A stretch of 64,000 nucleotides of DNA. Origin: Spirochaetia bacterium (GTDB lineage Bacteria > Spirochaetota > Spirochaetia > SZUA-6 > Bin103). Every line of letters starts with the position of its first letter. Within the stretch, counting starts at the first letter, position 1. Positions 1 to 64,000 of this stretch are shown piece after piece. The translations under genes and the position numbers were made by a program. The stretch is taken from NCBI GenBank assembly GCA_965208575.1, contig CBDBOV010000006.1:1312001-1376000 (forward strand), written 5' to 3'. The notes below the pieces were generated by a model. It ran no database searches and was not told where the DNA came from. It saw nothing but the letters and a program-made list of their open reading frames with translations.

Positions 1-1
1 G

Positions 2-1159
2 GGCGGCCTTGGTGTGGGTCAGTTCGTTGGACCTCAGGGCGCGGCCGACGAGTTTGATCAGTGGTCGACCGAGACGATGCTTTCGGAGCGTGTAATAGGT
101 GGGACCGGTTCCCGCGGATTCCTGGCGTAGTTCGCGGCGACGGGGTCGTGCAGCCTGCCACCGTGCGGCGTATGCGGCCGCAAGTCGTCGGTAGACCTCG
201 GCGTCAAGCGCGCCGGTACGCCAGTAGCGGTACGCCACCATCGCTTCGCTCACGTTGCGGGCAGCGGCGACTTCGCTGATCTGGTCCGCGGCGGCGTCCA
301 CGGTGTGTCCTTGGCGAAGTCTGGGAAGGGAGTTGTGCGGAAGAAGCACTTCGCTGGCGACGTCGTTGCAGAATCGCTCCACGCGCGCTCGGTGGGTGCG
401 TGGCGGGACTGCAGTAGGAGCGGCACTCACACCGGTAGATCCGGTATACACGTGGACGAATTCGTGGATGAGCGTAAACGACTGGGCCGCGGTTGCATCC
501 TGGTCATTGATGATGATGAATGGCGCAATCTGATCGGCAACTGCAAATCCTCGAAACACCCGTTCATCGAGATTGGTATGGTGGGAACCAAGATTCCCCA
601 CCAGCAGCACGAAGACACCAAGCGCTTCGACCCGTTCTCTGAGAGTAGCGAATTGCACGGCTGAAGAGGCAACACGCGCATGACGCGTTTCGTCGAGGTG
701 GAGAGCGACGCGAATCGTTGCAGCCGCGTCCTCTATCGGCTCGGTGATGGGCATCGATCCAACGAAGGAGAGGCTCTCGGCGTCATCGTCATCTTCGAGG
801 ATGGACCTGACCAGGTCCTGACGCACGCGCGTAGCGCGGAGAAGCGCGTCGAGCAGGGGTTCGCTCTTGTCGGTCGCTCCGCCGACGGACCGGAAGTCCT
901 CGCCGCGGATGCCCGGAACGGGAGGTGCGGTGCGATAGAACGCCGTCAGAGGGCGCCGGTACGTCGCCGCGATCTTGAGCAACTGGTTCCGCGTCGGTTT
1001 CGCCTCGCCCCGTTCGAGAGCTTCCAGTCGCGCCGCCGAAGCGCGCCTGGCCCTTGATGTGAAGCCAAGTCGCAGCGCGGCTTCGTCGAGCGACATCCCG
1101 GCAGTCTCGCGTGCCCAATTCAAGATAGATGGGTTGATGTTCTCAGCGCGCGGAGTCAT
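2..1159 (-). CDS. XRE-family HTH + ImmA/IrrE (DUF955) metallopeptidase, 3' end runs off the window
   Basis: Not in the ORF track because it has no stop in the window. Manual translation from ATG 1159 gives MTPRAENINPSILNWARETAGMSLDEAALRLG...KPTRNQLLKIAATYRRPLTAFY (HTH), QSFTLIHEFVH (HExxH) and GPTYYTLRKHRLGRPLI near the edge. Confidence 0.88.
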   Translation of the reverse strand, partial: MTPRAENINPSILNWARETAGMSLDEAALRLGFTSRARRASAARLEALERGEAKPTRNQLLKIAATYRRPLTAFYRTAPPVPGIRGEDFRSVGGATDKSEPLLDALLRATRVRQDLVRSILEDDDDAESLSFVGSMPITEPIEDAAATIRVALHLDETRHARVASSAVQFATLRERVEALGVFVLLVGNLGSHHTNLDERVFRGFAVADQIAPFIIINDQDATAAQSFTLIHEFVHVYTGSTGVSAAPTAVPPRTHRARVERFCNDVASEVLLPHNSLPRLRQGHTVDAAADQISEVAAARNVSEAMVAYRYWRTGALDAEVYRRLAAAYAARWQAARPRRRELRQESAGTGPTYYTLRKHRLGRPLIKLVGRALRSNELTHTKAA

Positions 1160-1280
1160 GTCTCTCTGCAGTCAGCATCAGCGTCCTTGCAGCCCTGTCC
1201 CCATTATATTGCCGTTGCCCGCTACTGGGCACAACTCGGCGCGCGATCACGTAGTCGGCGGCCTCCAGGATTCAACGCCC

Positions 1281-1310
1281 TTGCATTGGTACTACAAATG
1301 TAGTTATAGT
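1281..1310 (+). promoter_or_regulatory. sigma70-like promoter with palindromic operator for brnTA
   Basis: TTGCAT-18 nt-TATAGT with the inverted repeat ACTACA-AA-TGTAGT (1291-1304) in the spacer, the usual layout for TA autoregulation. Confidence 0.6.
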
Positions 1311-1323
1311 TGGATAGGGACAA

Positions 1324-1593
1324 ATGTTCGAGTGGGATCCCGTCAAGAACCAATCCAACATAGAGAAGCACGGGGTTTCCTTCGAGACTGCCAAACGCAT
1401 CTTCGATGGCCCCGTAGCATCTGGGGTCGACACTCGAGAGGACTACGGTGAGGAACGCTTTATCGGCATCGGCCGGGCCGCGAACGCTGTTCTTGTCGTC
1501 GTCTATACCTATCGGGGAGAGAACACTCGATTGATCTCCGCCCGGCCGGCAACCCGTACGGAACGGGGGAAGTACAGTGACCAGATACAATAA
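1324..1593 (+). CDS. brnT: BrnT family toxin
   Basis: FEWDPVKNQSNIEKHGVSFETA...YGEERFIGIG...TRLISAR; overlaps the next gene. Confidence 0.92.
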   Translation: MFEWDPVKNQSNIEKHGVSFETAKRIFDGPVASGVDTREDYGEERFIGIGRAANAVLVVVYTYRGENTRLISARPATRTERGKYSDQIQ

Positions 1594-2140
1594 ACCGCTC
1601 ACACCCGACCAGATTGCCGCCATCCAGGACAAGGATATCGACCTCAGCGATATCCCGGAGCTCGACGATGACTTCTGGCAGGAGGCCGAGGTGAAGTTCC
1701 CTGATCTCACCGAGCAGGTCACCTTACGCGTGAAGGGCTCGGTGCTGGCCCACTTCAAAGCCTCGGGGAAGGGCTATCAGACCCGAATCAATCAGGTGCT
1801 CGAAGGCTACGTGCAGGAAAGCAAGCGACGCGCAAGGCGACAGGCCCGGCAGGACCCGGCGGTCAAGGCGATTGCAGAGTTTCAGAAGTTCTGGAAGGAG
1901 AGTGCCGCTGCGCAGATAGAGCGTGCCGCGGCCGGAGAGATGCAGAAGTTCTTGAAGGAGAATGGCGTGGCCACGATAGAGAGTGCCGTAGCCGCGGTGG
2001 CCGGGGAAATGCAGAGGCTCTTGAAGGAGGGCTTCGTGGCCACGATGGCCGCAGAGATGCAGAAGCTCCTGAAGGAAAGCGACGCGGCCACGATGGAACG
2101 TTCCGCCGCCGAGGAGATGCAGAGGAACCGACATCGATGA
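1577..2140 (+). CDS. brnA: BrnA family antitoxin with repetitive helical C-terminal extension
   Basis: IDLSDIPELDDDFW...VTLRVKGSVLAHFKASGKGYQTRINQVL, followed by about 100 extra residues of EMQKxLKE repeats. Confidence 0.85.
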   Translation: MTRYNKPLTPDQIAAIQDKDIDLSDIPELDDDFWQEAEVKFPDLTEQVTLRVKGSVLAHFKASGKGYQTRINQVLEGYVQESKRRARRQARQDPAVKAIAEFQKFWKESAAAQIERAAAGEMQKFLKENGVATIESAVAAVAGEMQRLLKEGFVATMAAEMQKLLKESDAATMERSAAEEMQRNRHR

Positions 2141-2305
2141 CGCGGACACGCAGCCACGGACCGATTATTGCGGTGTTGTAGACGCCGAGCGTAGGTCAGA
2201 AGCTCGCCGGACCGGCGGTCGCCCGGTGTCTACAAGCCCCGCCCGGCCACCAGGGCACGGTCGAACCGGTAGTCAGTGGTGTGCGGGGGCGGGTATCGTA
2301 GCGGC

Positions 2306-3397
2306 ATGGTTCGGTTTGGGATCATTGGGACCGGCGGGGTGGCCGGGGGCGGGGCGCGGGATCTTGGCGAGAACCCGGAGGCGGAGCTGATCGCGGTGGC
2401 CGATCCCAGCGGCGAGCGGCGAGCGGCGTTCGGGAAGCGGTTCGGGGTGCCGCACGTGCTCGAGAGCGCCGACCAGTTGCTGGACCTGGACGCGGTGGAC
2501 GCGGTGTACATCGCGGTGCCCAACTACCTGCACGTGCCGCTGGCAGCGCAGGCGCTGAACGCCGGCAAGCACGTGATTCTGGAGAAGCCGCTGGCCCTGA
2601 GCCGGGCCGACGCGGAGCCGCTGGTGGAGGCCGCGCGCGGGGCCGGTACCCACTTCATGCTGGGCATGAACCAGCGCTTCACGCCGCACGTGCAGCGCGC
2701 CCGCGGGCTGGTGGCGCAGGGACGCATCGGACGCGCCTACCACTGCAAGACCTACTGGCGCCGGCGGGCGGGCATCCCCGGCATCGGGAGCTGGTTCACC
2801 CGCAAGGAGATGTCCGGCGGCGGCGGGCTGCTGGACATCGGCGTGCACATGCTCGACAACGCCCTCTACATCCTGGACAACTTCGCCGTGCACTCGGTGT
2901 CCGGCGCCACCTACCGCGAGTTCGGCCCGAACGGCACCGGCGAGGGCGGCTATGGGCTGTCGGAGCGCACCGATGCGGCGTTCGACGTGGACGACTTCGC
3001 CACCGCCCTGATCAAGCTCGCCGGCGGCGCCACCGTGCTGATCGACGCGGTGTGGGCGATGCACAACGGGCGCAGGAGCGAGATGAACATCGAGCTGTAC
3101 GGCTCGGAGGGCGCCATCGACACCTACGGCGACAAACTGTTCCGCCAGCAGGGCAGCGAGTACCACGCCATCGAAGGCCCCGACGCCGGCCCGCTGCCCT
3201 ACCCGCACACCAGCCGCTTCCACCACTTCGTGAACGTGATCCTCGGCCGCGAGCAGCCGTGCGTGACCCTGGAGCAGGCACTCGCCGTGCAGCGCGTGAT
3301 CGACGCCATCTACGCCTCCGCGGCGAACGGGAAGGAAGTGCTCCTGAGCGGGGACGCTGCAAGCGGGACGCCGGCAGGCGAACCGGCACGCAAATAG
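2306..3397 (+). CDS. Gfo/Idh/MocA family oxidoreductase
   Basis: RFGIIGTGGVA, GKHVILEKP, GGGLLDIGVH. Confidence 0.9.
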   Translation: MVRFGIIGTGGVAGGGARDLGENPEAELIAVADPSGERRAAFGKRFGVPHVLESADQLLDLDAVDAVYIAVPNYLHVPLAAQALNAGKHVILEKPLALSRADAEPLVEAARGAGTHFMLGMNQRFTPHVQRARGLVAQGRIGRAYHCKTYWRRRAGIPGIGSWFTRKEMSGGGGLLDIGVHMLDNALYILDNFAVHSVSGATYREFGPNGTGEGGYGLSERTDAAFDVDDFATALIKLAGGATVLIDAVWAMHNGRRSEMNIELYGSEGAIDTYGDKLFRQQGSEYHAIEGPDAGPLPYPHTSRFHHFVNVILGREQPCVTLEQALAVQRVIDAIYASAANGKEVLLSGDAASGTPAGEPARK

Positions 3398-3411
3398 GAG
3401 GGGACGGCACC

Positions 3412-4362
3412 ATGCGGATTTTCTTTGTCGACGACACCGACATCGGCCTGAACGACGACATCGACTTCTCCGGGCTGCAGGCGCTCGGCGAGTACCGGAG
3501 CCTGCCCAACGGCACCGAGGCCGAGATTATCGCGCACGGAGAGGGCACCGAGATCATCGCCGTCAACAAGGCGCAGATCACGGCGCCGATCTTCGAAGCG
3601 CTGACCACGCTGCGGCTGGTGGCCGTGACCGCCACCGGTTACAACAACGTCGACCTGGAGGCGGCGCGCGCCGCCGGGGTCACGGTGAGCAACGTGGCCG
3701 GGTACGCCGGCGACACCGTGCCGCAGCACGCCTTCGCGCTGATCCTGAACCTGGCCACCAAGGCGTACAAGTACGCCGCCGACGTGGAGCGCGGAGACTG
3801 GCAGCGCAGCTCCTCGTTCACGCTGCTGCGCTACCCCGCCTTCGAGCTGAAGGGGCTGACCATCGGCATCGTCGGCTTCGGGGTGATCGGTCGCGGCGTG
3901 GCGCGCATCGCCGAGGGGTTCGGCATGCGGGTGCTCGCCAACGACGCCTTCCCGATCAAGGACAGCGCCTACCGCAACACGCCGCTCGACGAGTTGCTCG
4001 CGGCATCCGACTTCGTGACCATCCACAGCCCGCTGACCGAGGAGACGCGCAACCTGATCGACGCCGCGGCGCTGGCGAAGATGAAACCCACCGCGTACGT
4101 GATCAACACCGCGCGCGGCGGCATCGTGGACGAGGCCGCGCTGGCCGCGGCGCTGCATGGGGGCCGCCTCGCCGGGGCCGGCTTCGACGTGCTCACCGAG
4201 GAGCCGCCGACCGCCGGCAACCCGCTGCTCGATGCCCCCAACATCATCCTCACCCCGCACAGCGCCTGGTCCACCCGCGAGGCGCGGCAGGCCCTGATCG
4301 ACCAGACCACCATCAACATCCGCTCCTTCATCGCCGGCACCCCCCGCAACGTCGTGTCGTAG
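3412..4362 (+). CDS. D-2-hydroxyacid dehydrogenase (glycerate dehydrogenase/HprA-like)
   Basis: ATGYNNVD, GIVGFGVIG, INTARGGIVDE, GFDVLTEEPP, LTPHSAW; RBS GGAGGG upstream. Confidence 0.9.
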   Translation: MRIFFVDDTDIGLNDDIDFSGLQALGEYRSLPNGTEAEIIAHGEGTEIIAVNKAQITAPIFEALTTLRLVAVTATGYNNVDLEAARAAGVTVSNVAGYAGDTVPQHAFALILNLATKAYKYAADVERGDWQRSSSFTLLRYPAFELKGLTIGIVGFGVIGRGVARIAEGFGMRVLANDAFPIKDSAYRNTPLDELLAASDFVTIHSPLTEETRNLIDAAALAKMKPTAYVINTARGGIVDEAALAAALHGGRLAGAGFDVLTEEPPTAGNPLLDAPNIILTPHSAWSTREARQALIDQTTINIRSFIAGTPRNVVS

Positions 4363-4387
4363 CGTCTGCGTCCATAGGGGTCGAAGG

Positions 4388-4564
4388 CTATCACATCGGT
4401 GAAGCAGGCCGCCGCCCACGCGAAACTCTCGTTTCCAACCGCTTCAAGCGCACTGGGGATCCTCGAACGGGCCGGGATCGCGCGGGAGCTCACTGGCAGA
4501 AAGCGCAACCGCCTCTTCGCCTATCTATGACAGCTACGTGAACATCATCAGCGAGGACACCTGA
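4388..4564 (+). pseudogene. C-terminal wHTH remnant of a Fic-family protein, frameshifted
   Basis: Reads LSFPTASSALGILERAGIARELTGRKRNRLFAY, then a CTAT duplication (4521-4528), then DSYVNIISEDT*. This matches typical Fic C-termini; no start or Fic motif is present. Confidence 0.65.
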
Positions 4565-4607
4565 CCGTATCGATCCGGCGGGCGCGTGGCCCGGCAGCCG
4601 CAGTGTG

Positions 4608-5300
4608 CTACCCGATACCAAGGGTGGACGCGGCGGCGGGGGTGTCGATGTCGAACTCTCCCGCGGGGAAGGCGACCGTCACCAAGTCGTCGCAGTAGCA
4701 TGTGAACAGGGCGCGGGCGCCACGGTCCCCGGTAAGGCGGGTCAGCTCCGGGAAATAGCGGCGGGCAAACAGGGCCGGGACGCCGAGGGCGCCGCTGGCG
4801 TAGCGGCTGGCCACCAGCGCGGCACCCGCGCTCCGGTAGGCGGCGGCGATTTCGGCCAGGATCGCTTGTGACAGGAGCGGTTGATCAGTGACCAGCACCA
4901 ACGCCGCCCCGGGCGTGGAACGGGTGACCGCCACGGAGGTCTGCTCGGGGTCGGCGGTGCGGCAGGTCTCGGTGCCGGCATCGGGCTCGCGGACGGTGGG
5001 TAGGCTGGCGATGCCGCGGGCCAGGGAGCTGCCCATTCCTGTATGCCAGTCGGCGTTGATCACGGTGGTCACACGGCTGGCCAGGTCCTCCAGCGCCTCG
5101 CCGACCGCAGGCGCACTGCAGCCGAGCACCACGTGGACCGGATCGAGGCCGGCCGCCAAGGCCAGGCGCACGGTGCGGTGCAGCAGGGTCTCGCCGCGGT
5201 AGCGCAGCAACTGCTTGGGAGTGCCGAGGCGGCTCGAAGAGCCGGCGGCCAGGACCACGCCTGCAACGCCGCCGCCGCTGACCGGCGCCGCGTCGTTCAT
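4608..5300 (-). CDS. mocA: Molybdenum cofactor cytidylyltransferase (NTP_transf_3)
   Basis: VVLAAGSSSRLGTPKQLL, GMGSSL, DQP, GDRGAR, DIDTP; overlaps xdhC. Confidence 0.85.
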   Translation of the reverse strand: MNDAAPVSGGGVAGVVLAAGSSSRLGTPKQLLRYRGETLLHRTVRLALAAGLDPVHVVLGCSAPAVGEALEDLASRVTTVINADWHTGMGSSLARGIASLPTVREPDAGTETCRTADPEQTSVAVTRSTPGAALVLVTDQPLLSQAILAEIAAAYRSAGAALVASRYASGALGVPALFARRYFPELTRLTGDRGARALFTCYCDDLVTVAFPAGEFDIDTPAAASTLGIG

Positions 5301-6436
5301 GCGCCGCCGGTTACGGCGCTCGGTTTGGCGGTGTGGATCGGGGCGGCGCGGGCGCGCAGCGGGGTGCCGGCGCGGCCGGCGAGGGCGGTGCGGATCTCGG
5401 CCAGGATGGACAGCGCGATCTCCGGCGGCGAGTCGGCGCCGATGTCGAGGCCGGCGGGGCCGTACAGCAGTTCGCCGGCGGGTGCGCGGTCGCCGAGTTC
5501 CTCCACCAGGCGCTGCAGGCGGCGGCGCGGGCCGAGCACGCCGATGTAGCGCACGTCGCGGGCGCCGAGCTGCTCCAGGTACTGCAGGTCGGTGGGGTAG
5601 CTGTGGGTCATCAGCACCACCACCTCGCCGTGGCGCGCCGGCACGGTGGCGGTGAACTCTTCGCGCGCTGCGGTACGTACCTGCACGGCGGCGGGAAAGC
5701 GCTCGGGACGGGCGAAGGCGGCGCGGTGGTCGAACACGATCGGCGCCCAGCCGAGCGCACCGGCCAGCGCCACCAGCGGCTCGGCGTCGGGACCGGCGCC
5801 GCACACGGTCAGTGGCAGCGGCGGCTCGATCACTTCCAGCAGCACGCGCACCGGCGCGCCGTCTATCTCGTAGCGGGCGGATCGCGAACTTCCCGCCTCC
5901 ATCAACCGCATCAGGTCGTTGCTCACCGCGGCGCACAACTCGGAACGCCAGTGGCCGTAGGGGGTGCCTTCCGAAGCCGCAGTCATGGCGAGCCGCGCGC
6001 CTACCTCCGCCTCATGCCCGGACTCGTAAACGGTCGCCAGGACGCTGCGATGGCCGCGCGCGCGGGCCGCGGCGATGCTCGGCAGGTAGCGGCTGTCGGC
6101 GACCGCGTCCGCGGGGGCCACGCGCTCCAGCAGTACGTCGACCACGCCGTTGCAGCCCAGTCCCAGGCCGAGCAGGGCATCCTCGGGAGCGGTCGAGTCG
6201 TAGCGCACGGTGCGCGAACGGCCGTCGGCCAGCACTTCGGCGGCGCGCTCCAGAAGGTCGCCCTCCAGGCAGCCGCCGCTGATCATGCCGACGGTGTCGC
6301 CGCCGGGCAACGCAAGGGCGCGCGCCCCGACGCTACGGTAGCTCGACCCCTCCACGTGCACCAGGGTGGCCAGCGCGCACACCGATCCCGCGGGCAGCGC
6401 GGACAGTGTGTCAGTGATGCTTTGCAGCTCGTCCAT
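5297..6436 (-). CDS. xdhC: XdhC/CoxI molybdoenzyme maturation factor
   Basis: GSSYRSVGA, GMISGGCLE, LGLGCNG, YIGVLGP, GPAGLDIGADSPPEIALSILAEI. Confidence 0.92.
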   Translation of the reverse strand: MDELQSITDTLSALPAGSVCALATLVHVEGSSYRSVGARALALPGGDTVGMISGGCLEGDLLERAAEVLADGRSRTVRYDSTAPEDALLGLGLGCNGVVDVLLERVAPADAVADSRYLPSIAAARARGHRSVLATVYESGHEAEVGARLAMTAASEGTPYGHWRSELCAAVSNDLMRLMEAGSSRSARYEIDGAPVRVLLEVIEPPLPLTVCGAGPDAEPLVALAGALGWAPIVFDHRAAFARPERFPAAVQVRTAAREEFTATVPARHGEVVVLMTHSYPTDLQYLEQLGARDVRYIGVLGPRRRLQRLVEELGDRAPAGELLYGPAGLDIGADSPPEIALSILAEIRTALAGRAGTPLRARAAPIHTAKPSAVTGGA

Positions 6437-6474
6437 GTGCGGCGCGCAACGACCTCCGGCCCCCGCGCGGCGGA

Positions 6475-6732
6475 TCAGCCGCCGGCGACCGCGGGGATGA
6501 AGTACACCTCGCTATCGGCCTGCACGCGCTCCAGGAAGGCATCCTCGAGGCGCTGGCCGATGATCTCGCCGTCGATGGCGATGGCGGTGGTGGCCTTCAG
6601 CTCGTCGACCAACCCCGGAAAGCGCTCATCGAGCACGCGCAGCACGCCGCGCACGTTGTGCGCCTCCACCTCGATGCTGCTCTCGCCGCCGGTTCGCTCC
6701 AGCAGGCGAGTGGGGATTTCGATGCGCGCCAT
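6475..6732 (-). CDS. MoaD/ThiS family sulfur carrier
   Basis: 85 aa, [16 protein letters not shown]..., C-terminal FIPAVAGG. Confidence 0.85.
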
Positions 6733-6754
6733 CGTCCCGGAACCGGCCCGGCGG

Positions 6755-7234
6755 TCAACTCTGCGCCTGCAGCACCGTGGCGGCGTCCTGCACCGCGCGC
6801 ACGATCTTGTCGTAGCCGGTGCAGCGGCACAGGTTGCCGGACAGCCAGTAGCGGATCTCGTGCTCGCTCGGGTCGGGGTTGCGCTCCAGCAGCGCCTTGG
6901 CCGCGACCACCACGCCGGGGGTGCAGATCCCGCACTGCAGGCCGGCGTGCTCCAGCAGCTTCTGCTGTACCGGGTGCAGCTTCTGGTCCTTGGCAACGCC
7001 CTCCACGGTCTCGATCTCGTGGCCGGCGGTCTCCGCCGCATACACCAGGCAGGAACAGACGATGTTGCCGTCCATCACCACGGTGCAGGCGCCGCAGTCG
7101 CCGGTGGCGCAGCCTTCCTTGGTGCCGGTGAGGCCGATCTTGTCGCGCAGCACCTCCAAGAGGCTCAAGTGCGCCTCGCACAGGAACTCGGTGGGTTCGC
7201 CGTTGATGGTGGTTTGTACGTGCATCTGGCTCAT
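6755..7234 (-). CDS. Molybdenum hydroxylase small [2Fe-2S] subunit (CoxS-like)
   Basis: [33 protein letters not shown]. Confidence 0.92.
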
Positions 7235-7263
7235 GTTTCTCTCCCTTCTCTCTCGCTGTTCGC

Positions 7264-8130
7264 CTAAAGCGACGCGCGCGCCCGGTCGCGGGCCGCGGCG
7301 GCCGCGCGCCTGGTCAGCACGCCGGCGACGTGGCGGCGGAACTCGGCGGTTCCGCGCCGGTCGGTGATTGGACGGGAGGCCGCGGAAGCCGCCGCCCCGG
7401 CGCGCTCCAGGTCGCCATCGTCGATGGCGGTTCCGATCAGCGCTGCCGCCGCGTCGGGAACCATGATGGCGGTCGGCGCCACCGCTCCGAGCGCCACGCG
7501 GGCGGCGCTGCAGTTGCCGGAGGCATCGAGCGTCACGCTCACCCCCGAGCCGACCACCGCGATGTCCATCTCGTTGCGCGGGATGAAGCGCAGGTAGGCG
7601 TCGCGCGAGCCGGCGCCCGGCGCCGGAATCTCGAACGACACCAGGAACTCGCCGTCGGCGAGCACGTTGCTGCCCGGTCCGGTGCAGAAGTCCTCCACCG
7701 CAACCCGGCGCTCGCCGGTCGGTCCGGCGATCCGGCACACCGCGCCCACCGCCATCAGCGCCGGCACGGTGTCGGCCGCCGGCGACGAGTGGCACAGGTT
7801 GCCGCCCAGGCTGGCGCGGCTCTGGATCTGGGACGAGCCGATCAACTCGGCCGCCTCCACCACGCCGGGATAGACCTGGCGCAGCGTCGGGTGATCGGTC
7901 AGGTCGACCGCCGGCACCGCGGCGCCAAGCACCAGGCCATCGTCCGAGAGCGCAATCTCTCGGGTCGCGGCGATGTTCTTTACGTCGACGATCAGTTCGG
8001 GGATGTTGCGGGTCAGCCTCATCTGCACCATGAGATCGGTGCCGCCCGCCAACACCCGGGCTCCGGGATTCTGGCCGAGCACCTCGGTGGCTTCACTCAC
8101 GGTCATCGGGCTCGCGTATCGCGCACTCAT
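7264..8130 (-). CDS. Molybdenum hydroxylase FAD subunit (CoxM-like)
   Basis: [49 protein letters not shown]. Confidence 0.92.
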
Positions 8131-8249
8131 AGCAGGGCCAGTATAACGCTCCGTGACGCAGCGCGCATACCCCGGATGCTCGACCACGCTCGACCACGAT
8201 CAACGCGCCCGACCCGCTCAGCGTCGGCTGCTCCGTGGGGTGCCTTCGG

Positions 8250-8543
8250 CTATCGCCGGCCAGCCCAGTACGTTGGCCTTCGCTTCATGTGCATTGTGGC
8301 GAGAACGCGAATACGATCGACAAGCGTCCTATAGACGACCGCGTATGGGAACCCACGTACGAGCCGTCTTCGAATCTCACCCTGCATCAGCCGACCCGAA
8401 TTGGGGAATGCGACGATTGACTCCGTGCAAGCTTCAACGGAGTCCACGAACATCATTCCCAATCCGGTACTTCTGCTCTCGTAGTAGTGGGCTGCCTCGT
8501 CGAGTTCACACACTGCCAGCGGGTGAAACGAGAGCATCCGCAT
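8250..8543 (-). CDS. RelE/ParE family toxin
   Basis: FHPLAVCELDEAAHYYESRSTGLG...RRRLVRGFPYAVVY...HMKRRPTYW. Confidence 0.88.
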   Translation of the reverse strand: MRMLSFHPLAVCELDEAAHYYESRSTGLGMMFVDSVEACTESIVAFPNSGRLMQGEIRRRLVRGFPYAVVYRTLVDRIRVLATMHMKRRPTYWAGRR

Positions 8544-8759
8544 CTACGTCAGTTGTCCACGCAGCTCGTTGAACACCTCCTCCGCCGGTTTGTCAGTCAT
8601 GTAGGGCGCCAAGTCCCGTCTGGCGGCTTCTTCCGCCCAGATCTCGTCGTTCTGCTCAACGGTGAGCTCGTCCAGGCTCTGCAGTAGGGTGCCCGCCAAC
8701 TGCGCACGCGACCGTGGGTGAAGCTTGAGCGCCTCCGTGACTATCTCGTCCAGTTGCAT
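8544..8759 (-). CDS. Addiction module antitoxin
   Basis: ALKLHPRSRAQLAGTLLQSLD...WAEEAARR...PAEEVF, directly upstream of the toxin. Confidence 0.85.
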   Translation of the reverse strand: MQLDEIVTEALKLHPRSRAQLAGTLLQSLDELTVEQNDEIWAEEAARRDLAPYMTDKPAEEVFNELRGQLT

Positions 8760-8965
8760 GGGCTCAGTGTACCGTCGCCAGCGGCACTGTGCATCATCGA
8801 ATCTCCGACCGAGCGCATCCGGTGCCGTTGCAACCATCCGGTGGTGTTCGTAGGCTGCCGGCACGTGATGCGGATCTTCGCGGGACAGATCCTCCTGGCC
8901 ATGACGGCCCACCGGTGCCGTGCTCCGCTCCCGGCGCCGTCCAGCCGCGCCGGGATGCCGGCGCC

Positions 8966-9973
8966 GTGAATCGACCGGCCGTCCGAGGCGGCTGGCGCGG
9001 CGACCTGCTTACCCTGCTGCGCGGCGTGGGGCTGGGCGTGGTCGAGCTGGTACCGGGGGTGAGCGCCGGCACCCTGGCGCTGATTCTGGGCATCTACGAA
9101 CGCATGGTGGGCGCGATCGCCGCGCTGGTCGAGGTGGTGCGCGCACTGCTGCTGCCGCGGCGCGACGGCTCCGCCACCTGGCGGGCGCAGATCGCGCAGG
9201 CGTGGCGCGCGGTGCCGTGGCGCTTCGCGCTGGTGCTTGGGGCCGGCATGGGCGGTGCGCCGCTGCTGTTCAGCCACCCGGTGGGGACGGTGATCGATAC
9301 GGCGCCGCACCTGGCGCTGGCATTTTTTTGCGGCGTGGTGCTGGTCGCGGTGGTGCTGCCGCTGCGTTCCGTCGGTGCCTGGCGGTTGCCCCAGGTTGCG
9401 GCGTTCCTGCTTGCCGGGGCCGCCGCGGTGGTGCTGCTCGGACTGCCGGTGCAAGGCGGCGGCGAGCCGGCCATGTGGTTCCTGGGTCTGAGCGGCGTGG
9501 TGGCGGCCGCCGTGATGGTGCTGCCCGGGGTGAGCGGCGCGTTCGTACTGCTGGTGCTCGGCCCCTACCCCTACCTGATCGGCGTGATCCGCGGCCTGAC
9601 CACCGGTGACCCGCAGCTCGTGCCGCTGATCGTGTTCCAGGCCGGCGTGCTGATCGGCATGGGCGCGGTCAGCAAGGCGCTGTCGTGGCTGCTGCAACGC
9701 GCGCGCGGCATCACGCTGGCGGCGCTGAGCGGCCTCATGCTGGGCTCGCTGCGCCGCCTGTGGCCGTTCCTGGCCCGGCCCGACGCCGCCGAGGCGGATC
9801 ACCTGCCGCTGCATGCCTTCCCCAAGGTGCCGCCCGCCGAACTGGCTCAGGTACCGCCCGCCGAGCTCACGGCGGTCCTGCTGGCCGCATTGGCCGGCGC
9901 CTTGCTGGCCGCCCTCGGGGTTGCCGGCGCGTTGCGGCACGCATCGGCCGCGGGCGGGCGAGCCGACTCGTAG
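8966..9973 (+). CDS. DUF368 membrane protein (undecaprenyl-phosphate translocase family)
   Basis: VPGVSAGTLALILGIYER and MVLPGVSGAFVLLVLG; many TM segments. Confidence 0.88.
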   Translation: MNRPAVRGGWRGDLLTLLRGVGLGVVELVPGVSAGTLALILGIYERMVGAIAALVEVVRALLLPRRDGSATWRAQIAQAWRAVPWRFALVLGAGMGGAPLLFSHPVGTVIDTAPHLALAFFCGVVLVAVVLPLRSVGAWRLPQVAAFLLAGAAAVVLLGLPVQGGGEPAMWFLGLSGVVAAAVMVLPGVSGAFVLLVLGPYPYLIGVIRGLTTGDPQLVPLIVFQAGVLIGMGAVSKALSWLLQRARGITLAALSGLMLGSLRRLWPFLARPDAAEADHLPLHAFPKVPPAELAQVPPAELTAVLLAALAGALLAALGVAGALRHASAAGGRADS

Positions 9974-10120
9974 CCCCGTGGACGGCTAATTGAGCTTTGC
10001 TCTGATGTTGCGAGAGCGTCACCGGCTCCGCGCGGCGAGTAACCGAGGCACCCTGATACCAGGCGCGGCCATCTATGTTCGCCATGCCGGACGGGTTACA
10101 TTGCGGTACCCGTGACATCC

Positions 10121-10618
10121 ATGACCGACATCCTGCGACGCTCCGGCGCCATGCCGATGATGCTGGCCGCGGCCGCTTTGATGATGAGTTGCGACGTGCC
10201 TACCGCGACTCAGAAGCTAAGCGAGCAGACCCTGGCCGAGGGCGATCCGCCGAGCGCATCGGACATTTCCGGAGGCCGAGCGCTCCGCCGCTCCGACTTG
10301 GCTGGCGACAGTTGGAAGATCGTGTTTCAAGATGGCCTATCAACCCGAGGCCTGCCGCACTGGCCGCGCGTCTGGGTCGCCGTCGCACTTGGAACGAACG
10401 GACGCTACGTCGCGCATTGCGTGGAGGGGCGCTGGTGTGACGACCGGATCGGAGGAGGGGGTAGCTGGGATGTGGTAGACCGCGAGCTAAGTATCGGGGA
10501 GTTAGGCGGACCAGGATTCGAAGGGACATTCGCGAACGGCGTGCGTATCGACGCCAAAACGGTGTGCTTCGATCTGGATGCTCAGCGTTGCGGTGCCGTT
10601 CTGCAGAAGATCAGATAG
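10121..10618 (+). CDS. Hypothetical, probable lipoprotein
   Basis: Hydrophobic N-terminus ending ALMMSC; two Cys pairs; lower GC than the flanks. Confidence 0.5.
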   Translation: MTDILRRSGAMPMMLAAAALMMSCDVPTATQKLSEQTLAEGDPPSASDISGGRALRRSDLAGDSWKIVFQDGLSTRGLPHWPRVWVAVALGTNGRYVAHCVEGRWCDDRIGGGGSWDVVDRELSIGELGGPGFEGTFANGVRIDAKTVCFDLDAQRCGAVLQKIR

Positions 10619-10876
10619 GTGTCCGGACGCGGTGACCCTTCCGGATCCCAAGCTCCTGACCGCGTACCCCATGCCGCGAGTCTGCCAACTTTAAAGATAC
10701 ATACGCCGACGCTCGGTTGTGGGCGACCAAGCGCAGGACTGGAACCGCAGGCAAGCATGGTCTCGGTGCCACTGCCGCAACGCGCGAGCCGGACGCCTCG
10801 GCTGCCCGGCGGCGGCGTGCACGAACGGCTCGCCGGTTTGCGCCTTGGGGAGCGGCGGGTGTAGCGTTGGGGTGCG

Positions 10877-11476
10877 ATGCGAACCGCTCTGCTGGTGATC
10901 GACGTGCAGAACGACTTCTGCCCCGGCGGCGCCCTGGCCGTGACCGACGGCGACGCCGTGGTCGCGGCGGCGAATGCCCTGATGGCGCGCTTCGACGTGG
11001 TGGTGGCTACCCGCGACTGGCATCCTCCCGACCACTGCTCGTTCGCGTCCCGGCATCCGGGTGCCGCGCTGTACGACACCGTCGAGGTGGGCGGCGTCGC
11101 GCAGACGCTGTGGCCCGACCACTGCGTGCAGGGCAGCGACGGGGCGGCGTTGCATCCGCGCCTGGATCAGCGCGGCGTCGACCTGATTCTGCACAAGGGC
11201 ATGCGCCGCGACCTGGACTCCTACTCGGCGTTTTTCGAGAACGACCGCCGTACCGCCACCGGGCTGGCCGGCTACCTGCGCGAACTGGAGGTGCGGCAGG
11301 TGACGCTGTGCGGCCTGGCCACCGACTACTGCGTGCGCTACTCGGCGCTGGACGCCGCCCGGCTCGGGTTCGAGGTGTGCGTGATCGGGGACGCGTGCCG
11401 CGGCGTGGACGTGCCCGACGGCAACATTGCGCGCTCACTCGAACAGATGCGGGGCGCGGGAATCTCCATCGAGTAG
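10877..11476 (+). CDS. pncA: Nicotinamidase/pyrazinamidase
   Basis: LLVIDVQNDFCPGGAL, TRDWHP, WPDHCVQG, DSYSAF, GLATDYCV. Confidence 0.95.
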   Translation: MRTALLVIDVQNDFCPGGALAVTDGDAVVAAANALMARFDVVVATRDWHPPDHCSFASRHPGAALYDTVEVGGVAQTLWPDHCVQGSDGAALHPRLDQRGVDLILHKGMRRDLDSYSAFFENDRRTATGLAGYLRELEVRQVTLCGLATDYCVRYSALDAARLGFEVCVIGDACRGVDVPDGNIARSLEQMRGAGISIE

Positions 11477-11670
11477 GTGTCCGACCGATTGCGATGCGCC
11501 GCGGGAGCCGGACGGTCGAACCGCAAGCGGCATTCGGCGCCGCCGCGGCGCTCACTGCCCGCGCCGCGCCGCGCCTGCCGGCGGATCACGACCGGCGGTG
11601 AGCCCGTGGGCTCGGCTGCGATGGCCTTCGATGGCGGAATGAGCACGCGTACCGGGCGCGAGGAGTTGGC

Positions 11671-13044
11671 GTGACCTCGGCGCTGCTTACCGATCTCTAC
11701 CAGCTTACCATGGTGCAGGGCTACTTCCTGCGCCGCCGCGACCCGCTGGCGGCGTTCGAGCTGTTCTTTCGCCGCGCGCCGTTCGGCGGCAGCTACGCGT
11801 TGGCCGCCGGCCTCCAGGACGCGGTCGACGCCATCGCCGCGCTGCGCTTCACCACCGACGAGCTGGCATACCTGCGCAGCCTGGAGCTGTTCCGCGACGA
11901 GTTCCTGGCGTTCCTGGCGGAGTGGCGGTTCCGCGGCGCGCTGCACGCGGTGCCGGAGGGCACGGCGATGTTTCCCGGCGAGCCGCTGGTGCGGGTGACG
12001 GCGCGGCTGACCGAGGCGCAACTGGTCGAGAGCATGCTGCTCAACGTGATCAACTTCCAGACCCTGATCGCGACCAAGGCGGCGCGCATCGTGCAGGCGG
12101 CCGGCGGCGGTCCGGTGCTGGAGTTCGGGCTGCGCCGCGCCCAGGGCCGGGATGGGGCGCTGTCCGCCGCCCGCGCCGCCTATATCGGCGGCGTGCAGGG
12201 CACCTCCAACGTAGCGGCCGGCCAACGCTACGGCATCCCGGTGGGCGGCACCATGGCGCACTCCTGGATCCAGTCGTTCCCGAGCGAACAGGAGGCGTTC
12301 GACCGCTTCGCCGAGCTGTACCCCGAGCGGGCAGTCCTGCTCGTCGACACCTACGACACGTTGGCCAGCGGCATCCCGCATGCCATCCCGGCGCTGACCA
12401 GGTTGCGGGAGCGAGGACACGGCGGCTTCGGCGTGCGCCTCGACAGCGGCGACCTCGGACCGCTGAGCCGCGCGGTGCGGGCGCGCCTGGACGCCGCCGG
12501 ACTCCGGCAGGCACGGATCGTGGCCTCCAACGACCTGGACGAGGCGCGCATCAGCGAGTTGCGCGCCGCCGGCGCCCCGATAGACATGTGGGGCGTCGGC
12601 ACCCGCCTGGTCACCGCATACGACGACCCCGCCCTCGGCGGCGTCTACAAGCTGGTCGCCGTACATGACGGGGCCGGCTGGCGGCCGAGCGCGAAGCGTT
12701 CGGAGGAGGCGGGCAAGGCCACCCTGCCCGGCATCAAGCAGGTGGTGCGCTGCCGGGGGCCGGAAGGCGCAACCGAAGACCTGCTGTGCCTCGCCGACGA
12801 GGCCTCGTCCCTTGCCTCCGTGCATACCGGCGAGTTCCGCACCCCCCTGCTGGTGGAGTGCATGCGAGCCGGCCGGCGCCTCGCACCGGCCGAGCCGCTG
12901 AGCGTCATCCGCGACCGCGCTGCGGCAAGCCTCGAAAGTCTGCCTCCGACCACGCGTGCGCTCGTCAATCCGGCTCCCTATCCGGTACGACCTACCCCCA
13001 CACTGACCGCGATGCAACGCCAGACTGCGCCACACGACGCTTGA
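11671..13044 (+). CDS. pncB: Nicotinate phosphoribosyltransferase
   Basis: ALLTDLYQLTM, EFGLRRAQG, GTMAHSW, LVDTYD, GVRLDSGDL, ASNDLDE, GVYKL. Confidence 0.95.
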   Translation: MTSALLTDLYQLTMVQGYFLRRRDPLAAFELFFRRAPFGGSYALAAGLQDAVDAIAALRFTTDELAYLRSLELFRDEFLAFLAEWRFRGALHAVPEGTAMFPGEPLVRVTARLTEAQLVESMLLNVINFQTLIATKAARIVQAAGGGPVLEFGLRRAQGRDGALSAARAAYIGGVQGTSNVAAGQRYGIPVGGTMAHSWIQSFPSEQEAFDRFAELYPERAVLLVDTYDTLASGIPHAIPALTRLRERGHGGFGVRLDSGDLGPLSRAVRARLDAAGLRQARIVASNDLDEARISELRAAGAPIDMWGVGTRLVTAYDDPALGGVYKLVAVHDGAGWRPSAKRSEEAGKATLPGIKQVVRCRGPEGATEDLLCLADEASSLASVHTGEFRTPLLVECMRAGRRLAPAEPLSVIRDRAAASLESLPPTTRALVNPAPYPVRPTPTLTAMQRQTAPHDA

Positions 13045-13049
13045 TGCGC

Positions 13050-13230
13050 TCAGGTACTCCCCACGAACCTGACCCGCCCGACCCGATTCCGGGAAAGTCG
13101 TGAGATGATCGACAGCGCGTATGACCCGGTCGACGACCGATTGCGCGGCAGGTAGGCTGGTGAGTGCAATGTAGTCGCGAATATGGGCGAGGTCGCCGAC
13201 CGCGGATTCCTGCCACCTGAGTTCGACCAA
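13050..13230 (-). pseudogene. RelE/ParE toxin, 3'-truncated
   Basis: VELRWQESAVGDLAHIRDYIA...FPESGRAGQVRG; toxin-like sequence stops there and the frame runs antisense into pncB. Confidence 0.7.
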
Positions 13231-13236
13231 CAGGGG

Positions 13237-13449
13237 CTACTTGCGGAAGAACTCTCGGACCTGTTCCTGGGTGAGGAAGGAGCCTGGATCCCTGAGACGA
13301 CGCTCGGCCTCCGCAACCTGCTCGGAACTGAGGCGTACACTGCGCGGACCATCCTGGACGAAATTCAGCAGCAACCCGGCCGCTTCGTCCTGCCGCTTGC
13401 TCGGCAGGGTCCGAATTGCAGCGATCGCTTGCGAGAGCAACCTCGTCAT
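13237..13449 (-). CDS. Antitoxin partner of the ParE remnant
   Basis: MTRLLSQAIAAIRTLPSKRQDEAA...LSSEQVAEAERRL; position directly upstream of the toxin. Confidence 0.7.
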   Translation of the reverse strand: MTRLLSQAIAAIRTLPSKRQDEAAGLLLNFVQDGPRSVRLSSEQVAEAERRLRDPGSFLTQEQVREFFRK

Positions 13450-13607
13450 TACTGTCACTCTACCAACGACCGCAAGCCCTGGCGAGTCCCAGGCAGTCCC
13501 TGGCGAAACCCACCTGACTCCGGCGCCGAACGGGGCGCGCGGCGACGTGAACCACCTCGCCCGAGGATTCGTAATTGTGTAAGTTGGTTTCCATTTTCGG
13601 ACGATGA

Positions 13608-13627
13608 AAGTATGTTACATGTAATAC
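13608..13627 (+). promoter_or_regulatory. Palindromic operator candidate
   Basis: Perfect palindrome TTACATGTAA (13615-13624) in an AT-rich patch about 25 bp before the RHH-like gene. Confidence 0.4.
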
Positions 13628-13649
13628 CGCCCGGGAGGAGTATCATTCA

Positions 13650-14057
13650 ATGGGCAAGGACGACAAGACCGAACGCAAGCGGGCGGACGGGCCGCAGGTG
13701 ATCGCGATCAAGCTCGACAAGGCGGACGGCGCCGTCGGCGATGCGATCGGGGAGGTAGTCGCCACCACGGTCGGCGAATCGCTGCGCACTACGATCGAGT
13801 CGGTGCGCAGCAAGCGCGACAACGTGGTGATGGTCCGCGTCAGCGGCGAGAGCCTGACCAGGCTGGACGAGCTGGTGGATTGCGGCCTGACCAACAGCCG
13901 CTCGGAAGCGGCGGCGTTCCTGATCGCCGAGGGGATCAAGGCGCGCCACGACCTGTACGAGAAGATCGCCGAGCAGAGCAGGGTGATCCGGCAGGCCAAG
14001 GAGCGCCTCAAGGCGCTGCTCGACGACGAGGCGATACCCGAACCGGACGACGAGTGA
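13650..14057 (+). CDS. Ribbon-helix-helix-like hypothetical protein
   Basis: NVVMVRVSGESLTRLDELVDCGLTNSRSEAAAFLI followed by a coiled coil; RBS GGAGG; overlaps the next gene (GTGA). Confidence 0.65.
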   Translation: MGKDDKTERKRADGPQVIAIKLDKADGAVGDAIGEVVATTVGESLRTTIESVRSKRDNVVMVRVSGESLTRLDELVDCGLTNSRSEAAAFLIAEGIKARHDLYEKIAEQSRVIRQAKERLKALLDDEAIPEPDDE

Positions 14058-14554
14058 GCCACGCTGCCAACGATCGCACGGTCCACACCTTGCGGGTGAA
14101 CGGAGCCGAGCGGCGCGTCACGGCGGCACCGGATACGCCGCTGCTGCTCGTGCTGCGCAATGACCTGGGACTGACCAGTCCGAAGTACGGCTGCGGCGCG
14201 GAGCAGTGCGGGGCATGCATGGTGCTGGTCGACGGCCAGCCCGCGCCCACCTGCCGGCTGCCGCTGCGGGCGGCGGCCGGGCGCGCTATCGTCACGGTGG
14301 AGGGGCTGGCGCCGGGCGCGGATCTGCACCCGATTCAGGAGGCGTTCATCGAGCACAACGCGATTCAGTGCGGCTACTGCGCCGGCGGGGTGATGATCGC
14401 GGCCGCGGCCCTGCTGGCCCGGGAGCCATCGCCGACCCGGGAGCAGGTGCAGGCCGCGCTGGACCGCAACATCTGCCGCTACGGCGCCCACAACCGGATG
14501 ATCCGTGCCACGCGGCACGCCGCCGCGGCCGCGGCGCACGAGTCGGCACCGTGA
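14054..14554 (+). CDS. IorA/NicA-type [2Fe-2S] subunit
   Basis: PKYGCGAEQCGACMV, QCGYCAGG, NICRYGAH (the last expected Cys appears as Tyr). Confidence 0.88.
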   Translation: MSHAANDRTVHTLRVNGAERRVTAAPDTPLLLVLRNDLGLTSPKYGCGAEQCGACMVLVDGQPAPTCRLPLRAAAGRAIVTVEGLAPGADLHPIQEAFIEHNAIQCGYCAGGVMIAAAALLAREPSPTREQVQAALDRNICRYGAHNRMIRATRHAAAAAAHESAP

Positions 14555-17500
14555 ACGGCCGCATCGCGGAACGGCTGCGGTTCGAGCCCGACCGCACCGT
14601 CACCGTCCTGTCCGGCAAGGTGGAACTGGGCCAGGGGCTGAACGATGCGCTGACCCTGATCTGCAGCGAGGAGCTGGCGCTGGAGCCGAACCGAATCCGC
14701 GTGCGCTGCGGCGACACCGGTGCCACTCCCGACGACGGCCTCACCGCCGGCAGCGGATCGATGGAACGTGCCGGCGCCGCGGTCCGGGCAGCCGCACGCG
14801 CCGCGCGCCTCGAGTTGATCCTCCGCGCATCGAAGCGTCTCGGTGTGTCGCCCGGACGCCTGGTAGCGCACGCCGGGACGATCTGCCGGCACCCCGATGA
14901 CGTCGGCGGCGAACGGGGTCCCGCCCACGGCAAGGCCCCGCGTACGGCGGACCGCCCGCACAGCGGCCGCGGCTCCACGGCCCCCGCAGCCGGCGCAACC
15001 GCGGCCGGCGGCGGCATCGACTACTGGGAACTTCTCGACCCGAAGGACGCCGCGGCCCCGCCGGTTCGTCACGGCCACGCCGACGCGGCCGGCGCGACCT
15101 CCGCCGCAGCCGGGGGCGCCGCGCCCACGGGCAGCACCGCTGCGGAACTCGGTAGACGCCAGACTCACCGGAGCCGCCCGGCTGCGGCCGGGATGCCCCC
15201 GGCACCCGGCGACCGAGATCATTCCTCGCCCATCACGGTCGCCGCGCCGCGATCGGCACCGGTGGACGGCGCACGGCAAGTGCGCGATTCGTTTCCGCCG
15301 CCCCCCAAACCGGATGCGCAGCACCTCCCGACCACGGCCCCGAACCGGCCACTCGCTGCGCAGCGGAGCGAGTGGTGGCGGCGGGTGGACCGGGTGGTGC
15401 GCGCATGCGCCAACTTCGTGCACGACCTGCGCCTGCCGGACATGGTGCACGGCCGGGTGCTGCGCCCGCCCGGCTACGAGTACCGGCTCAACGCCGTGGC
15501 GGCGGACGCGGCGCGCGCCATGGACGGCGTGCTGGCGGTGGTGGTGGACGGCAGCTTCGTGGCGGTAGCCGCGGAGCGCGCGGAGCAGGCGGACGCGGCG
15601 CACGCCGTGCTGGCGGCAAGCGCTCGCTGGCAGCGGCAGGCGGACGCGCACCCAGGCGAGCGCCGCGCACCGGCCGAGACCACGCCGACCCGGCAGCACG
15701 GCGCTCAGGTACCCCGCCCGCCCGCCGACAGCGGAACACCGCAGCGCGGTTCGCAGGCCGCCGCCGCGGCCACGACGCTGCTCCGACGCCGGTCGCCGGC
15801 ACCGGGCTCGCCCGCGGCCGGTCGCGCGGCCCTGCGCGAGGCGCGGGCCGAGGTCACGCCGGGCCGGCAACGCGGATCCCCGTCGCCGGACCCGCCCGCC
15901 GCCGGCGCGACCGCCGCGCTCGACACGCCGGCCGCCGCCACGCCGCCGGCTGCCCGTGGTGGAACCCGGCGCGGCACCGACAGCGGGCGAAGCGCCCCGC
16001 CGGCGCGGCTCGGCTTGCCCGCCGATGGGCGCGCGGCGTTGTACGCGGCAAGGGCCGAGAGCAAAGCGATTCTGCGCCGCGGTTCGCCGCCCGACACGCA
16101 CACCGCCACCGTCTCGGCAACCTACTCGCGCCCGTTTCTGATGCACGCGTCGCTCGGGCCGTCCGCCGCCGCGGCGCGCCTCGACCGTGACGGCGGCCTG
16201 ACCATCTGGTCGCACACCCAGGGCCCGTACGAGTTGCGCGCCGCGCTGGCCGAGGCGCTGCGGCGCGCGCCCGAGACCATTCGCGTGATCCACGTCGACG
16301 GCGCCGGCTGCTACGGACACAACGGCGCCGACGACGTGGCGCTGGACGCGGCCCTGCTGGCGCTGGCGGTGCCGGGGCGGCCGGTACTGGTCACCTGGAG
16401 CCGGGAAGACGAGCACCGCTGGGAGCCATACGGGACGGCGATGATCGTCACCTGCAGCGCCGACCTGGACGCCGCCGGCTCGGTAACACGCTGGCGGCAT
16501 GAAGTGCGCAGCCACGCTCACGGTACCCGGCCACGCGGCACGCCGGGTCACTCCACGCTGCTGGCCGCCTGGCACCGCGCCACTCCCCTCACGCCGCCGG
16601 CGCCGCGCAACGGCACCGACCTTACCGCGGGACCGCAGCGCAACGCCGAGCCGTTGTACGACTTCCCCGGGCTCGCCATCACCACTCACTTCGTACCCGA
16701 GGCGCCGCTACGCGTGTCCGCGCTGCGTTCCCTGGGTGCGTTCGCCAACGTGTTCGCGATCGAGTCGTTCATGGACGAACTGGCGGCGCGCCGCGGCGCG
16801 GACCCGCTCGCCTACCGCCTGTGCCACCTGCGCGACGAGCGCGCCGGGCGGGTGCTTTATGCGGCGGTGCGCGCCGCCCCGGGCCGCCCCGCCCCCGCAA
16901 CGCGGTCCGTTCTCTCTCCCGCGCCAGACCCCGTCACCTCTGCCGATCACCACCGAGTCGTCGGCACGGGCATCGATTTCGCCGAGCCGGTCCGAGCCGC
17001 CGATGCACCTGCCACGGGCGCGGCGGCAGCGCCGGCCTGCACCGGTGACGAACGCCCGTTGGCGCCGGCGGCAGCCACCGCAACCAGCACCTCCGCCGAA
17101 CCTGCGCGGGCACCCGCACGTGCGCCAACCGGGAGACCGCCGGGGCCGCCGGGGCCGCCCGGGCAATCGCCGGCGAACGCCACCGGAGTGGCTGTTCCGA
17201 GCGCTACCGGCAACGAGCTGCGCGGGCGCGGCATGGCCGTGGCGCGCTACAAGAACCTGCAGGCGTGCGTGGCGGTGGTGTGCGACGTGGCGGTCGACCC
17301 CGGCAGCGGGCGGATCCGCCTGCTGCACGCCGCCATCGCCGCCGACGCCGGACGCATCGTCGACCGCGACGGGCTGGCCAACCAGCTCGAGGGAGGCTTC
17401 CTGCAGGCGGCGAGCTGGACGCTGAAGGAGGCGGTGCGCTGGGACCGCGAGGCGATCCGCAGCACCGACTGGGACACCTACCCGGTGCTGCGCTTCAGCG

Positions 17501-17766
17501 AAGTGCCGCCGGTAACGGTGCGCCTGGTCGACCGCCCGGATCTGCCAAGCGTCGGCGCCGGCGAGGCCGCCCAGGGCCCGACCCCGGCGGCGATCGCCAA
17601 CGCCGTGTACGCCGCCACCGGCATTCGCCTGCGCCACACCCCGTTCACCCCGGCGCTGGTGATGGCGGCTCTCGGTTCCGCCGGGAGCACAGCCACGGGT
17701 TCGGCTCACGCGCACCAGAGCCCGCGTTCGGTCTCGACGCCGGGCGGCGTGACCGGCCGCGGCTGA
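14551..17766 (+). CDS. IorB/NicB-type molybdopterin large subunit with long Ala/Pro-rich insertions
   Basis: SGKVELGQG, GDTGATPDDGLTAGSGS, FVHDLRLPDMVHGRVLRPP, GAGCYGHNGADD, LRSLGAFANVFAIESFMDELA, NQLEGG, GAGEAAQGP. Confidence 0.85.
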   Translation: MNGRIAERLRFEPDRTVTVLSGKVELGQGLNDALTLICSEELALEPNRIRVRCGDTGATPDDGLTAGSGSMERAGAAVRAAARAARLELILRASKRLGVSPGRLVAHAGTICRHPDDVGGERGPAHGKAPRTADRPHSGRGSTAPAAGATAAGGGIDYWELLDPKDAAAPPVRHGHADAAGATSAAAGGAAPTGSTAAELGRRQTHRSRPAAAGMPPAPGDRDHSSPITVAAPRSAPVDGARQVRDSFPPPPKPDAQHLPTTAPNRPLAAQRSEWWRRVDRVVRACANFVHDLRLPDMVHGRVLRPPGYEYRLNAVAADAARAMDGVLAVVVDGSFVAVAAERAEQADAAHAVLAASARWQRQADAHPGERRAPAETTPTRQHGAQVPRPPADSGTPQRGSQAAAAATTLLRRRSPAPGSPAAGRAALREARAEVTPGRQRGSPSPDPPAAGATAALDTPAAATPPAARGGTRRGTDSGRSAPPARLGLPADGRAALYAARAESKAILRRGSPPDTHTATVSATYSRPFLMHASLGPSAAAARLDRDGGLTIWSHTQGPYELRAALAEALRRAPETIRVIHVDGAGCYGHNGADDVALDAALLALAVPGRPVLVTWSREDEHRWEPYGTAMIVTCSADLDAAGSVTRWRHEVRSHAHGTRPRGTPGHSTLLAAWHRATPLTPPAPRNGTDLTAGPQRNAEPLYDFPGLAITTHFVPEAPLRVSALRSLGAFANVFAIESFMDELAARRGADPLAYRLCHLRDERAGRVLYAAVRAAPGRPAPATRSVLSPAPDPVTSADHHRVVGTGIDFAEPVRAADAPATGAAAAPACTGDERPLAPAAATATSTSAEPARAPARAPTGRPPGPPGPPGQSPANATGVAVPSATGNELRGRGMAVARYKNLQACVAVVCDVAVDPGSGRIRLLHAAIAADAGRIVDRDGLANQLEGGFLQAASWTLKEAVRWDREAIRSTDWDTYPVLRFSEVPPVTVRLVDRPDLPSVGAGEAAQGPTPAAIANAVYAATGIRLRHTPFTPALVMAALGSAGSTATGSAHAHQSPRSVSTPGGVTGRG

Positions 17767-18082
17767 GCCGTCGCCGTCGCGCGCGCGGCTCACACCCGAA
17801 CATGCGCCTGCTGGCGGCGAATCGCTGCCGAAACGCCGCAGCGGCACGCGCAACTCCGGGTGGCGGCGAACGCATTGCCGGGGCGGGCGGGCGGGCATCG
17901 GTCCCGGGGCGGCGGCCGGGCAGGTGCCGGCGGGGCCTCATGCGCGAAGCAGCGCCCGGGCCGGTGCCGGGCGGCCGCCACCGGGCAGTCGTACCGTGTG
18001 GCGCGCCGGGCGGCGCTCCGCCACGGTACGGCACAGGCGCAGCGGCGGACGGTCCGGGCTCAGCGCCGGTTGGCGGAAGCGG

Positions 18083-20002
18083 TCAGGTAGCGGATTGGGC
18101 GGCGGCGGCGCCGACGGCGGCGGCCGGGATGTCGTCGAACGAGGCGTAGTGCATGCCGTACAGGTTGGCGTACAGGCCGTCGAGCGCCATCAGCTCGTCG
18201 TGCGAGCCCTGCTCGATGATGCGGCCCTCCTGCAGCACCAGGATGCGATCGGCGTTGCGGATGGTGGCCAGGCGGTGGGCGATCACCAGGCCCGTGCGCT
18301 GATGCAGCAGGCCGCGCAGCGCGCGCTGAATCTGCATCTCGGTGTAGCTGTCGACATTGGCGGTCGCCTCGTCCAGCACCAGCACGCGGGTATCGGCCAC
18401 GATGGCACGTGCGAAGCTGATCAACTGGCGCTGACCGAGCGACAGATTGCTGCCGCGCTGCTCCAGGAGCGTGTTGTAGCCTTGCGGCAGGCGGGTAATG
18501 AAGTCGTGCGCGCCCACCGCCCGCGCCGCCTGCTCCACCTCCTCGCCGGTGGCGCCGCGGGCGGCGTAGCGGATGTTCTCAGTGATGGTGCCGGTGAACA
18601 GGAACGGCTCCTGCAGCACCATGCCGATGTGGCGCCCGAGCGACGCCTGGGTCACGTCGCGCACGTCGTGGCCGCCGACCAGGATCTGCCCCTGCCACAC
18701 GTCGTAGAAGCGATGCGCCAGGGCGGTGATGCTGGTCTTGCCGGAGCCGGTCGGCCCCACCAGCGCCACCGTCTCGCCCGGCTCCACCCGGAACGAGATG
18801 TCGTGCAGGATCGGCTGGCCCTCGACGTAACCGAAGGTGACGTTGCGAAACTCCACCGAGCCGTCGATGTCCCCCGGATCGTGCGCGCCGGGGCGATCCT
18901 CGATCTGCACCGGCACGTCGAGCACCTCGAAGATGCGCTGCCCGGAGGCCATGGCGCGCTGCATGATGCTGTACTGCATGGTGACCGACCGGATCGGGGC
19001 GAAGAAGCGCTGCACGTAGAAGAAGAAGGCGACCAGCACGCCAAGCTCGATCGAACCGCCGAGGGTCAGCGCGCCGCCGATCATCACCACCAGGCCGATG
19101 GCCAGGCCGGACAGGGTATCGACGGTGGGGATCATCGCCATCGAGAAGCGCGACGCCCGCACGTGGCTGCGCATGTTGTCGTGCACCTTCTCTTCGTACA
19201 GGTCGAAATTGACCCGCTGGCGGCCCATCTCCTGGATCAGGCGCACGCCGTTGATGCTCTCGGCCAGCGCGCCGTTGGCGGTGGAGCTGCTCTCCCGTGC
19301 CCCCAGGTACGCCCGCCGCGCAAACGGCAGCCAGATACAGCGTACGATCAGCAGGGCGGGTATGATCGCGAGGGTCATCAACCCGAGCGGCATGTTCAGC
19401 GTGAGCAGGATGACGATGATGCCGACCAGCAGCACCAGGTCGCCGATCGCGAACACGGTGGATTCCAGGAACTCCTGCAGCGCGTTTACGTCGCCCTGCA
19501 AGCGGGACATCAGCCGGCCCACCTCGGTACGGTCCATGAACGCCAGCGCGACCCGCTGCAGGTGCGCGTACATGGCGCGGCGCAGGTCGAACAGCACCTG
19601 TTCCGCCACCCGCGCCACCACCGCCTCCTGGATCAGGTTGGCCACGTAGTTGACCAGGACGAGCCCCGCGAACACGGCGCAGGCGCCGAACAGCAGGCCG
19701 CGTGCCGCCGAGCCGGCCTCCGCCATCAGCACGTCGTCCACCACCACGCGGATGATCAGCGGCAGCGCCATCTGCGAGAACGTGAACGCCAGCACCGCGG
19801 CCAGCGAGATCCACAGGCGCGTCCGGTAGGGGCGCACGAACGCCATGAAGCGCTTTACGACCCGGCCGTTGAACGCCGCGCCGAACATCTGTTCTTCCTG
19901 GTTCACCTGCGAGCCGACCGCGGCCAGCGGCGGCTGGTTCCCATTGCGGCGCGCCTTGGCCAGGTACACCTGATCGGTCGGTGCCGCTGTGCGGCTGCTC
20001 AT
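18083..20002 (-). CDS. ABC exporter permease/ATPase half (MdlB-like)
   Basis: TMD plus GPTGSGKT, LSLGQRQ, LVLDEAT, IAHRL. Confidence 0.93.
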   Translation of the reverse strand: MSSRTAAPTDQVYLAKARRNGNQPPLAAVGSQVNQEEQMFGAAFNGRVVKRFMAFVRPYRTRLWISLAAVLAFTFSQMALPLIIRVVVDDVLMAEAGSAARGLLFGACAVFAGLVLVNYVANLIQEAVVARVAEQVLFDLRRAMYAHLQRVALAFMDRTEVGRLMSRLQGDVNALQEFLESTVFAIGDLVLLVGIIVILLTLNMPLGLMTLAIIPALLIVRCIWLPFARRAYLGARESSSTANGALAESINGVRLIQEMGRQRVNFDLYEEKVHDNMRSHVRASRFSMAMIPTVDTLSGLAIGLVVMIGGALTLGGSIELGVLVAFFFYVQRFFAPIRSVTMQYSIMQRAMASGQRIFEVLDVPVQIEDRPGAHDPGDIDGSVEFRNVTFGYVEGQPILHDISFRVEPGETVALVGPTGSGKTSITALAHRFYDVWQGQILVGGHDVRDVTQASLGRHIGMVLQEPFLFTGTITENIRYAARGATGEEVEQAARAVGAHDFITRLPQGYNTLLEQRGSNLSLGQRQLISFARAIVADTRVLVLDEATANVDSYTEMQIQRALRGLLHQRTGLVIAHRLATIRNADRILVLQEGRIIEQGSHDELMALDGLYANLYGMHYASFDDIPAAAVGAAAAQSAT

Positions 20003-22398
20003 GAACGGCCTCCCGCGGCTCCGGAACCGGCACCGGCCGCTTCGTTCGCTCGCGTTGCGGCGGCGGGCTCCGCCGCCGGTTCGGCCGAGCCGTCACCGGC
20101 CTGGCCGTTGCCGCCAGGTGCTGCGACTGGCCATGCGGACGGTGGTTCGCCGGCGCTCTGCGCGGCGGCGGCAGCGGGCACGCTGACCGGCGGTGCGGGC
20201 GCTTCGCCCGCGCTCCGTGCGGCGGCGGCAACGGGCACGCCGACCGGCGGTGCGGACGCTTCGCCCGCGGCGGCTGGTGCCGCCCCGTGGCCGCCGTGGC
20301 CGAACGCGCGGCTTGCTCCAGCCGCAATGCCGTCCGCCGCCGCGGCGCCGTTGCCGCCGGCGGGCGCGCCAGCGGTGCCGTTGCCACCCGACCGCTCGCC
20401 GGCGGCTGCGACCGCGGCCGGGCCAGGCGCTCCCGCGTTGCCTTTTTCCAACCGCCCGGCGGCGGCTGCGGCTCGGTCCGGCTGCGCGGCTCCGCCCGCA
20501 CGCGCGGCACCGTTGCTGCCCGCGACAACCGGTTGCGGCGTCACCGCCTCGCCCGGGACGCTGCCGTCGTGCGCGGCGCCGGTGGTGCGGCGTGCCTGCA
20601 GCTCGAACAGCGCCGCGTAACGGCCGCCGCGCGCCAGCAGTTGCTCGTGGCTGCCGCGCTCCACGACCCGGCCCCGGTCCAGGAACAGGATCTCGTCGGC
20701 GTGCATCAGCGAGCTCAGCCGGTGGGCGATGATGATGGTGGCGCACTGCCGGGTCACCTCGCGCAGCGAGGCGCGGATGCGCTGCTCGGTGCCGGCGTCG
20801 ACCGCCGCGGTGGAGTCGTCGAAGATCATGAACGGCGGACGCAGCATCACGCTGCGCGCAATCGACAGCCGCTGCCGTTGGCCGCCCGACAGCGACACCC
20901 CGCGCTCGCCCACCAGCGTGCGGTAGCCGAGCGGCAGGCTGCGCACCCAGGCGTCGAGCTGCGCCGACGCGGTGGCGTGCGCGATGCGGTCGCGGTCGGC
21001 CCACGGATCGCCGTACGCCACGTTGCGCTCGAGGGCGGAGGTGAACACGAAGCTGTCCTGCTGGATCACCCCGACCGCGTTGCGCAGCGAATCCAGGGTC
21101 ACGTCGCGGATGTCCTGGCCGTCGATGGTGACGCGCCCGCCGGTGACGTCATAGAAGCGCGGCACCAGGTGGGCGATGGTCGACTTGCCTGCGCCCGGCG
21201 GGCCGACGATGCCCAGGGTCTGGCCGGGACCGACCGCGAACGACACCCCGCGCAGCGCTTCCGCGTCGCCGTCCTCGGTCCGGTAGACGAACGATACATC
21301 CTCGAAGCGCAACTCGCCGCCGGTCACCGCCAGCGCCGGCGCGCCCGGCTTGTCGGCCACGTCCGGCTCCTGGTCGAGCACCTCGAACAGCCGCTGGCCG
21401 GAGGAGGAGGCGCGCGCGAACGCGTTCACCATCATGCCGAGCTGGCGCACCGGCAACTGCAGAATGGTCATGAACGCCAGGAACTCGGTGAGCCGGCCCA
21501 CCGTGGCATCGCCGTTCATCACCTTCAACCCGCCCACCAGCAGCACCAGGCACATGGCGGCGTAGTAGGTCATGGTCATGACCGTGGTATTCCGCACCCG
21601 GATGCGGATCCGCTTGCGCGCCAGCAGCAGCGCCCACCGCGAGGCGCGGTCGAACTTGTGCATCTCGTGGTCCTGCGAGGTGAAGGCGCGCACCACGCGA
21701 ATCCCGCTCAGGTTCTCGTCCATCACCCGGGTCAGGATCGACATGCGCTTCTGCAACTGGTACCAGCTCTCGCGCAACTGCAGGCGCGACACGATGGCCC
21801 GCCAGCCCACCACCGGCACGAAGCTCACCGCGACCAGAGCCATCAACGGATCGGTAATGATGAGTTGCCAGGTGCCGAAGCCGATCAGCACGGCCAGGTA
21901 GAACGTGCGCAGCAGGCCGAAGTTCACGAACATGCGCACGCCTTCCACGTCGAGCATGCCGCGCGTCATCAGGTCGCCGGTGTGCACGCGGTCGTGGTAG
22001 CTGAAGCTGAGGTGTTGCAGCTTCTCGTAGTAGGCGAGCCGCAGCGAATACGCAAGCCGCTGGCCGAGCGCCTCGCCCTGCTGCATGTACAGGGCCATGA
22101 ACAGGCCGCGCCCGACGCTGGCGCCGAGCAGCCCGAGGGCCACCATCAACAGCCCGTTGCGGGTCGCCGGGTTCCACTGGGTCGCCGCCTGCAACAGGCC
22201 ATGGATGCCGTCCACCGCCTGTCCCATGAAGCGCGGAATCAGGAGTTGCGCCAGCGCCGCCGCCACGGTGCCGAGAATGCCGATCAGCAGGCGCGCGCGG
22301 TAGCGCAACGCCATGCGCGTGATGCGCGCCAGCACCCCGGCCCCGGTACGGGTGTCGACGAACGGCTGATGCCTGTCGGAAAGTGAAATGGAACTCAT
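19999..22398 (-). CDS. ABC exporter permease/ATPase half (MdlA-like) with low-complexity tail
   Basis: GPPGAGKST, LSGGQRQR, degenerate Walker B IFDDS typical of heterodimeric exporters; about 190-aa Ala/Gly/Pro tail. Confidence 0.9.
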   Translation of the reverse strand: MSSISLSDRHQPFVDTRTGAGVLARITRMALRYRARLLIGILGTVAAALAQLLIPRFMGQAVDGIHGLLQAATQWNPATRNGLLMVALGLLGASVGRGLFMALYMQQGEALGQRLAYSLRLAYYEKLQHLSFSYHDRVHTGDLMTRGMLDVEGVRMFVNFGLLRTFYLAVLIGFGTWQLIITDPLMALVAVSFVPVVGWRAIVSRLQLRESWYQLQKRMSILTRVMDENLSGIRVVRAFTSQDHEMHKFDRASRWALLLARKRIRIRVRNTTVMTMTYYAAMCLVLLVGGLKVMNGDATVGRLTEFLAFMTILQLPVRQLGMMVNAFARASSSGQRLFEVLDQEPDVADKPGAPALAVTGGELRFEDVSFVYRTEDGDAEALRGVSFAVGPGQTLGIVGPPGAGKSTIAHLVPRFYDVTGGRVTIDGQDIRDVTLDSLRNAVGVIQQDSFVFTSALERNVAYGDPWADRDRIAHATASAQLDAWVRSLPLGYRTLVGERGVSLSGGQRQRLSIARSVMLRPPFMIFDDSTAAVDAGTEQRIRASLREVTRQCATIIIAHRLSSLMHADEILFLDRGRVVERGSHEQLLARGGRYAALFELQARRTTGAAHDGSVPGEAVTPQPVVAGSNGAARAGGAAQPDRAAAAAGRLEKGNAGAPGPAAVAAAGERSGGNGTAGAPAGGNGAAAADGIAAGASRAFGHGGHGAAPAAAGEASAPPVGVPVAAAARSAGEAPAPPVSVPAAAAAQSAGEPPSAWPVAAPGGNGQAGDGSAEPAAEPAAATRANEAAGAGSGAAGGRS
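20130..20275. repeat. ~57-bp tandem repeat (2+ copies) in the ABC tail
   Basis: ttcgcc(g/c)gcgctc..gcggcggcggca.cgggcacgc.gaccggcggtgcgg.cgc repeated. Confidence 0.7.
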
Positions 22399-22449
22399 CA
22401 AGGCTGCACTTAAGTGCAAGTGCTCCCTTAATATACGGTCGGCAGAATC

Positions 22450-22884
22450 ATGGGCAAGGTGAACAACTGTACCACTTGTACGATTTGCAGGATCATCTCC
22501 GGTGAGTTGCCTTCCGCCCCGGTCCTGGAGAATTCGGAGGTGATTGCATTCATGGACCTGCGCCAGCCGCAGCCGGGCCACGTGCTGGTGGTGCCGCGCA
22601 CCCACTACGCGCGCCTCGGCGAGCTTCCCGCGGAGCTGGCGTGCGCGATGACACAGGCCGTGCTGCGCCTGACCGCGGCAATCTACCGCACGCTCGCGCC
22701 GGCCGGCGTCAACCTGACCCTGGCCGACGGCCGCGCCGCCGGCCAGGAAATCATGCACGTGCACCTGCACATCCGCCCCCGTGCGCCCGGAGACGGCGTG
22801 CTCACCGTCCGCCCCTGCGCCCCCTCCGACCAGGCCGAACTGGCCGCCCTCGCCGCCCGCATCCGCGCGCAGATGGCCGAATGA
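22450..22884 (+). CDS. HIT family hydrolase
   Basis: CTICRII, PGHVLVVP, GQEIMHVHLHI. Confidence 0.92.
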   Translation: MGKVNNCTTCTICRIISGELPSAPVLENSEVIAFMDLRQPQPGHVLVVPRTHYARLGELPAELACAMTQAVLRLTAAIYRTLAPAGVNLTLADGRAAGQEIMHVHLHIRPRAPGDGVLTVRPCAPSDQAELAALAARIRAQMAE

Positions 22885-23104
22885 CCGTGCCTGACCGCGC
22901 CCGCCGCGCCACATTGGCCGGCACAGGCGTCGCTCCGGATCCTGACCCTGTCGCAGACACGCGGAGCAGCGCCCGTCGTCCTGCGCCGACTGTGGCCGTG
23001 GCGTGGTAGTCTGTCGCCATGGCGAGAGGCGCAACACCGGCCCGTGCACCCCGCTCAGCCACGTGGGTGTCGCGGTGCTGCGTTACCGTCCGGGGAGCCG
23101 CCGC

Positions 23105-24904
23105 GTGAAGCTGTTGCACTACCTGGAGATCCAGAACTTCAAGCGGTTCGGCGACAGCGAGCGCATCGAACTGGATCACCCGGCGGTGCTGATCGGACCC
23201 AACAACTGCGGCAAGACCACGGCCATACAGGCGATCGCGCTGTGGTCGCAGGCGGTGCGGGCGTGGCACGCAAGCAAGGGCAAGGCACCGCCGAGGCAGC
23301 GCACCTCCACCTCGTTGAACCGCCTCACCATTGTCGCCGTACCCGTGCAGCGTACGCGCTACTTCTGGCACAACGCGGCCGTGCGCGCCGGCAACACCGA
23401 CATTCCGTTGCGGATCACGCTCGGCGTCCTGCACGACCACAAGGTGGAGCCGGTTACGATGCAGTTTCGCAATCAGGGTGAGGACCTGGTGTACTGCACC
23501 CCCGACGAATCGACCCTGGCGCGGCCGGAGCTGGTCGCCACGGCCGCCGCGCTGAACGTCGAACTGCTCTATCCGATGTCGGGCCTGGAGACCGAGGAGC
23601 CGATTCTGCAGCGCGGGCGCATCGACGTGCTGCTCGGCCAGGGCCAGACCGCGCAGGTGCTGCGCAACCTGTGTCTGCTGGTATACCAGGCGAACCCGGA
23701 TAACTGGAAGCGGATCGCCGAATGGATGCAGCGCCTGTTCAACGTCACGTTCAGCGACCCGAAAGAGACCTCTCGGGGAAGCATCGACCTGTTCTATCGG
23801 CAGGATTCGGTCAGAGAACCCCTCGACGTTGCCGTGGCGGGCCGTGGTTTGCAGCAGATGCTGCTGTTGCTAGCGTATCTCTACTCGCATCGCCGCAGCG
23901 TCATCCTGATCGACGAACCGGACGCGCACCTGGAGATCCTGCGGCAGAAACAGGTGTACGTCCTGTTGCGCGAACTTGCCGCCGAGAACGAGTCACAAGT
24001 GATTCTCGTCACCCACTCGGAAGTGATCCTGGACGAGGCGCTCGACCACAACCTCACCCTCCTCCTTGCCGGCCGGGCCGACGACGTGGCGGCAAGGGCC
24101 TCAATCAGAAATGCGCTCAAGCACTACGGCGCCGAGCACTACGTCCGCGCCCGCGAACGGGGCTACGTGCTGTATGTCGAAGGCGGTACCGACATCGAGA
24201 TCCTCCGAGCCCTGGCCGAACGGATCGGGCACCCCGCAGCGGCCGAGTGGGACGAGCGAATCAACTCGTTCTACGTGGCCGACAACTATCCCGACACCAG
24301 CCTGGATTCCGAGCTGGCCCGCGTCGAGGGGGGCTTCGGCGTCACGCCGCAACGGCACTTTCACGCACTGCGCGGCATGGTGCCGGGGCTGATCGGACTG
24401 GCGATCCTCGACAACGATGGGAGGGCGCGCCAGGACTCCACCGAAGGCGGACTCACCATCCGTTACTGGCAGCGGTACGAATGCGAAAACTATGTCGTAA
24501 CGCCCGAGACGCTGGGCGAGTTCGCCAGGGACTACTACCGGGAGACCCCGTTGTTCGGTGGATTCCAGACCGAGATCGACGAGAGCCTGGACACCGTGAT
24601 TCTGGAACACATCTTTGCCGGCCGCGAACAGGACTTCGAACTGTGGCGGGCGGCGGACGAAGCGACCCGGCGGCTGCTGTGGGAAGCTCGCACCGAGCAC
24701 CTCAAGCTGAGTTCGTTTGCCGAGGAATTCTTTCGCCGTCTCGCGCAGCGGCTCGGACACGCCATGCTGCTGCGCAAAGGGGAACTCCATCGGCTCGTGG
24801 AGTATCTTCCCGTAGAGCGCATTCCCGAGGAGGTCGCCGGCAAGCTGGACCTGGTCGCCGGCCTGTTCGCGGGCGCCCGCCGCGAACAAACCGAGACCGG
24901 ATAG
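23105..24904 (+). CDS. ABC-type ATPase fused to TOPRIM-like domain (OLD/AAA_21-like)
   Basis: LEIQNFKRF, GPNNCGKTT, GRGLQQ, ILIDEPDAHL, VTHS, then YVEGGTD and LDND. Confidence 0.8.
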   Translation: MKLLHYLEIQNFKRFGDSERIELDHPAVLIGPNNCGKTTAIQAIALWSQAVRAWHASKGKAPPRQRTSTSLNRLTIVAVPVQRTRYFWHNAAVRAGNTDIPLRITLGVLHDHKVEPVTMQFRNQGEDLVYCTPDESTLARPELVATAAALNVELLYPMSGLETEEPILQRGRIDVLLGQGQTAQVLRNLCLLVYQANPDNWKRIAEWMQRLFNVTFSDPKETSRGSIDLFYRQDSVREPLDVAVAGRGLQQMLLLLAYLYSHRRSVILIDEPDAHLEILRQKQVYVLLRELAAENESQVILVTHSEVILDEALDHNLTLLLAGRADDVAARASIRNALKHYGAEHYVRARERGYVLYVEGGTDIEILRALAERIGHPAAAEWDERINSFYVADNYPDTSLDSELARVEGGFGVTPQRHFHALRGMVPGLIGLAILDNDGRARQDSTEGGLTIRYWQRYECENYVVTPETLGEFARDYYRETPLFGGFQTEIDESLDTVILEHIFAGREQDFELWRAADEATRRLLWEARTEHLKLSSFAEEFFRRLAQRLGHAMLLRKGELHRLVEYLPVERIPEEVAGKLDLVAGLFAGARREQTETG

Positions 24905-24929
24905 CGGTGCGCGCGGTGCGCCGCTTGCG

Positions 24930-24958
24930 TTGACAGGGCGGAGCGGCGTTCGTAGGGT
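24930..24958 (+). promoter_or_regulatory. sigma70 promoter, probably leaderless transcript
   Basis: TTGACA-17 nt-TAGGGT-7 nt-ATG(24966), no Shine-Dalgarno. Confidence 0.65.
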
Positions 24959-24965
24959 CGCAGGC

Positions 24966-25823
24966 ATGCCGATTACCGCGGCCGCAGAGCGCGAGCAGTT
25001 GATCCGGGACGGGTATTGCGTGTTCGAGCAGGTGCTCGATGCCGGCACGGTGGCGGAGCTGAACGAGATGAGCGAGTGGACGCTCGCGCAGGTGGACGCC
25101 TCCCACTTCGCCGAGAACCGGGCGCGCGGCAGCATCATCCCCTACTGGACCTACCCGCACCCGGCCTTCGCCGAGTTGCTGGCGCATCCGGCCGCGCTGG
25201 CGGCGTTCGCCCGGCTCGGGTTCGACCGGCCCCGGGTGTGGAGCGGGTTCGTGATCAGCAAGCCGCCGCACAGCCCGCCGCTGCACTGGCACCAGGACGG
25301 CCTGCTGTGGGAGCATCCGATCAGCTACACCGACCAGCCGCAGCAGTACTTCCTGATGTACTACCTGGTCGACACCAGCCGCGACAACGGCTGTTTGCGG
25401 CTCATACCGGGCTCGCATCTCAAGCGCCACCCCCTGCACGATCAGGACCCGCGCGCTACCGGGGAGCACGACGTGATCCGCGACGTGGCGCTCGATCACC
25501 CGGCGTTCCAGCCCGCGGAGGGAGAGGTCGACGTGCCGGTTCGTGCCGGCGACGTGGTGATCGGCGACGCCCGCCTGCTGCACTCGGCGCACGGCAACGG
25601 CAGCGACCGGCGGCGCACGGTGCTCACCATCTGGTACTGGCCCGCCTACGACGACCTGCCGGGAGCGGTGAAGGCGCTGATCACCGACCACGTCGCCGAG
25701 TCCCCCGAGTGGTGCGACTGGGTGCGGGCGACGCGGTCGATCACCGCGCCGCTCATCCCGGCCTACGACGGCGCCGCCAAGGCGCCGCCGCTGCGCACCG
25801 CCCCCGGCCCCGCCCTGCGCTGA
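24966..25823 (+). CDS. Phytanoyl-CoA dioxygenase (PhyH) family
   Basis: DGYCVF, LHWHQD, NGCLRLIPGSH, AGDVVIGDARLLH. Confidence 0.9.
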   Translation: MPITAAAEREQLIRDGYCVFEQVLDAGTVAELNEMSEWTLAQVDASHFAENRARGSIIPYWTYPHPAFAELLAHPAALAAFARLGFDRPRVWSGFVISKPPHSPPLHWHQDGLLWEHPISYTDQPQQYFLMYYLVDTSRDNGCLRLIPGSHLKRHPLHDQDPRATGEHDVIRDVALDHPAFQPAEGEVDVPVRAGDVVIGDARLLHSAHGNGSDRRRTVLTIWYWPAYDDLPGAVKALITDHVAESPEWCDWVRATRSITAPLIPAYDGAAKAPPLRTAPGPALR

Positions 25824-26036
25824 CCGGTTCCCGGAGACCACGGGCCGCTACGCTGCCGGCGCCGACGGCCCGAGCCGGGCGCACGCTCCGCCGCGGGAGT
25901 CGCCGCCGCACGCGGAGCTGATGCGCAGCGTGGTCCGTCGCGTGAGCGACGGGTACGGCTTCGCCCGGCGGGCGGGCCGCGCTGGCCGGGTGGCCGGTCT
26001 TGCGGGCCGTTGCGCCGGGCGCTACATTCCGGCGCG

Positions 26037-27173
26037 ATGAACGTACAAGAGGACCGGGTACGACTCGGCGTGATCGGCTGCGGGATGGTGAGCGACTCCT
26101 ACCTGCAGACCCTGCAGCGGTTCGACCACGTGGTGTTCGCCGCCTGTGCCGACCTGGATCCGGAGCGGGCGCGGCGCGTAGCCGCGGAATATGGGTTCGC
26201 ACGCGCGTGCAGCGTCGATGAACTGGTGCGCGGAGACGACACCGACCTGGTGCTCAACCTGACCATCCCGGCGGCGCACGCCGAGCTCAACCTGGCGGCG
26301 CTGGACGGGGGCAAGCACGTCTACTCCGAGAAGCCGCTCGGCATCACGCTCCAGGAAGCTCAGGAGGTGCTTCGCCGGGCCGAACACCTGGGTGCGCGCG
26401 TCGGCTGCGCTCCCGACACCTTCCTGGCCGGGGGCCACCAGCACTGCCGGGACCTGGTCGACCAGGGCGCCGTCGGCCGGCTGGTCGCCGCGTTCGGCGC
26501 CGTGGCCGGACACGGTCCCGACGCCTACCACGCCAACCCGCACTTCTTCTACGAGCAGGGCGCGGGGCCGCTGCTCGACCAGGGCGTGTACGTGATCACC
26601 GCACTGCTGCCGCTGTTCGGGCGGGTCAAGGCGGTGTCGGCGCGCGCCCAGGTCGGCATCACCGACCGCACGGTGCTCACCGAGCCGCGCTTCGGCGAGA
26701 AGATCGACGTGCAGACGCCCACCCACCTGGTGTGCGCCCTGGAATTCGAGGCGGGCGGCCTGGCCAACCTGATGGTGAGTTGGGAGATCTGGGCCTCCAA
26801 GGTGCCGTTGATGGAGGTGTACGGCACCGGGGGCACCATCCGGCTGCCGCACTGGAACCACTACGAAGCCGAGTTCGACCTGTACCGCCACGGGCCGGAG
26901 GGCGGCACATGGCAGGCCGTCACGACCGAGCGCCCCTACGCCGCCGGCTCCTGGCGCGGCCTGGGCGTGGCCGACATGGCGGCCGCGCTCCTGTCCGGCC
27001 GCCCCCACCGCGCCTCCGGCGAGCGCGCCAACCACGTCCTGGAGATCATGGCCGGCCTCGTGCGCTCCGCCAAAACCGGCGCCCCGATCCCGATCACCAC
27101 CCCCTACACCAAGCCCGACCCATTCCCCGCCCACCTCGCCGACGGCCACCTGGACCAACTCCCCGCAACCTGA
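26037..27173 (+). CDS. Gfo/Idh/MocA family oxidoreductase
   Basis: LGVIGCGMVS, GKHVYSEKP, GCAPDTFL, GAGPLLDQGVY. Confidence 0.92.
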   Translation: MNVQEDRVRLGVIGCGMVSDSYLQTLQRFDHVVFAACADLDPERARRVAAEYGFARACSVDELVRGDDTDLVLNLTIPAAHAELNLAALDGGKHVYSEKPLGITLQEAQEVLRRAEHLGARVGCAPDTFLAGGHQHCRDLVDQGAVGRLVAAFGAVAGHGPDAYHANPHFFYEQGAGPLLDQGVYVITALLPLFGRVKAVSARAQVGITDRTVLTEPRFGEKIDVQTPTHLVCALEFEAGGLANLMVSWEIWASKVPLMEVYGTGGTIRLPHWNHYEAEFDLYRHGPEGGTWQAVTTERPYAAGSWRGLGVADMAAALLSGRPHRASGERANHVLEIMAGLVRSAKTGAPIPITTPYTKPDPFPAHLADGHLDQLPAT

Positions 27174-27261
27174 ATCCCTACAGAGAGATACTCGATGTCC
27201 TCATGTGCGAAGAAATAGGACAACCTAGCGCAAGCTAGTCGTCTACGCCCCTGGTGGGCGG

Positions 27262-30261
27262 CTACGCGTCAATCTGCTTGCGGATGTCCGCCGCAATTTT
27301 GAGAACTTCCACTGGTGCGCGCACCTCTTCACCGGTGCGCTGGCGCAACGCTACGACGAGCGGGGCCAGTGCGTCGGACTTCTCCGGATCACTCGACAGT
27401 GTGTCAAGCACCTCTTGGTCTGGACTACCGCCGGAGACCAGGAGGCGCACGCAGTCTATCAACTTGCCCGTCATCACATCGCTTACGGGAGCGAATGCAG
27501 CATACAGGGAACGAAAAGCACTATCACTTCGGCTTTTGTCGCCTCGTTTGATCAGGATCATCATCCTCATCCATCGCGCGTTCCACTCGAACGGAACTCC
27601 CCTATTGTCCAACAACGAGCCGTATCTGGTCTCCAGTTCGTCGCAGCCGTGCAGAGCACATGCTTCCTTCCCAATCGTGATGTGTGTCAAGCTCCTAAGA
27701 AAAATCGCTTGTGCTACCAATGATCGTAGATCAGTCGAGTCGCTATTACGAAGACGCTCCACTACTTCGTTGAATGATGCAATAGCAACCATGCGTGTCT
27801 CTCGCTGTGTCTGAACGACTCCCTTGTTGATCAACGCTCCGGCGCATATCCTCCGCAGCTCCGGGGCATCACAATCGCCAAAACGCTCCACAACAAGGTC
27901 ATATATTGTCACCTCGGCTTCGTGTTCACCAAGCTCCCCGTGTACGCAAGCCTTGTTGAACATAGCTTGGGCAACAAGCTCCCTTACATACGGCCCTGCA
28001 TAGACGCTGAAGCGCTTCAGCAGTTGGTCATAACTCGCGGTCGCCAGAGCGCGCTCCCCACGTTGGGATTCCGAAAATCCCTTGTTGAAAATCGCTTGGG
28101 CGACAAGCACCTGCAGGTCCTGTATAGTGCTGTCTCCAAAGCGCTCAATCACCTCGTTGTAGGTCCTTGTCTCTGCTGCGTACAGCGCTTGCTTACGTTG
28201 CACCTCACCCTTGTTTACCAACGCTGCCGCCACCATCTCCAGGATATTTCGAGATTCACTCGTACCAAAACGCCGTACGACCTCGTCGCACGTTGCCATC
28301 GCGGCTGCATGCCGGTGACACTCTCTCTGCTCAACGCTCTTGCGGAACATTGCACGGGCTACCGCACTCTGCAATTCAGGATCGTCGCTTCGTCCGAAAC
28401 GAAGCACAACGTCGTCGTTGGTCGCAATCGCAGCGTGGAACTCTCCACATTTCTCGTGCGAAATTGCCTTTCTGATCATTGAGAAAGCGACTATTCTCCG
28501 AACATCGGACGTGTTGTTTGTGGTAGAGCGTTTAATCACCTCTTCGTAGATAGGAATCGCATCGGCATGTCTTTTCTGCGTGTCGCACGCAATTCCGCTA
28601 CCCAACAACGCACGACAGACCGAGACCTGCAATTCCGGGGCGCTGCTTGATCCGAATTGTGTCACTACCTGCCCGTACGACAAGGTCGCCGCCGAATACG
28701 CGCCAGTCGTGTGTTGCACAATCCCTTTGTTGATCAGACTCGCGGCGACCCAAACCTGAAGGTCTATTTCATCGCTCGAACCGAATCTGTCGATTGCCTC
28801 GTCGTAAGTCGCAATCGCGGCGCGATGTTCTCCGAGCTGTCCTTGAACACGGCCCTTTCTAACGATCGCGGAAGCGACCTGCACGAGCGAACCCAGGTCT
28901 CGGCGGGAACCCAGGCGCTCCACGACCCTATCATAAACGACTATCTGCTTGATGTCTGTCCATGCACCGTCATTGAAGGCGTGGTCGAGCTGCGAAATCT
29001 CCATTCTAGCCCGCTCGATGCCGGCTCGGATCACAATGGATCGCGAGGCCTCCGAGATCAGGTGACCAGACAAAGCGACAATCTCCTCGTTGCGATAGAA
29101 GGCGATCATGAATCGGAGCAGGTTCTGTACGACGGCCGCTTCATCACGTTGGCGGCGCAACTGGTAGTAGATGGAGTATAGGGGTTCCGCAACTTCGTAG
29201 AGCCGCCTCCTGCCACTCCCTCGCGCGCGCACGGCGTGACGCTTGACGAGCCGCCCCAGCATGGTCGAGACGGTTCGTACGTCCATCCGCGCGTGGTCGG
29301 AGATCTCGCCTGTGCTCGACGGTTGCCAGAGGTCGGCAATGGCCAGGAATACGCGGCGCTCGATTCTGGGGAGAGCTTCCTGGTAGCCGCGGAAGGTGTC
29401 CGTCAGATCGTCAACCAGTTGCGCCAGTTCTTCCATCAACTGGCGCAGGGAACGGTGTCTGGCGAATCCGGCGACGATGACTACGTAACGGGGAGAGCCG
29501 CCGGTCAGGATCTCAAGCGCCCTCTGCTGGCGTTCGCTCGCCGCGTCGCCACTCACCACCTCCCACAAGCGTCCGCACTGCGCGGCATTCAACGGTGCGA
29601 GAGCGATAATTCGGAACAACTCGAAGAACGGTTCGCCGGCGTCATCCAGTGCCTCGAAGCGGCTGGTCGCAGTGGCCAACAGGATGATCTGCGGCTCGGT
29701 CTGCAGCGTCTTGCGCAGGTTCCAACCGAAGTCTTCGTCCACGTTGGCGCACAGCGCCTGCAGGTTCTCCACCATGAGGACGAGACGCCTGCCAAGTGAG
29801 CACGCAGCCTCCAGGACAGCGACGCGGACACGCTCGTCGAGCTCCCGTTCCCGCCAGCGGGTGGCAAGGTCGTCTCGGGTTGCCCGCAGGTTCCGTGCGA
29901 GCCCGGGGTTCTCCTTGTCGACAGCGTTTGCAAGATAGAACAGAACCTCCAACCAGAAGTCCGCGGCGCTGAGGATCTCGTCGCTCTCCTCCATGAAGCG
30001 AACGGGCAGCAGGTGATCAGAGAGCTCGGAGTTGCCGCGTAGTTCAGCGGCGATACGAGCCAACAGCATGGTCTTCCCCCTGCCTCTCGGGGCCACGATC
30101 AATGTGTGCTGGCAGGAGTCGACGGCGACATTCCCCCGAAGAGTCTCAAGCGCGATGGCGAGTTCGTGCTCTCGGACCACGAACTGCGCCCTGACTTCCT
30201 CGTCAGACTGGAGCATTCCGGGATTGCGCTTGCGAATGATCCGCGGTTGCGATTTACTCAC
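27262..30261 (-). CDS. P-loop ATPase-wHTH-TPR repeat protein (STAND-like), 999 aa
   Basis: GTG start overlaps the upstream stop; APRGRGKT, LVLMVENL, LTGGSPR, wHTH (TGEISDHARMDVRTVSTMLGRL), about ten 43-aa TPR-like repeats. Confidence 0.85.
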   Translation of the reverse strand: MSKSQPRIIRKRNPGMLQSDEEVRAQFVVREHELAIALETLRGNVAVDSCQHTLIVAPRGRGKTMLLARIAAELRGNSELSDHLLPVRFMEESDEILSAADFWLEVLFYLANAVDKENPGLARNLRATRDDLATRWRERELDERVRVAVLEAACSLGRRLVLMVENLQALCANVDEDFGWNLRKTLQTEPQIILLATATSRFEALDDAGEPFFELFRIIALAPLNAAQCGRLWEVVSGDAASERQQRALEILTGGSPRYVVIVAGFARHRSLRQLMEELAQLVDDLTDTFRGYQEALPRIERRVFLAIADLWQPSSTGEISDHARMDVRTVSTMLGRLVKRHAVRARGSGRRRLYEVAEPLYSIYYQLRRQRDEAAVVQNLLRFMIAFYRNEEIVALSGHLISEASRSIVIRAGIERARMEISQLDHAFNDGAWTDIKQIVVYDRVVERLGSRRDLGSLVQVASAIVRKGRVQGQLGEHRAAIATYDEAIDRFGSSDEIDLQVWVAASLINKGIVQHTTGAYSAATLSYGQVVTQFGSSSAPELQVSVCRALLGSGIACDTQKRHADAIPIYEEVIKRSTTNNTSDVRRIVAFSMIRKAISHEKCGEFHAAIATNDDVVLRFGRSDDPELQSAVARAMFRKSVEQRECHRHAAAMATCDEVVRRFGTSESRNILEMVAAALVNKGEVQRKQALYAAETRTYNEVIERFGDSTIQDLQVLVAQAIFNKGFSESQRGERALATASYDQLLKRFSVYAGPYVRELVAQAMFNKACVHGELGEHEAEVTIYDLVVERFGDCDAPELRRICAGALINKGVVQTQRETRMVAIASFNEVVERLRNSDSTDLRSLVAQAIFLRSLTHITIGKEACALHGCDELETRYGSLLDNRGVPFEWNARWMRMMILIKRGDKSRSDSAFRSLYAAFAPVSDVMTGKLIDCVRLLVSGGSPDQEVLDTLSSDPEKSDALAPLVVALRQRTGEEVRAPVEVLKIAADIRKQIDA

Positions 30262-31508
30262 CGGGCTTGACCTCCAGCATGATCCTGCGAGTGGGCAGCA
30301 AGGGGAACGTGGTGATTGCGGAAGCGTGCGGCCCACCAGTCTCTCAGTGGATGCAGTTGGAATCGATAGAGATCTTCGCTGACTTCGAGATAGCCGTCGT
30401 GTTCCAGCACGTCGAGAACCTCGGTGATGCGGCCCTGGGCGTCGGGCACTACTCGGGAGTAGAGCTCGCCGAGACGGGACCGCGTGCGTGGCGTGAACAC
30501 TCCTTGCGTGGCGGCCTCGGCGAGGATCTCCATGGCGATGGAGCGGTTCTCCTCGTCGAGTGCGTCGCGGAGACGGGTTTCGTAGTGGGCCAGGTCGTTC
30601 TGACCGGAAGGGCCAAGCACCCCTGTGCGGTATACTCTCTCGACATCGGCCACCGTCACCACATCGCGGTTCTCCATGACGGAGAAGTCCCGTAGCCTTG
30701 CGAAGAACGATTGCACGTGATGCGGGATGCCGATCCCGAGCGCGTCGTATACCGCCGCGGCGACGCCGTCCTCGACCGACAATGAGGCACTGTTCGCGAG
30801 CCGGTCGAAACAAGCGACGCTCTCCTCTCGGTTCCAGGGTCCCAGGCGAAACGGCGCAAGGTAATTGATCCGATCGGGTATACCGAGCCGGTGCACCAAC
30901 GGGGTCAGCCCGATGCTGCCGGACACGATGAGGACCGGGGAGTGATCGCCAAGACCTTGCAACACGCCACGCAACCAGCTCAGGAACCGCTCGACTCGGG
31001 TAGCGCCGTCCTGAGCGCGCAGCATCCGCTGGAGAAAGATCGGCAGTTCGTCGATCACCAGAAGCACGCGCCGTTCGTTCTCCGCGCAAGCCTGGAGGAG
31101 GCGCTCACCGTGGCGCCTCCAGTTTCCAGCGTCCAGACCCGCCCGGATCTTCAAGCGAAACCCGCTCACGCCGATTTCCTCGACGGCTTCAGCCGCCCGC
31201 CGTCGCAGACCGGCCAAACTGCCTAGTCGGGACACGATTGGCCGAACCGGGTACGCGGCCCGCGCAATATCGGCAATCACGTCTTCAGGGCAGGTGGCGT
31301 CTTCGACGTCGGTGAACAACGTTACCCATGCGCCGGAGTCCGTGAGCCGGCGCTCGAGTTCACGAACTATGCTCGTCTTGCCCATGCGCCGCTGGCCGGT
31401 CAACAGCACGTGGTTGCCTTCTTGTACCCGGTTCTCCAGGACGCGGAGCTCAGGTTCTCGGTCGAAGAAGTCGGCGCCGCTAACCCAGCGGCCGGTGGCT
31501 GATCTCAT
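30258..31508 (-). CDS. P-loop ATPase (archaeal-ATPase/STAND-like) with C-terminal wHTH
   Basis: FFDREPEL, TGQRRMGKTS, LLVIDELP, IVSGS, GIPHHVQ, LEHDGYL. Confidence 0.88.
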   Translation of the reverse strand: MRSATGRWVSGADFFDREPELRVLENRVQEGNHVLLTGQRRMGKTSIVRELERRLTDSGAWVTLFTDVEDATCPEDVIADIARAAYPVRPIVSRLGSLAGLRRRAAEAVEEIGVSGFRLKIRAGLDAGNWRRHGERLLQACAENERRVLLVIDELPIFLQRMLRAQDGATRVERFLSWLRGVLQGLGDHSPVLIVSGSIGLTPLVHRLGIPDRINYLAPFRLGPWNREESVACFDRLANSASLSVEDGVAAAVYDALGIGIPHHVQSFFARLRDFSVMENRDVVTVADVERVYRTGVLGPSGQNDLAHYETRLRDALDEENRSIAMEILAEAATQGVFTPRTRSRLGELYSRVVPDAQGRITEVLDVLEHDGYLEVSEDLYRFQLHPLRDWWAARFRNHHVPLAAHSQDHAGGQAR

Positions 31509-31760
31509 GATGCACACAGTCTACGAGCACTACCGTATTGTCGTCAACCATATTGTTGACTACTTATTGGTTGACCATAGTTCCGGCTTCGTGCGCGCTG
31601 AGAGCCCGTGACTTCTCTCTACGCGCGAACCGGCGCCGCCCCAAGGGCCGGTCCGCCGGCGGTTGTGGCGCTGGCGCGATTGTTGGAGGATTGGCGCGTA
31701 CGACGTTCCGCCCGGCACCGGCTGGAACCGCCGGTCGGCACGACCGAGGGAGAGCGACCC

Positions 31761-32870
31761 ATGAGTGAATACCAGTACTACGAGTTCCAGGCAATCGATC
31801 GGCCACTGAGTGACGCGGACCGGCAGGCGCTGCGGGGGCTGTCGACGCGGGCACGGATCACGGCCACGAGCTTTACCAACGAATACCATTGGGGCGACCT
31901 GAAGGGTGATCCCGTACAGTGGATGGAGCGCTGGTTCGACCTGCACCTGTACGTCGCCAACTGGGGAACGCAGCGACTGATGATCCGGCTGCCGCTGCGG
32001 CTGGTCGCGCGGTCACGGCTCGATCGCTTCCTCCGCGGCGTCGACCTGGTCCGGATTCGCGAGTCGGACGACAACCTGATCGTCGATATTCACCAGGACG
32101 ACGACGAGCCGCGCTACACCTACGAGAACGAGGACGACGACGCCGACCGTCTTGCCATGGCCCCTCTGCGCGCGGACGTACTGGCGGGGGATTGGCGGCT
32201 GTTCTACCTGCTGTGGCTGACGGCGGTTGAGAGCGGCGAGCTGAATGACGGCGATACCGAGCCGCTTCCCGGCATCGGTCCGCTCACCGGCGCTCACAAG
32301 GCGTTCGCCGATTTCTTCGGCATCGACCAGCACTTGTTGCATGCGGCCGCCGAGTCGCCCCTGAACGCGGACGGCGAACTCTCCCAAGCTGAGGTCCACG
32401 ACGTGGTGGCGGCGATTCGGGACACGGAGAAGACGGCGCTGCTGTGTCGTCTCGTCGCAGGCGACCCTCACGTGGCGGCGGAGCTGCGACGCACGGTACG
32501 AGAGGCCGCGGCCACGGCAGACCACACCGACTCCGGTCATCGGACGGTCGCGGTGTTGCACACGCGCGCAGCGGAGATTCGCAAGCAGGCCAAGGCCGAC
32601 GCCGAGGCACGGCGTGAGGCAGAGCGCCGCGCAGGCCTCGCTGTCGTCAGACGGCGGGAGGCGGCGGTCTGGCGTGAAGTCAGGACGGAAATCGAGAAGC
32701 GCAGCGCCCGCGGCTACGACCGGGCGCTGGCACTGCTGCTCGACCTGCGGGCGCTGGCCGAGGAGGATGGCACACTGGCGGCATTCTCGGACCGTGTTCG
32801 CTCGCTCCGGGTCCGCCACTCCCGCAAGCCGCGCTTCATCGAGCGCCTGCAGCAGGTCGACCTGCAATGA
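31761..32870 (+). CDS. Conserved hypothetical protein
   Basis: MSEYQYYEFQAIDRPL...WFDLHLYVANWGT...GDWRLFYLLWL...RKPRFIERL; coding-like codon bias; overlaps the MazG-like gene (ATGA). Confidence 0.8.
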   Translation: MSEYQYYEFQAIDRPLSDADRQALRGLSTRARITATSFTNEYHWGDLKGDPVQWMERWFDLHLYVANWGTQRLMIRLPLRLVARSRLDRFLRGVDLVRIRESDDNLIVDIHQDDDEPRYTYENEDDDADRLAMAPLRADVLAGDWRLFYLLWLTAVESGELNDGDTEPLPGIGPLTGAHKAFADFFGIDQHLLHAAAESPLNADGELSQAEVHDVVAAIRDTEKTALLCRLVAGDPHVAAELRRTVREAAATADHTDSGHRTVAVLHTRAAEIRKQAKADAEARREAERRAGLAVVRRREAAVWREVRTEIEKRSARGYDRALALLLDLRALAEEDGTLAAFSDRVRSLRVRHSRKPRFIERLQQVDLQ

Positions 32871-33238
32871 CGGACCGTCCATCGAATCCACGGCAGCGGG
32901 AGGACACGGGATCCTTTGCCGGTTATCAGCGCCGGTCGCGCCGCACCTGGAGCCGGGTGGTAGTGGATCACGCCATTCTCTACCCCACCCTCGGACTCAC
33001 CAACGAGGCGGGCGAGGTAGCGGGCAAGGTAAAGAAGATCTTCCGCGACAAGGGCGGGGTGATCGGCGAGGAGGACCGCGCCGCCCTGAAGAGCGAGCTT
33101 GGCGACGTGCTGTGGTACCTGGCCCAGATCTGCACCGACCTCGACCTGTCGCTGCAGGAGGTGGCAGAGGAGAACCTGACCAAGCTGGCCCGCCGCCAGC
33201 AAGCCGGCACCCTGCAAGGCGAAGGCGACAACCGGTAG
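32867..33238 (+). CDS. MazG-like NTP pyrophosphohydrolase
   Basis: LGLTNEAGEVAGKVKK...ELGDVLWYLA...NLTKL...GEGDNR. Confidence 0.9.
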   Translation: MTDRPSNPRQREDTGSFAGYQRRSRRTWSRVVVDHAILYPTLGLTNEAGEVAGKVKKIFRDKGGVIGEEDRAALKSELGDVLWYLAQICTDLDLSLQEVAEENLTKLARRQQAGTLQGEGDNR

Positions 33239-33321
33239 CAGACTGCCGGCCGGCTCCATCATGGCACGGCTATGTGCGCCGCAAACGGGTCCGCCGGATC
33301 GTGGCCGATACCGGTCCCCAG

Positions 33322-33654
33322 TCACCGTGCGCTGTTGAGTTCCTCCACCAATTCATCCGGCGGATAGTCGACGGCCGGTACCCCGGCGGCACCGAGCAAG
33401 GCAACGAATTCCTCCGCGGTCGCTGCCGCAAGTCTTGCCGCCTGAACGAGGGTCAGGTGGCGCTGCTCGAACAGGCGGATTGCCAGGGTACGGTGGACAC
33501 CGAGTTCAAGCAGGCGTTCGTCGAACGGAACTGCCAGAATGGCCGGGCGACCACGCTTCGTGATGAGCGACAGATGCCCACGTTCCGCCTCCCTCATAAG
33601 ATCACCGGACCTCTGCCTCAGGTCCCGCACACTGAACACATCGACTGAATCCAT
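33322..33654 (-). CDS. Phd/YefM + UPF0175 antitoxin-like protein (copy 1, no toxin downstream)
   Basis: FSVRDLRQRSGDL...LITKRGRP...LTLVQAARLA; near-identical to 39295-39627. Confidence 0.85.
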   Translation of the reverse strand: MDSVDVFSVRDLRQRSGDLMREAERGHLSLITKRGRPAILAVPFDERLLELGVHRTLAIRLFEQRHLTLVQAARLAAATAEEFVALLGAAGVPAVDYPPDELVEELNSAR

Positions 33655-33736
33655 CGTCGCTCCTTGTTGTGCCCACAAAGCGTAACACATACATGACCCA
33701 AGCAGCACGCCCCTTGCCACGTGCACGTGCGGTGAA

Positions 33737-33889
33737 TCAGCCGGGACGGTGGGCAGTGGCGAGCAGGGTGTCGAGCCGGCGGCGCATGCGCTGCCAGTGG
33801 CTGCCGCGCCAGTACAGGCGCGCCCAACGGGGACAGCGGGAGAACGATTGCCGCTCGACGCGCACCATCAGGGCCAGGCGGTGCAGGAC
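33737..33889 (-). pseudogene. 3' remnant of the Mut7-C RNase gene (duplicate of 39705-39863)
   Basis: LHRLALMVRVERQSFSRCPRWARLYWRGSHWQRMRRRLDTLL; Zn-ribbon CPRC has become CPRW. Confidence 0.8.
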
Positions 33890-33952
33890 GTGACAATCCC
33901 CTGGTTTCGTTTCGTGGTGATTCGAGTCGCCTTCGAGGTGTATGGTTAGTGT

Positions 33953-34156
33953 ATGTCACGCACCAATATCGATATCGACGACAAGGCCTGTGCGGCGATC
34001 ATGCGCCGCTACCGGCTAGGTTCTAAGCGGGAGGCGGTCAACCTCGCGCTGCGTACGCTCGCGGCGGAGTCCCTGAGTCTGGTCGCCGCCCGGCGCCTTC
34101 GCGGATCGGGGTGGGAAGGCGATCTGGACGAAATGCGTGGCGCCAGGGGAACGTGA
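33953..34156 (+). CDS. vapB: VapB antitoxin
   Basis: MSRTNIDIDD...SKREAVNLAL...GWEGDLDEMR. Confidence 0.88.
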   Translation: MSRTNIDIDDKACAAIMRRYRLGSKREAVNLALRTLAAESLSLVAARRLRGSGWEGDLDEMRGARGT

Positions 34157-34539
34157 TCCTGATCGACACCTCGGCGTGGGTGGAGTTCCTGCGTGACACT
34201 GGGTCAGTGGTCAGCATGCGGGTCGACGCCGAGTTGGACGGCGACATCGCGATCTGCGATGCGATCCGGATGGAGGTACTCGCAGGCGCACGAGACGAGA
34301 GCCACCTTGAAGCGCTTCGAGGGTTGCTGGCGCGGGCGAGCGTGCTACCCACCGAACCCGCGCACTACGACGCGGCAGCGACGCTGTACCGTCGCTGCCG
34401 TCGTGAAGGCGAGACGGTGCGGCGGCTGATCGACTGTCTGATCGCCGCCGTCGCGATCGGTGCCGACGTACCGGTGCTGCATCGCGACGACGATTTCGAC
34501 GTGCTGGCCCGTCACACCGAATTGGATATCGTCCGGTGA
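34153..34539 (+). CDS. vapC: VapC PIN toxin
   Basis: ILIDTSAWVEFLR...EVLAG...IDCLIAAVA...LHRDDDFD. Confidence 0.92.
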   Translation: MILIDTSAWVEFLRDTGSVVSMRVDAELDGDIAICDAIRMEVLAGARDESHLEALRGLLARASVLPTEPAHYDAAATLYRRCRREGETVRRLIDCLIAAVAIGADVPVLHRDDDFDVLARHTELDIVR

Positions 34540-34859
34540 GATGCCGCGGGCAATGAGGCAATGCGCGCGCTTGACATGGTCAGGCGAAGCTGCGATTCTA
34601 CGAGGTTAGGGAACGAACGATGCCGATGAACTCTTCCATTCACAACACGTTGCCGGTTTGTGCCGGCGCACAGGAGGTGGAATGACACGCAAAGAACCGC
34701 GCGCGACGTGAGGGGGGATGAACTCGCCGAGTCACACGCCGCGCGCTTCACAGATTGACTCGGACTTGCCGTCCGCGTTGCGGGCGTGAGAGTGAGAGTA
34801 GCCAGGGAGCGGCAATTCGCTCCGCAATACTCCAAAAACCCAAGCATAGGACACTCACG

Positions 34860-36626
34860 ATGATGAGAATCTTGTTTCGAATGACCTTCGCGGTTGCGTT
34901 GGTCCTGGTGCTGACCGCAACCGGCCTCTGGGCAGCAGGCGCAGAAGAGGAGCCGGCGGCCGCTGCCGACAAAAAGTATGTAACCGACCCCACCACCGGC
35001 GAGGTGGTGGTGGCGCCGGAATACGGCGGCACACTGACCTACGCCAAGAATAGCTGGCCACCGAATACTGACACCTTGGCCGGTGGCAGATGGGCATCCC
35101 AATGGGTCTGGGGCGTGCTGGACAAGCCGGCGGTCGCGGACTGGGGAATGGATAGAAACGAATATTCCTTGAATTTGCCCTGGCCAACTCTAGATGTCCT
35201 GAAAGGGTCACTGGTTGAACGCTGGGAGCAAACCGACGACCTCACCATTGTCTTCCACCTTCGCGACGGCGTGCGCTGGCATGACAAGGAGCCGATGAAC
35301 GGGCGAGAATTCGCTGCGGATGACATCGTATTCAACTATCACCGCATGCTGGGTATTGGCAGCGGCTTCACCGAACCAAGCCCGCAGTTGACGGCGCAAC
35401 TTGCTCCGATCAAAGTCGAATCCGCAACGGCTGTGGACAACACGGTTGTCTTTAAGCTGAAGGAGCCGAACATTGGGGCGCTGCAGGGTCTCGTCGACGA
35501 AGAAGCCGCCTATATTTATCCCCCCGAGGTCATCAAGCAGCACGGCGACGCTACCGATTGGAAGACCTTGGTCGGCACCGGACCTTTTGAGCTCACTGAC
35601 CTGGTCGAGGAAAGCTCGGCAACATGGACCAGGAATCCCGACTACTGGGGCTACGACGAAAAATACCCGGACAACCGCTTACCCTATGTTGACGAGGTAA
35701 GGGCTCTGCATATGCCGGAAGCGGCGACGTATTTGTCGGCAATACGCACCCGTAAGGTTGATACTGGATATAGGCTAAGTAGTCTCGACCAGGTAGATGG
35801 TCTGCAGCGGAGCAACCCGGAAATCCAGATGTATTCGCTGTTCACCCGGTCGAATGATACGTGGGGCATGAACGTTCAGGAGGAGCCCTTTGGCGACATC
35901 AGAGTACGCAAGGCGATGCAGATGGCGCTCGACCTCGAGACCGCCAACACTACCTTCTTCAAGGGTTTGGCAGAAATGACACCTTATGGGCAGAACCGGT
36001 TGCCGGGGTTTTACGTTCCGTTTGAAGAGTGGCCCGAAGAGGTCAAGAAGGTCTTTGCCTATGACCCGGAAGGTGCGGAGGCGTTGCTGGATGAAGCCGG
36101 GTATCCGCGCGGCTCCGATGGCATAAGATTCAAGACCGTGCTGAGCCACCACTTTACTCGCAATTTGGGTTATGCGGAACTAGCCGCAGGATTCTGGCGT
36201 GACATTGGCGTTGACGTAGAGATCAAGATAATGGCGACCGGTGCCGAAACTGTCGCTGCGAGAACGGACAGGAATTACAAGATGGCCTCTACGGAAGCGG
36301 CCCTCCTCAGCGTCTCTGCAGCCCGCTTCTGGTCGGGATTCATACACAACACCGCCAACCCACAAGATCCGTGGTATGACTCCGCGTATGAAGCCATCGC
36401 AAAGGTTGAATCCCACGCGGAGTACCAGGCATTGGTTCGCGAGATGGATATGTATGGCATCGAGCAATTCTGGCATGTATGGGGTGGTATGGCCCCACAG
36501 ATTGTCCCGCTACAGCCGTGGGTCATCGGCTATAACGGTGAACTGAACCTGGGAAGCGGTCAATATTGGCTGCAGTACTCCCGCATGTGGATCGACTCGG
36601 CGCTGAAGCAAGAAATGGGTTATTAG
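34860..36626 (+). CDS. Peptide/nickel ABC substrate-binding protein (family 5)
   Basis: Signal peptide, PEYGGTL, FHLRDGVRWHD, GTGPF, RNPDYW, DIRVRKAM. Confidence 0.92.
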   Translation: MMRILFRMTFAVALVLVLTATGLWAAGAEEEPAAAADKKYVTDPTTGEVVVAPEYGGTLTYAKNSWPPNTDTLAGGRWASQWVWGVLDKPAVADWGMDRNEYSLNLPWPTLDVLKGSLVERWEQTDDLTIVFHLRDGVRWHDKEPMNGREFAADDIVFNYHRMLGIGSGFTEPSPQLTAQLAPIKVESATAVDNTVVFKLKEPNIGALQGLVDEEAAYIYPPEVIKQHGDATDWKTLVGTGPFELTDLVEESSATWTRNPDYWGYDEKYPDNRLPYVDEVRALHMPEAATYLSAIRTRKVDTGYRLSSLDQVDGLQRSNPEIQMYSLFTRSNDTWGMNVQEEPFGDIRVRKAMQMALDLETANTTFFKGLAEMTPYGQNRLPGFYVPFEEWPEEVKKVFAYDPEGAEALLDEAGYPRGSDGIRFKTVLSHHFTRNLGYAELAAGFWRDIGVDVEIKIMATGAETVAARTDRNYKMASTEAALLSVSAARFWSGFIHNTANPQDPWYDSAYEAIAKVESHAEYQALVREMDMYGIEQFWHVWGGMAPQIVPLQPWVIGYNGELNLGSGQYWLQYSRMWIDSALKQEMGY

Positions 36627-36652
36627 GCGTTCGTTCAATACTACGTGTGTGC

Positions 36653-36705
36653 GCCCGTCCCGACTGCCATAAGGACATCCTTGGGTGGTTGGGACGGGCT
36701 GTTTT
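36653..36705 (+). terminator. Stem-loop after the SBP gene (terminator or mRNA stabiliser)
   Basis: GCCCGTCCCGAC...GTTGGGACGGGC followed by TGTTTT. Confidence 0.6.
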
Positions 36706-36819
36706 GTCGGACGAGGTGGCCGGGATGAGTCAGCACCGTCACTCCGTGACACGCAAGACCATGAAAATCGATGCTCAGGCATCGACCGCTGGTGGGCTTT
36801 TTCGGATCAGGCACGTGAC

Positions 36820-37779
36820 ATGAGAGCCTATATCATTAGGCGGCTGTTGCTGATAATCCCCAGCCTGTTGCTATTGACCATCCTGGTTTTTCTCTCGGTG
36901 CGCTTCCTCCCCGGCGATGTAATAGACGCGATGCTGGGCAGGATGGAATACGACCAACCCGGTACGGTTGACCGTGCAGCGCTTGAGCGCATGCTGGGAT
37001 TGGACGTGCCTGGCTACGTACAGTATGCACGCTGGTTAGGGCGTATCTTCCTGCACGGCAGCCTCGGTGAATCACTGATGGGTCGCGGGGCGGTGAAGGA
37101 GCAGATAATAGACAGACTGCCGGTAACCGTTGAGCTTGGCCTCCTGGCAATCGTGATCGGGCTCGTGATAGCCCTGCCGGTGGGCATCTACTCGGCGATT
37201 CGCCAGGATACGGCCGCCGACTACGCGGGGCGCTCGGTCGCTATCATCGGCCTGGCAACGCCTAACTTCTGGCTCGGAATCATGGTCATGATCTACCCGG
37301 CAATCTGGTGGGGCTGGTCGCCACCACTGGAGCTGATTCCTTTCTCAGAAGACCCGCTGGGGAATCTGAGGATGTTCCTCATTCCCAGCCTGATTCTGGG
37401 GACAGCCTCGGCGGCCGCCATCATGCGGCTGACGCGCACCATGATGCTGGAGGTGCTGCGGCAGGACTACATTCGCACCGCCTGGTCCAAGGGGCTCCGG
37501 GAGCGGGTCGTGATTATCCGGCATACCATCAAGAATGCCCTGATCCCGGTGGTGACTCTGATCGGCCTGCAGTTGCCGATCCTGGTTGGCGGCTCCGTCA
37601 TCATGGAAAACGTCTTCAACCTGCCGGGGCTGGGTCGACTCATGCTGGTTGCCCTCAATGACAGAGACTACCCGCTGATCTCCGGAATCAACCTGTTTTT
37701 CGCCAGCGCGGTTATCGTGGCCAATCTGATTACCGACCTGTTCTATGCTTTCTTGGACCCCAGGGTTCGTTACCAATGA
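36820..37779 (+). CDS. Peptide ABC permease (DppB-like)
   Basis: MRAYIIRRLL, RLPVTVEL, QDYIRTAWSKGL, NLPGLG, LDPRVRY. Confidence 0.93.
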   Translation: MRAYIIRRLLLIIPSLLLLTILVFLSVRFLPGDVIDAMLGRMEYDQPGTVDRAALERMLGLDVPGYVQYARWLGRIFLHGSLGESLMGRGAVKEQIIDRLPVTVELGLLAIVIGLVIALPVGIYSAIRQDTAADYAGRSVAIIGLATPNFWLGIMVMIYPAIWWGWSPPLELIPFSEDPLGNLRMFLIPSLILGTASAAAIMRLTRTMMLEVLRQDYIRTAWSKGLRERVVIIRHTIKNALIPVVTLIGLQLPILVGGSVIMENVFNLPGLGRLMLVALNDRDYPLISGINLFFASAVIVANLITDLFYAFLDPRVRYQ

Positions 37780-37795
37780 GGGAGAATCAACGAGT

Positions 37796-38698
37796 ATGAA
37801 TGATACGAGGAGACCTGCCGGGCTCGCTGATTTCCTTTTCAGGATGGTCAAGGAGAAGCCACTGGGTACTATCGGCGGAATTATCGTATTGATATTGATT
37901 CTCGTCGCCATCTTTGCGGATACGCTGGCTCCCTATGAATATTATCAAATGCACCTGGTAGACCGGTTGCAGGGCTCATCAGCCCGGTATCTGCTTGGTA
38001 CCGACCACCTAGGGCGAGACTTCCTGAGCCGAATCATCTATGGGGCTCGTATTTCGCTGACTGTCGGTCTGGCCGCGACCGCGCTCAACGTGGTAGTCGC
38101 TGTACTGGTGGGCGGCGTTTCTGGATTCTTTGGCGGTAAAGTAGACCTCGTTGTGCAGAGGTTTGTCGATACCTGGATGTCGTTCCCGGGTCTGCTCCTG
38201 TTGTTAACCGTAATGTCCATACTGGGGAAGGGGTTGGTTCAGATAATAGTCGTGCTCGGGATAGCAGGAGGAATCGGCAGCTCGAGAGTAGTCAGAGGCG
38301 CCGTTATCGCAATAAAAGAGAATGTGTATTTTCAGGCCGCCGAGGCGATTGGCTCTTCCCAATGGACAATATACACACGCCATGTGCTGCCCAATATCGT
38401 GGCTCCCATAATCATCATATTCAGCATCAACATAGGGGGAGTGATCATGTCTGAGGCGTCTCTGAGTTTTCTTGGTTTTGGATTGCCACCCGGTATTCCG
38501 AGCTGGGGAGGTATGCTCAGCCGGGAAGGGCGTCAATACATGGAGGCAGGGCCATGGCTGGCGCTCTGGCCAGGTCTCTTCCTGACGATTCTGGTCTACA
38601 GTCTGAACATGTTCGGCGATGCGGTGAGGGACCTGCTCGACCCGAGGCTGAGGGGTGGCGTGGGGCGCTATGGCGCCGATGGCAGCAAGTCGCTTTAG
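37796..38698 (+). CDS. Peptide ABC permease (DppC-like)
   Basis: LLGTDHLGRD, IYGARISL, HVLPN, EASLSFLGFG, GDAVRDLLDPR. Confidence 0.93.
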   Translation: MNDTRRPAGLADFLFRMVKEKPLGTIGGIIVLILILVAIFADTLAPYEYYQMHLVDRLQGSSARYLLGTDHLGRDFLSRIIYGARISLTVGLAATALNVVVAVLVGGVSGFFGGKVDLVVQRFVDTWMSFPGLLLLLTVMSILGKGLVQIIVVLGIAGGIGSSRVVRGAVIAIKENVYFQAAEAIGSSQWTIYTRHVLPNIVAPIIIIFSINIGGVIMSEASLSFLGFGLPPGIPSWGGMLSREGRQYMEAGPWLALWPGLFLTILVYSLNMFGDAVRDLLDPRLRGGVGRYGADGSKSL

Positions 38699-38959
38699 AA
38701 CTTGCCACGGCCAGCCGACGCCCTTCCTCACGATCGAACAACACGTGACATAATTCGTGGGCCAGTGTGAATCGGCGTCCGAAAGGATGCTCGTTTCGGG
38801 CTCTCGGTGCTTTCTACTACCCTCGTAGCGCATACGACTATTACACGCCCCACTGCGCTGCTCTCATCCGCACGTCCTAACCTAACGCGGGTCCCGTGAT
38901 CCATCAAGTGATCGACCGGTCCGATCCGCCCGCGCTGCTCGACCGGCGCCGATTCGCCG

Positions 38960-39298
38960 TCACTCGCCGGCTTGACTCAGAACGCCACTCGTCAACGGAG
39001 ACGACAACCGATACCCCGCGCTCGACAGGTCCCTGAGCACAGGAGCCACTGCCGAGAGGATCCCAGCGGACTTGGCCGCAAGAAGGACGCCCGCCAGTCC
39101 CACGACGGGAAGTCCGCGCTGACGGGCGAATCTTCGGCCCTTTGCATCGTCGATCAAGAGAAATCGGGCCGCCCGTTCCTCGGCGACGGCGATCGCTTCC
39201 GCCTCGCCCGCATCCAGCAAACCTGCAAGCTCTGATGCAACTACCAGATCCCGAGAGGTCTGCACGGTGATCCAGCGCTCCTTCAACGCCCGAGTCAC
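38960..39298 (-). pseudogene. DUF3368 PIN-like toxin lacking its N-terminal catalytic strand
   Basis: LDAGEAEAIAVA...LLIDDAKGRR...GVLLAAK...GYRLS is present, but at 112 aa it lacks the usual N-terminal VVxDxxPLI segment. Confidence 0.7.
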
Positions 39299-39627
39299 CC
39301 CGCGGTACTGAGCTCCGCGGCCAATTCATCCGGCGGATAGTCGACAGCGGGTACCCCGGAGTCGCCAAGCAACGCAATGAATTCCTCCGCGGTCAGCGCG
39401 GCAAGTCTCGCGGCCTGAACCAGCGTCAGGTGGCGCTGCTCGAACAGGCGGAGGGCAAGGGTGCGGTGAACACCGAGTTCCAGCAGGCGCTCGTCGAACG
39501 GCACTGCCAGAATGGTGGGACGACCCCTCTTCGTGATGAGAGAAAGATGACCATGTTCCGCTCCCCTTATCAGGTCGCCGGACCTCTGCCTCAGATCACG
39601 CACGCTGAAGACATCAACTGAATCCAT
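39295..39627 (-). CDS. Phd/YefM + UPF0175 antitoxin-like protein (copy 2)
   Basis: Same motifs as 33322-33654; overlaps the DUF3368 gene. Confidence 0.88.
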   Translation of the reverse strand: MDSVDVFSVRDLRQRSGDLIRGAEHGHLSLITKRGRPTILAVPFDERLLELGVHRTLALRLFEQRHLTLVQAARLAALTAEEFIALLGDSGVPAVDYPPDELAAELSTAG

Positions 39628-39704
39628 TCACGACTCCTTGTGTGCCGACGGAGCGTAGCACATACATGGCCTGCGCAGCGCGCCCCCTGCGAGTGATTCG
39701 CGTG

Positions 39705-40538
39705 CTATGGAATAGGTGGATGGTGGGCGGTGGCGAGCAGGGTGTCGAGGCGGCGGCGCATGCGCTGCCAGTGGCTGCCGGGCCAGTACAGGCGCGCGCA
39801 GCGGGGACAGCGGGAGAACGACCTCTGCTCGACGCGCACCATCGGCGGCAGGCGGTGCAGGACATCAGCCTTGGCCACCGCCTGCAGCGGCTCGTTGCAG
39901 CGCATGCAGCGGGAGAAGGGGCGGACGGCGGCGGCCAGGTCGAAGCGGCGCAGCACGAACAGCAACTGTTGCTCCGGATCCTGCGAACGCACGAAGCAGC
40001 CGTGGGTCACCGCCTTGCGCTCCAGCAGGCGGCGGTCGCGGGTCAGGATGATGCGCTGCTCGCGCCGCGCCACCGCCACCAGGCGGGCGTCCTCGTGTTC
40101 CGCACCGACCACCGGCAGCATGCTCGCGTCGGTGGCGTCCAGGCCGCACATGCGCAGCAGGGAGGCCAGCTTGGCCAGGTTGGCGTCGACCAGGAAGCGC
40201 ACCGCCCGCAGCGGCACCGGGCGCACCCGGGTGAGCGCCGCGATGTCGAAGCTCTCGAACACCGGGTAGACGCTGACCCGCTGGCCATCGCGTAGCTTGT
40301 GCGCGAAGTCCATCGACTCGCCGTCCACCAGAAGCAGGTCCACCTCGCCGTGCGGCACGCCGCAGTGCTCGACCAGCGCCTTGGTCGTGGTTCCGTCGTG
40401 CACAGCCAGCTCGAACTCCCGGCCGCGGCGATGCGGCGGCAGGAAATCGCCCAGCTCCTGGTAGAAGCGCACCCGCACCCGATGCTTCCGCGCGCGCGAC
40501 GAAGCCGATTCGGGCGATCCGGGAGAGATGGAGTTCAT
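39705..40538 (-). CDS. Mut7-C ubiquitin-like + Mut7-C RNase (PIN, Zn ribbon) protein
   Basis: RFYQELGDFL...GVPHGEVDLLLVDG...VSVYP; FLVDANLAKLASLLRMCGLD; ILTRDR; RCMRCN...RCPRC..LYWPGSH. Confidence 0.92.
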   Translation of the reverse strand: MNSISPGSPESASSRARKHRVRVRFYQELGDFLPPHRRGREFELAVHDGTTTKALVEHCGVPHGEVDLLLVDGESMDFAHKLRDGQRVSVYPVFESFDIAALTRVRPVPLRAVRFLVDANLAKLASLLRMCGLDATDASMLPVVGAEHEDARLVAVARREQRIILTRDRRLLERKAVTHGCFVRSQDPEQQLLFVLRRFDLAAAVRPFSRCMRCNEPLQAVAKADVLHRLPPMVRVEQRSFSRCPRCARLYWPGSHWQRMRRRLDTLLATAHHPPIP

Positions 40539-40573
40539 TTCGGGGTTCTTCCAATATAATTTCCGGCACTACG

Positions 40574-42130
40574 ATGAGTCAGACGACAATGCCGCGTTCG
40601 GTGGTCGTCGTGGGCGGCGGGCACAACGGCCTGGTGGCCGCCGCCTACCTGGCGCGCGCCGGCGCCGACGTGCTGGTGCTGGAGCGGCGCGACTTCGTCG
40701 GCGGAGCGTGCATCACCGAAGAGCTGTTCCCGGGCTTCCGGGTCTCCTCCTGCTCCTACATCTGCCACCTGCTGCAGCGCAAGGTGATCGACGACCTGCA
40801 GCTCAGGGACCACGGCTTCGCCATCCATCCGGTCGACCCCTACCGCTTCCAGCCGTTCCCGAACGGCAACTACCTGCTCCGCTGGCACCACGCCGCCGAC
40901 GGCGAAGCGGAGATCGCGCGGCTGGCGCCCGCCGACGTGCAGGGGTACCGCCGCTACCGAGCGTTCATGGACCGCGCCGCGGCCATCCTGTACCGCTCCT
41001 TCCTGACCGATCCTCCCACCCTGGCCGAAGTCAGCGCACAGGTGCGGGGCAGCGACGACGAGGCGGTGTGGGAACGGATGCTGACCGGCAACGTGCTCGA
41101 CCTGGTGCAGGAGCACTTCACGTCGCCGGAGGTGCGGGCGGCGTTCATCGATGCCCAGGACGCCTGCGACCCGCGCGCCCCCGGCTCGATACTGGCGCTG
41201 GCCTACTTCGACTGCGACCTGTCCACCGATCCGGCCGACCTCGGCATCCCGCACGGCGGCATGGGCGCCATCACGCAGGCGATGGCGCGCTCGGCACGGG
41301 CCGCGGGCGCCGAGATCCGCACCGGCGCCCAGGTAGCGCGCATCCTGCTGCGCGACGGGCGCGCGGTCGGTGTGCAGCTCGCGGACGGGGAGCGGATCGA
41401 GTGCGACACCGTGGTCAGCGGCGCCGACCCCAAGCGCACCTTCCTGGGGCTGATCGGCGCCGGCGAGCTGCCGCCGGAGCTGGCGGCCGGGGTGAGCCGG
41501 CTCAAGACCGAGGTCTCCTACCTGAAGTTCCACGCCGCCCTCGACGCGCTACCCGACTTCAGCGGCCACCTCGGCGCCCGCTACGACGAGAAGCTGCTGG
41601 TGCAGGTACGCATCTGCCCGTCGGTGGACTACTTCCTGCGCAGCGGCGACGACGCCCGCGCCGGGCGCCCCTCGTCCGCCCCGGTGATGCACATCCAGAT
41701 CCCGTCGGTGCTCGACCGCTCGCTGGTGCCGCCGGGCAAGCACGTGATGTCGGTGTGGGTGCTGTACGCGCCGGTGCGGCCGCGGCAGGGGAGTTGGGAC
41801 GAACTGCGCGAGCAGACCGGCGAGCAGATCATCGAGGTGATCGGCGAGTACGCGCCCGGATTCCGGCAGTCGGTGCGCGACTGGATGCTGTTCACTCCGC
41901 GGGAGCTGGAGCAGCGCGTGGCCCTGACCGACGGCAACATCCGCCACCTCGACATGACCTCCGCGCAGATGCTGGCGGGCCGCCCCAACCGCCTGCTGTC
42001 CGGCTACCGCACCCCGGTTCCCGGCCTCTACCTGTGCGGCGCCGGCACCCACCCCGGCGGCGAGGTCACCGGCGCCCCCGGCCACAACGCCGCCCACGCC
42101 ATCCTCCGCGACTGGGAATCTCCGGGTTGA
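40574..42130 (+). CDS. Phytoene dehydrogenase-like FAD oxidoreductase
   Basis: VVGGGHNGLVAAAYLA, LERRDFVGGA, GGMGAI, LYLCGAGTHPGGEVTGAPGHNAA. Confidence 0.92.
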   Translation: MSQTTMPRSVVVVGGGHNGLVAAAYLARAGADVLVLERRDFVGGACITEELFPGFRVSSCSYICHLLQRKVIDDLQLRDHGFAIHPVDPYRFQPFPNGNYLLRWHHAADGEAEIARLAPADVQGYRRYRAFMDRAAAILYRSFLTDPPTLAEVSAQVRGSDDEAVWERMLTGNVLDLVQEHFTSPEVRAAFIDAQDACDPRAPGSILALAYFDCDLSTDPADLGIPHGGMGAITQAMARSARAAGAEIRTGAQVARILLRDGRAVGVQLADGERIECDTVVSGADPKRTFLGLIGAGELPPELAAGVSRLKTEVSYLKFHAALDALPDFSGHLGARYDEKLLVQVRICPSVDYFLRSGDDARAGRPSSAPVMHIQIPSVLDRSLVPPGKHVMSVWVLYAPVRPRQGSWDELREQTGEQIIEVIGEYAPGFRQSVRDWMLFTPRELEQRVALTDGNIRHLDMTSAQMLAGRPNRLLSGYRTPVPGLYLCGAGTHPGGEVTGAPGHNAAHAILRDWESPG

Positions 42131-42191
42131 ACGCCGACCAGGGCCGTTATTGGATAGACTGAGGCCTGAATCCGAAGGGGGGGGCCAGCAA

Positions 42192-43412
42192 ATGAACGTA
42201 GCGGTCGTGGGTGCAGGAATCGTCGGAGGGGCAATCGCGTTCCACCTTGCTCGCCGCGGGGCGCAGGTGACGCTGATCGACGCCGGCGAGCCGGGCATGG
42301 GCGCCACCAGCCACTCGTTCGCCTGGATCAACAGCTTCGGCAAGGAGCCCCGCCATTACGGCGCGCTGAACCGGCGCGCCCTCGACACCTGGGACCGCTT
42401 CGCGCGGCTGCTCGACGCCGACATCGGCCTGCACTGGGGCGGCCAGCTCACCTGGGCGGCCACCGACGCGGACGCCGACGCCCTGGCGCGCAAGGTTGCC
42501 GGGTTGCAGTCCTGGGGATACGTCGCGCGCATGATCGACCCGGCGGCGATGCTGCGCCTGGAACCCGGCCTCAACCCCGGGACCGTGAAGGCGGCCGCGT
42601 ACAGCGACAACGACGGCCACGTGCAGGGCACGCTCGTCGCGCAGACCTGCGCCAGCCGCGTGCAACAGCTCGGCAGCCGCCTCATGTTCGGAAGCGCCGT
42701 CACCGGCCTGACGATGCACGCCGGGCGGGTGACCGCGGTGCAGCTTGCCGGCGGCCCGGCGGCGGACGCCTCGGTGACGGACGCCTCAGTGCCGGGCGGC
42801 TCGGTCGCGGACGCCCCAGTGCGGGGCGCCTCGGCGGCGGCCACCTCGGTGGCATGTGACGCGGTGGTGCTGGCGGCCGGGGTGGCCACCACCAAGCTGG
42901 CGGAGATGGCGGGCGTATACGTCCCGCAGCAGGAGAGTCCCGGCGTGGTGGTGCGCACCGAACCGATGGCGCCGGTGCTGCGCACCGTTGCCGCGCTGTA
43001 TGCTCCGCCAACCGGCACGCACGGCCTCAAAGTCCACGTTCGGCAGAGCCCCGACGGCATCGTCATGATGGGCGAAGGCAGCCAGGAGTCGCTGGCGCGC
43101 GACGACTCGCCCGAGCACGCCGCCCGGATCCTGGCGCGGGCATCCGTATACCTGCCGGAACTCGAATCGGCCACGCCCGTACCGGTGCCGGTCGGGTACC
43201 GGCCCATGCCGGTCGACGGCCTGCCGGTGCTCGGCTACACCCGCGCCGTCCCCAACCTCTACCTCGCGCTGATGCACAGCGGCATCACGCTCGCCCCCCT
43301 GGTCGGCGAGCTGGCCACGATGGAGATACTCGACGGCGCCCGCGTCGACAATCTCGAACACTACCGTCCCGAGCGCTTCGACCGCGCCAGCGGCACCCGG
43401 GACCGCCAGTAA
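42192..43412 (+). CDS. FAD-dependent oxidoreductase (DAO family)
   Basis: VVGAGIVG, ATSHSFAWIN, GYRPMPVDGLP, HSGITLAP. Confidence 0.9.
   Translation: MNVAVVGAGIVGGAIAFHLARRGAQVTLIDAGEPGMGATSHSFAWINSFGKEPRHYGALNRRALDTWDRFARLLDADIGLHWGGQLTWAATDADADALARKVAGLQSWGYVARMIDPAAMLRLEPGLNPGTVKAAAYSDNDGHVQGTLVAQTCASRVQQLGSRLMFGSAVTGLTMHAGRVTAVQLAGGPAADASVTDASVPGGSVADAPVRGASAAATSVACDAVVLAAGVATTKLAEMAGVYVPQQESPGVVVRTEPMAPVLRTVAALYAPPTGTHGLKVHVRQSPDGIVMMGEGSQESLARDDSPEHAARILARASVYLPELESATPVPVPVGYRPMPVDGLPVLGYTRAVPNLYLALMHSGITLAPLVGELATMEILDGARVDNLEHYRPERFDRASGTRDRQ
42762..42851 (+). repeat. 15-bp tandem repeat x6, in frame (ADASV-like)
   Basis: gcggacgcctcggtg / acggacgcctcagtg / ccgggcggctcggtc / gcggacgccccagtg / cggggcgcctcggcg / gcggccacctcggtg. 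Confidence 0.8.
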
Positions 43413-43480
43413 CGCGAATTCGGCGGTTATGTCGGCACAAATCGCGCGAATCGTGCGGGACATACTCGCCCGTGCCGGGC

Positions 43481-44371
43481 TCAGCCCTTGATGCCGGTGG
43501 TGACGATGCCCTGGATGAAGCGTTTTTGGGCGATGAAGAAGATGATGAACGCGGGCAGGGTTACCAGCACGTTGCCGGCCATCACCGTGTGCAGTTCCTC
43601 GCGCATGTAGCCCTCGTGGTCGCTCCAGATCCGGAACAGGCGCAGCACGATGGTGTCCTTGTCGACGTTGTTCAGGTAGATGAACGGCGCGAAGAAGTCG
43701 TTCCAGAAGTCCATGAAGCCGAGCACGGCGACGGTTGCCACGGCCGGCATCATCAACGGCACGATGATCTGGGCAAAGATGCGGAAGGTGGAACAGCCGT
43801 CGATCTCCGCGGCCTGGTCGAGCTCCTCCGGAATCGACTTGATGAACTGCCGGAACAGGAAGATCCGGAACGCGCCGCCGCCGAAGAACCAGGGCACGAT
43901 CAACGGCTTGTAGGAGTCGATCCAGCGCAGCCAGTTGAACAGCAGGTACTGCGGGATGATCATGATCGCCGGCGGAATCAGCATGGTCATGATCAGGACG
44001 GCGAACCACACGTCGCGGCCTGGGAAGCGCAGCCGGGCGAACGCGAACCCGGTGATGGAAGCGGACACCAGCGAGCCGAACAACGCCAGCGCGGTGATGA
44101 AGATGGTGTTGGCCATCGGCCCCGGGAACGGCACCCGGTGCCAGGTGTCGGGGTAGTTGGACCAGGTCACCTTGGAGGGCAGCAGCGACAGGCCGTACGC
44201 CTCCAGGTATCCCGGCTTGAGCGACGTGGACACCATCCACAGCAGGGGCAGCAGGGCGACCGCCACCAGGAGCAGCAGCAGCAGGTACACGATTACCCGC
44301 CACGCCGACTTGCGGACGCGCAGCCCGATCGGCTTGCCGCTCACCGCCGCTGCCAGCACTCCTGAACTCAT
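43481..44371 (-). CDS. Carbohydrate ABC permease (MalG-like)
   Basis: FAFARLRFPGRD, IPEELDQAAEIDGCS, WNDF, FIQGIVTTGIKG. Confidence 0.93.
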   Translation of the reverse strand: MSSGVLAAAVSGKPIGLRVRKSAWRVIVYLLLLLLVAVALLPLLWMVSTSLKPGYLEAYGLSLLPSKVTWSNYPDTWHRVPFPGPMANTIFITALALFGSLVSASITGFAFARLRFPGRDVWFAVLIMTMLIPPAIMIIPQYLLFNWLRWIDSYKPLIVPWFFGGGAFRIFLFRQFIKSIPEELDQAAEIDGCSTFRIFAQIIVPLMMPAVATVAVLGFMDFWNDFFAPFIYLNNVDKDTIVLRLFRIWSDHEGYMREELHTVMAGNVLVTLPAFIIFFIAQKRFIQGIVTTGIKG

Positions 44372-44396
44372 CGCACCAACTCCTTCGGCGTCATCA

Positions 44397-45281
44397 TCAC
44401 CCGGACCCCGCGTAGTACACCCAGCGCCGCGACCAGCGGAACAGGAACACGGTCAGGCCCAGGGTGAGCAGGAACATGATCAGGGCGATCGCCGCCGCGT
44501 AGCCCATCTTCAGGTAGGAAAAGGCATTGCGGTACAGGTACAGGAGCAGGGTGAGGGTGGCGTTGTTGGGGCCGCCGTTGGTCATCACCAGCGGCTCGAC
44601 GAACAGTTGGGTGGCCTGGATGCAGCCGATCACCAGGTTGAACAGCAGCACCGGCGAGATCATCGGCAGCGTGACCGCGATCAGCCGGTGGCGCATCTTG
44701 GCGCCGTCGATCTCGGCCTGCTCGTACAGCTCCTGCGGAATGCCCTGCAGCCCGGCCAGGAAGATCACCACCAGCGGACCCACCGACCACACCGACATTA
44801 CGGTGATAGTGGCGAACGCCAGCGGTTCGGAGCCGAACCAGTTGGGCGTGGGGCCGCCGAAGAAGCGCAGCACCACGTTCACCAGCCCGTACTGCGGGTC
44901 CATCATGCGGTTCCACAACAGCGCCAGCGCGTAGCCGGCCACGATCGAGGGCGTATAGAACAGCGTGCGCCACAGCCCCAGCGCCTTCACCTTCTGGTTG
45001 AGCAGCAGGGCGAGGAAAAACGCCGCGCTGACCCGCAGGCTCACCGAGAACACGATGTAGCGCAGGGTCACCGACAGCGAGGTGGGGAAGTTGGGATCCT
45101 CGGTGAACATCTCCACGAAGTGGCGCAGGCCGACCCACTTCGGCGGGTTGAAAATGTCGAACTTGAAGAAGCCCAGGACCAGGCCGTACCCGGCCGGGTA
45201 GAGCACGAACACGGACAATCCGATGATCCACGGGAAGATGAAGAGGTAGCCCTCGATCTTCTTCTTGGTCGAGCCTTTCAT
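44397..45281 (-). CDS. Carbohydrate ABC permease (MalF-like)
   Basis: GYLFIFPWIIG, LAGLQGIPQELYEQAEIDGA, TNGGP, GYAAAIA. Confidence 0.93.
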   Translation of the reverse strand: MKGSTKKKIEGYLFIFPWIIGLSVFVLYPAGYGLVLGFFKFDIFNPPKWVGLRHFVEMFTEDPNFPTSLSVTLRYIVFSVSLRVSAAFFLALLLNQKVKALGLWRTLFYTPSIVAGYALALLWNRMMDPQYGLVNVVLRFFGGPTPNWFGSEPLAFATITVMSVWSVGPLVVIFLAGLQGIPQELYEQAEIDGAKMRHRLIAVTLPMISPVLLFNLVIGCIQATQLFVEPLVMTNGGPNNATLTLLLYLYRNAFSYLKMGYAAAIALIMFLLTLGLTVFLFRWSRRWVYYAGSG

Positions 45282-45292
45282 GGAGATGGGGC

Positions 45293-45329
45293 GGTGCCCG
45301 GAACCCGCCTCTCGGGGATTCCGGGCACC
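45293..45329 (-). terminator. Intercistronic stem-loop between SBP and permease
   Basis: GGTGCCCGGAA...TTCCGGGCACC, 11-bp perfect stem. Confidence 0.55.
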
Positions 45330-45355
45330 TGTCTCAGCTTACGCGGTGCCGGGGA

Positions 45356-46699
45356 CTAGTCCCAGCCCTTGGCGATCAGGCGGGCCACCTCTTTGTCGAC
45401 GTTGGCCGCCGTATCCTCGGGCGATTGCGTGTTGATGAGCAGCTTCTCCATCTCCGTGTTGAGCGCCTGCTCTATCTCGCCCGCATTGGGATTCTGGCGG
45501 TTCCAGTAGCGCGGGTGCTCGATCATGTCGATGATGTCGACGCGCAACCGGTAGCTCGGCGGAGCGCCGGGGATCTTCAGGTAGGCGTCCGAGAAGGCGA
45601 CCTCCTTGGACAGCGGGGTATCGCGGCGCATGGTCTCCATCACGAATGTGTTGCAGCACATGAACGCCGCCAACTCACGCGCGGCCAGCGCGTACTTGGT
45701 GCGTGCATTGACCACCCACGGCGACACCGTCATCTGGGTGGTGTGCGGGTCGCCCTTGCCGACGCGCGGAATGGGCGCGATGTCCCACTCGAAGTCGTCC
45801 ACCAGGATGGTGGTCTCCAGGTACCAGGTACCGACGATCTCCATCGCCGTGAGCCCCTGCTGGAACGCCTCGCCGGCGACGGTGGCGCCGATGCGCGGTC
45901 GGATGAACTCGTCCTTGTAGATGCCGTCTTGCAGCCAGCGCAGCGCCTCGGCCGCACCCGAGTCCACCATCTGGCCCTGCCGCCAGTCCTTGCCCGCCAG
46001 CCACGGCAGGGTGTTGGCCTCGTGCTCGTCAATCGCCCACTCGGCACCCCACGACCACAGGAACACCTGGTACCACATCGACCAGGCGTGCCAGATGTTG
46101 AAGCCCCACAGGTCGTTCACGCCGTCGCCGTTCTCGTCGACGGTGAGCTGCATGGCGGCTGCCTTGACGTCGTCCCAGGTCCAGTCGTCGGTGGGATGCG
46201 CGACGCCGTACTTGTCGAACGCCGTCTTGTTGTAGAGCAGCAGGAACACGTTCATGGCGTCCGGCAGGCCGAAGAAGGTTTCGCCGTCGCGCGAAGACGA
46301 GAACAGCGACGAATACCACTTGCTGTCGTCCAGCAGGCCGTGCTCGTGCACGGTCTCGGTGACCTCGAGCAGCAGGCCCTTGCGCCACCACAGCGGCGCG
46401 TTGCTGGAGCCGAGCAGGAACACGTCGGGCGCGTCGCCGGCGGCGATCATCGCCTGCACCTTCTGGTTGTAGTCGGCGGTGATGTGGCGGAAGGTGGCTT
46501 CCACCCGGCCCTCGCTCAGGCGCGCGAACTCGGCTGCGCTGGCGGCGTAGAAGTCGGCAACCTCCTGACCGCCCCAGGCGGACAGAATCAACGGTACCGG
46601 TTCGTCCGAACTTGCTTCGTCCGAGTCGCCGGAGGCGAACGCGCCGGCGCTCACGAGCAGCAGCACCGAGGCCAGCGCGAGGGGCGTACGAATCTTCAT
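45356..46699 (-). CDS. Sugar ABC substrate-binding protein (family 1)
   Basis: Signal peptide, AGDAPDVF, LLYNKTAFDKYGV, WTWDD, FEWDIAPIP; RBS GGAGG. Confidence 0.92.
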   Translation of the reverse strand: MKIRTPLALASVLLLVSAGAFASGDSDEASSDEPVPLILSAWGGQEVADFYAASAAEFARLSEGRVEATFRHITADYNQKVQAMIAAGDAPDVFLLGSSNAPLWWRKGLLLEVTETVHEHGLLDDSKWYSSLFSSSRDGETFFGLPDAMNVFLLLYNKTAFDKYGVAHPTDDWTWDDVKAAAMQLTVDENGDGVNDLWGFNIWHAWSMWYQVFLWSWGAEWAIDEHEANTLPWLAGKDWRQGQMVDSGAAEALRWLQDGIYKDEFIRPRIGATVAGEAFQQGLTAMEIVGTWYLETTILVDDFEWDIAPIPRVGKGDPHTTQMTVSPWVVNARTKYALAARELAAFMCCNTFVMETMRRDTPLSKEVAFSDAYLKIPGAPPSYRLRVDIIDMIEHPRYWNRQNPNAGEIEQALNTEMEKLLINTQSPEDTAANVDKEVARLIAKGWD

Positions 46700-46920
46700 A
46701 TCGATCCTCCCTTGTGGTGAGTGAATGAAATGTGTGACGCGCTCCGCGTCACTTCAGGCCAGCATACGCTACGCCCGCAGGCTCTGCAAGCGCGCGCATT
46801 GACTCATCGAAAATCTAACCGTAGCGAAAGCATGCCTCATCTAAAAATCTAACCGAACGGGCTGGACCTTCCGGGTCCGGTTGGAGCCTCTCCGAGGGAC
46901 GTGAGGAGGTTCCGGAGGAG

Positions 46921-48195
46921 ATGGGGTTGAAGATGAGTTCAAGGCGAGAGCTCACCGAGCAGCACGCGCAGCGGTATCGTCGGGCGGGCAAGAAGGAGAA
47001 GGGGCGCATACTCGACGAGTTCGTCGAGTCGACCGGGTACCAGCGCAAGTACGCGATCCATCTGTTGACCTGGTGGGGACGGACCCGCATGGTGCGAGTC
47101 GACGGCACACTGGTGAAGCTGGTGGTCGGGCGTCCGCGGCCTGCCCAGCGCCGCGTGCGACCGCGGCGCTACGACCAGGAGGTGCTGGTCGCTCTGAAGC
47201 TGATCTGGTACGTGTTCGACTGCATGTGCGGCAAGCGCCTGGTGGTCGTGCTGCGCACCATGCTGCCGACGCTGGAGTCGTTCGGCGAGATCGAGCTGAC
47301 CGCAGCGGTGCGCGGCAAGCTGCAGACCATCAGCGCCGCGACCATCGACCGGCTGCTGCAGCAGGAGCGCGCACGGCTGCGCCTGAAGGGTCGCACGCAC
47401 ACCAAGCCGGGCACCCTCCTGAAGGATCAGATCGCGATCCGAACCTTCGCTGACTGGGACGAGCAGGAGCCGGGCTTCTTCGAGATCGACTTGGTGGGCC
47501 ATGAAGGCGGCAACGCGTCAGGCGACTTCTGCCACACGCTCACCATCACCGACGTTGACACCGGCTGGGTCGACCTGTACGGCGTGCAGAACAAGGCGCA
47601 GCGCTGGACCCACGAGGCGATCGACGCTGCCCGGCAGAGCCTGCCGATCGTGATGCGGGGGATCGACACCGACAACGGCAGCGAGTTCATCAATCATCAT
47701 TTGCTGCGCTATTGCGAAGCGCACGGCATCACGTTCACTCGGGGTCGCCCGCATCGCAAGAACGACACCTGCTACGTCGAGCAGAAGAATGGCCACGTGG
47801 TGCGACGGGCGGTCGGCCACCTGCGTTACGACACCGACCGGGAACTGGCTGCCCTCAACGCGATATACCGCCCGCTGTGCCTGCTGGTGAACTTCTTCTA
47901 TCCCTCGGTGAAGCTGGTGAAGAAAACCCGCACCGGCAGCAAGGTGCGCCGCATCTATGACGACCCGCAGACGCCGTATCACCGCATGCTGGCCTCCGAG
48001 TCGGTGAGCGAGAAGGTGAAGAACCGCCTCAAGCAGCAGTACGCGACGTTGAATCCGGTCGCCCTCAAGCGCGAGCTGACCAGGTTGACCGAGGATCTGC
48101 TGCAGCTGAACGTCAGCAAGACCGCCAAGGCCGCACCAAGCACGGTGCAAACACCGAGCGAGGAGCGTGGTGGCAGCGGTCGCACGGCAAAATGA
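46921..48195 (+). CDS. DDE-type transposase/integrase core (rve); IS family not assigned
   Basis: KKEKGRILDEFVESTGYQRKYAI, ISAATIDRLL, FEIDLVGH, IDTDNGSEF, KNDTCYVEQKN. Confidence 0.92.
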   Translation: MGLKMSSRRELTEQHAQRYRRAGKKEKGRILDEFVESTGYQRKYAIHLLTWWGRTRMVRVDGTLVKLVVGRPRPAQRRVRPRRYDQEVLVALKLIWYVFDCMCGKRLVVVLRTMLPTLESFGEIELTAAVRGKLQTISAATIDRLLQQERARLRLKGRTHTKPGTLLKDQIAIRTFADWDEQEPGFFEIDLVGHEGGNASGDFCHTLTITDVDTGWVDLYGVQNKAQRWTHEAIDAARQSLPIVMRGIDTDNGSEFINHHLLRYCEAHGITFTRGRPHRKNDTCYVEQKNGHVVRRAVGHLRYDTDRELAALNAIYRPLCLLVNFFYPSVKLVKKTRTGSKVRRIYDDPQTPYHRMLASESVSEKVKNRLKQQYATLNPVALKRELTRLTEDLLQLNVSKTAKAAPSTVQTPSEERGGSGRTAK

Positions 48196-48249
48196 CCCTC
48201 TCAGGCGGGTCTGACGGTCGATAATCGGAGAATGGGCGGTCAGCGATGA

Positions 48250-48320
48250 GAAAACGTCGCCTCAGCCGCGCTGTAAGGCCCCTCCACGACACGAGGTGGT
48301 GTCTGGATACCCCCGTGTCT
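48250..48320 (+). repeat. ~70-bp direct repeat with hairpin (copy A; copy B at 50222-50291; inverted copy at about 62911-62980)
   Basis: gtcgcctcagccgcgctgtaaggcc.ctcc.cgacacgaggtggtgtctgga.a.ccccgtgtc is present at both sites. Confidence 0.85.
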
Positions 48321-48337
48321 ATGCATAACCATGCAAT

Positions 48338-50011
48338 TCAGTGCAACTTTATCCGCGACCGTAAGCCGGGTGGCGGAGTCCCGGTGCCGTCCCTGCAGTG
48401 CCTCGGCGAGGCGATTGCGGACCGCTGCCAGCCGGCTGCGTACCCGCCTGATGCTCTTTTCCAGGGCCCGGCGCACCGGTTCACGACCCGTGCGTCGGGC
48501 TCCGGCGGCGCAAGGTCATGGCTCGGCAGCGCGTCAAGGTTGAACTGCTCGCGCAGGTACTTGAAGAAGTTCTCCTGCGACCAGCGCGAGAACATGGCGC
48601 CGGCGACCTGCGCCAACGGCATCTGCGGGTGCGTGGTGATCACCGCCACCTGACGACCGTTGGCCAGACGCCGCCGGATCTGGCGCACCACCAGCCCGTT
48701 GCGCAGCATGATCGGCTGCTCGGCCAGATCAACCGCAGTCGTGCTGGTGCCGGCGGGACCATGGATCGGTACCTCGAAGGTGTGGAAGTCTTCCGGCAGC
48801 CAGTCCGCGCCGTTGAAGTTCTTGTGCCAGGTGATGCAGGCGATGCCACGCCGGGCCAGGCGCTTGAACAGGTCCGGGCTCCAGCCCTCGCGGTCGAACA
48901 CCAGGGTCAGCTGCGGGGTACCGGCCGGTGCTCCGGTCAGGTCGGGGGCCGCTTCGGTCACCACCCCCAGGTGCTGCAACTGCGGCACCACGTCGTGCTT
49001 GATCGCATTCACCGGCTTCGGGTCCAGCGCCTTGTGCAGGCACAGCAGCGGTGCGCCGCCGAGGGCGTTGATCCAGTAGCTCACCGACGCCGGCAGACAC
49101 AGCTTCTGGCGTGCGACGAAGTGTTTCGGCAACCGCCCGTTGCGCCCGGTGTACACCTTCACGTGGCCATCCACGGCCAGCGTCGTCCAGTCGTCGTCGT
49201 GCTCGCTGGCCCAGGTACGCGCCAGTACCGATTGCCAATCGCGCACGGTGTGCTCGGCGCTGGCCAGCAGCCTGATCTTGCGGCGCAGCGTCTTGGTCTC
49301 CGGACAGCGGTCGAGGCCGAGGATGGCGCCCCACTCGCCGGGTGCCTGGTAGCGCAGGCTCTCGGGGTTGCGCACCCGGGCCAGGGTCATGCAGGCGACG
49401 AACAGGAGGATGGTGGTCAGGCCGTAGAATCCGGCCGGCAGGCGGAACAGGCGGTTGGCGGCGGTGAGCAGGCCCTCGCGCAGCAGCATCGCCAGTGCGG
49501 CCAGCACGCCGCCGCCAGCGACCGCGTGGGCGGGCTCGACGAACGCTGGTGTGGCCTCGGTCAGCAGGCCGGCTCTGGCGAGCGTGCGGCGTTCCACGTC
49601 GCGCGCCGCGCGGCCCATGGGCGCGTGCTTGTCGCGGGCGTCGCGGCTGGCGCGCTCAGTGGCGACCGCCGGGTCGCTGACCGCGGCGGCGGTGCTGACC
49701 GGGTGATCAGTGGTGGTGGCCGCCGGCGCAACCTCGGCGCTGGCGGCGGGCTCCCGGGTGGGATCTGTGATGACGCCGGCGCGGCGGTTCTCGTTGAAGG
49801 TGCTCACCGGGATGCCGAGTTCGCGAGCGCAGGCTGAGCCGCTCATCCCGGAAGCGAGCAGCTTGGCTGCCTGGTCCGCCATCTCGGCGTCGTCCACGGT
49901 GGCCTCCACGGCACCGCGCCGGCTGACTCCGGTCGGGCTACGCCCTCCGTCCGTCAGCGGGGTACAGCATCTCCTCCGCCCCGTTCGATCCCGACGGCTC
50001 CGGTGTCGCAA
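48338..50011 (-). pseudogene. Second putative transposase, frameshifted and 3'-truncated
   Basis: GEWGAILGLDRCPETKTLR, AVDGHVKVYTG, LVFDREGWSP, MFSRWSQENFFKY. The frame shifts near 48478 (continuation RRALEKSIRR lies in ORF 48240-48476). The start codon is uncertain. Confidence 0.78.
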
Positions 50012-50706
50012 CCTCGTCGCCTACCCCGTCCCGGCGGTGGGGAATTGTCATGACCCTGCCCCGGGCAACGCACCTCGGTGCAGTTGTCCGGGGCGCCTCG
50101 CTCCGTGCGCTCCGCAGCAACCTGCGCGCCGCTCGCGGCGTGGGCGGCATCACCCGGCTCGGCAAATGACTTCTGAGCGTCTCTGACGCCCGTATATCCG
50201 TGAGCCAGACGGTCGGCGTCAAGAAATGTCGCCTCAGCCGCGCTGTAAGGCCTCTCCGCGACACGAGGTGGTGTCTGGACATCCCCGTGTCACCAGCACC
50301 GAAGTCGCCTCCAGACCCGTCCGCCCCCTCTTCGGTCAGCGACACGACACGGCACCGACCACCTCCCTGCCGTTGACGCCTCCTCATCCGCGCCGACCAA
50401 CCAGATACGCCCCCGGTCGCGTTGGTGTGCTTGAATCAACCCGGCCGGTCGCCCAGCAGCCTATCCACTTATCCACAATTTATGAGTCTCCCCCCTCGCG
50501 CTCCCCCCTCGTTCTCCGCCTCCCTTTCGGTTAGATTCTTACGTGAGGCACGCTCACCGTAAGGTTAGATTTTTACGTGAGGCAATAGGGCGCGCTGGCA
50601 GCCGTGTCAGCACGGGCGCGGAGGGGGCCGGGCCAACCTCTACAACCGCACTCCCAGCGACTACCGGTAGCATTTTGGCAGACCTGTTGAGATATTGCGG
50701 CCCAAT

Positions 50707-50800
50707 ATGGCAACTGCGCCGAGATTCTTCGATGATCCGGCGGAGAGCTGCTTCCTGTTCGGGCGCGGGTTCTGGGCCGTGGAGGTCAAGAACGGCCGCT
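50707..50800 (+). pseudogene. Internally deleted AAA_14/DUF4143-like ATPase remnant
   Basis: MATAPRFFDDPAESCFLFG (pre-Walker A) is joined directly to GFWAVEVKNG (C-terminal nuclease-like motif). Confidence 0.55.
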
Positions 50801-50871
50801 GCCGAACTGACTCCGCCGGGGTCCGGACATCGGAGCTCAGTAGTAGGGACTGTGGTTCGTGCGCCGGCCAG

Positions 50872-51885
50872 TCATTCCGGCGGCAGGCGCGGCGGCAGGG
50901 ACTCGAAGTCCGGCGGCAGCGGCGCGATCGCATACACCGACTCGCTCGGTGACTCGGCCAGCACAAACGAACCGGTGGTCCGAGCAGTGCTCAGGTCCAC
51001 GACCAGGAGCCGGTTGCGCTCGCCGACCAGTACCCGGTTGCCGCCGGCCGGGCACAGGCCGCGCAGGAACCCGTGCGGGGCAGACGGCGCGAGCGGCAGG
51101 GAACGGGCCACCGTGCCGTCGGCGCGCAGCACGAGCAGGGCGCCGGCGCCGGAGTCGAGCGACAGCACGGTGCCGTCCGGAAGCGGCGCGACGTTGTGAG
51201 TCGGCACGATGACGTCGTCGGCGACCGGGAGCGGGTCGGCCCGACCGTCGGCGCGCACGATCAACCCGCGCTCCCCGCCGTCCTCCGATTCAGTGCGTCC
51301 GAGCGATACCAGTGGGACGCCGCCCGCGTCGAAGCCGATGCCGTTGGCGTGCAGCAGGTTGCTGTCGGCCGCGTCGTAGCCGGCCGGATCGCGGTAGTCG
51401 ATGGCAGCGGAGAAGCGTCCGCCGGCGCCGCCGCCGTCAAGCAGGGCGGCCGGGCGCAGGTCGACGAGGTCGGTCAGCCGCCCGGCCGGGTCGAACACGG
51501 CCAGTGCGTCGTTGGCGGTCGAGCACACCCACAGGCGGTCGTCGTGGACGGCGATGTCGTGCACGTTGCCGCACCACGGATGGCTGATCGTGGCGAGCGG
51601 GCGCCAGGCGCGATCGAAGCGCAGCACCTCCGCACCGTTGGCGACCAGCAGCGTGCCGCCGTCCGCCGCCAGCCCGCGGCCGCCGCGGATGCCGCCGCGC
51701 GGGTTGGGCTCCCGCTCCAGGTACGGCGCCGCCGGCACCTCGCAGGATCCCTGCACGCCTCGTTCCAGGTCGACCACGTACAGGTGCCCGGACGGCTCCC
51801 CCGGCCGGCTGCCGCGGCAAATCGTCGACACCACCACGCGCCCCACGAACTCTCCCGGCAGGTCCGCCTGCCTCCCGCTGTCCAT
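50872..51885 (-). CDS. Hypothetical beta-propeller-like protein
   Basis: Repeated beta-rich blades (GGRGLAADGG, NVHDIAVHD, LHANGIGFD, PTHNVAPL, FLRGLCP, SVYAIAP). Confidence 0.7.
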   Translation of the reverse strand: MDSGRQADLPGEFVGRVVVSTICRGSRPGEPSGHLYVVDLERGVQGSCEVPAAPYLEREPNPRGGIRGGRGLAADGGTLLVANGAEVLRFDRAWRPLATISHPWCGNVHDIAVHDDRLWVCSTANDALAVFDPAGRLTDLVDLRPAALLDGGGAGGRFSAAIDYRDPAGYDAADSNLLHANGIGFDAGGVPLVSLGRTESEDGGERGLIVRADGRADPLPVADDVIVPTHNVAPLPDGTVLSLDSGAGALLVLRADGTVARSLPLAPSAPHGFLRGLCPAGGNRVLVGERNRLLVVDLSTARTTGSFVLAESPSESVYAIAPLPPDFESLPPRLPPE

Positions 51886-52143
51886 GCGACCGCGATTGTC
51901 GCCCGGATGCGCTGTCCGCGTAAATCGCGCCTGCACGAGAGTCACGAGAGTGCCGAGTTCGCGCCCCGGCTGAAGAGCTGCCGTCGGCGGCGAACCGCCG
52001 CATGCGAGCATGGCCCCGGCGCCGGCGTGCGGCGGCGCCGTCCCGCGGCCACCTCGGTGGGGCGTGAGCGGATAGCGGCGCCACACCAGGACCCACCTGC
52101 TTTGCAGACCGGTCGGCAATCCGGCAAGATGCGCTGACCGGAG

Positions 52144-52953
52144 ATGGCGGAAGTGGGCACGACACACGAGTTGGCAGCCGCGGTGGCGGCGGCGGAGCGC
52201 GTGCTGGTGTTTACCGGTGCGGGAATGTCGACCGCCTCCGGGATCCCCGATTTCCGCGGACCGCAGGGAATCTGGAAACAGCGCCGGCCGGTCATGTTCC
52301 AGGACTTCGTGGCCTCGGCAGAGGCGCGCCGCGAGCACTGGCGCTACAAGGCGGCCGGACACCGCGAGTTTTCGCAGGCGCGGCCCAACGCCGCCCACCG
52401 GGCGCTGGTAGCGCTGGAGCGGCTCGGCAAGCTGGACACCCTGGTGACCCAGAACGTGGACGGCCTGCACCAGGATGCCGGGCACGACCCCGAGCGGGTG
52501 GTCGAGCTGCACGGCACCAACCGGGCGATCGAATGCCTGTCGTGCGGGGCGCGCAGCGCGCCGGAGCCGGCCCTGGAGGAGTTCGAAGCCACCGGCGACT
52601 GCCCGCGCTGCCGGGCGTGCGGTGGGGTGCTGAAGACCGCCACCGTGTCGTTCGGCCAGCCGATGCCGCAGGCCGAACTGGAGCGCGCGTTTCGCGCCGC
52701 GCGCCGCGCCGACCTGGTGCTGGCGGCCGGCTCCACCCTGGAGGTACAGCCCGCCGCCGACGTACCGCTGGCCGCGGCCGGCGCCGGCGCCTTCTACGCC
52801 ATCGTCAACCGCGGGCCGACCGGCCACGACCGCTACGCCGATCTGCGCCTGGAGGGCGACGTGACCGAACTGCTGCCCTCCCTGGCGCGCGCCGTCGAGG
52901 CGGCACTCCCGGCCACCGCGGCCGGCAACGCAACGGGAGTAGGCGATGAATAG
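52144..52953 (+). CDS. cobB: Sir2-family NAD-dependent deacylase
   Basis: FTGAGMSTASGIPDFRG, TQNVDGLH, ELHG, CLSC...CRAC, GSTLEVQPAA, IVNRGPT. Confidence 0.9.
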   Translation: MAEVGTTHELAAAVAAAERVLVFTGAGMSTASGIPDFRGPQGIWKQRRPVMFQDFVASAEARREHWRYKAAGHREFSQARPNAAHRALVALERLGKLDTLVTQNVDGLHQDAGHDPERVVELHGTNRAIECLSCGARSAPEPALEEFEATGDCPRCRACGGVLKTATVSFGQPMPQAELERAFRAARRADLVLAAGSTLEVQPAADVPLAAAGAGAFYAIVNRGPTGHDRYADLRLEGDVTELLPSLARAVEAALPATAAGNATGVGDE

Positions 52954-53013
52954 CGCACCATGGTGGAACCCGGCGGCGCGCGGGGCCGGAGGCGAGCACA
53001 ACGAGGGAACGGG

Positions 53014-55368
53014 ATGCACAGTACGGTGAGTGCCATGGCGCTGGCACAGCGGCTCGGGGAGTTCGAACGCGACGGCTACACCGTGTTCCGCGGCTTCAAC
53101 GCCGACTGGATCGAGCGCTGGCGGCCGGTGTTCATGGATCACTACCGGCGCCACCTGGGCCAGGATCAGCACGGCCGCGGCGTCGGCCAGCCGCGCGCGG
53201 TGTTGCGCGGCCTGCTGCAGGAGTACCCCGACCTGTTCGTCCCCGCCCTGGTGGCACCGGCGATGCTCGATTTCCTGGAGCGGCTGATGGGCCCCACCGT
53301 GGGCTTCGACAGCCTGCAGATCGCCATCACGCCGCCGGTCAGCGAGCGCGAGGCGCGCAGCGTGCACGCCTGGCACCGCGACATGTGGGCGCTGACCGGG
53401 TGGACCGACGACTACCTGCCGCCCAACGCCGTGAACGTGCTCACCTACCTGCAGGAGGGACCGCGGTACGGCGAGCTGCGGGTGATCCCCGGTTCGCACC
53501 GCGGCAGCCGCGTGGTCGGCGACGGTGGCTCGACGCAATCCCAGAAGGGCGAGCAGGTGGTGCCGATGGCGGCCGGCGACACGGTGGTGATCCACTCGTC
53601 GCTGCTGCACACCACCTCCGGCAACTACAGCGGCGATCTGCGCATCTTCGCCAGCTTCTTCTACACGCGCGCCTGGCTGCCCAAGCGCGAGTCCTACGCC
53701 GGCGAGGCGATGCAGCGGGTGATCCGCACGGCGCGCCGGCAGGGCGACCGGCGCGTGGCGCGCCTGTTCGAGCCGGACGGGGAGCTGCTCGCGCGCCGCT
53801 TCAACGGCAACAACGGCGAGTACACGGAGCGCCAGCGGTGGCAGCAGTGGCTGGCCGAGGAGGGCCTCGAACGCGCGCGAGCGGCCTTCGCGCGGGAGGA
53901 GCAGGCGACCGACCACACCGTGGCCGGGCAGGATGCCGCGCCCACTCGGCCACATGCGCAGCAGCCAGCCGCGCCCACTGATCCCGCGGCGGCAGCCGAT
54001 GTGGTTGCCACGGACGACGCTGCCGAGAACACCGATGCGGCGCGGGAGAAGGCGTTGGGCGGGACGACTGGCGCGCAGGACGCTGCACCCGAGCGGCCAC
54101 GAGTGCCGCAGCCAGCCACGCGCACTGACCTTGCGGAGGCGGTCGATACGAGCGGCGGCGACCGCACTGCCGGGAACCCCGGCGCGGCTCGGACGGAGGC
54201 GCGGGACGCCGCGACGGCCGCGGATGACGCTGTGTCCCCGCGGGTGCAAGCGCCGCAACCAGCCGCTGACGATAACCCTTGGGCCACGGCCGATGCGGTG
54301 GCCGGAGACGGCGGACCCGGGCAAACCCGCCCAGCGCCCCGCCCAGCGGCCGGCTCGACGCCGTCGCCGGATGCACCGGCGGAAGCCGATTCCGCGGCGG
54401 CGCCGGTGCTGAACGCGTGTGCCGGACTCAGTGAGGGGCCGGCGTGGCATGCGGCCAGCGGCACCGCACGGGCCGCATCGAAGCGCGCCGGGGCGATAGC
54501 AGGACCGGTGCTGAATGCGCGTGCCGAGTTGGGCGAGGGGCCGGTGTGGGACGCAGCCGGCGACACCCTGTACTGGGTGGACCTGTTCGCCGGCGTGGTG
54601 CACAGCTACCGGGCCGCGTCCGGGCTTACCGGCAGCGTGGAGGTGGGCGAGATCGTCGGCTGCGTGGTGCCGCGCCGGAGCGGCGGCCTGCTGGCCGCCA
54701 CCGCCAGCGGCATCTATCACCTCGATCCCGACACCGGCGCCAAGACGCGCGTGTCCGCCATCGAGGCGGACCGTCCCGAGACCCACTTCAACGACGGCAA
54801 GGTGGATCCCGCCGGGCGCTTCTGGTTCGGCTCCATCGCCGTGGACCGCACCACCGACCTGCTCGGCGACCTGTACAGCCTGGAGCCCGACCTCACCGTT
54901 ACCCACCGGCTGCATGGCGTCGACAACACCAACGGCATGGACTGGAGCCCAGACGGGCGCACCATGTACTACATCGACTCGCTGACCCGGCAGGTCACCG
55001 CCTACGACTACGACGCCGCCACGGGCGCCATTGCCAACCCGCGCCCCATCGTGACCCTGCCGGAGGGCACCGGCGTACCGGACGGCATGACCGTGTCGGT
55101 GGACGGCTCGCTGTGGGTAGCGCATTGGGGCGGCGCCCGCGTCACCCGCTGGCACCCCGATACCGGCGCCCTGCTGCAGACCATCGCCGTGCCTGCCAAC
55201 CTCACCACCTCGTGCGCATTCGCCGGACCGGCACTGGACGACCTCTACATCACCACCGCCCGCTACCATGAGCCGATCGCGGCACTTGCCGCGCAGCCGC
55301 TCGCCGGCGGCCTGTTCCGCTACCGCACCGACACCCGCGGCCGCCCCGCGGCCGTGTTCCTCGGGTAA
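53014..55368 (+). CDS. PhyH dioxygenase fused via a repetitive linker to an SMP-30/gluconolactonase domain
   Basis: N-terminal WHRD, LRVIPGSH, SSLLH; C-terminal LGEGPVWD, FNDGKVDPAGRFW, NGMDWSPD, PDGMTV, TSCAFAG. Confidence 0.85.
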   Translation: MHSTVSAMALAQRLGEFERDGYTVFRGFNADWIERWRPVFMDHYRRHLGQDQHGRGVGQPRAVLRGLLQEYPDLFVPALVAPAMLDFLERLMGPTVGFDSLQIAITPPVSEREARSVHAWHRDMWALTGWTDDYLPPNAVNVLTYLQEGPRYGELRVIPGSHRGSRVVGDGGSTQSQKGEQVVPMAAGDTVVIHSSLLHTTSGNYSGDLRIFASFFYTRAWLPKRESYAGEAMQRVIRTARRQGDRRVARLFEPDGELLARRFNGNNGEYTERQRWQQWLAEEGLERARAAFAREEQATDHTVAGQDAAPTRPHAQQPAAPTDPAAAADVVATDDAAENTDAAREKALGGTTGAQDAAPERPRVPQPATRTDLAEAVDTSGGDRTAGNPGAARTEARDAATAADDAVSPRVQAPQPAADDNPWATADAVAGDGGPGQTRPAPRPAAGSTPSPDAPAEADSAAAPVLNACAGLSEGPAWHAASGTARAASKRAGAIAGPVLNARAELGEGPVWDAAGDTLYWVDLFAGVVHSYRAASGLTGSVEVGEIVGCVVPRRSGGLLAATASGIYHLDPDTGAKTRVSAIEADRPETHFNDGKVDPAGRFWFGSIAVDRTTDLLGDLYSLEPDLTVTHRLHGVDNTNGMDWSPDGRTMYYIDSLTRQVTAYDYDAATGAIANPRPIVTLPEGTGVPDGMTVSVDGSLWVAHWGGARVTRWHPDTGALLQTIAVPANLTTSCAFAGPALDDLYITTARYHEPIAALAAQPLAGGLFRYRTDTRGRPAAVFLG
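53929..54369 (+). repeat. 147-bp (49-aa) degenerate tandem repeat x3 in the linker
   Basis: Units start at 53929, 54076 and 54223 (QDAAPTRPHAQQPA / QDAAPERPRVPQPA / DDAVSPRVQAPQPA). Confidence 0.75.
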
Positions 55369-55372
55369 TCGC

Positions 55373-56014
55373 ATGGGCAACGCTGCCAACTCCCCGATCC
55401 GTACCGCCGTGGTGACCGGCGGGCACTTCTACGAGGTGGTCGACTTTCACCGCCTGTTCCGCGCGCTCGACGGCGTCGACGCGTATATCCAGCACATGGA
55501 CGACTTCACCCTGGCGCCGCGCGAGGAGCGCGACGGCTACGACGTGGTGCTGTTCTTCACCATGCTGCTGGAAGGGCCGAGCGGCGAACGCCTCCAGGCA
55601 CTGGAGCAGATCCGCACGGACCAGGGCGTGGTGGTGCTGCACCACTCCATCCTGGCGTTCCCGTTCTCGCCGTTCTGGCGGCGCTGGACCGACCTGCCGA
55701 ACCTCACCCACTCCGTGGACCCGCCCGAACCGATCACCACCGGGATCGCCGACCCGGACCATCCGATCACCGCCGGCCTCGCCGACTGGCGGATGACCGA
55801 CGAGATCTACCGCATGGGCGGACCGACCGCCGACAGTCACGTCCTGCTCCACGCCAGCCATCCGCACAGCATGGGCACGCTGGCGTGGGCGCGCGAGCCC
55901 GGCGGCCAGCGCGTGGTGTGCTACCAGGCGGGCCACGACCACCAGGCCTGGACCCACCCCTCATACCGCGCGTTCCTGACCCGTGCCATCGCGTGGTGCG
56001 CGCGGCGGATCTGA
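55373..56014 (+). CDS. ThuA-like domain protein
   Basis: VVTGGH, YDVVLF, GVVVLHH, HPITAGL, DEIY, YQAGHD. Confidence 0.85.
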   Translation: MGNAANSPIRTAVVTGGHFYEVVDFHRLFRALDGVDAYIQHMDDFTLAPREERDGYDVVLFFTMLLEGPSGERLQALEQIRTDQGVVVLHHSILAFPFSPFWRRWTDLPNLTHSVDPPEPITTGIADPDHPITAGLADWRMTDEIYRMGGPTADSHVLLHASHPHSMGTLAWAREPGGQRVVCYQAGHDHQAWTHPSYRAFLTRAIAWCARRI

Positions 56015-56077
56015 TCCGCCGCCGGCGGACAACCTGTAAGATAACGCGCCGTGAGGTAGTCACACGATTGCGAGGTG

Positions 56078-56635
56078 ATGACGAGTATGCGTTCCGCTGG
56101 TGCTGTTTTGCTGACCCTGTTCCTGCTTCCGGGCCTGACCGCCGCCGTGTGGGCCACCGACGAGGGATCGGACTCGACGGAGCCGGCCGTCGCGTGGCTG
56201 GCGACCGAGCTGACCGATGTCAGCACCGGCGAGACGTTCACGCTCGCCGAGTTCGCCGGTACCCCGGTGCTGCTGGAGAGCTTCGCGGTGTGGTGCCCGA
56301 TCTGCACCAACCAGCAGAAGCAGGTGCGCGCCCTGCACGAGGAGGTGGGCGACGAGGTGGTGTCGGTTGGCCTCAACACCGACCCCAACGAAGACCACGA
56401 CAAGGTCGTGGCCCACATCCAACGCCACGGATTCGACTGGCGCTACGCGGTCGCTCCGGCCGAGCTGATTCTGGCCCTCAAGGAGGAGTTCGGCATCGGC
56501 ATACTGAACGCCCCATCCGCCCCGATGGTGCTGATCTGCCCCGACCAGAACGTCCGTGAGATGCTGAAGCGCGGCGTGAAACGGGCGAACTTTCTGCAGG
56601 AGCAGGTCGCCGCCTGCGCGGCGCCGGCCACCTGA
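56078..56635 (+). CDS. Exported thioredoxin-like (TlpA/redoxin) protein
   Basis: Signal peptide; FAVWCPIC. Confidence 0.82.
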   Translation: MTSMRSAGAVLLTLFLLPGLTAAVWATDEGSDSTEPAVAWLATELTDVSTGETFTLAEFAGTPVLLESFAVWCPICTNQQKQVRALHEEVGDEVVSVGLNTDPNEDHDKVVAHIQRHGFDWRYAVAPAELILALKEEFGIGILNAPSAPMVLICPDQNVREMLKRGVKRANFLQEQVAACAAPAT

Positions 56636-56651
56636 TCGATCGGCGGTTGCT

Positions 56652-57341
56652 TTGTTCGCCAATTTTGCCGCCAGCTACCTGCTCGGACTTGCCACGCCGC
56701 TGACCGCGGTGTGTGTCCTGCCGCTGTACCCCGGCTTCATCGCCTTCCTGTCCAACCAGCGGCAGGAGGGGGACAGCCGCCCGCCCCTGCTGCTCGGGCT
56801 GGCGGTGGTGGCCGGCGTGGTCGCCTGCATGGTGGCGATCGGGCTGGTGTTCTCGACCCTGCTGGAGTTGTCGCTGACCGGCGTGGCCGGCATCGCCTCG
56901 CCGATCGCGTTCGCGCTGCTGGCGGTGATCGGCGTCCTGCTGCTGCTCGATACCGACTTCAGCCGCCTGTTTCCGGTGGTGCGGGCGCCGAGCACCAGCC
57001 GCCCGCTGGCGGCCGCGTTCGGCTACGGCGCCTTCTTCGCGTTCATCATCCTGCCCTGCAACCCCGGCTTCATCGGCGCCTTCTTCTCCAAGCAACTGGC
57101 GCTGTCGATCGGCGACTTCGGCCTCAACGTGCTCAACTCGGTAATCTTCGCGCTCGGCATCGGCACCCCGCTGCTGGTGCTGGCGCTGGCGGGCGCCGCG
57201 TTCGGCAGAAACATCATCCGCTTCCTGACCCGCCACAAGTCACCGATCAACCGCATCGCCGGCGCCGCCATGGTGGGCATCTCCCTGTACTACCTGATCG
57301 CCGTGTTCCAGGTCCCGCAGCGCCTGCTCGGCGGCGCCTAG
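56652..57341 (+). CDS. ccdA: CcdA/DsbD-type membrane electron transporter
   Basis: TPLTAVCVLPLYP and ILPCNPG, FALGIGTPL; about 6 TM segments; next to the thioredoxin. Confidence 0.8.
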   Translation: MFANFAASYLLGLATPLTAVCVLPLYPGFIAFLSNQRQEGDSRPPLLLGLAVVAGVVACMVAIGLVFSTLLELSLTGVAGIASPIAFALLAVIGVLLLLDTDFSRLFPVVRAPSTSRPLAAAFGYGAFFAFIILPCNPGFIGAFFSKQLALSIGDFGLNVLNSVIFALGIGTPLLVLALAGAAFGRNIIRFLTRHKSPINRIAGAAMVGISLYYLIAVFQVPQRLLGGA

Positions 57342-57384
57342 CAGCTAAGCTAAGTAGGAGCCGGCGCACCACCCCAGTGCTGCG

Positions 57385-58446
57385 CTAATACTCAAGGATC
57401 GCCCGGCCCATCACTTCCCCCGCAAGAAGCGCGTCGCAGGCATCGTTGATCTGCTCCAGGCGGTAGCGGTCGGTCACCAGCTTGTCGAGCGGAAACTTGC
57501 CGTCCGCGTAGAGCCGCAGGAACATCGGGAAGTCGCAGTCGACGTCGCTGGCGCCGTGGCTGCCGGTGTAGGTGCGCTGGAACGGCATGACCAACATCGG
57601 GTTGAGCGTCATCTCGCGCTCCGCCGGTACGCCAACCAGAACAGCCGTGCCGCCCTGGCTGGAGGGACCCACCCATCCCGGCCGCGTGGCTTGCAGGATC
57701 TGCTCGGTGGTCGCCCGCACACCGATGGTGTCGAAAGCGTAATCGACGCCGCCGCCGGTGAGCTCCTGAATGGCCGCCACCGGATCTTCCCGCTTGGCGT
57801 TGATGAGGTGGGTGGCGCCGAACTGGCGGGCCGTGTCCAGCTTGTCGTCGCGCAGGTCGACCGCGATGACCGGGTGGGCGTGCAGCATCGAGGCCATCCA
57901 GACGGCCGACAGCCCCACGCCGCCGGTGCCGACAACCGCCACCGAGTCGCCGGGCCGCACGTTGGCGGTGCGTTGGACCGCGCCGGCGCCGGTCAGCACC
58001 GCGCAGCCGATGATGCAGCTGATGTCGGTGGGGGCTTCGGCGGCGATCCCGACGACATGCTCACCCTCGGTGACAACGTGCTCACTCCAGGTGTGCACGC
58101 CATGCTGGGCAAACAACTCCGTCCCCCGGTACGTTGCGCCGAGCGGACCGCGATCCTGCATGGTCAGGTCCGGGTGCCGCCGCACCCAGGTGACGATGGC
58201 GTTGTCGCCCTCCTTGACGTGGGTCACGTTCGCGCCCACTTCCATAACCACGCCGGTGCCCTCGTGGCCGAGCACCATCGGCAGCGGTTCCCCGAGCGAT
58301 CCGTTCAGTTCATGGAGCTGGGAATGGCACACGCCACTGGAAATCAGCTTCACGGCAACGTCGTCGGGTCCGACATCGGGCAACTCCACCTCGTCGATGA
58401 CGAGTGGCTCGTTGTAGGCGGTCAGTACCGCGGCTCGGGTCTTCAT
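57385..58446 (-). CDS. Zn-dependent alcohol dehydrogenase (MDR)
   Basis: GVCHS, LGHEG, GCAVLTG, GTGGVGL, GVDYAFD. Confidence 0.9.
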   Translation of the reverse strand: MKTRAAVLTAYNEPLVIDEVELPDVGPDDVAVKLISSGVCHSQLHELNGSLGEPLPMVLGHEGTGVVMEVGANVTHVKEGDNAIVTWVRRHPDLTMQDRGPLGATYRGTELFAQHGVHTWSEHVVTEGEHVVGIAAEAPTDISCIIGCAVLTGAGAVQRTANVRPGDSVAVVGTGGVGLSAVWMASMLHAHPVIAVDLRDDKLDTARQFGATHLINAKREDPVAAIQELTGGGVDYAFDTIGVRATTEQILQATRPGWVGPSSQGGTAVLVGVPAEREMTLNPMLVMPFQRTYTGSHGASDVDCDFPMFLRLYADGKFPLDKLVTDRYRLEQINDACDALLAGEVMGRAILEY

Positions 58447-58519
58447 GGCGTGGCCACTGTGCCACACACGCACCGGCAAGCCAACCCGCTGTCAGCGCCG
58501 CGGCGCACCGCAGCGGCAT

Positions 58520-59266
58520 CTATATGGTGCGGCCGCCGTCGACTACGAGGCTGGCGCCGGTGATGAAGTCGCTGCGCAACAGGCCCACGATGGCGGTGGC
58601 CACGTCGTCCGCGGAGGCGGCGCGGCCCATCGGGGTGGACTCGCGGTTGCTGCGGGCGTGCTCCTCGCTCACGGTGGCGATCCAGCGCGTCTCCACCAGG
58701 CCGGGCACCACGCAGTTGACCTGCACCTCCGGCGCCTGGCTGTGCGCCATGCCGCGGGTCAGGTTCATCACCGCCGCCTTGCTCGCGGAGTAGATCAGCG
58801 AGCTGCCGAGCCCGTTCAGCCCGGCGATCGAGCCCACGTTCACGATATGGCCGCCGCCGCCGCGCTTCATCTCCGGGATGGCGGCGCGCGAGCAGTAGAA
58901 CGGGCCCTGGAAGTTGACCCCGAACAGCTCCGCGAAGTCCTCGTCGCGGACGCCTTCCAGGTCGGGCGGCGGCACCGCCCGCGTGCGCCCCGCATTGTTG
59001 ACCAGGAAGTCGAGGCGCCCGAATCCGGCCACCGTGGCCGCCACCATGGCGCGCACCTGCGCGTCGTCGGCAACGTCCGCCTGCACCGCCAGTGCGCGCC
59101 CACCGCCGGCACGGATTTCCGCCGCGGTGTCTTCCGCCTCCTGCCGGGAGCGCGAGTAGTTGACCGCCACCGCCGCCCCCTGTGCGGCGAGCTGCAGCGC
59201 GGTGGCGCGCCCGATGCCGGTGCCGCCCCCGGTGATCAGCGCCACCCTGCCGTCGAAGTCTCCCAT
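58520..59266 (-). CDS. Short-chain dehydrogenase/reductase
   Basis: TGGGTGIG, NNAG, YSASK, VDGG. Confidence 0.93.
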   Translation of the reverse strand: MGDFDGRVALITGGGTGIGRATALQLAAQGAAVAVNYSRSRQEAEDTAAEIRAGGGRALAVQADVADDAQVRAMVAATVAGFGRLDFLVNNAGRTRAVPPPDLEGVRDEDFAELFGVNFQGPFYCSRAAIPEMKRGGGGHIVNVGSIAGLNGLGSSLIYSASKAAVMNLTRGMAHSQAPEVQVNCVVPGLVETRWIATVSEEHARSNRESTPMGRAASADDVATAIVGLLRSDFITGASLVVDGGRTI

Positions 59267-59377
59267 CCAGTGCCTCCTTTCCAACCGGCGCCGAGCTTAC
59301 GGCGCGCCACCGGCTCCACGCAACCCGCGCCCGCGACTACAGCCGGTCAGCACGTACTCGCCGGACGTCCGGCGCTA

Positions 59378-59420
59378 CGGCGGTGCGGTGCCAGTCGACG
59401 TGTGGGGCACGTGACCGCCG
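59378..59420 (+). repeat. ATPase-gene tail repeat, copy 1 of 3 (others at 61811-61854 and 62547-62584)
   Basis: cggcggtgcggt(g/c)cc(a/g)gtcgacgtgtggggca(c/t)gtga, encoding GGAVPVDVWG(M/T)*. Confidence 0.85.
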
Positions 59421-59529
59421 TCATCCTCCCTGTTTGGGCCGTTCGTCAGTCAGGCGTCTCCTCCGCATCGCCGTGAGATTGGGTGGTTCAGATCCTTCTT
59501 CGTTGAACCGCACCGATGCCAGCGCCCCC

Positions 59530-61317
59530 TCACTTGCGCACGGCGTCGCAGAACACCAGATCCCAGCCGTGAAACACCACGATCAGGCCGATGAAACGCA
59601 CCGCCGGGAATTGCCGCGCCAGCCGTTCGTCCGCCAGATACCGCCTGAGCTGCGCCGTCGCCTCTCCGACCGCCGCCGCCACGCCGGCGTCGTCCGCCGA
59701 CTCGCTACGCGGCGCGCGCTCGGAACGCTGCAAGCGCCTGCGGCGATCAAGGTACTTGAGTTCGATCAGATAGCCGCGCCGCAGGTGTGGATAGCGAGCC
59801 ACCAGCGGCTCCAGCGCGATATCCGCATGGCCCTTGCCCAGTTCCGCCTCCGACCGGAACACGTAGTAGTCGGCCACGCTCAGGTACGCCGCCAGAAAGC
59901 CCTGTATCACCTTCTCGCCGGCGATGTAGTCGCGGATTCCCGTCTGCCGCGCGATCGCCTCGCTCAGGAACTCCAGCACGGGCCGCCATTCGCCCTCGGT
60001 CGCCATCCGAAGCATCAACTGCTCGAACCGGAACAGGTCGACCGAAAACACCTCCACGTCGCGGTAGGCATCGCGCAGGTAGCCGTACATCAGCCGCTTC
60101 ACGGTCTGGTTCGGGATCCCCAGCCGCGGTATCACTCCCTGCACGTCACGGATGCTCAGCAGACCGAAGTAGTGCATCAGGGACAGGAAGTTCTCCCGCT
60201 TGGTGAGGTCCTTCAGCGGAAAGCCGGGCTGGATGCGGGTGTCCACCTGCTCCTCGCCGATTACATTGCGCAGCAGGTCGAAGTTGCCGTTGAGCTGCCG
60301 GCCGGTCACCAGCAGGTGGCGCAGCTTGCCGTAGTCGATGCGCACGTTGGTGTCGATCAGGTATTCCGGTACCTCTCGGTTCGGAATCGAATGCTTCAGG
60401 TAGTAGAGCACCATGTCGGTGTTGTACAGGTCGGTCTCGGCTGCTTTGGCGAACCGGTAGCCGTTGTACCACTCGCCCATGATCCTCATGGCGGTGTCGA
60501 AGTCCTGGCTGAGCACCCCCAGCTCCCGGTAGGTCTCGACCAAGCGCCGCACCTCCGCCTCGGTGAAGCCGACCATCTCGTTGAAGTCCGGTTCCAGGCT
60601 GATGTTGGTGCCGATGTTGAAGCCGCTGGTGACGTCGTCCATGGTGATCGGCGACACCCCGGTGATGAACAGCCGTTCCAGGCCGCCTCCGCTGCGGTCC
60701 GCGCCGGACTTCAGGGTGGCGAAGAAGTTGCGGTAGAAGCCGCCGCCGTGGGTGAAGGAGTGGTACGCCTCGGCGCCGTGGTACGCGAGCACCGTGTTGG
60801 CGAAGTTGTCGTACTCGTCGATCAGCACGTACAGCGGGATGTCATGGTCGCCCGCGTACCGGAACAACATGCTCAGCCTGGTGGCGATGGAGGGCGGCGC
60901 CAGGATGCGCTGCCGCGCCGCCTCGGGAAACAGGTCGGGATGGCGCTCCAGCGTTCCCTCAAGTTCGATCAGGCAGTAGGCCTCGAACTCCCGCTCCAGG
61001 GTTTCCAGCTTGTCGTTGACCGCCGAGAAGTTGAAGCGCAGGGTGACGTAGCGGCTCTGTTCCCCGGTCGGGTTGCGCCCGATGTCGGTGCCGGCAAAGG
61101 AGGCGTCGAAGTCGCCGGCCCAGAAGCGGTCGTAGTAGTTTTCCAGCAGCGACACCCACAGCGACTTGCCGAACCGCCGCGGACGGATCAGGAAGGCGTA
61201 GTGCTCCTCCTCTAGGCGGCGCAGGAAGCGGGTCTTGTCCACGTACAGCCACCGGCGCAGACGGATGCGCCGGAAGTCGGCCTGACCGTAGGGAATGTGC
61301 GGGTAGGCGGGGGGCAT
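59530..61317 (-). CDS. AAA-ATPase-like + PD-(D/E)XK nuclease (PDDEXK_9-type) protein
   Basis: IPYGQADF, YVDKT, RPRRFGKS, LIDEYD, FITGVSP, WYNGYRF, SEAELGKGHADI, LIELKY. Confidence 0.92.
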   Translation of the reverse strand: MPPAYPHIPYGQADFRRIRLRRWLYVDKTRFLRRLEEEHYAFLIRPRRFGKSLWVSLLENYYDRFWAGDFDASFAGTDIGRNPTGEQSRYVTLRFNFSAVNDKLETLEREFEAYCLIELEGTLERHPDLFPEAARQRILAPPSIATRLSMLFRYAGDHDIPLYVLIDEYDNFANTVLAYHGAEAYHSFTHGGGFYRNFFATLKSGADRSGGGLERLFITGVSPITMDDVTSGFNIGTNISLEPDFNEMVGFTEAEVRRLVETYRELGVLSQDFDTAMRIMGEWYNGYRFAKAAETDLYNTDMVLYYLKHSIPNREVPEYLIDTNVRIDYGKLRHLLVTGRQLNGNFDLLRNVIGEEQVDTRIQPGFPLKDLTKRENFLSLMHYFGLLSIRDVQGVIPRLGIPNQTVKRLMYGYLRDAYRDVEVFSVDLFRFEQLMLRMATEGEWRPVLEFLSEAIARQTGIRDYIAGEKVIQGFLAAYLSVADYYVFRSEAELGKGHADIALEPLVARYPHLRRGYLIELKYLDRRRRLQRSERAPRSESADDAGVAAAVGEATAQLRRYLADERLARQFPAVRFIGLIVVFHGWDLVFCDAVRK

Positions 61318-61460
61318 GTTCAATACCGTAGCCTGAGCACTGACTCTATCGTTCCGAGAAGCGAAAGGCAATTGACGTTACTGCCAGAACTGCCAGTGCC
61401 ACCTCGGAGGCGCGGCGTGGCGCTACTGTAGCCGCCTGCTCAACGATCAACAGCGTGGGG

Positions 61461-61847
61461 ATGAACAGCAGCAGTCGCCGGACCGACGAGGAGGCGTGGC
61501 CGCAGTTGCTGCTGCAGGCGTACCTGCAGCGGGTGGTGAACGGCGGCGGCCGCATCGAGCGGGAGTACGCGCTCGGGAGCGGGCGGGTGGACCTGCTGAT
61601 CGTGTGGCCGCTGGCCGACCGGGTGCCGGAGTTCCTGGTGGAGTGCAAGGTGGTGCGCGCGCACGACGGGCTGGACAGCGTGGTGGACGAGGGCGTGCAG
61701 CAGACCGCGCGCTACGTGGACCGCTGCGCGGCGGAGGCGGGGCACCTGGTCGTGATCGACCGGCGCGAAAACCGGAGCTGGGAGGAGAAGGTATTTCACC
61801 TCCGGCGCGACGGCGGTGCGGTCCCGGTCGACGTGTGGGGCATGTGA
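61461..61847 (+). pseudogene. C-terminal PD-(D/E)XK-like fragment of an ATP-binding protein
   Basis: EAWPQLLLQAYLQRVVNGGGRIEREYALGSGRVDLL...VECK...VDVWGM; the ATPase domain is missing. Confidence 0.75.
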
Positions 61848-61977
61848 CCGCCGTGAGGAGCTGAGCTTCACACGCTTGCGCCCGCGCCTCCGCGCCCCAC
61901 CAATGGCGTGCTGTCATAGGCAGCATGAAGTGTTATCATGACGCAGCACACCAGACAACGGGAGGCGAGGTGCACTG

Positions 61978-62226
61978 ATGGTACGAACCCAGATCCAGTT
62001 GCCTGAAGAACTGGCTCAAAGAATCCGCGAAGTGGCGGACCACCAGCATACGTCCATGGCAGAGGTGATCAGACGCGCCGTCTCTGTCTTCTTCGAGACA
62101 TCTCCCCAGGTCGACCGGAAAGCACGCTACGAGCGCGCAGCCGCTGCTGCAGGCGCGTTCAGCTCCGGACGCTCGGATCTTTCGCGCTGCCATGATCGCC
62201 ACTTCGCTGAAGCATCCGAAGCATGA
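61978..62226 (+). CDS. CopG/RHH antitoxin
   Basis: MVRTQIQL...SMAEVIRRAV...GAFSSGRSDLSRCHDRH; RBS GAGG. Confidence 0.85.
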   Translation: MVRTQIQLPEELAQRIREVADHQHTSMAEVIRRAVSVFFETSPQVDRKARYERAAAAAGAFSSGRSDLSRCHDRHFAEASEA

Positions 62227-62369
62227 CCTGCTTCGTGGACACGTCGGCGCTGCTCGCCGTGATGGACAAGGACGACGCCGTCCACGAAGAAGCAAAGGCA
62301 CTGTGGGAGCGGCTCACCGCGCAACAAGCCACCCTGTTTATGTCGTCACGGCGCATCAGGCGCCTGTGA
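62223..62369 (+). pseudogene. Truncated VapC PIN toxin
   Basis: MTCFVDTSALLAVMDKDDAVHEEAKALWERL..., stop after 48 aa. Confidence 0.78.
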
Positions 62370-62428
62370 TACACTTCGCACCGTAGCGCCGGACAAACCG
62401 GCCGTCGCCAAGCGAGGATCGCATCCAG

Positions 62429-62584
62429 GCGTTCGTTCAACACCGCGGGTCCCGTCAATCCGACCGATCACTACCTGATCGCGCCGCTGTCGAGGATCGA
62501 CCTCGACGACGTGCTCGGCCTGGTGAGGTATTCCACCTCCGGCGCGACGGCGGTGCGGTCCCGGTCGACGTGTGGGGCATGTGA
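62429..62584 (+). pseudogene. Internally deleted ATP-binding gene (N-terminus fused to C-terminus)
   Basis: RSFNTAGPVNPTDHYLIAPLSRIDLDDVLGLVR is joined near 62527 to ggtatt.cacctccggcgcgacggcggtgcggtcccggtcgacgtgtggggcatgtga, the same tail as 61790-61847. Confidence 0.72.
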
Positions 62585-62611
62585 AGCGATCCGCGAATCT
62601 CTGCCGATCAC

Positions 62612-64000
62612 CCCTATTGCCTCACGTAAAAATCTAACCTTACGGTGAGCGTGCCTCACGTAAGAATCTAACCGAAAGGGAGGCGGAGAACGAGGGGGGA
62701 GCGCGAGGGGGGAGACTCATAAATTGTGGATAAGTGGATAGGCTGCTGGGCGACCGGCCGGGTTGATTCAAGCACACCAACGCGACCGGGGGCGTATCTG
62801 GTTGGTCGGCGCGGATGAGGAGGCGTCAACGGCAGGGAGGTGGTCGGTGCCGTGTCGTGTCGCTGACCGAAGAGGGGGCGGACGGGTCTGGAGGCGACTT
62901 CGGTGCTGGTGACACGGGGATGTCCAGACACCACCTCGTGTCGCGGAGAGGCCTTACAGCGCGGCTGAGGCGACATTTCTTGACGCCGACCGTCTGGCTC
63001 ACGGATATACGGGCGTCAGAGACGCTCAGAAGTCATTTGCCGAGCCGGGTGATGCCGCCCACGCCGCGAGCGGCGCGCAGGTTGCTGCGGAGCGCACGGA
63101 GCGAGGCGCCCCGGACAACTGCACCGAGGTGCGTTGCCCGGGGCAGGGTCATGACAATTCCCCACCGCCGGGACGGGGTAGGCGACGAGGTTGCGACACC
63201 GGAGCCGTCGGGATCGAACGGGGCGGAGGAGATGCTGTACCCCGCTGACGGACGGAGGGCGTAGCCCGACCGGAGTCAGCCGGCGCGGTGCCGTGGAGGC
63301 CACCGTGGACGACGCCGAGATGGCGGACCAGGCAGCCAAGCTGCTCGCTTCCGGGATGAGCGGCTCAGCCTGCGCTCGCGAACTCGGCATCCCGGTGAGC
63401 ACCTTCAACGAGAACCGCCGCGCCGGCGTCATCACAGATCCCACCCGGGAGCCCGCCGCCAGCGCCGAGGTTGCGCCGGCGGCCACCACCACTGATCACC
63501 CGGTCAGCACCGCCGCCGCGGTCAGCGACCCGGCGGTCGCCACTGAGCGCGCCAGCCGCGACGCCCGCGACAAGCACGCGCCCATGGGCCGCGCGGCGCG
63601 CGACGTGGAACGCCGCACGCTCGCCAGAGCCGGCCTGCTGACCGAGGCCACACCAGCGTTCGTCGAGCCCGCCCACGCGGTCGCTGGCGGCGGCGTGCTG
63701 GCCGCACTGGCGATGCTGCTGCGCGAGGGCCTGCTCACCGCCGCCAACCGCCTGTTCCGCCTGCCGGCCGGATTCTACGGCCTGACCACCATCCTCCTGT
63801 TCGTCGCCTGCATGACCCTGGCCCGGGTGCGCAACCCCGAGAGCCTGCGCTACCAGGCACCCGGCGAGTGGGGCGCCATCCTCGGCCTCGACCGCTGTCC
63901 GGAGACCAAGACGCTGCGCCGCAAGATCAGGCTGCTGGCCAGCGCCGAGCACACCGTGCGCGATTGGCAATCGGTACTGGCGCGTACCTGGGCCAGCGAG
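62612..64000 (-). mobile_element. Second, inverted copy of the 46798-50590 element (partial, runs off the window)
   Basis: Reverse complement of 49202-50590; identical ORF translations (e.g. 50226-50534 and 62668-62976). Confidence 0.92.
63191..64000 (+). CDS. Putative transposase (passenger), partial copy
   Basis: Mirror image of 49202-50011; contains GEWGAILGLDRCPETKTLR. Confidence 0.75.
   Translation, partial: MRHRSRRDRTGRRRCCTPLTDGGRSPTGVSRRGAVEATVDDAEMADQAAKLLASGMSGSACARELGIPVSTFNENRRAGVITDPTREPAASAEVAPAATTTDHPVSTAAAVSDPAVATERASRDARDKHAPMGRAARDVERRTLARAGLLTEATPAFVEPAHAVAGGGVLAALAMLLREGLLTAANRLFRLPAGFYGLTTILLFVACMTLARVRNPESLRYQAPGEWGAILGLDRCPETKTLRRKIRLLASAEHTVRDWQSVLARTWASE

Follow-up and report, generated by a model that had tools for sequence, protein, structure and literature searches.

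Our best explanation for two overlapping genes in the 64,000-nucleotide stretch of Spirochaetia bacterium contig CBDBOV010000006.1 analysed here (the window), held at about even credence, is that they form an autoregulated, mobile, effector-less two-gene sensor switch of the immune type, encoding two distantly related AAA+ ATPases of the PF01637 (ORC/Cdc6-STAND-like) type. Their features are listed in Table 1.

Table 1. Features of the gene pair and its upstream region (positions in the window)
Feature	Position	Strand	Details
Gene 1, AAA+ ATPase	30258-31508	minus	416 aa from ATG 31508
Gene 1 Walker A	31374-31397	minus	GQRRMGKT
Gene 1 Walker B	31047-31058	minus	LLVIDE
Gene 1 C-terminal winged helix	about 30321-30491	minus	structure model; helical lid precedes
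Gene 2	27262-30261	minus	999 aa
Gene 2 conserved N-terminal half (residues 1-385)	29106-30261	minus	AAA+ domain, lid, winged helix, helical arm
Gene 2 Walker A	30070-30090	minus	PRGRGKT
Gene 2 altered E-N Walker B	29761-29775	minus	LVLMVENL
Gene 2 MarR/TrmB-like winged helix (residues about 299-357)	about 29191-29367	minus	model
Gene 2 sensor, eleven 43-aa TPR-like two-helix units (residues 437-909)	27535-28953	minus	TPR_12 6e-11
Gene 2 C-terminal helical tail (residues about 910-999)	27265-27534	minus	alignments A3, A6
Replaceable segment: sensor, tail and 3' spacer	27167-29105	minus	blastn against L001; run X6 contig
Predicted operator array, three abutting 14-bp sites, 15-bp period	31530-31573	minus	
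Operator site 1	31573-31560	minus	CAAC-N6-GTAG
Operator site 2	31558-31545	minus	perfect CAAC-N6-GTTG
Operator site 3	31543-31530	minus	CGAC-N6-GTAG
Predicted sigma-70-type promoter, 18-nt spacer	31518-31547	minus	9/12 consensus matches
Promoter -35	31547-31542	minus	TTGACG, inside operator
Promoter -10	31523-31518	minus	TAGACT

The preliminary description of this DNA, made by reading the sequence, credited gene 1 with canonical Walker motifs and a winged helix. Both Walker motifs are invariant across 38 homologues, and the structure model does end in a winged helix. The lid carries a conserved G-x-G-x-P (G258, G260, P262); GxP is a STAND hallmark. In Pfam, gene 1 matched AAA_16 above the cut-off (39.4 vs. 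32.6 bits), while its ATPase_2 (PF01637) match, at 30.2 bits, fell below the gathering cut-off of 33.2 and gene 2 did not appear in the ATPase_2 list at all. The closest folds to the gene 1 model were 2qen and 2fna, followed by archaeal ORC/Cdc6 proteins that include 2qby, a heterodimer on origin DNA. For gene 1, clustering at 50% identity gave 2043 clusters at the E ≤ 1e-3 threshold and 258 at E ≤ 1e-30. Members of the family come from many phyla, yet are labelled merely “ATP-binding protein.”

Gene 2 had been described as pairing an intact Walker A with an atypical Walker B, and this arrangement is conserved: E165 and N166 of the hhhhEN pattern are invariant among 40 orthologues, and N166 is at least 95% conserved among 51 wider relatives. 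With Asn in place of the Walker B catalytic acid, the protein would bind ATP but probably hydrolyse it poorly. The suggested combination of an active and a regulatory ATPase holds in that one site is canonical and the other is conserved but altered. A TGGSPR lid motif is also conserved in relatives, the model contains the winged helix that had been claimed, and its recognition-helix pattern, S-x-x-L-x-R-L, is at least 95% conserved in the 51 relatives. Across 48 loci, the N-terminal half is 53–77% identical. Its best folds were again 2qen and 2fna, then ORC1/Cdc6, with the STAND-TPR protein 6mfv and Avs3 (8dgc) lower. These models suggest that fold kinship is closer to PF01637/ORC-Cdc6 than to classic NLR or Avs proteins, a relationship absent from the preliminary description. 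Both proteins have the P-loop nucleotide-binding domain, lid, and winged helix of STAND proteins, and gene 2 alone has a repeat sensor. Pfam matches to nSTAND1, nSTAND3, and nSTAND5 were all below cut-off in the window genes and their relatives.

The two genes are inherited together as an obligate pair. They overlap by GTGA, as first described, with the TGA stop of gene 1 (30260-30258) running into the GTG start of gene 2 (30261-30259) and a GGAGG nine bases upstream. In 48 of 50 genome loci, which come from many phyla, gene 1 is immediately followed by a homologue of the gene 2 N-terminal half, so the check on co-occurrence favored the original claim. Among assessable metagenome loci, 66 of 68 showed the same adjacency, with gene 1 identity of 26–64%, and the genes of two plasmid pairs overlap by 4 and 8 nt. 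No third gene is conserved, in that no ORF cluster outside the pair was common to more than six loci. Within the taxonomic family of this bacterium, the pair is present in 16 of 23 genomes (1–6 matches each); it was found in none of 17 genomes from seven sister families. This genome holds a second pair, 34% identical and flanked by transposases. Searches of 50,697 phage records returned no copy, those of IMG/VR with two peptide patterns no confirmed copy, and those of 72,556 plasmids only three distant matches.

Four sponge-metagenome runs, each from a different study, contain close relatives, and many of the genome-locus records are environmental metagenome-assembled genomes, several of which we take to be sponge symbionts. 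The sponge runs would fit a symbiosis factor, with a eukaryote-like TPR protein and a chaperone ATPase that help symbionts deal with their host. We consider this very improbable, given that distant family members sit on plasmids of Segatella copri and Clostridium estertheticum and in soil, sediment, and freshwater-type metagenome records, and that an operator and winged helices suggest work inside the cell in connection with DNA.

Gene decay is asymmetric. Of 48 loci, 12 have a broken gene 1, each at a different position, with gene 2 whole in all 12; gene 2 is broken in a single locus despite being more than twice as long. Such a ratio fits the view of our main explanation that gene 1 is the costly part. 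It could also reflect a selfish, toxin-antitoxin-like addiction module, with gene 1 encoding a toxic ATPase, gene 2 an antidote that represses its own operon, and the lethality of losing gene 2 alone holding the pair in place. An autoregulated, translationally coupled two-gene operon, its mobility, and its transposase flanks would all suit this reading. However, gene order and sizes are unlike those of known toxin-antitoxin types, a hypervariable TPR sensor of 400–1300 residues is superfluous for an antidote, and the pair is rare on plasmids, so we regard an addiction module as improbable. It overlaps with the abortive-infection version of our main explanation.

The C-terminal half of gene 2 has a very different history from its ATPase half. 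About ten 43-aa repeats had been reported, and we found eleven in-register units, the last of them degenerate. Self-comparison of residues 401–900 peaked only at lags of 43, 86, and 129 (BLOSUM means 0.84–0.90, against −0.54 or lower at every other lag), and pLDDT in the modeled units was mostly >90. Tandem Repeats Finder detected no repeats at the DNA level in the sensor, indicating that the units are old and diverged. The region is also AT-rich, as had been noticed, with a GC content of 0.52–0.56 in 400-base windows starting at 27400–28400, vs. 0.60–0.66 in the ATPase parts; GC reaches 0.69–0.78 in the flank at 25400–27199. Sensor identity to orthologues is only 25–43%, and in every case the C-terminal half has diverged much further than the N-terminal half. 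In 12 of 13 pairs, dN/dS was 0.21–0.45 in the C-terminal half vs. 0.10–0.19 in the N-terminal half; the 13th, a near-identical gene 2 pair, had an N-terminal value of 0.33. In two pairs, dS in the C-terminal half was ~4 times that in the N-terminal half. Average dN/dS in the sensor is nevertheless below 1, which counts against our main reading. Among relatives, gene 2 ranges from 502 to 1745 aa, TPR subtypes differ, and some copies have no TPR.

This divergence includes outright replacement, and the proposal that the sensor is exchangeable was borne out in two relatives, one syntenic (L001) and one a roughly 96% identical metagenome strain, whose sequence is unrelated from gene 2 residue ~385 on. 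Against L001, the replaceable segment gave no blastn similarity while both flanks are 81–87% identical. A 5242-nt contig from run X6 matches 29106-31398 and 26396-27146, with 1843 unlike bases between, and in run X7 the sensor of one strain is shorter by a net 645 nt, exactly five units, in frame. Sensor replacement and the five-repeat loss are thus seen between near-identical sponge-metagenome strains. Beyond the sensor, a conserved tail that the preliminary description did not mention ends gene 2 in 47 of 48 loci, with P93, L98, G103, and D118 (A6 numbering) invariant in 34 sequences. We found no second copy of this tail domain elsewhere in the genome, which also counts against our main reading.

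Upstream of gene 1 lie a predicted operator array and promoter, neither of which had been described before. The architecture of the array is conserved at this place. Of 43 genome loci, 41 have at least one CAAC-N6-GTTG site upstream of gene 1, as do 49 of 75 metagenome loci; among control blocks, the site was present in 20 of 3920 for the genomes and 9 of 2749 for the metagenomes. The array overlaps the promoter in most loci, and relatives have TTGACA-17-TATAAT-like promoters within or flanked by arrays. With its start codon ~3 nt from the inferred transcription start, the gene 1 mRNA is probably leaderless. Conservation of the gene 2 recognition helix parallels that of the GTTG half-site.

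These sites invite two other readings. The first is a non-immune, ligand-responsive transcription-factor pair of the MalT/PH0952 type, with a TPR array that responds to a signal from the cell or its host and winged helices that regulate transcription. The canonical MarR/TrmB-like winged helix of gene 2, operator arrays at the promoter, and the many loci amid housekeeping genes are all in keeping with it. Yet the exact operator site occurs only once in the 6.5-Mb genome, with one-mismatch matches at the control level, so no regulon is visible, and there is no conserved neighbor to regulate. Transfer across phyla, 1–6 matches per genome, sensor replacement, and frequent gene 1 decay also sit poorly with a housekeeping regulator, and we rate this reading as rather unlikely. 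The second takes the pair as ORC-like initiators with iterons, by which an integrated element would be replicated or maintained, and draws on the ORC1/Cdc6 fold matches, including 2qby, and on iteron-like tandem sites adjoining the genes. Its probability appears slight, since the surroundings of the pair show no further conserved element genes, the tandem sites overlap the promoter as operators do, and the searches found the pair in no phage record and on few plasmids.

As had been supposed, searches of PADLOC, NCBIfam, and PHROGs matched the gene pair to no named system and gave no significant family match, and we found no paper that names the family. The claim that neither protein has a recognizable effector extended to the relatives searched: no STAND effector domain is present in either protein or in 36 complete gene 2 relatives, and no enzymatic effector was found in these 36 or the top 150 gene 1 representatives. 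Both negatives, like the scarcity of copies in phage and plasmid records, weigh against our main reading. The structural matches, 2qen (Pyrococcus abyssi PABY2304), 2fna (Sulfolobus solfataricus SSO1545), and archaeal Orc1/Cdc6, have the same AAA+ core, lid, and C-terminal winged helix. However, they are single proteins whose function is not known or lies in replication, whereas genes 1 and 2 are translationally coupled, diverged paralogues, one with a TPR array and tail. Avs/AVAST proteins resemble gene 2 in joining an ATPase switch to a fast-varying C-terminal TPR-type sensor, and Avs3 (8dgc) was among the fold matches, but they are single chains with an N-terminal effector, where the pair has none and a second ATPase gene instead. 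Membership was rejected because no PADLOC Avs model matched and no effector was present. MalT promoters are multi-site, and MalT/PH0952 (6mfv) shares with gene 2 a NOD, arm, TPR-like sensor, and DNA-binding domain. By contrast with the pair, it has a separate LuxR or ArsR DNA-binding domain, no partner ATPase, and a stable regulon, and such proteins are not mobile hypervariable cassettes. MalT/LAL membership was rejected for want of a C-terminal LuxR-type HTH match in Pfam.

Two other described arrangements are comparable. In Kaur, Iyer, Burroughs, and Aravind (2021, eLife; PMC8195603), nSTAND2 is a mobile two-gene operon of STAND-type NTPases, one catalytically compromised, predicted to form a hetero-multimer in a counter-invader operon. 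The inactive member there has eroded NTP-binding motifs and a GT4 or HEPN effector fusion, whereas gene 2 keeps an intact Walker A, is altered only in Walker B, and is fused to TPR repeats. Neither GT4 nor HEPN was found in the 36 complete metagenome relatives, and the 48 genome orthologues end in the tail or TPR. Six rows of the nSTAND2 alignment of that paper have no P-loop where our family has one, and the four accessions of the two plasmid pairs are absent from its supplement files. In BREX, as described in PMC12839542, an active ORC/Cdc6-like winged-helix ATPase (BrxC) stands beside a degenerate STAND-like partner (BrxB), much like genes 1 and 2. However, BREX also has a methyltransferase, PglZ, and others, none of which is linked to our pair.

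The genomic context of the pair is moderately defence-like. It had been placed between an OLD-like gene and MazG and toxin-antitoxin genes; such genes are indeed near, but they are not direct neighbors. An OLD/AriA/GajA-like ATPase (23003-24904) is two genes off, with PhyH and GFO oxidoreductase genes between, and one gene of no known function separates gene 1 from MazG (32867-33238), after which come a Phd-like gene and VapBC. Toxin-antitoxin genes lie nearby at other loci as well. Among the four nearest ORFs, 12 of 39 loci had a PADLOC match (E ≤ 1e-10) to IetS, DRT, AbiEii, type I or type IV restriction-modification, or AriA/NsnB-like proteins, although this enrichment is only a rough impression because it has no background rate. 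The other 27 loci had no such neighbor, and several lie amid housekeeping genes, which also weighs against our main reading.

Under our main explanation of a self-contained, horizontally mobile sensor switch, gene 2 would be the sensor-regulator, with a rapidly exchanged TPR array that reads a protein ligand and a canonical DNA-binding winged helix. Gene 1 would be its catalytically competent partner and likely the costly output component. At rest, a winged helix of the cassette, most likely that of gene 2, would occupy the CAAC-N6-GTTG sites and keep the operon low. Ligand on the TPR array would put the gene 2 switch in its open state, lift repression, and drive ATP-dependent co-assembly with gene 1. 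The output may be DNA-directed or growth-arresting rather than an appended enzyme, and the role is most likely the sensing of proteins from phages or other mobile elements. A more specific version, which we offer tentatively, is an NLR-like sensor/executor pair able to work without an enzymatic effector. Its TPR protein would both repress the operon and act as receptor for an invader protein, and ligand would trigger self-amplifying expression and put the ORC-like partner on DNA, stalling replication or transcription or draining ATP. Swappable sensors would retarget the system, and recurrent gene 1 loss would reflect its autoimmune cost.

The pair belongs to a large family spread across many phyla under generic labels only. 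It lends itself to experiment through the 14-bp palindromes of its operator array, its two mutable Walker sites, and natural alleles distinguished by the sensor alone. Were it to prove an immune or conflict module, it would represent a STAND/ORC-type switch acting without an appended enzyme, a bacterial counterpart of paired sensor/helper NLRs, and a natural case of modular sensor swapping.

The cassette is real, well defined, and widespread: an unnamed module of two genes that has a promoter and an operator of its own. Its genes share a GTGA, which holds the TGA stop of gene 1 and the GTG start of gene 2, and a GGAGG lies nine bases 5' of that GTG. Gene 1 carries GQRRMGKT and LLVIDE, and gene 2 carries PRGRGKT and LVLMVENL. 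When gene 2 residues 401-900 were compared with themselves, peaks appeared at lags of 43, 86, and 129 only, and eleven in-register repeat units cover residues 437-909. The overlap, Walker motifs, and 43-aa period of the preliminary description are therefore present, with eleven repeat units counted. The repeats are also more AT-rich than the ATPase parts, as had been claimed (GC of 0.52-0.56 vs. 0.60-0.66, with 0.69-0.78 in the flank), and Tandem Repeats Finder detected no DNA-level repeat in this region.

Coordinates of the cassette and of neighboring features in the window
Feature	Position	Strand	Description
Gene 1	31508-30258	-	416 aa from ATG
Gene 2	30261-27262	-	999 aa from GTG
Operator array	31573-31530	-	three abutting 14-bp sites upstream of gene 1
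Isolated CAAC-N6-GTTG	28407-28420		within gene 2 repeats
OLD/AriA/GajA/NsnB-like gene	23003-24904	+	ABC-type ATPase
Gene of ~370 aa with MazG-like gene	31758-33238	+	123-aa MazG-like pyrophosphohydrolase; genes overlap by 4 nt
Phd-family antitoxin-like ORF	33322-33726	-	no toxin partner identified
VapB	33953-34156		pair with VapC
VapC	34111-34539		pair with VapB

Domain searches placed both proteins among ATPases. In Pfam, gene 1 matched AAA_16 above threshold and ATPase_2 (PF01637) just under it, and gene 2 gave weak AAA_22/AAA_16 matches, TPR families, and weak wHTH matches. PADLOC, NCBIfam, and PHROGs returned nothing meaningful for either gene, in keeping with the earlier suggestion that the system is undescribed, and matches in ESM Atlas were limited to generic ATP-binding clusters. 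Both structure models (mean pLDDT of 74.5 for gene 1 and 88.4 for gene 2) had an AAA+ core along with a helical lid and winged helix. The top Foldseek matches of gene 1 were the PF01637 proteins 2qen and 2fna and archaeal ORC/Cdc6; those of the N-half of gene 2 (residues 1-385) were 2fna, 2qen, and ORC1, and the list also included 6mfv, a STAND-TPR protein, and Avs3. BLASTP detected no similarity between gene 1 and gene 2. A complex prediction for gene 1 with the N-half of gene 2 scored 0.01, which counts neither for nor against an interaction.

To follow the pair across genomes, we used gene 1 to collect 50 genome loci (38%-81% identity), assigned by record title to Spirochaetia, Gammaproteobacteria, Gemmatimonadota, Acidobacteriota, Nitrospinota, Thermodesulfobacteriota, and others. 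A homologue of the N-half of gene 2 (53%-77% identity) lay directly downstream in 48 of them, and the other two held gene 1 fragments only. A profile built from distant relatives of gene 1 yielded 80 metagenome loci (26%-64% identity), 12 of which were not assessable; in 66 of the remaining 68, a gene 2-like ORF begins a few bases at most from the gene 1 stop. Thus, the two genes co-occur as proposed. The same layout recurs at ~24% identity on two plasmids: that of Segatella copri pairs a 384-aa protein with a 298-aa ATPase lacking TPR, and that of Clostridium estertheticum pairs a 408-aa protein with a 943-aa TPR protein. The genome holding the window has a second, 34% identical pair (locus L058, 9016-13031; contig 6, about 672-676 kb). 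This pair has a DDE transposase, an IS110 transposase, and a DUF1828 gene around it, and its upstream region lacks the same clear operator. No phage record matched the cassette, and two peptide patterns gave no confirmed copy in IMG/VR.

The preliminary description had also claimed that neither gene has a recognizable effector, and this held: none of the 36 complete gene 2 relatives carried an enzymatic domain. Their domains were AAA_16/ORC-CDC6-like and winged-helix (TrmB/MarR-like), and the TPR arrays, where present, were of several subtypes. Among the best 150 of 2,043 representative clusters, gene 1 is nearly always 380-440 aa, and the extra sequence in the few longer representatives is TPRs or nothing recognizable; one such gene 1-like ATPase, P0244, has TPRs fused directly. 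A search for longer, fused forms found only three proteins. One of these, P0272, is a fusion of gene 1 and gene 2 or a read-through, and it may be an assembly frameshift, so we give it little weight. Finally, all-against-all clustering of the 3,729 ORFs from the 50 genome loci gave no cluster outside the pair in more than six loci.

The two active sites are conserved in different forms. Walker A and D153-E154 of gene 1 were invariant among 38 homologues. In gene 2, E165 and N166 were invariant among 40 orthologues, and N166 was conserved to 95% or more in a wider set of 51 relatives, which retained the Walker A and lid (TGGSPR) motifs. From these residues, gene 2 would be expected to bind nucleotide and to hydrolyze it poorly.

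The cassette behaves as an accessory element that decays unevenly. Among 40 relatives (23 of the same family and 17 in sister families), gene 1 matches occurred in 16 of the 23 same-family genomes, with one to six each and several with stops, and in none of the 17 genomes of the seven sister families. Gene 1 was frameshifted or partly deleted in 12 of 48 loci, at a different position each time, and gene 2 was intact from its start through its tail in every one of these 12. By contrast, gene 2 was broken in only 1 of the 48, despite being more than twice as long. Because breakage is so one-sided, it is a sign that gene 1 may be the costly component and gene 2 useful by itself. The direction of this bias cannot be explained by assembly errors.

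Comparison with L001, a syntenic relative locus whose flanking genes have 70%-96% protein identity to the window, located the variable part of gene 2. Nucleotide similarity was continuous from 33308 to 29106, was gone to 27167, and then returned. Across the 48 loci, the C-half (sensor and tail) was always far more diverged than the N-half (e.g., 47% vs. 94% identity, and <35% vs. 91%). The dN/dS of the N-half was 0.10-0.19, apart from a value of 0.33 in one near-identical pair, and that of the C-half was 0.21-0.45; in two pairs the dS of the C-half was ~4 times that of the N-half, indicating a different history. Four sponge-metagenome runs (X5-X8), each from a different study, provided contigs for comparison with the window; we used bridging contigs only and left out uncovered parts in X6 and X8. 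X5 carried the sensor allele of the window, with 29 differences and 5 gaps in 1,313 bases. In one X7 contig, 676 bases (28121-28796) were replaced by 31, a net loss of 645 bases, or exactly five 43-codon units. A 5,242-base X6 contig matched 29106-31398 (95 differences over 2,293 bases) and 26396-27146, with 1,843 unlike bases between these blocks, so the left boundary at 29106 recurred in two independent comparisons (L001 and X6). By these alignments, the sensor, tail, and 3' spacer form a replaceable segment among close strains, as the idea of an exchangeable sensor module had anticipated.

The final ~90 residues of gene 2 form a conserved tail, present in 47 of 48 loci. We considered the tail as an adaptor and dropped the idea, as a single-sequence search and a 34-row profile found no partner with this domain in the same genome. 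The repeat region can be far longer elsewhere: the orthologue in L007 (9249-14486) has 1,745 aa, about 1,350 aa of it repeats, and is encoded alongside another TPR protein of 826 aa, and its relative in L009, 97% identical in the N-half, has 1,022 aa.

The conserved operator is a feature absent from the preliminary description. The middle site of the array is a perfect CAAC-N6-GTTG, and the array overlaps a TTGACG-18-TAGACT promoter with an inferred start ~3 nt before the gene 1 ATG. In ten aligned upstream regions from different phyla, GTTGAC was invariant and nothing else aligned there; it was found in 44 of 45 genome-locus upstream regions. CAAC-N6-GTTG occurred at least once in 41 of 43 such regions and at least twice in 31, vs. 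20 of 3,920 control blocks, and in 49 of 75 metagenome loci vs. 9 of 2,749 control blocks. Distant members have an altered site centre (GTTGGCAAC, GTTGTACAA) and keep a 15-bp tandem architecture, often with arrays flanking a TTGACA-17-TATAAT promoter. The longest array seen, in L116, has six or more GTTGGCAAC-type sites in a row at a 15-bp period in the 130 bases 5' of the gene 1 homologue (about 2910-3040). Together with the single occurrence of the exact site in the genome holding the window, this architecture argues for autoregulation, presumably by a cassette-encoded winged helix. Gene 2, with the better-conserved recognition-helix pattern, is the candidate binder. A wider regulon was rejected, as operator copies elsewhere in this genome were at control level only. 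The sole other CAAC-N6-GTTG in the 64 kb, within the gene 2 repeats, is probably due to chance.

To assess genomic context, we scanned the two nearest ORFs on each side at 39 loci (142 ORFs, after 25 of 167 candidates were dropped because five loci exceeded a size limit, three ORFs were fragments of gene 1, and two were cut at an end). PADLOC matches (E <= 1e-10, housekeeping look-alikes excluded) occurred in 12 loci: IetS, DRT UG21 with PDC-S26, AbiEii, type I methylases, a type IV enzyme, NsnB/AriA-like proteins, PDC-S01, PDC-S18, PDC-S37, and PDC-S45. Because this count has no background rate, the defence-type context is suggestive only. Pfam added ParE/Phd, MazE, and an integrase near cassettes, and the remaining loci have ordinary genes around the cassette. 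Among individual loci, L022 encodes a full-length IetS-like protease (12973-15576; PADLOC 9.9e-278) two ORFs downstream of the cassette, and in L033 the cassette lies between a DRT UG21 reverse transcriptase and a PDC-S26 nuclease.

The neighborhood described earlier, an OLD-like gene on one side and MazG and toxin-antitoxin genes on the other, was only approximately right. The OLD-like, MazG, and VapBC neighbors were dropped as system members, being conserved in syntenic L001 only, where no VapBC pair was found beside MazG. The OLD-like ATPase (PADLOC NsnB 2.9e-24, AriA 1e-22, Old 1.4e-15) survives in L001 only as fragments (residues 338-537 and 607-632), indicating decay there. The ~370-aa gene beside MazG had no Pfam, NCBIfam, PADLOC, or PHROGs match; both genes are kept in L001 and may be a two-gene module of their own, in divergent orientation to gene 1.

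In the accessible portions of the literature, including PMC13092281, PMC12839542, PMC8195603, and PMC6468293, we found no name for the cassette. The nearest published idea found there is the nSTAND2 operon, in which an inactive STAND gene with a GT4 or HEPN fusion is paired with another STAND gene (PMC8195603). The cassette differs in motifs and fusions, a distinction drawn from the published description and six alignment rows. From the parts available, PH0952/MalT (PMC6468293) and BrxC/BrxB (PMC12839542) are functional analogies to the pair. The module combines two ATPases, one active and one altered, with a TPR sensor that can be swapped. Set against its main rivals, a physiological regulator pair and an addiction module, the best-supported reading, to which we give roughly an even chance, is that it serves as an immune-type, effector-less sensor switch.
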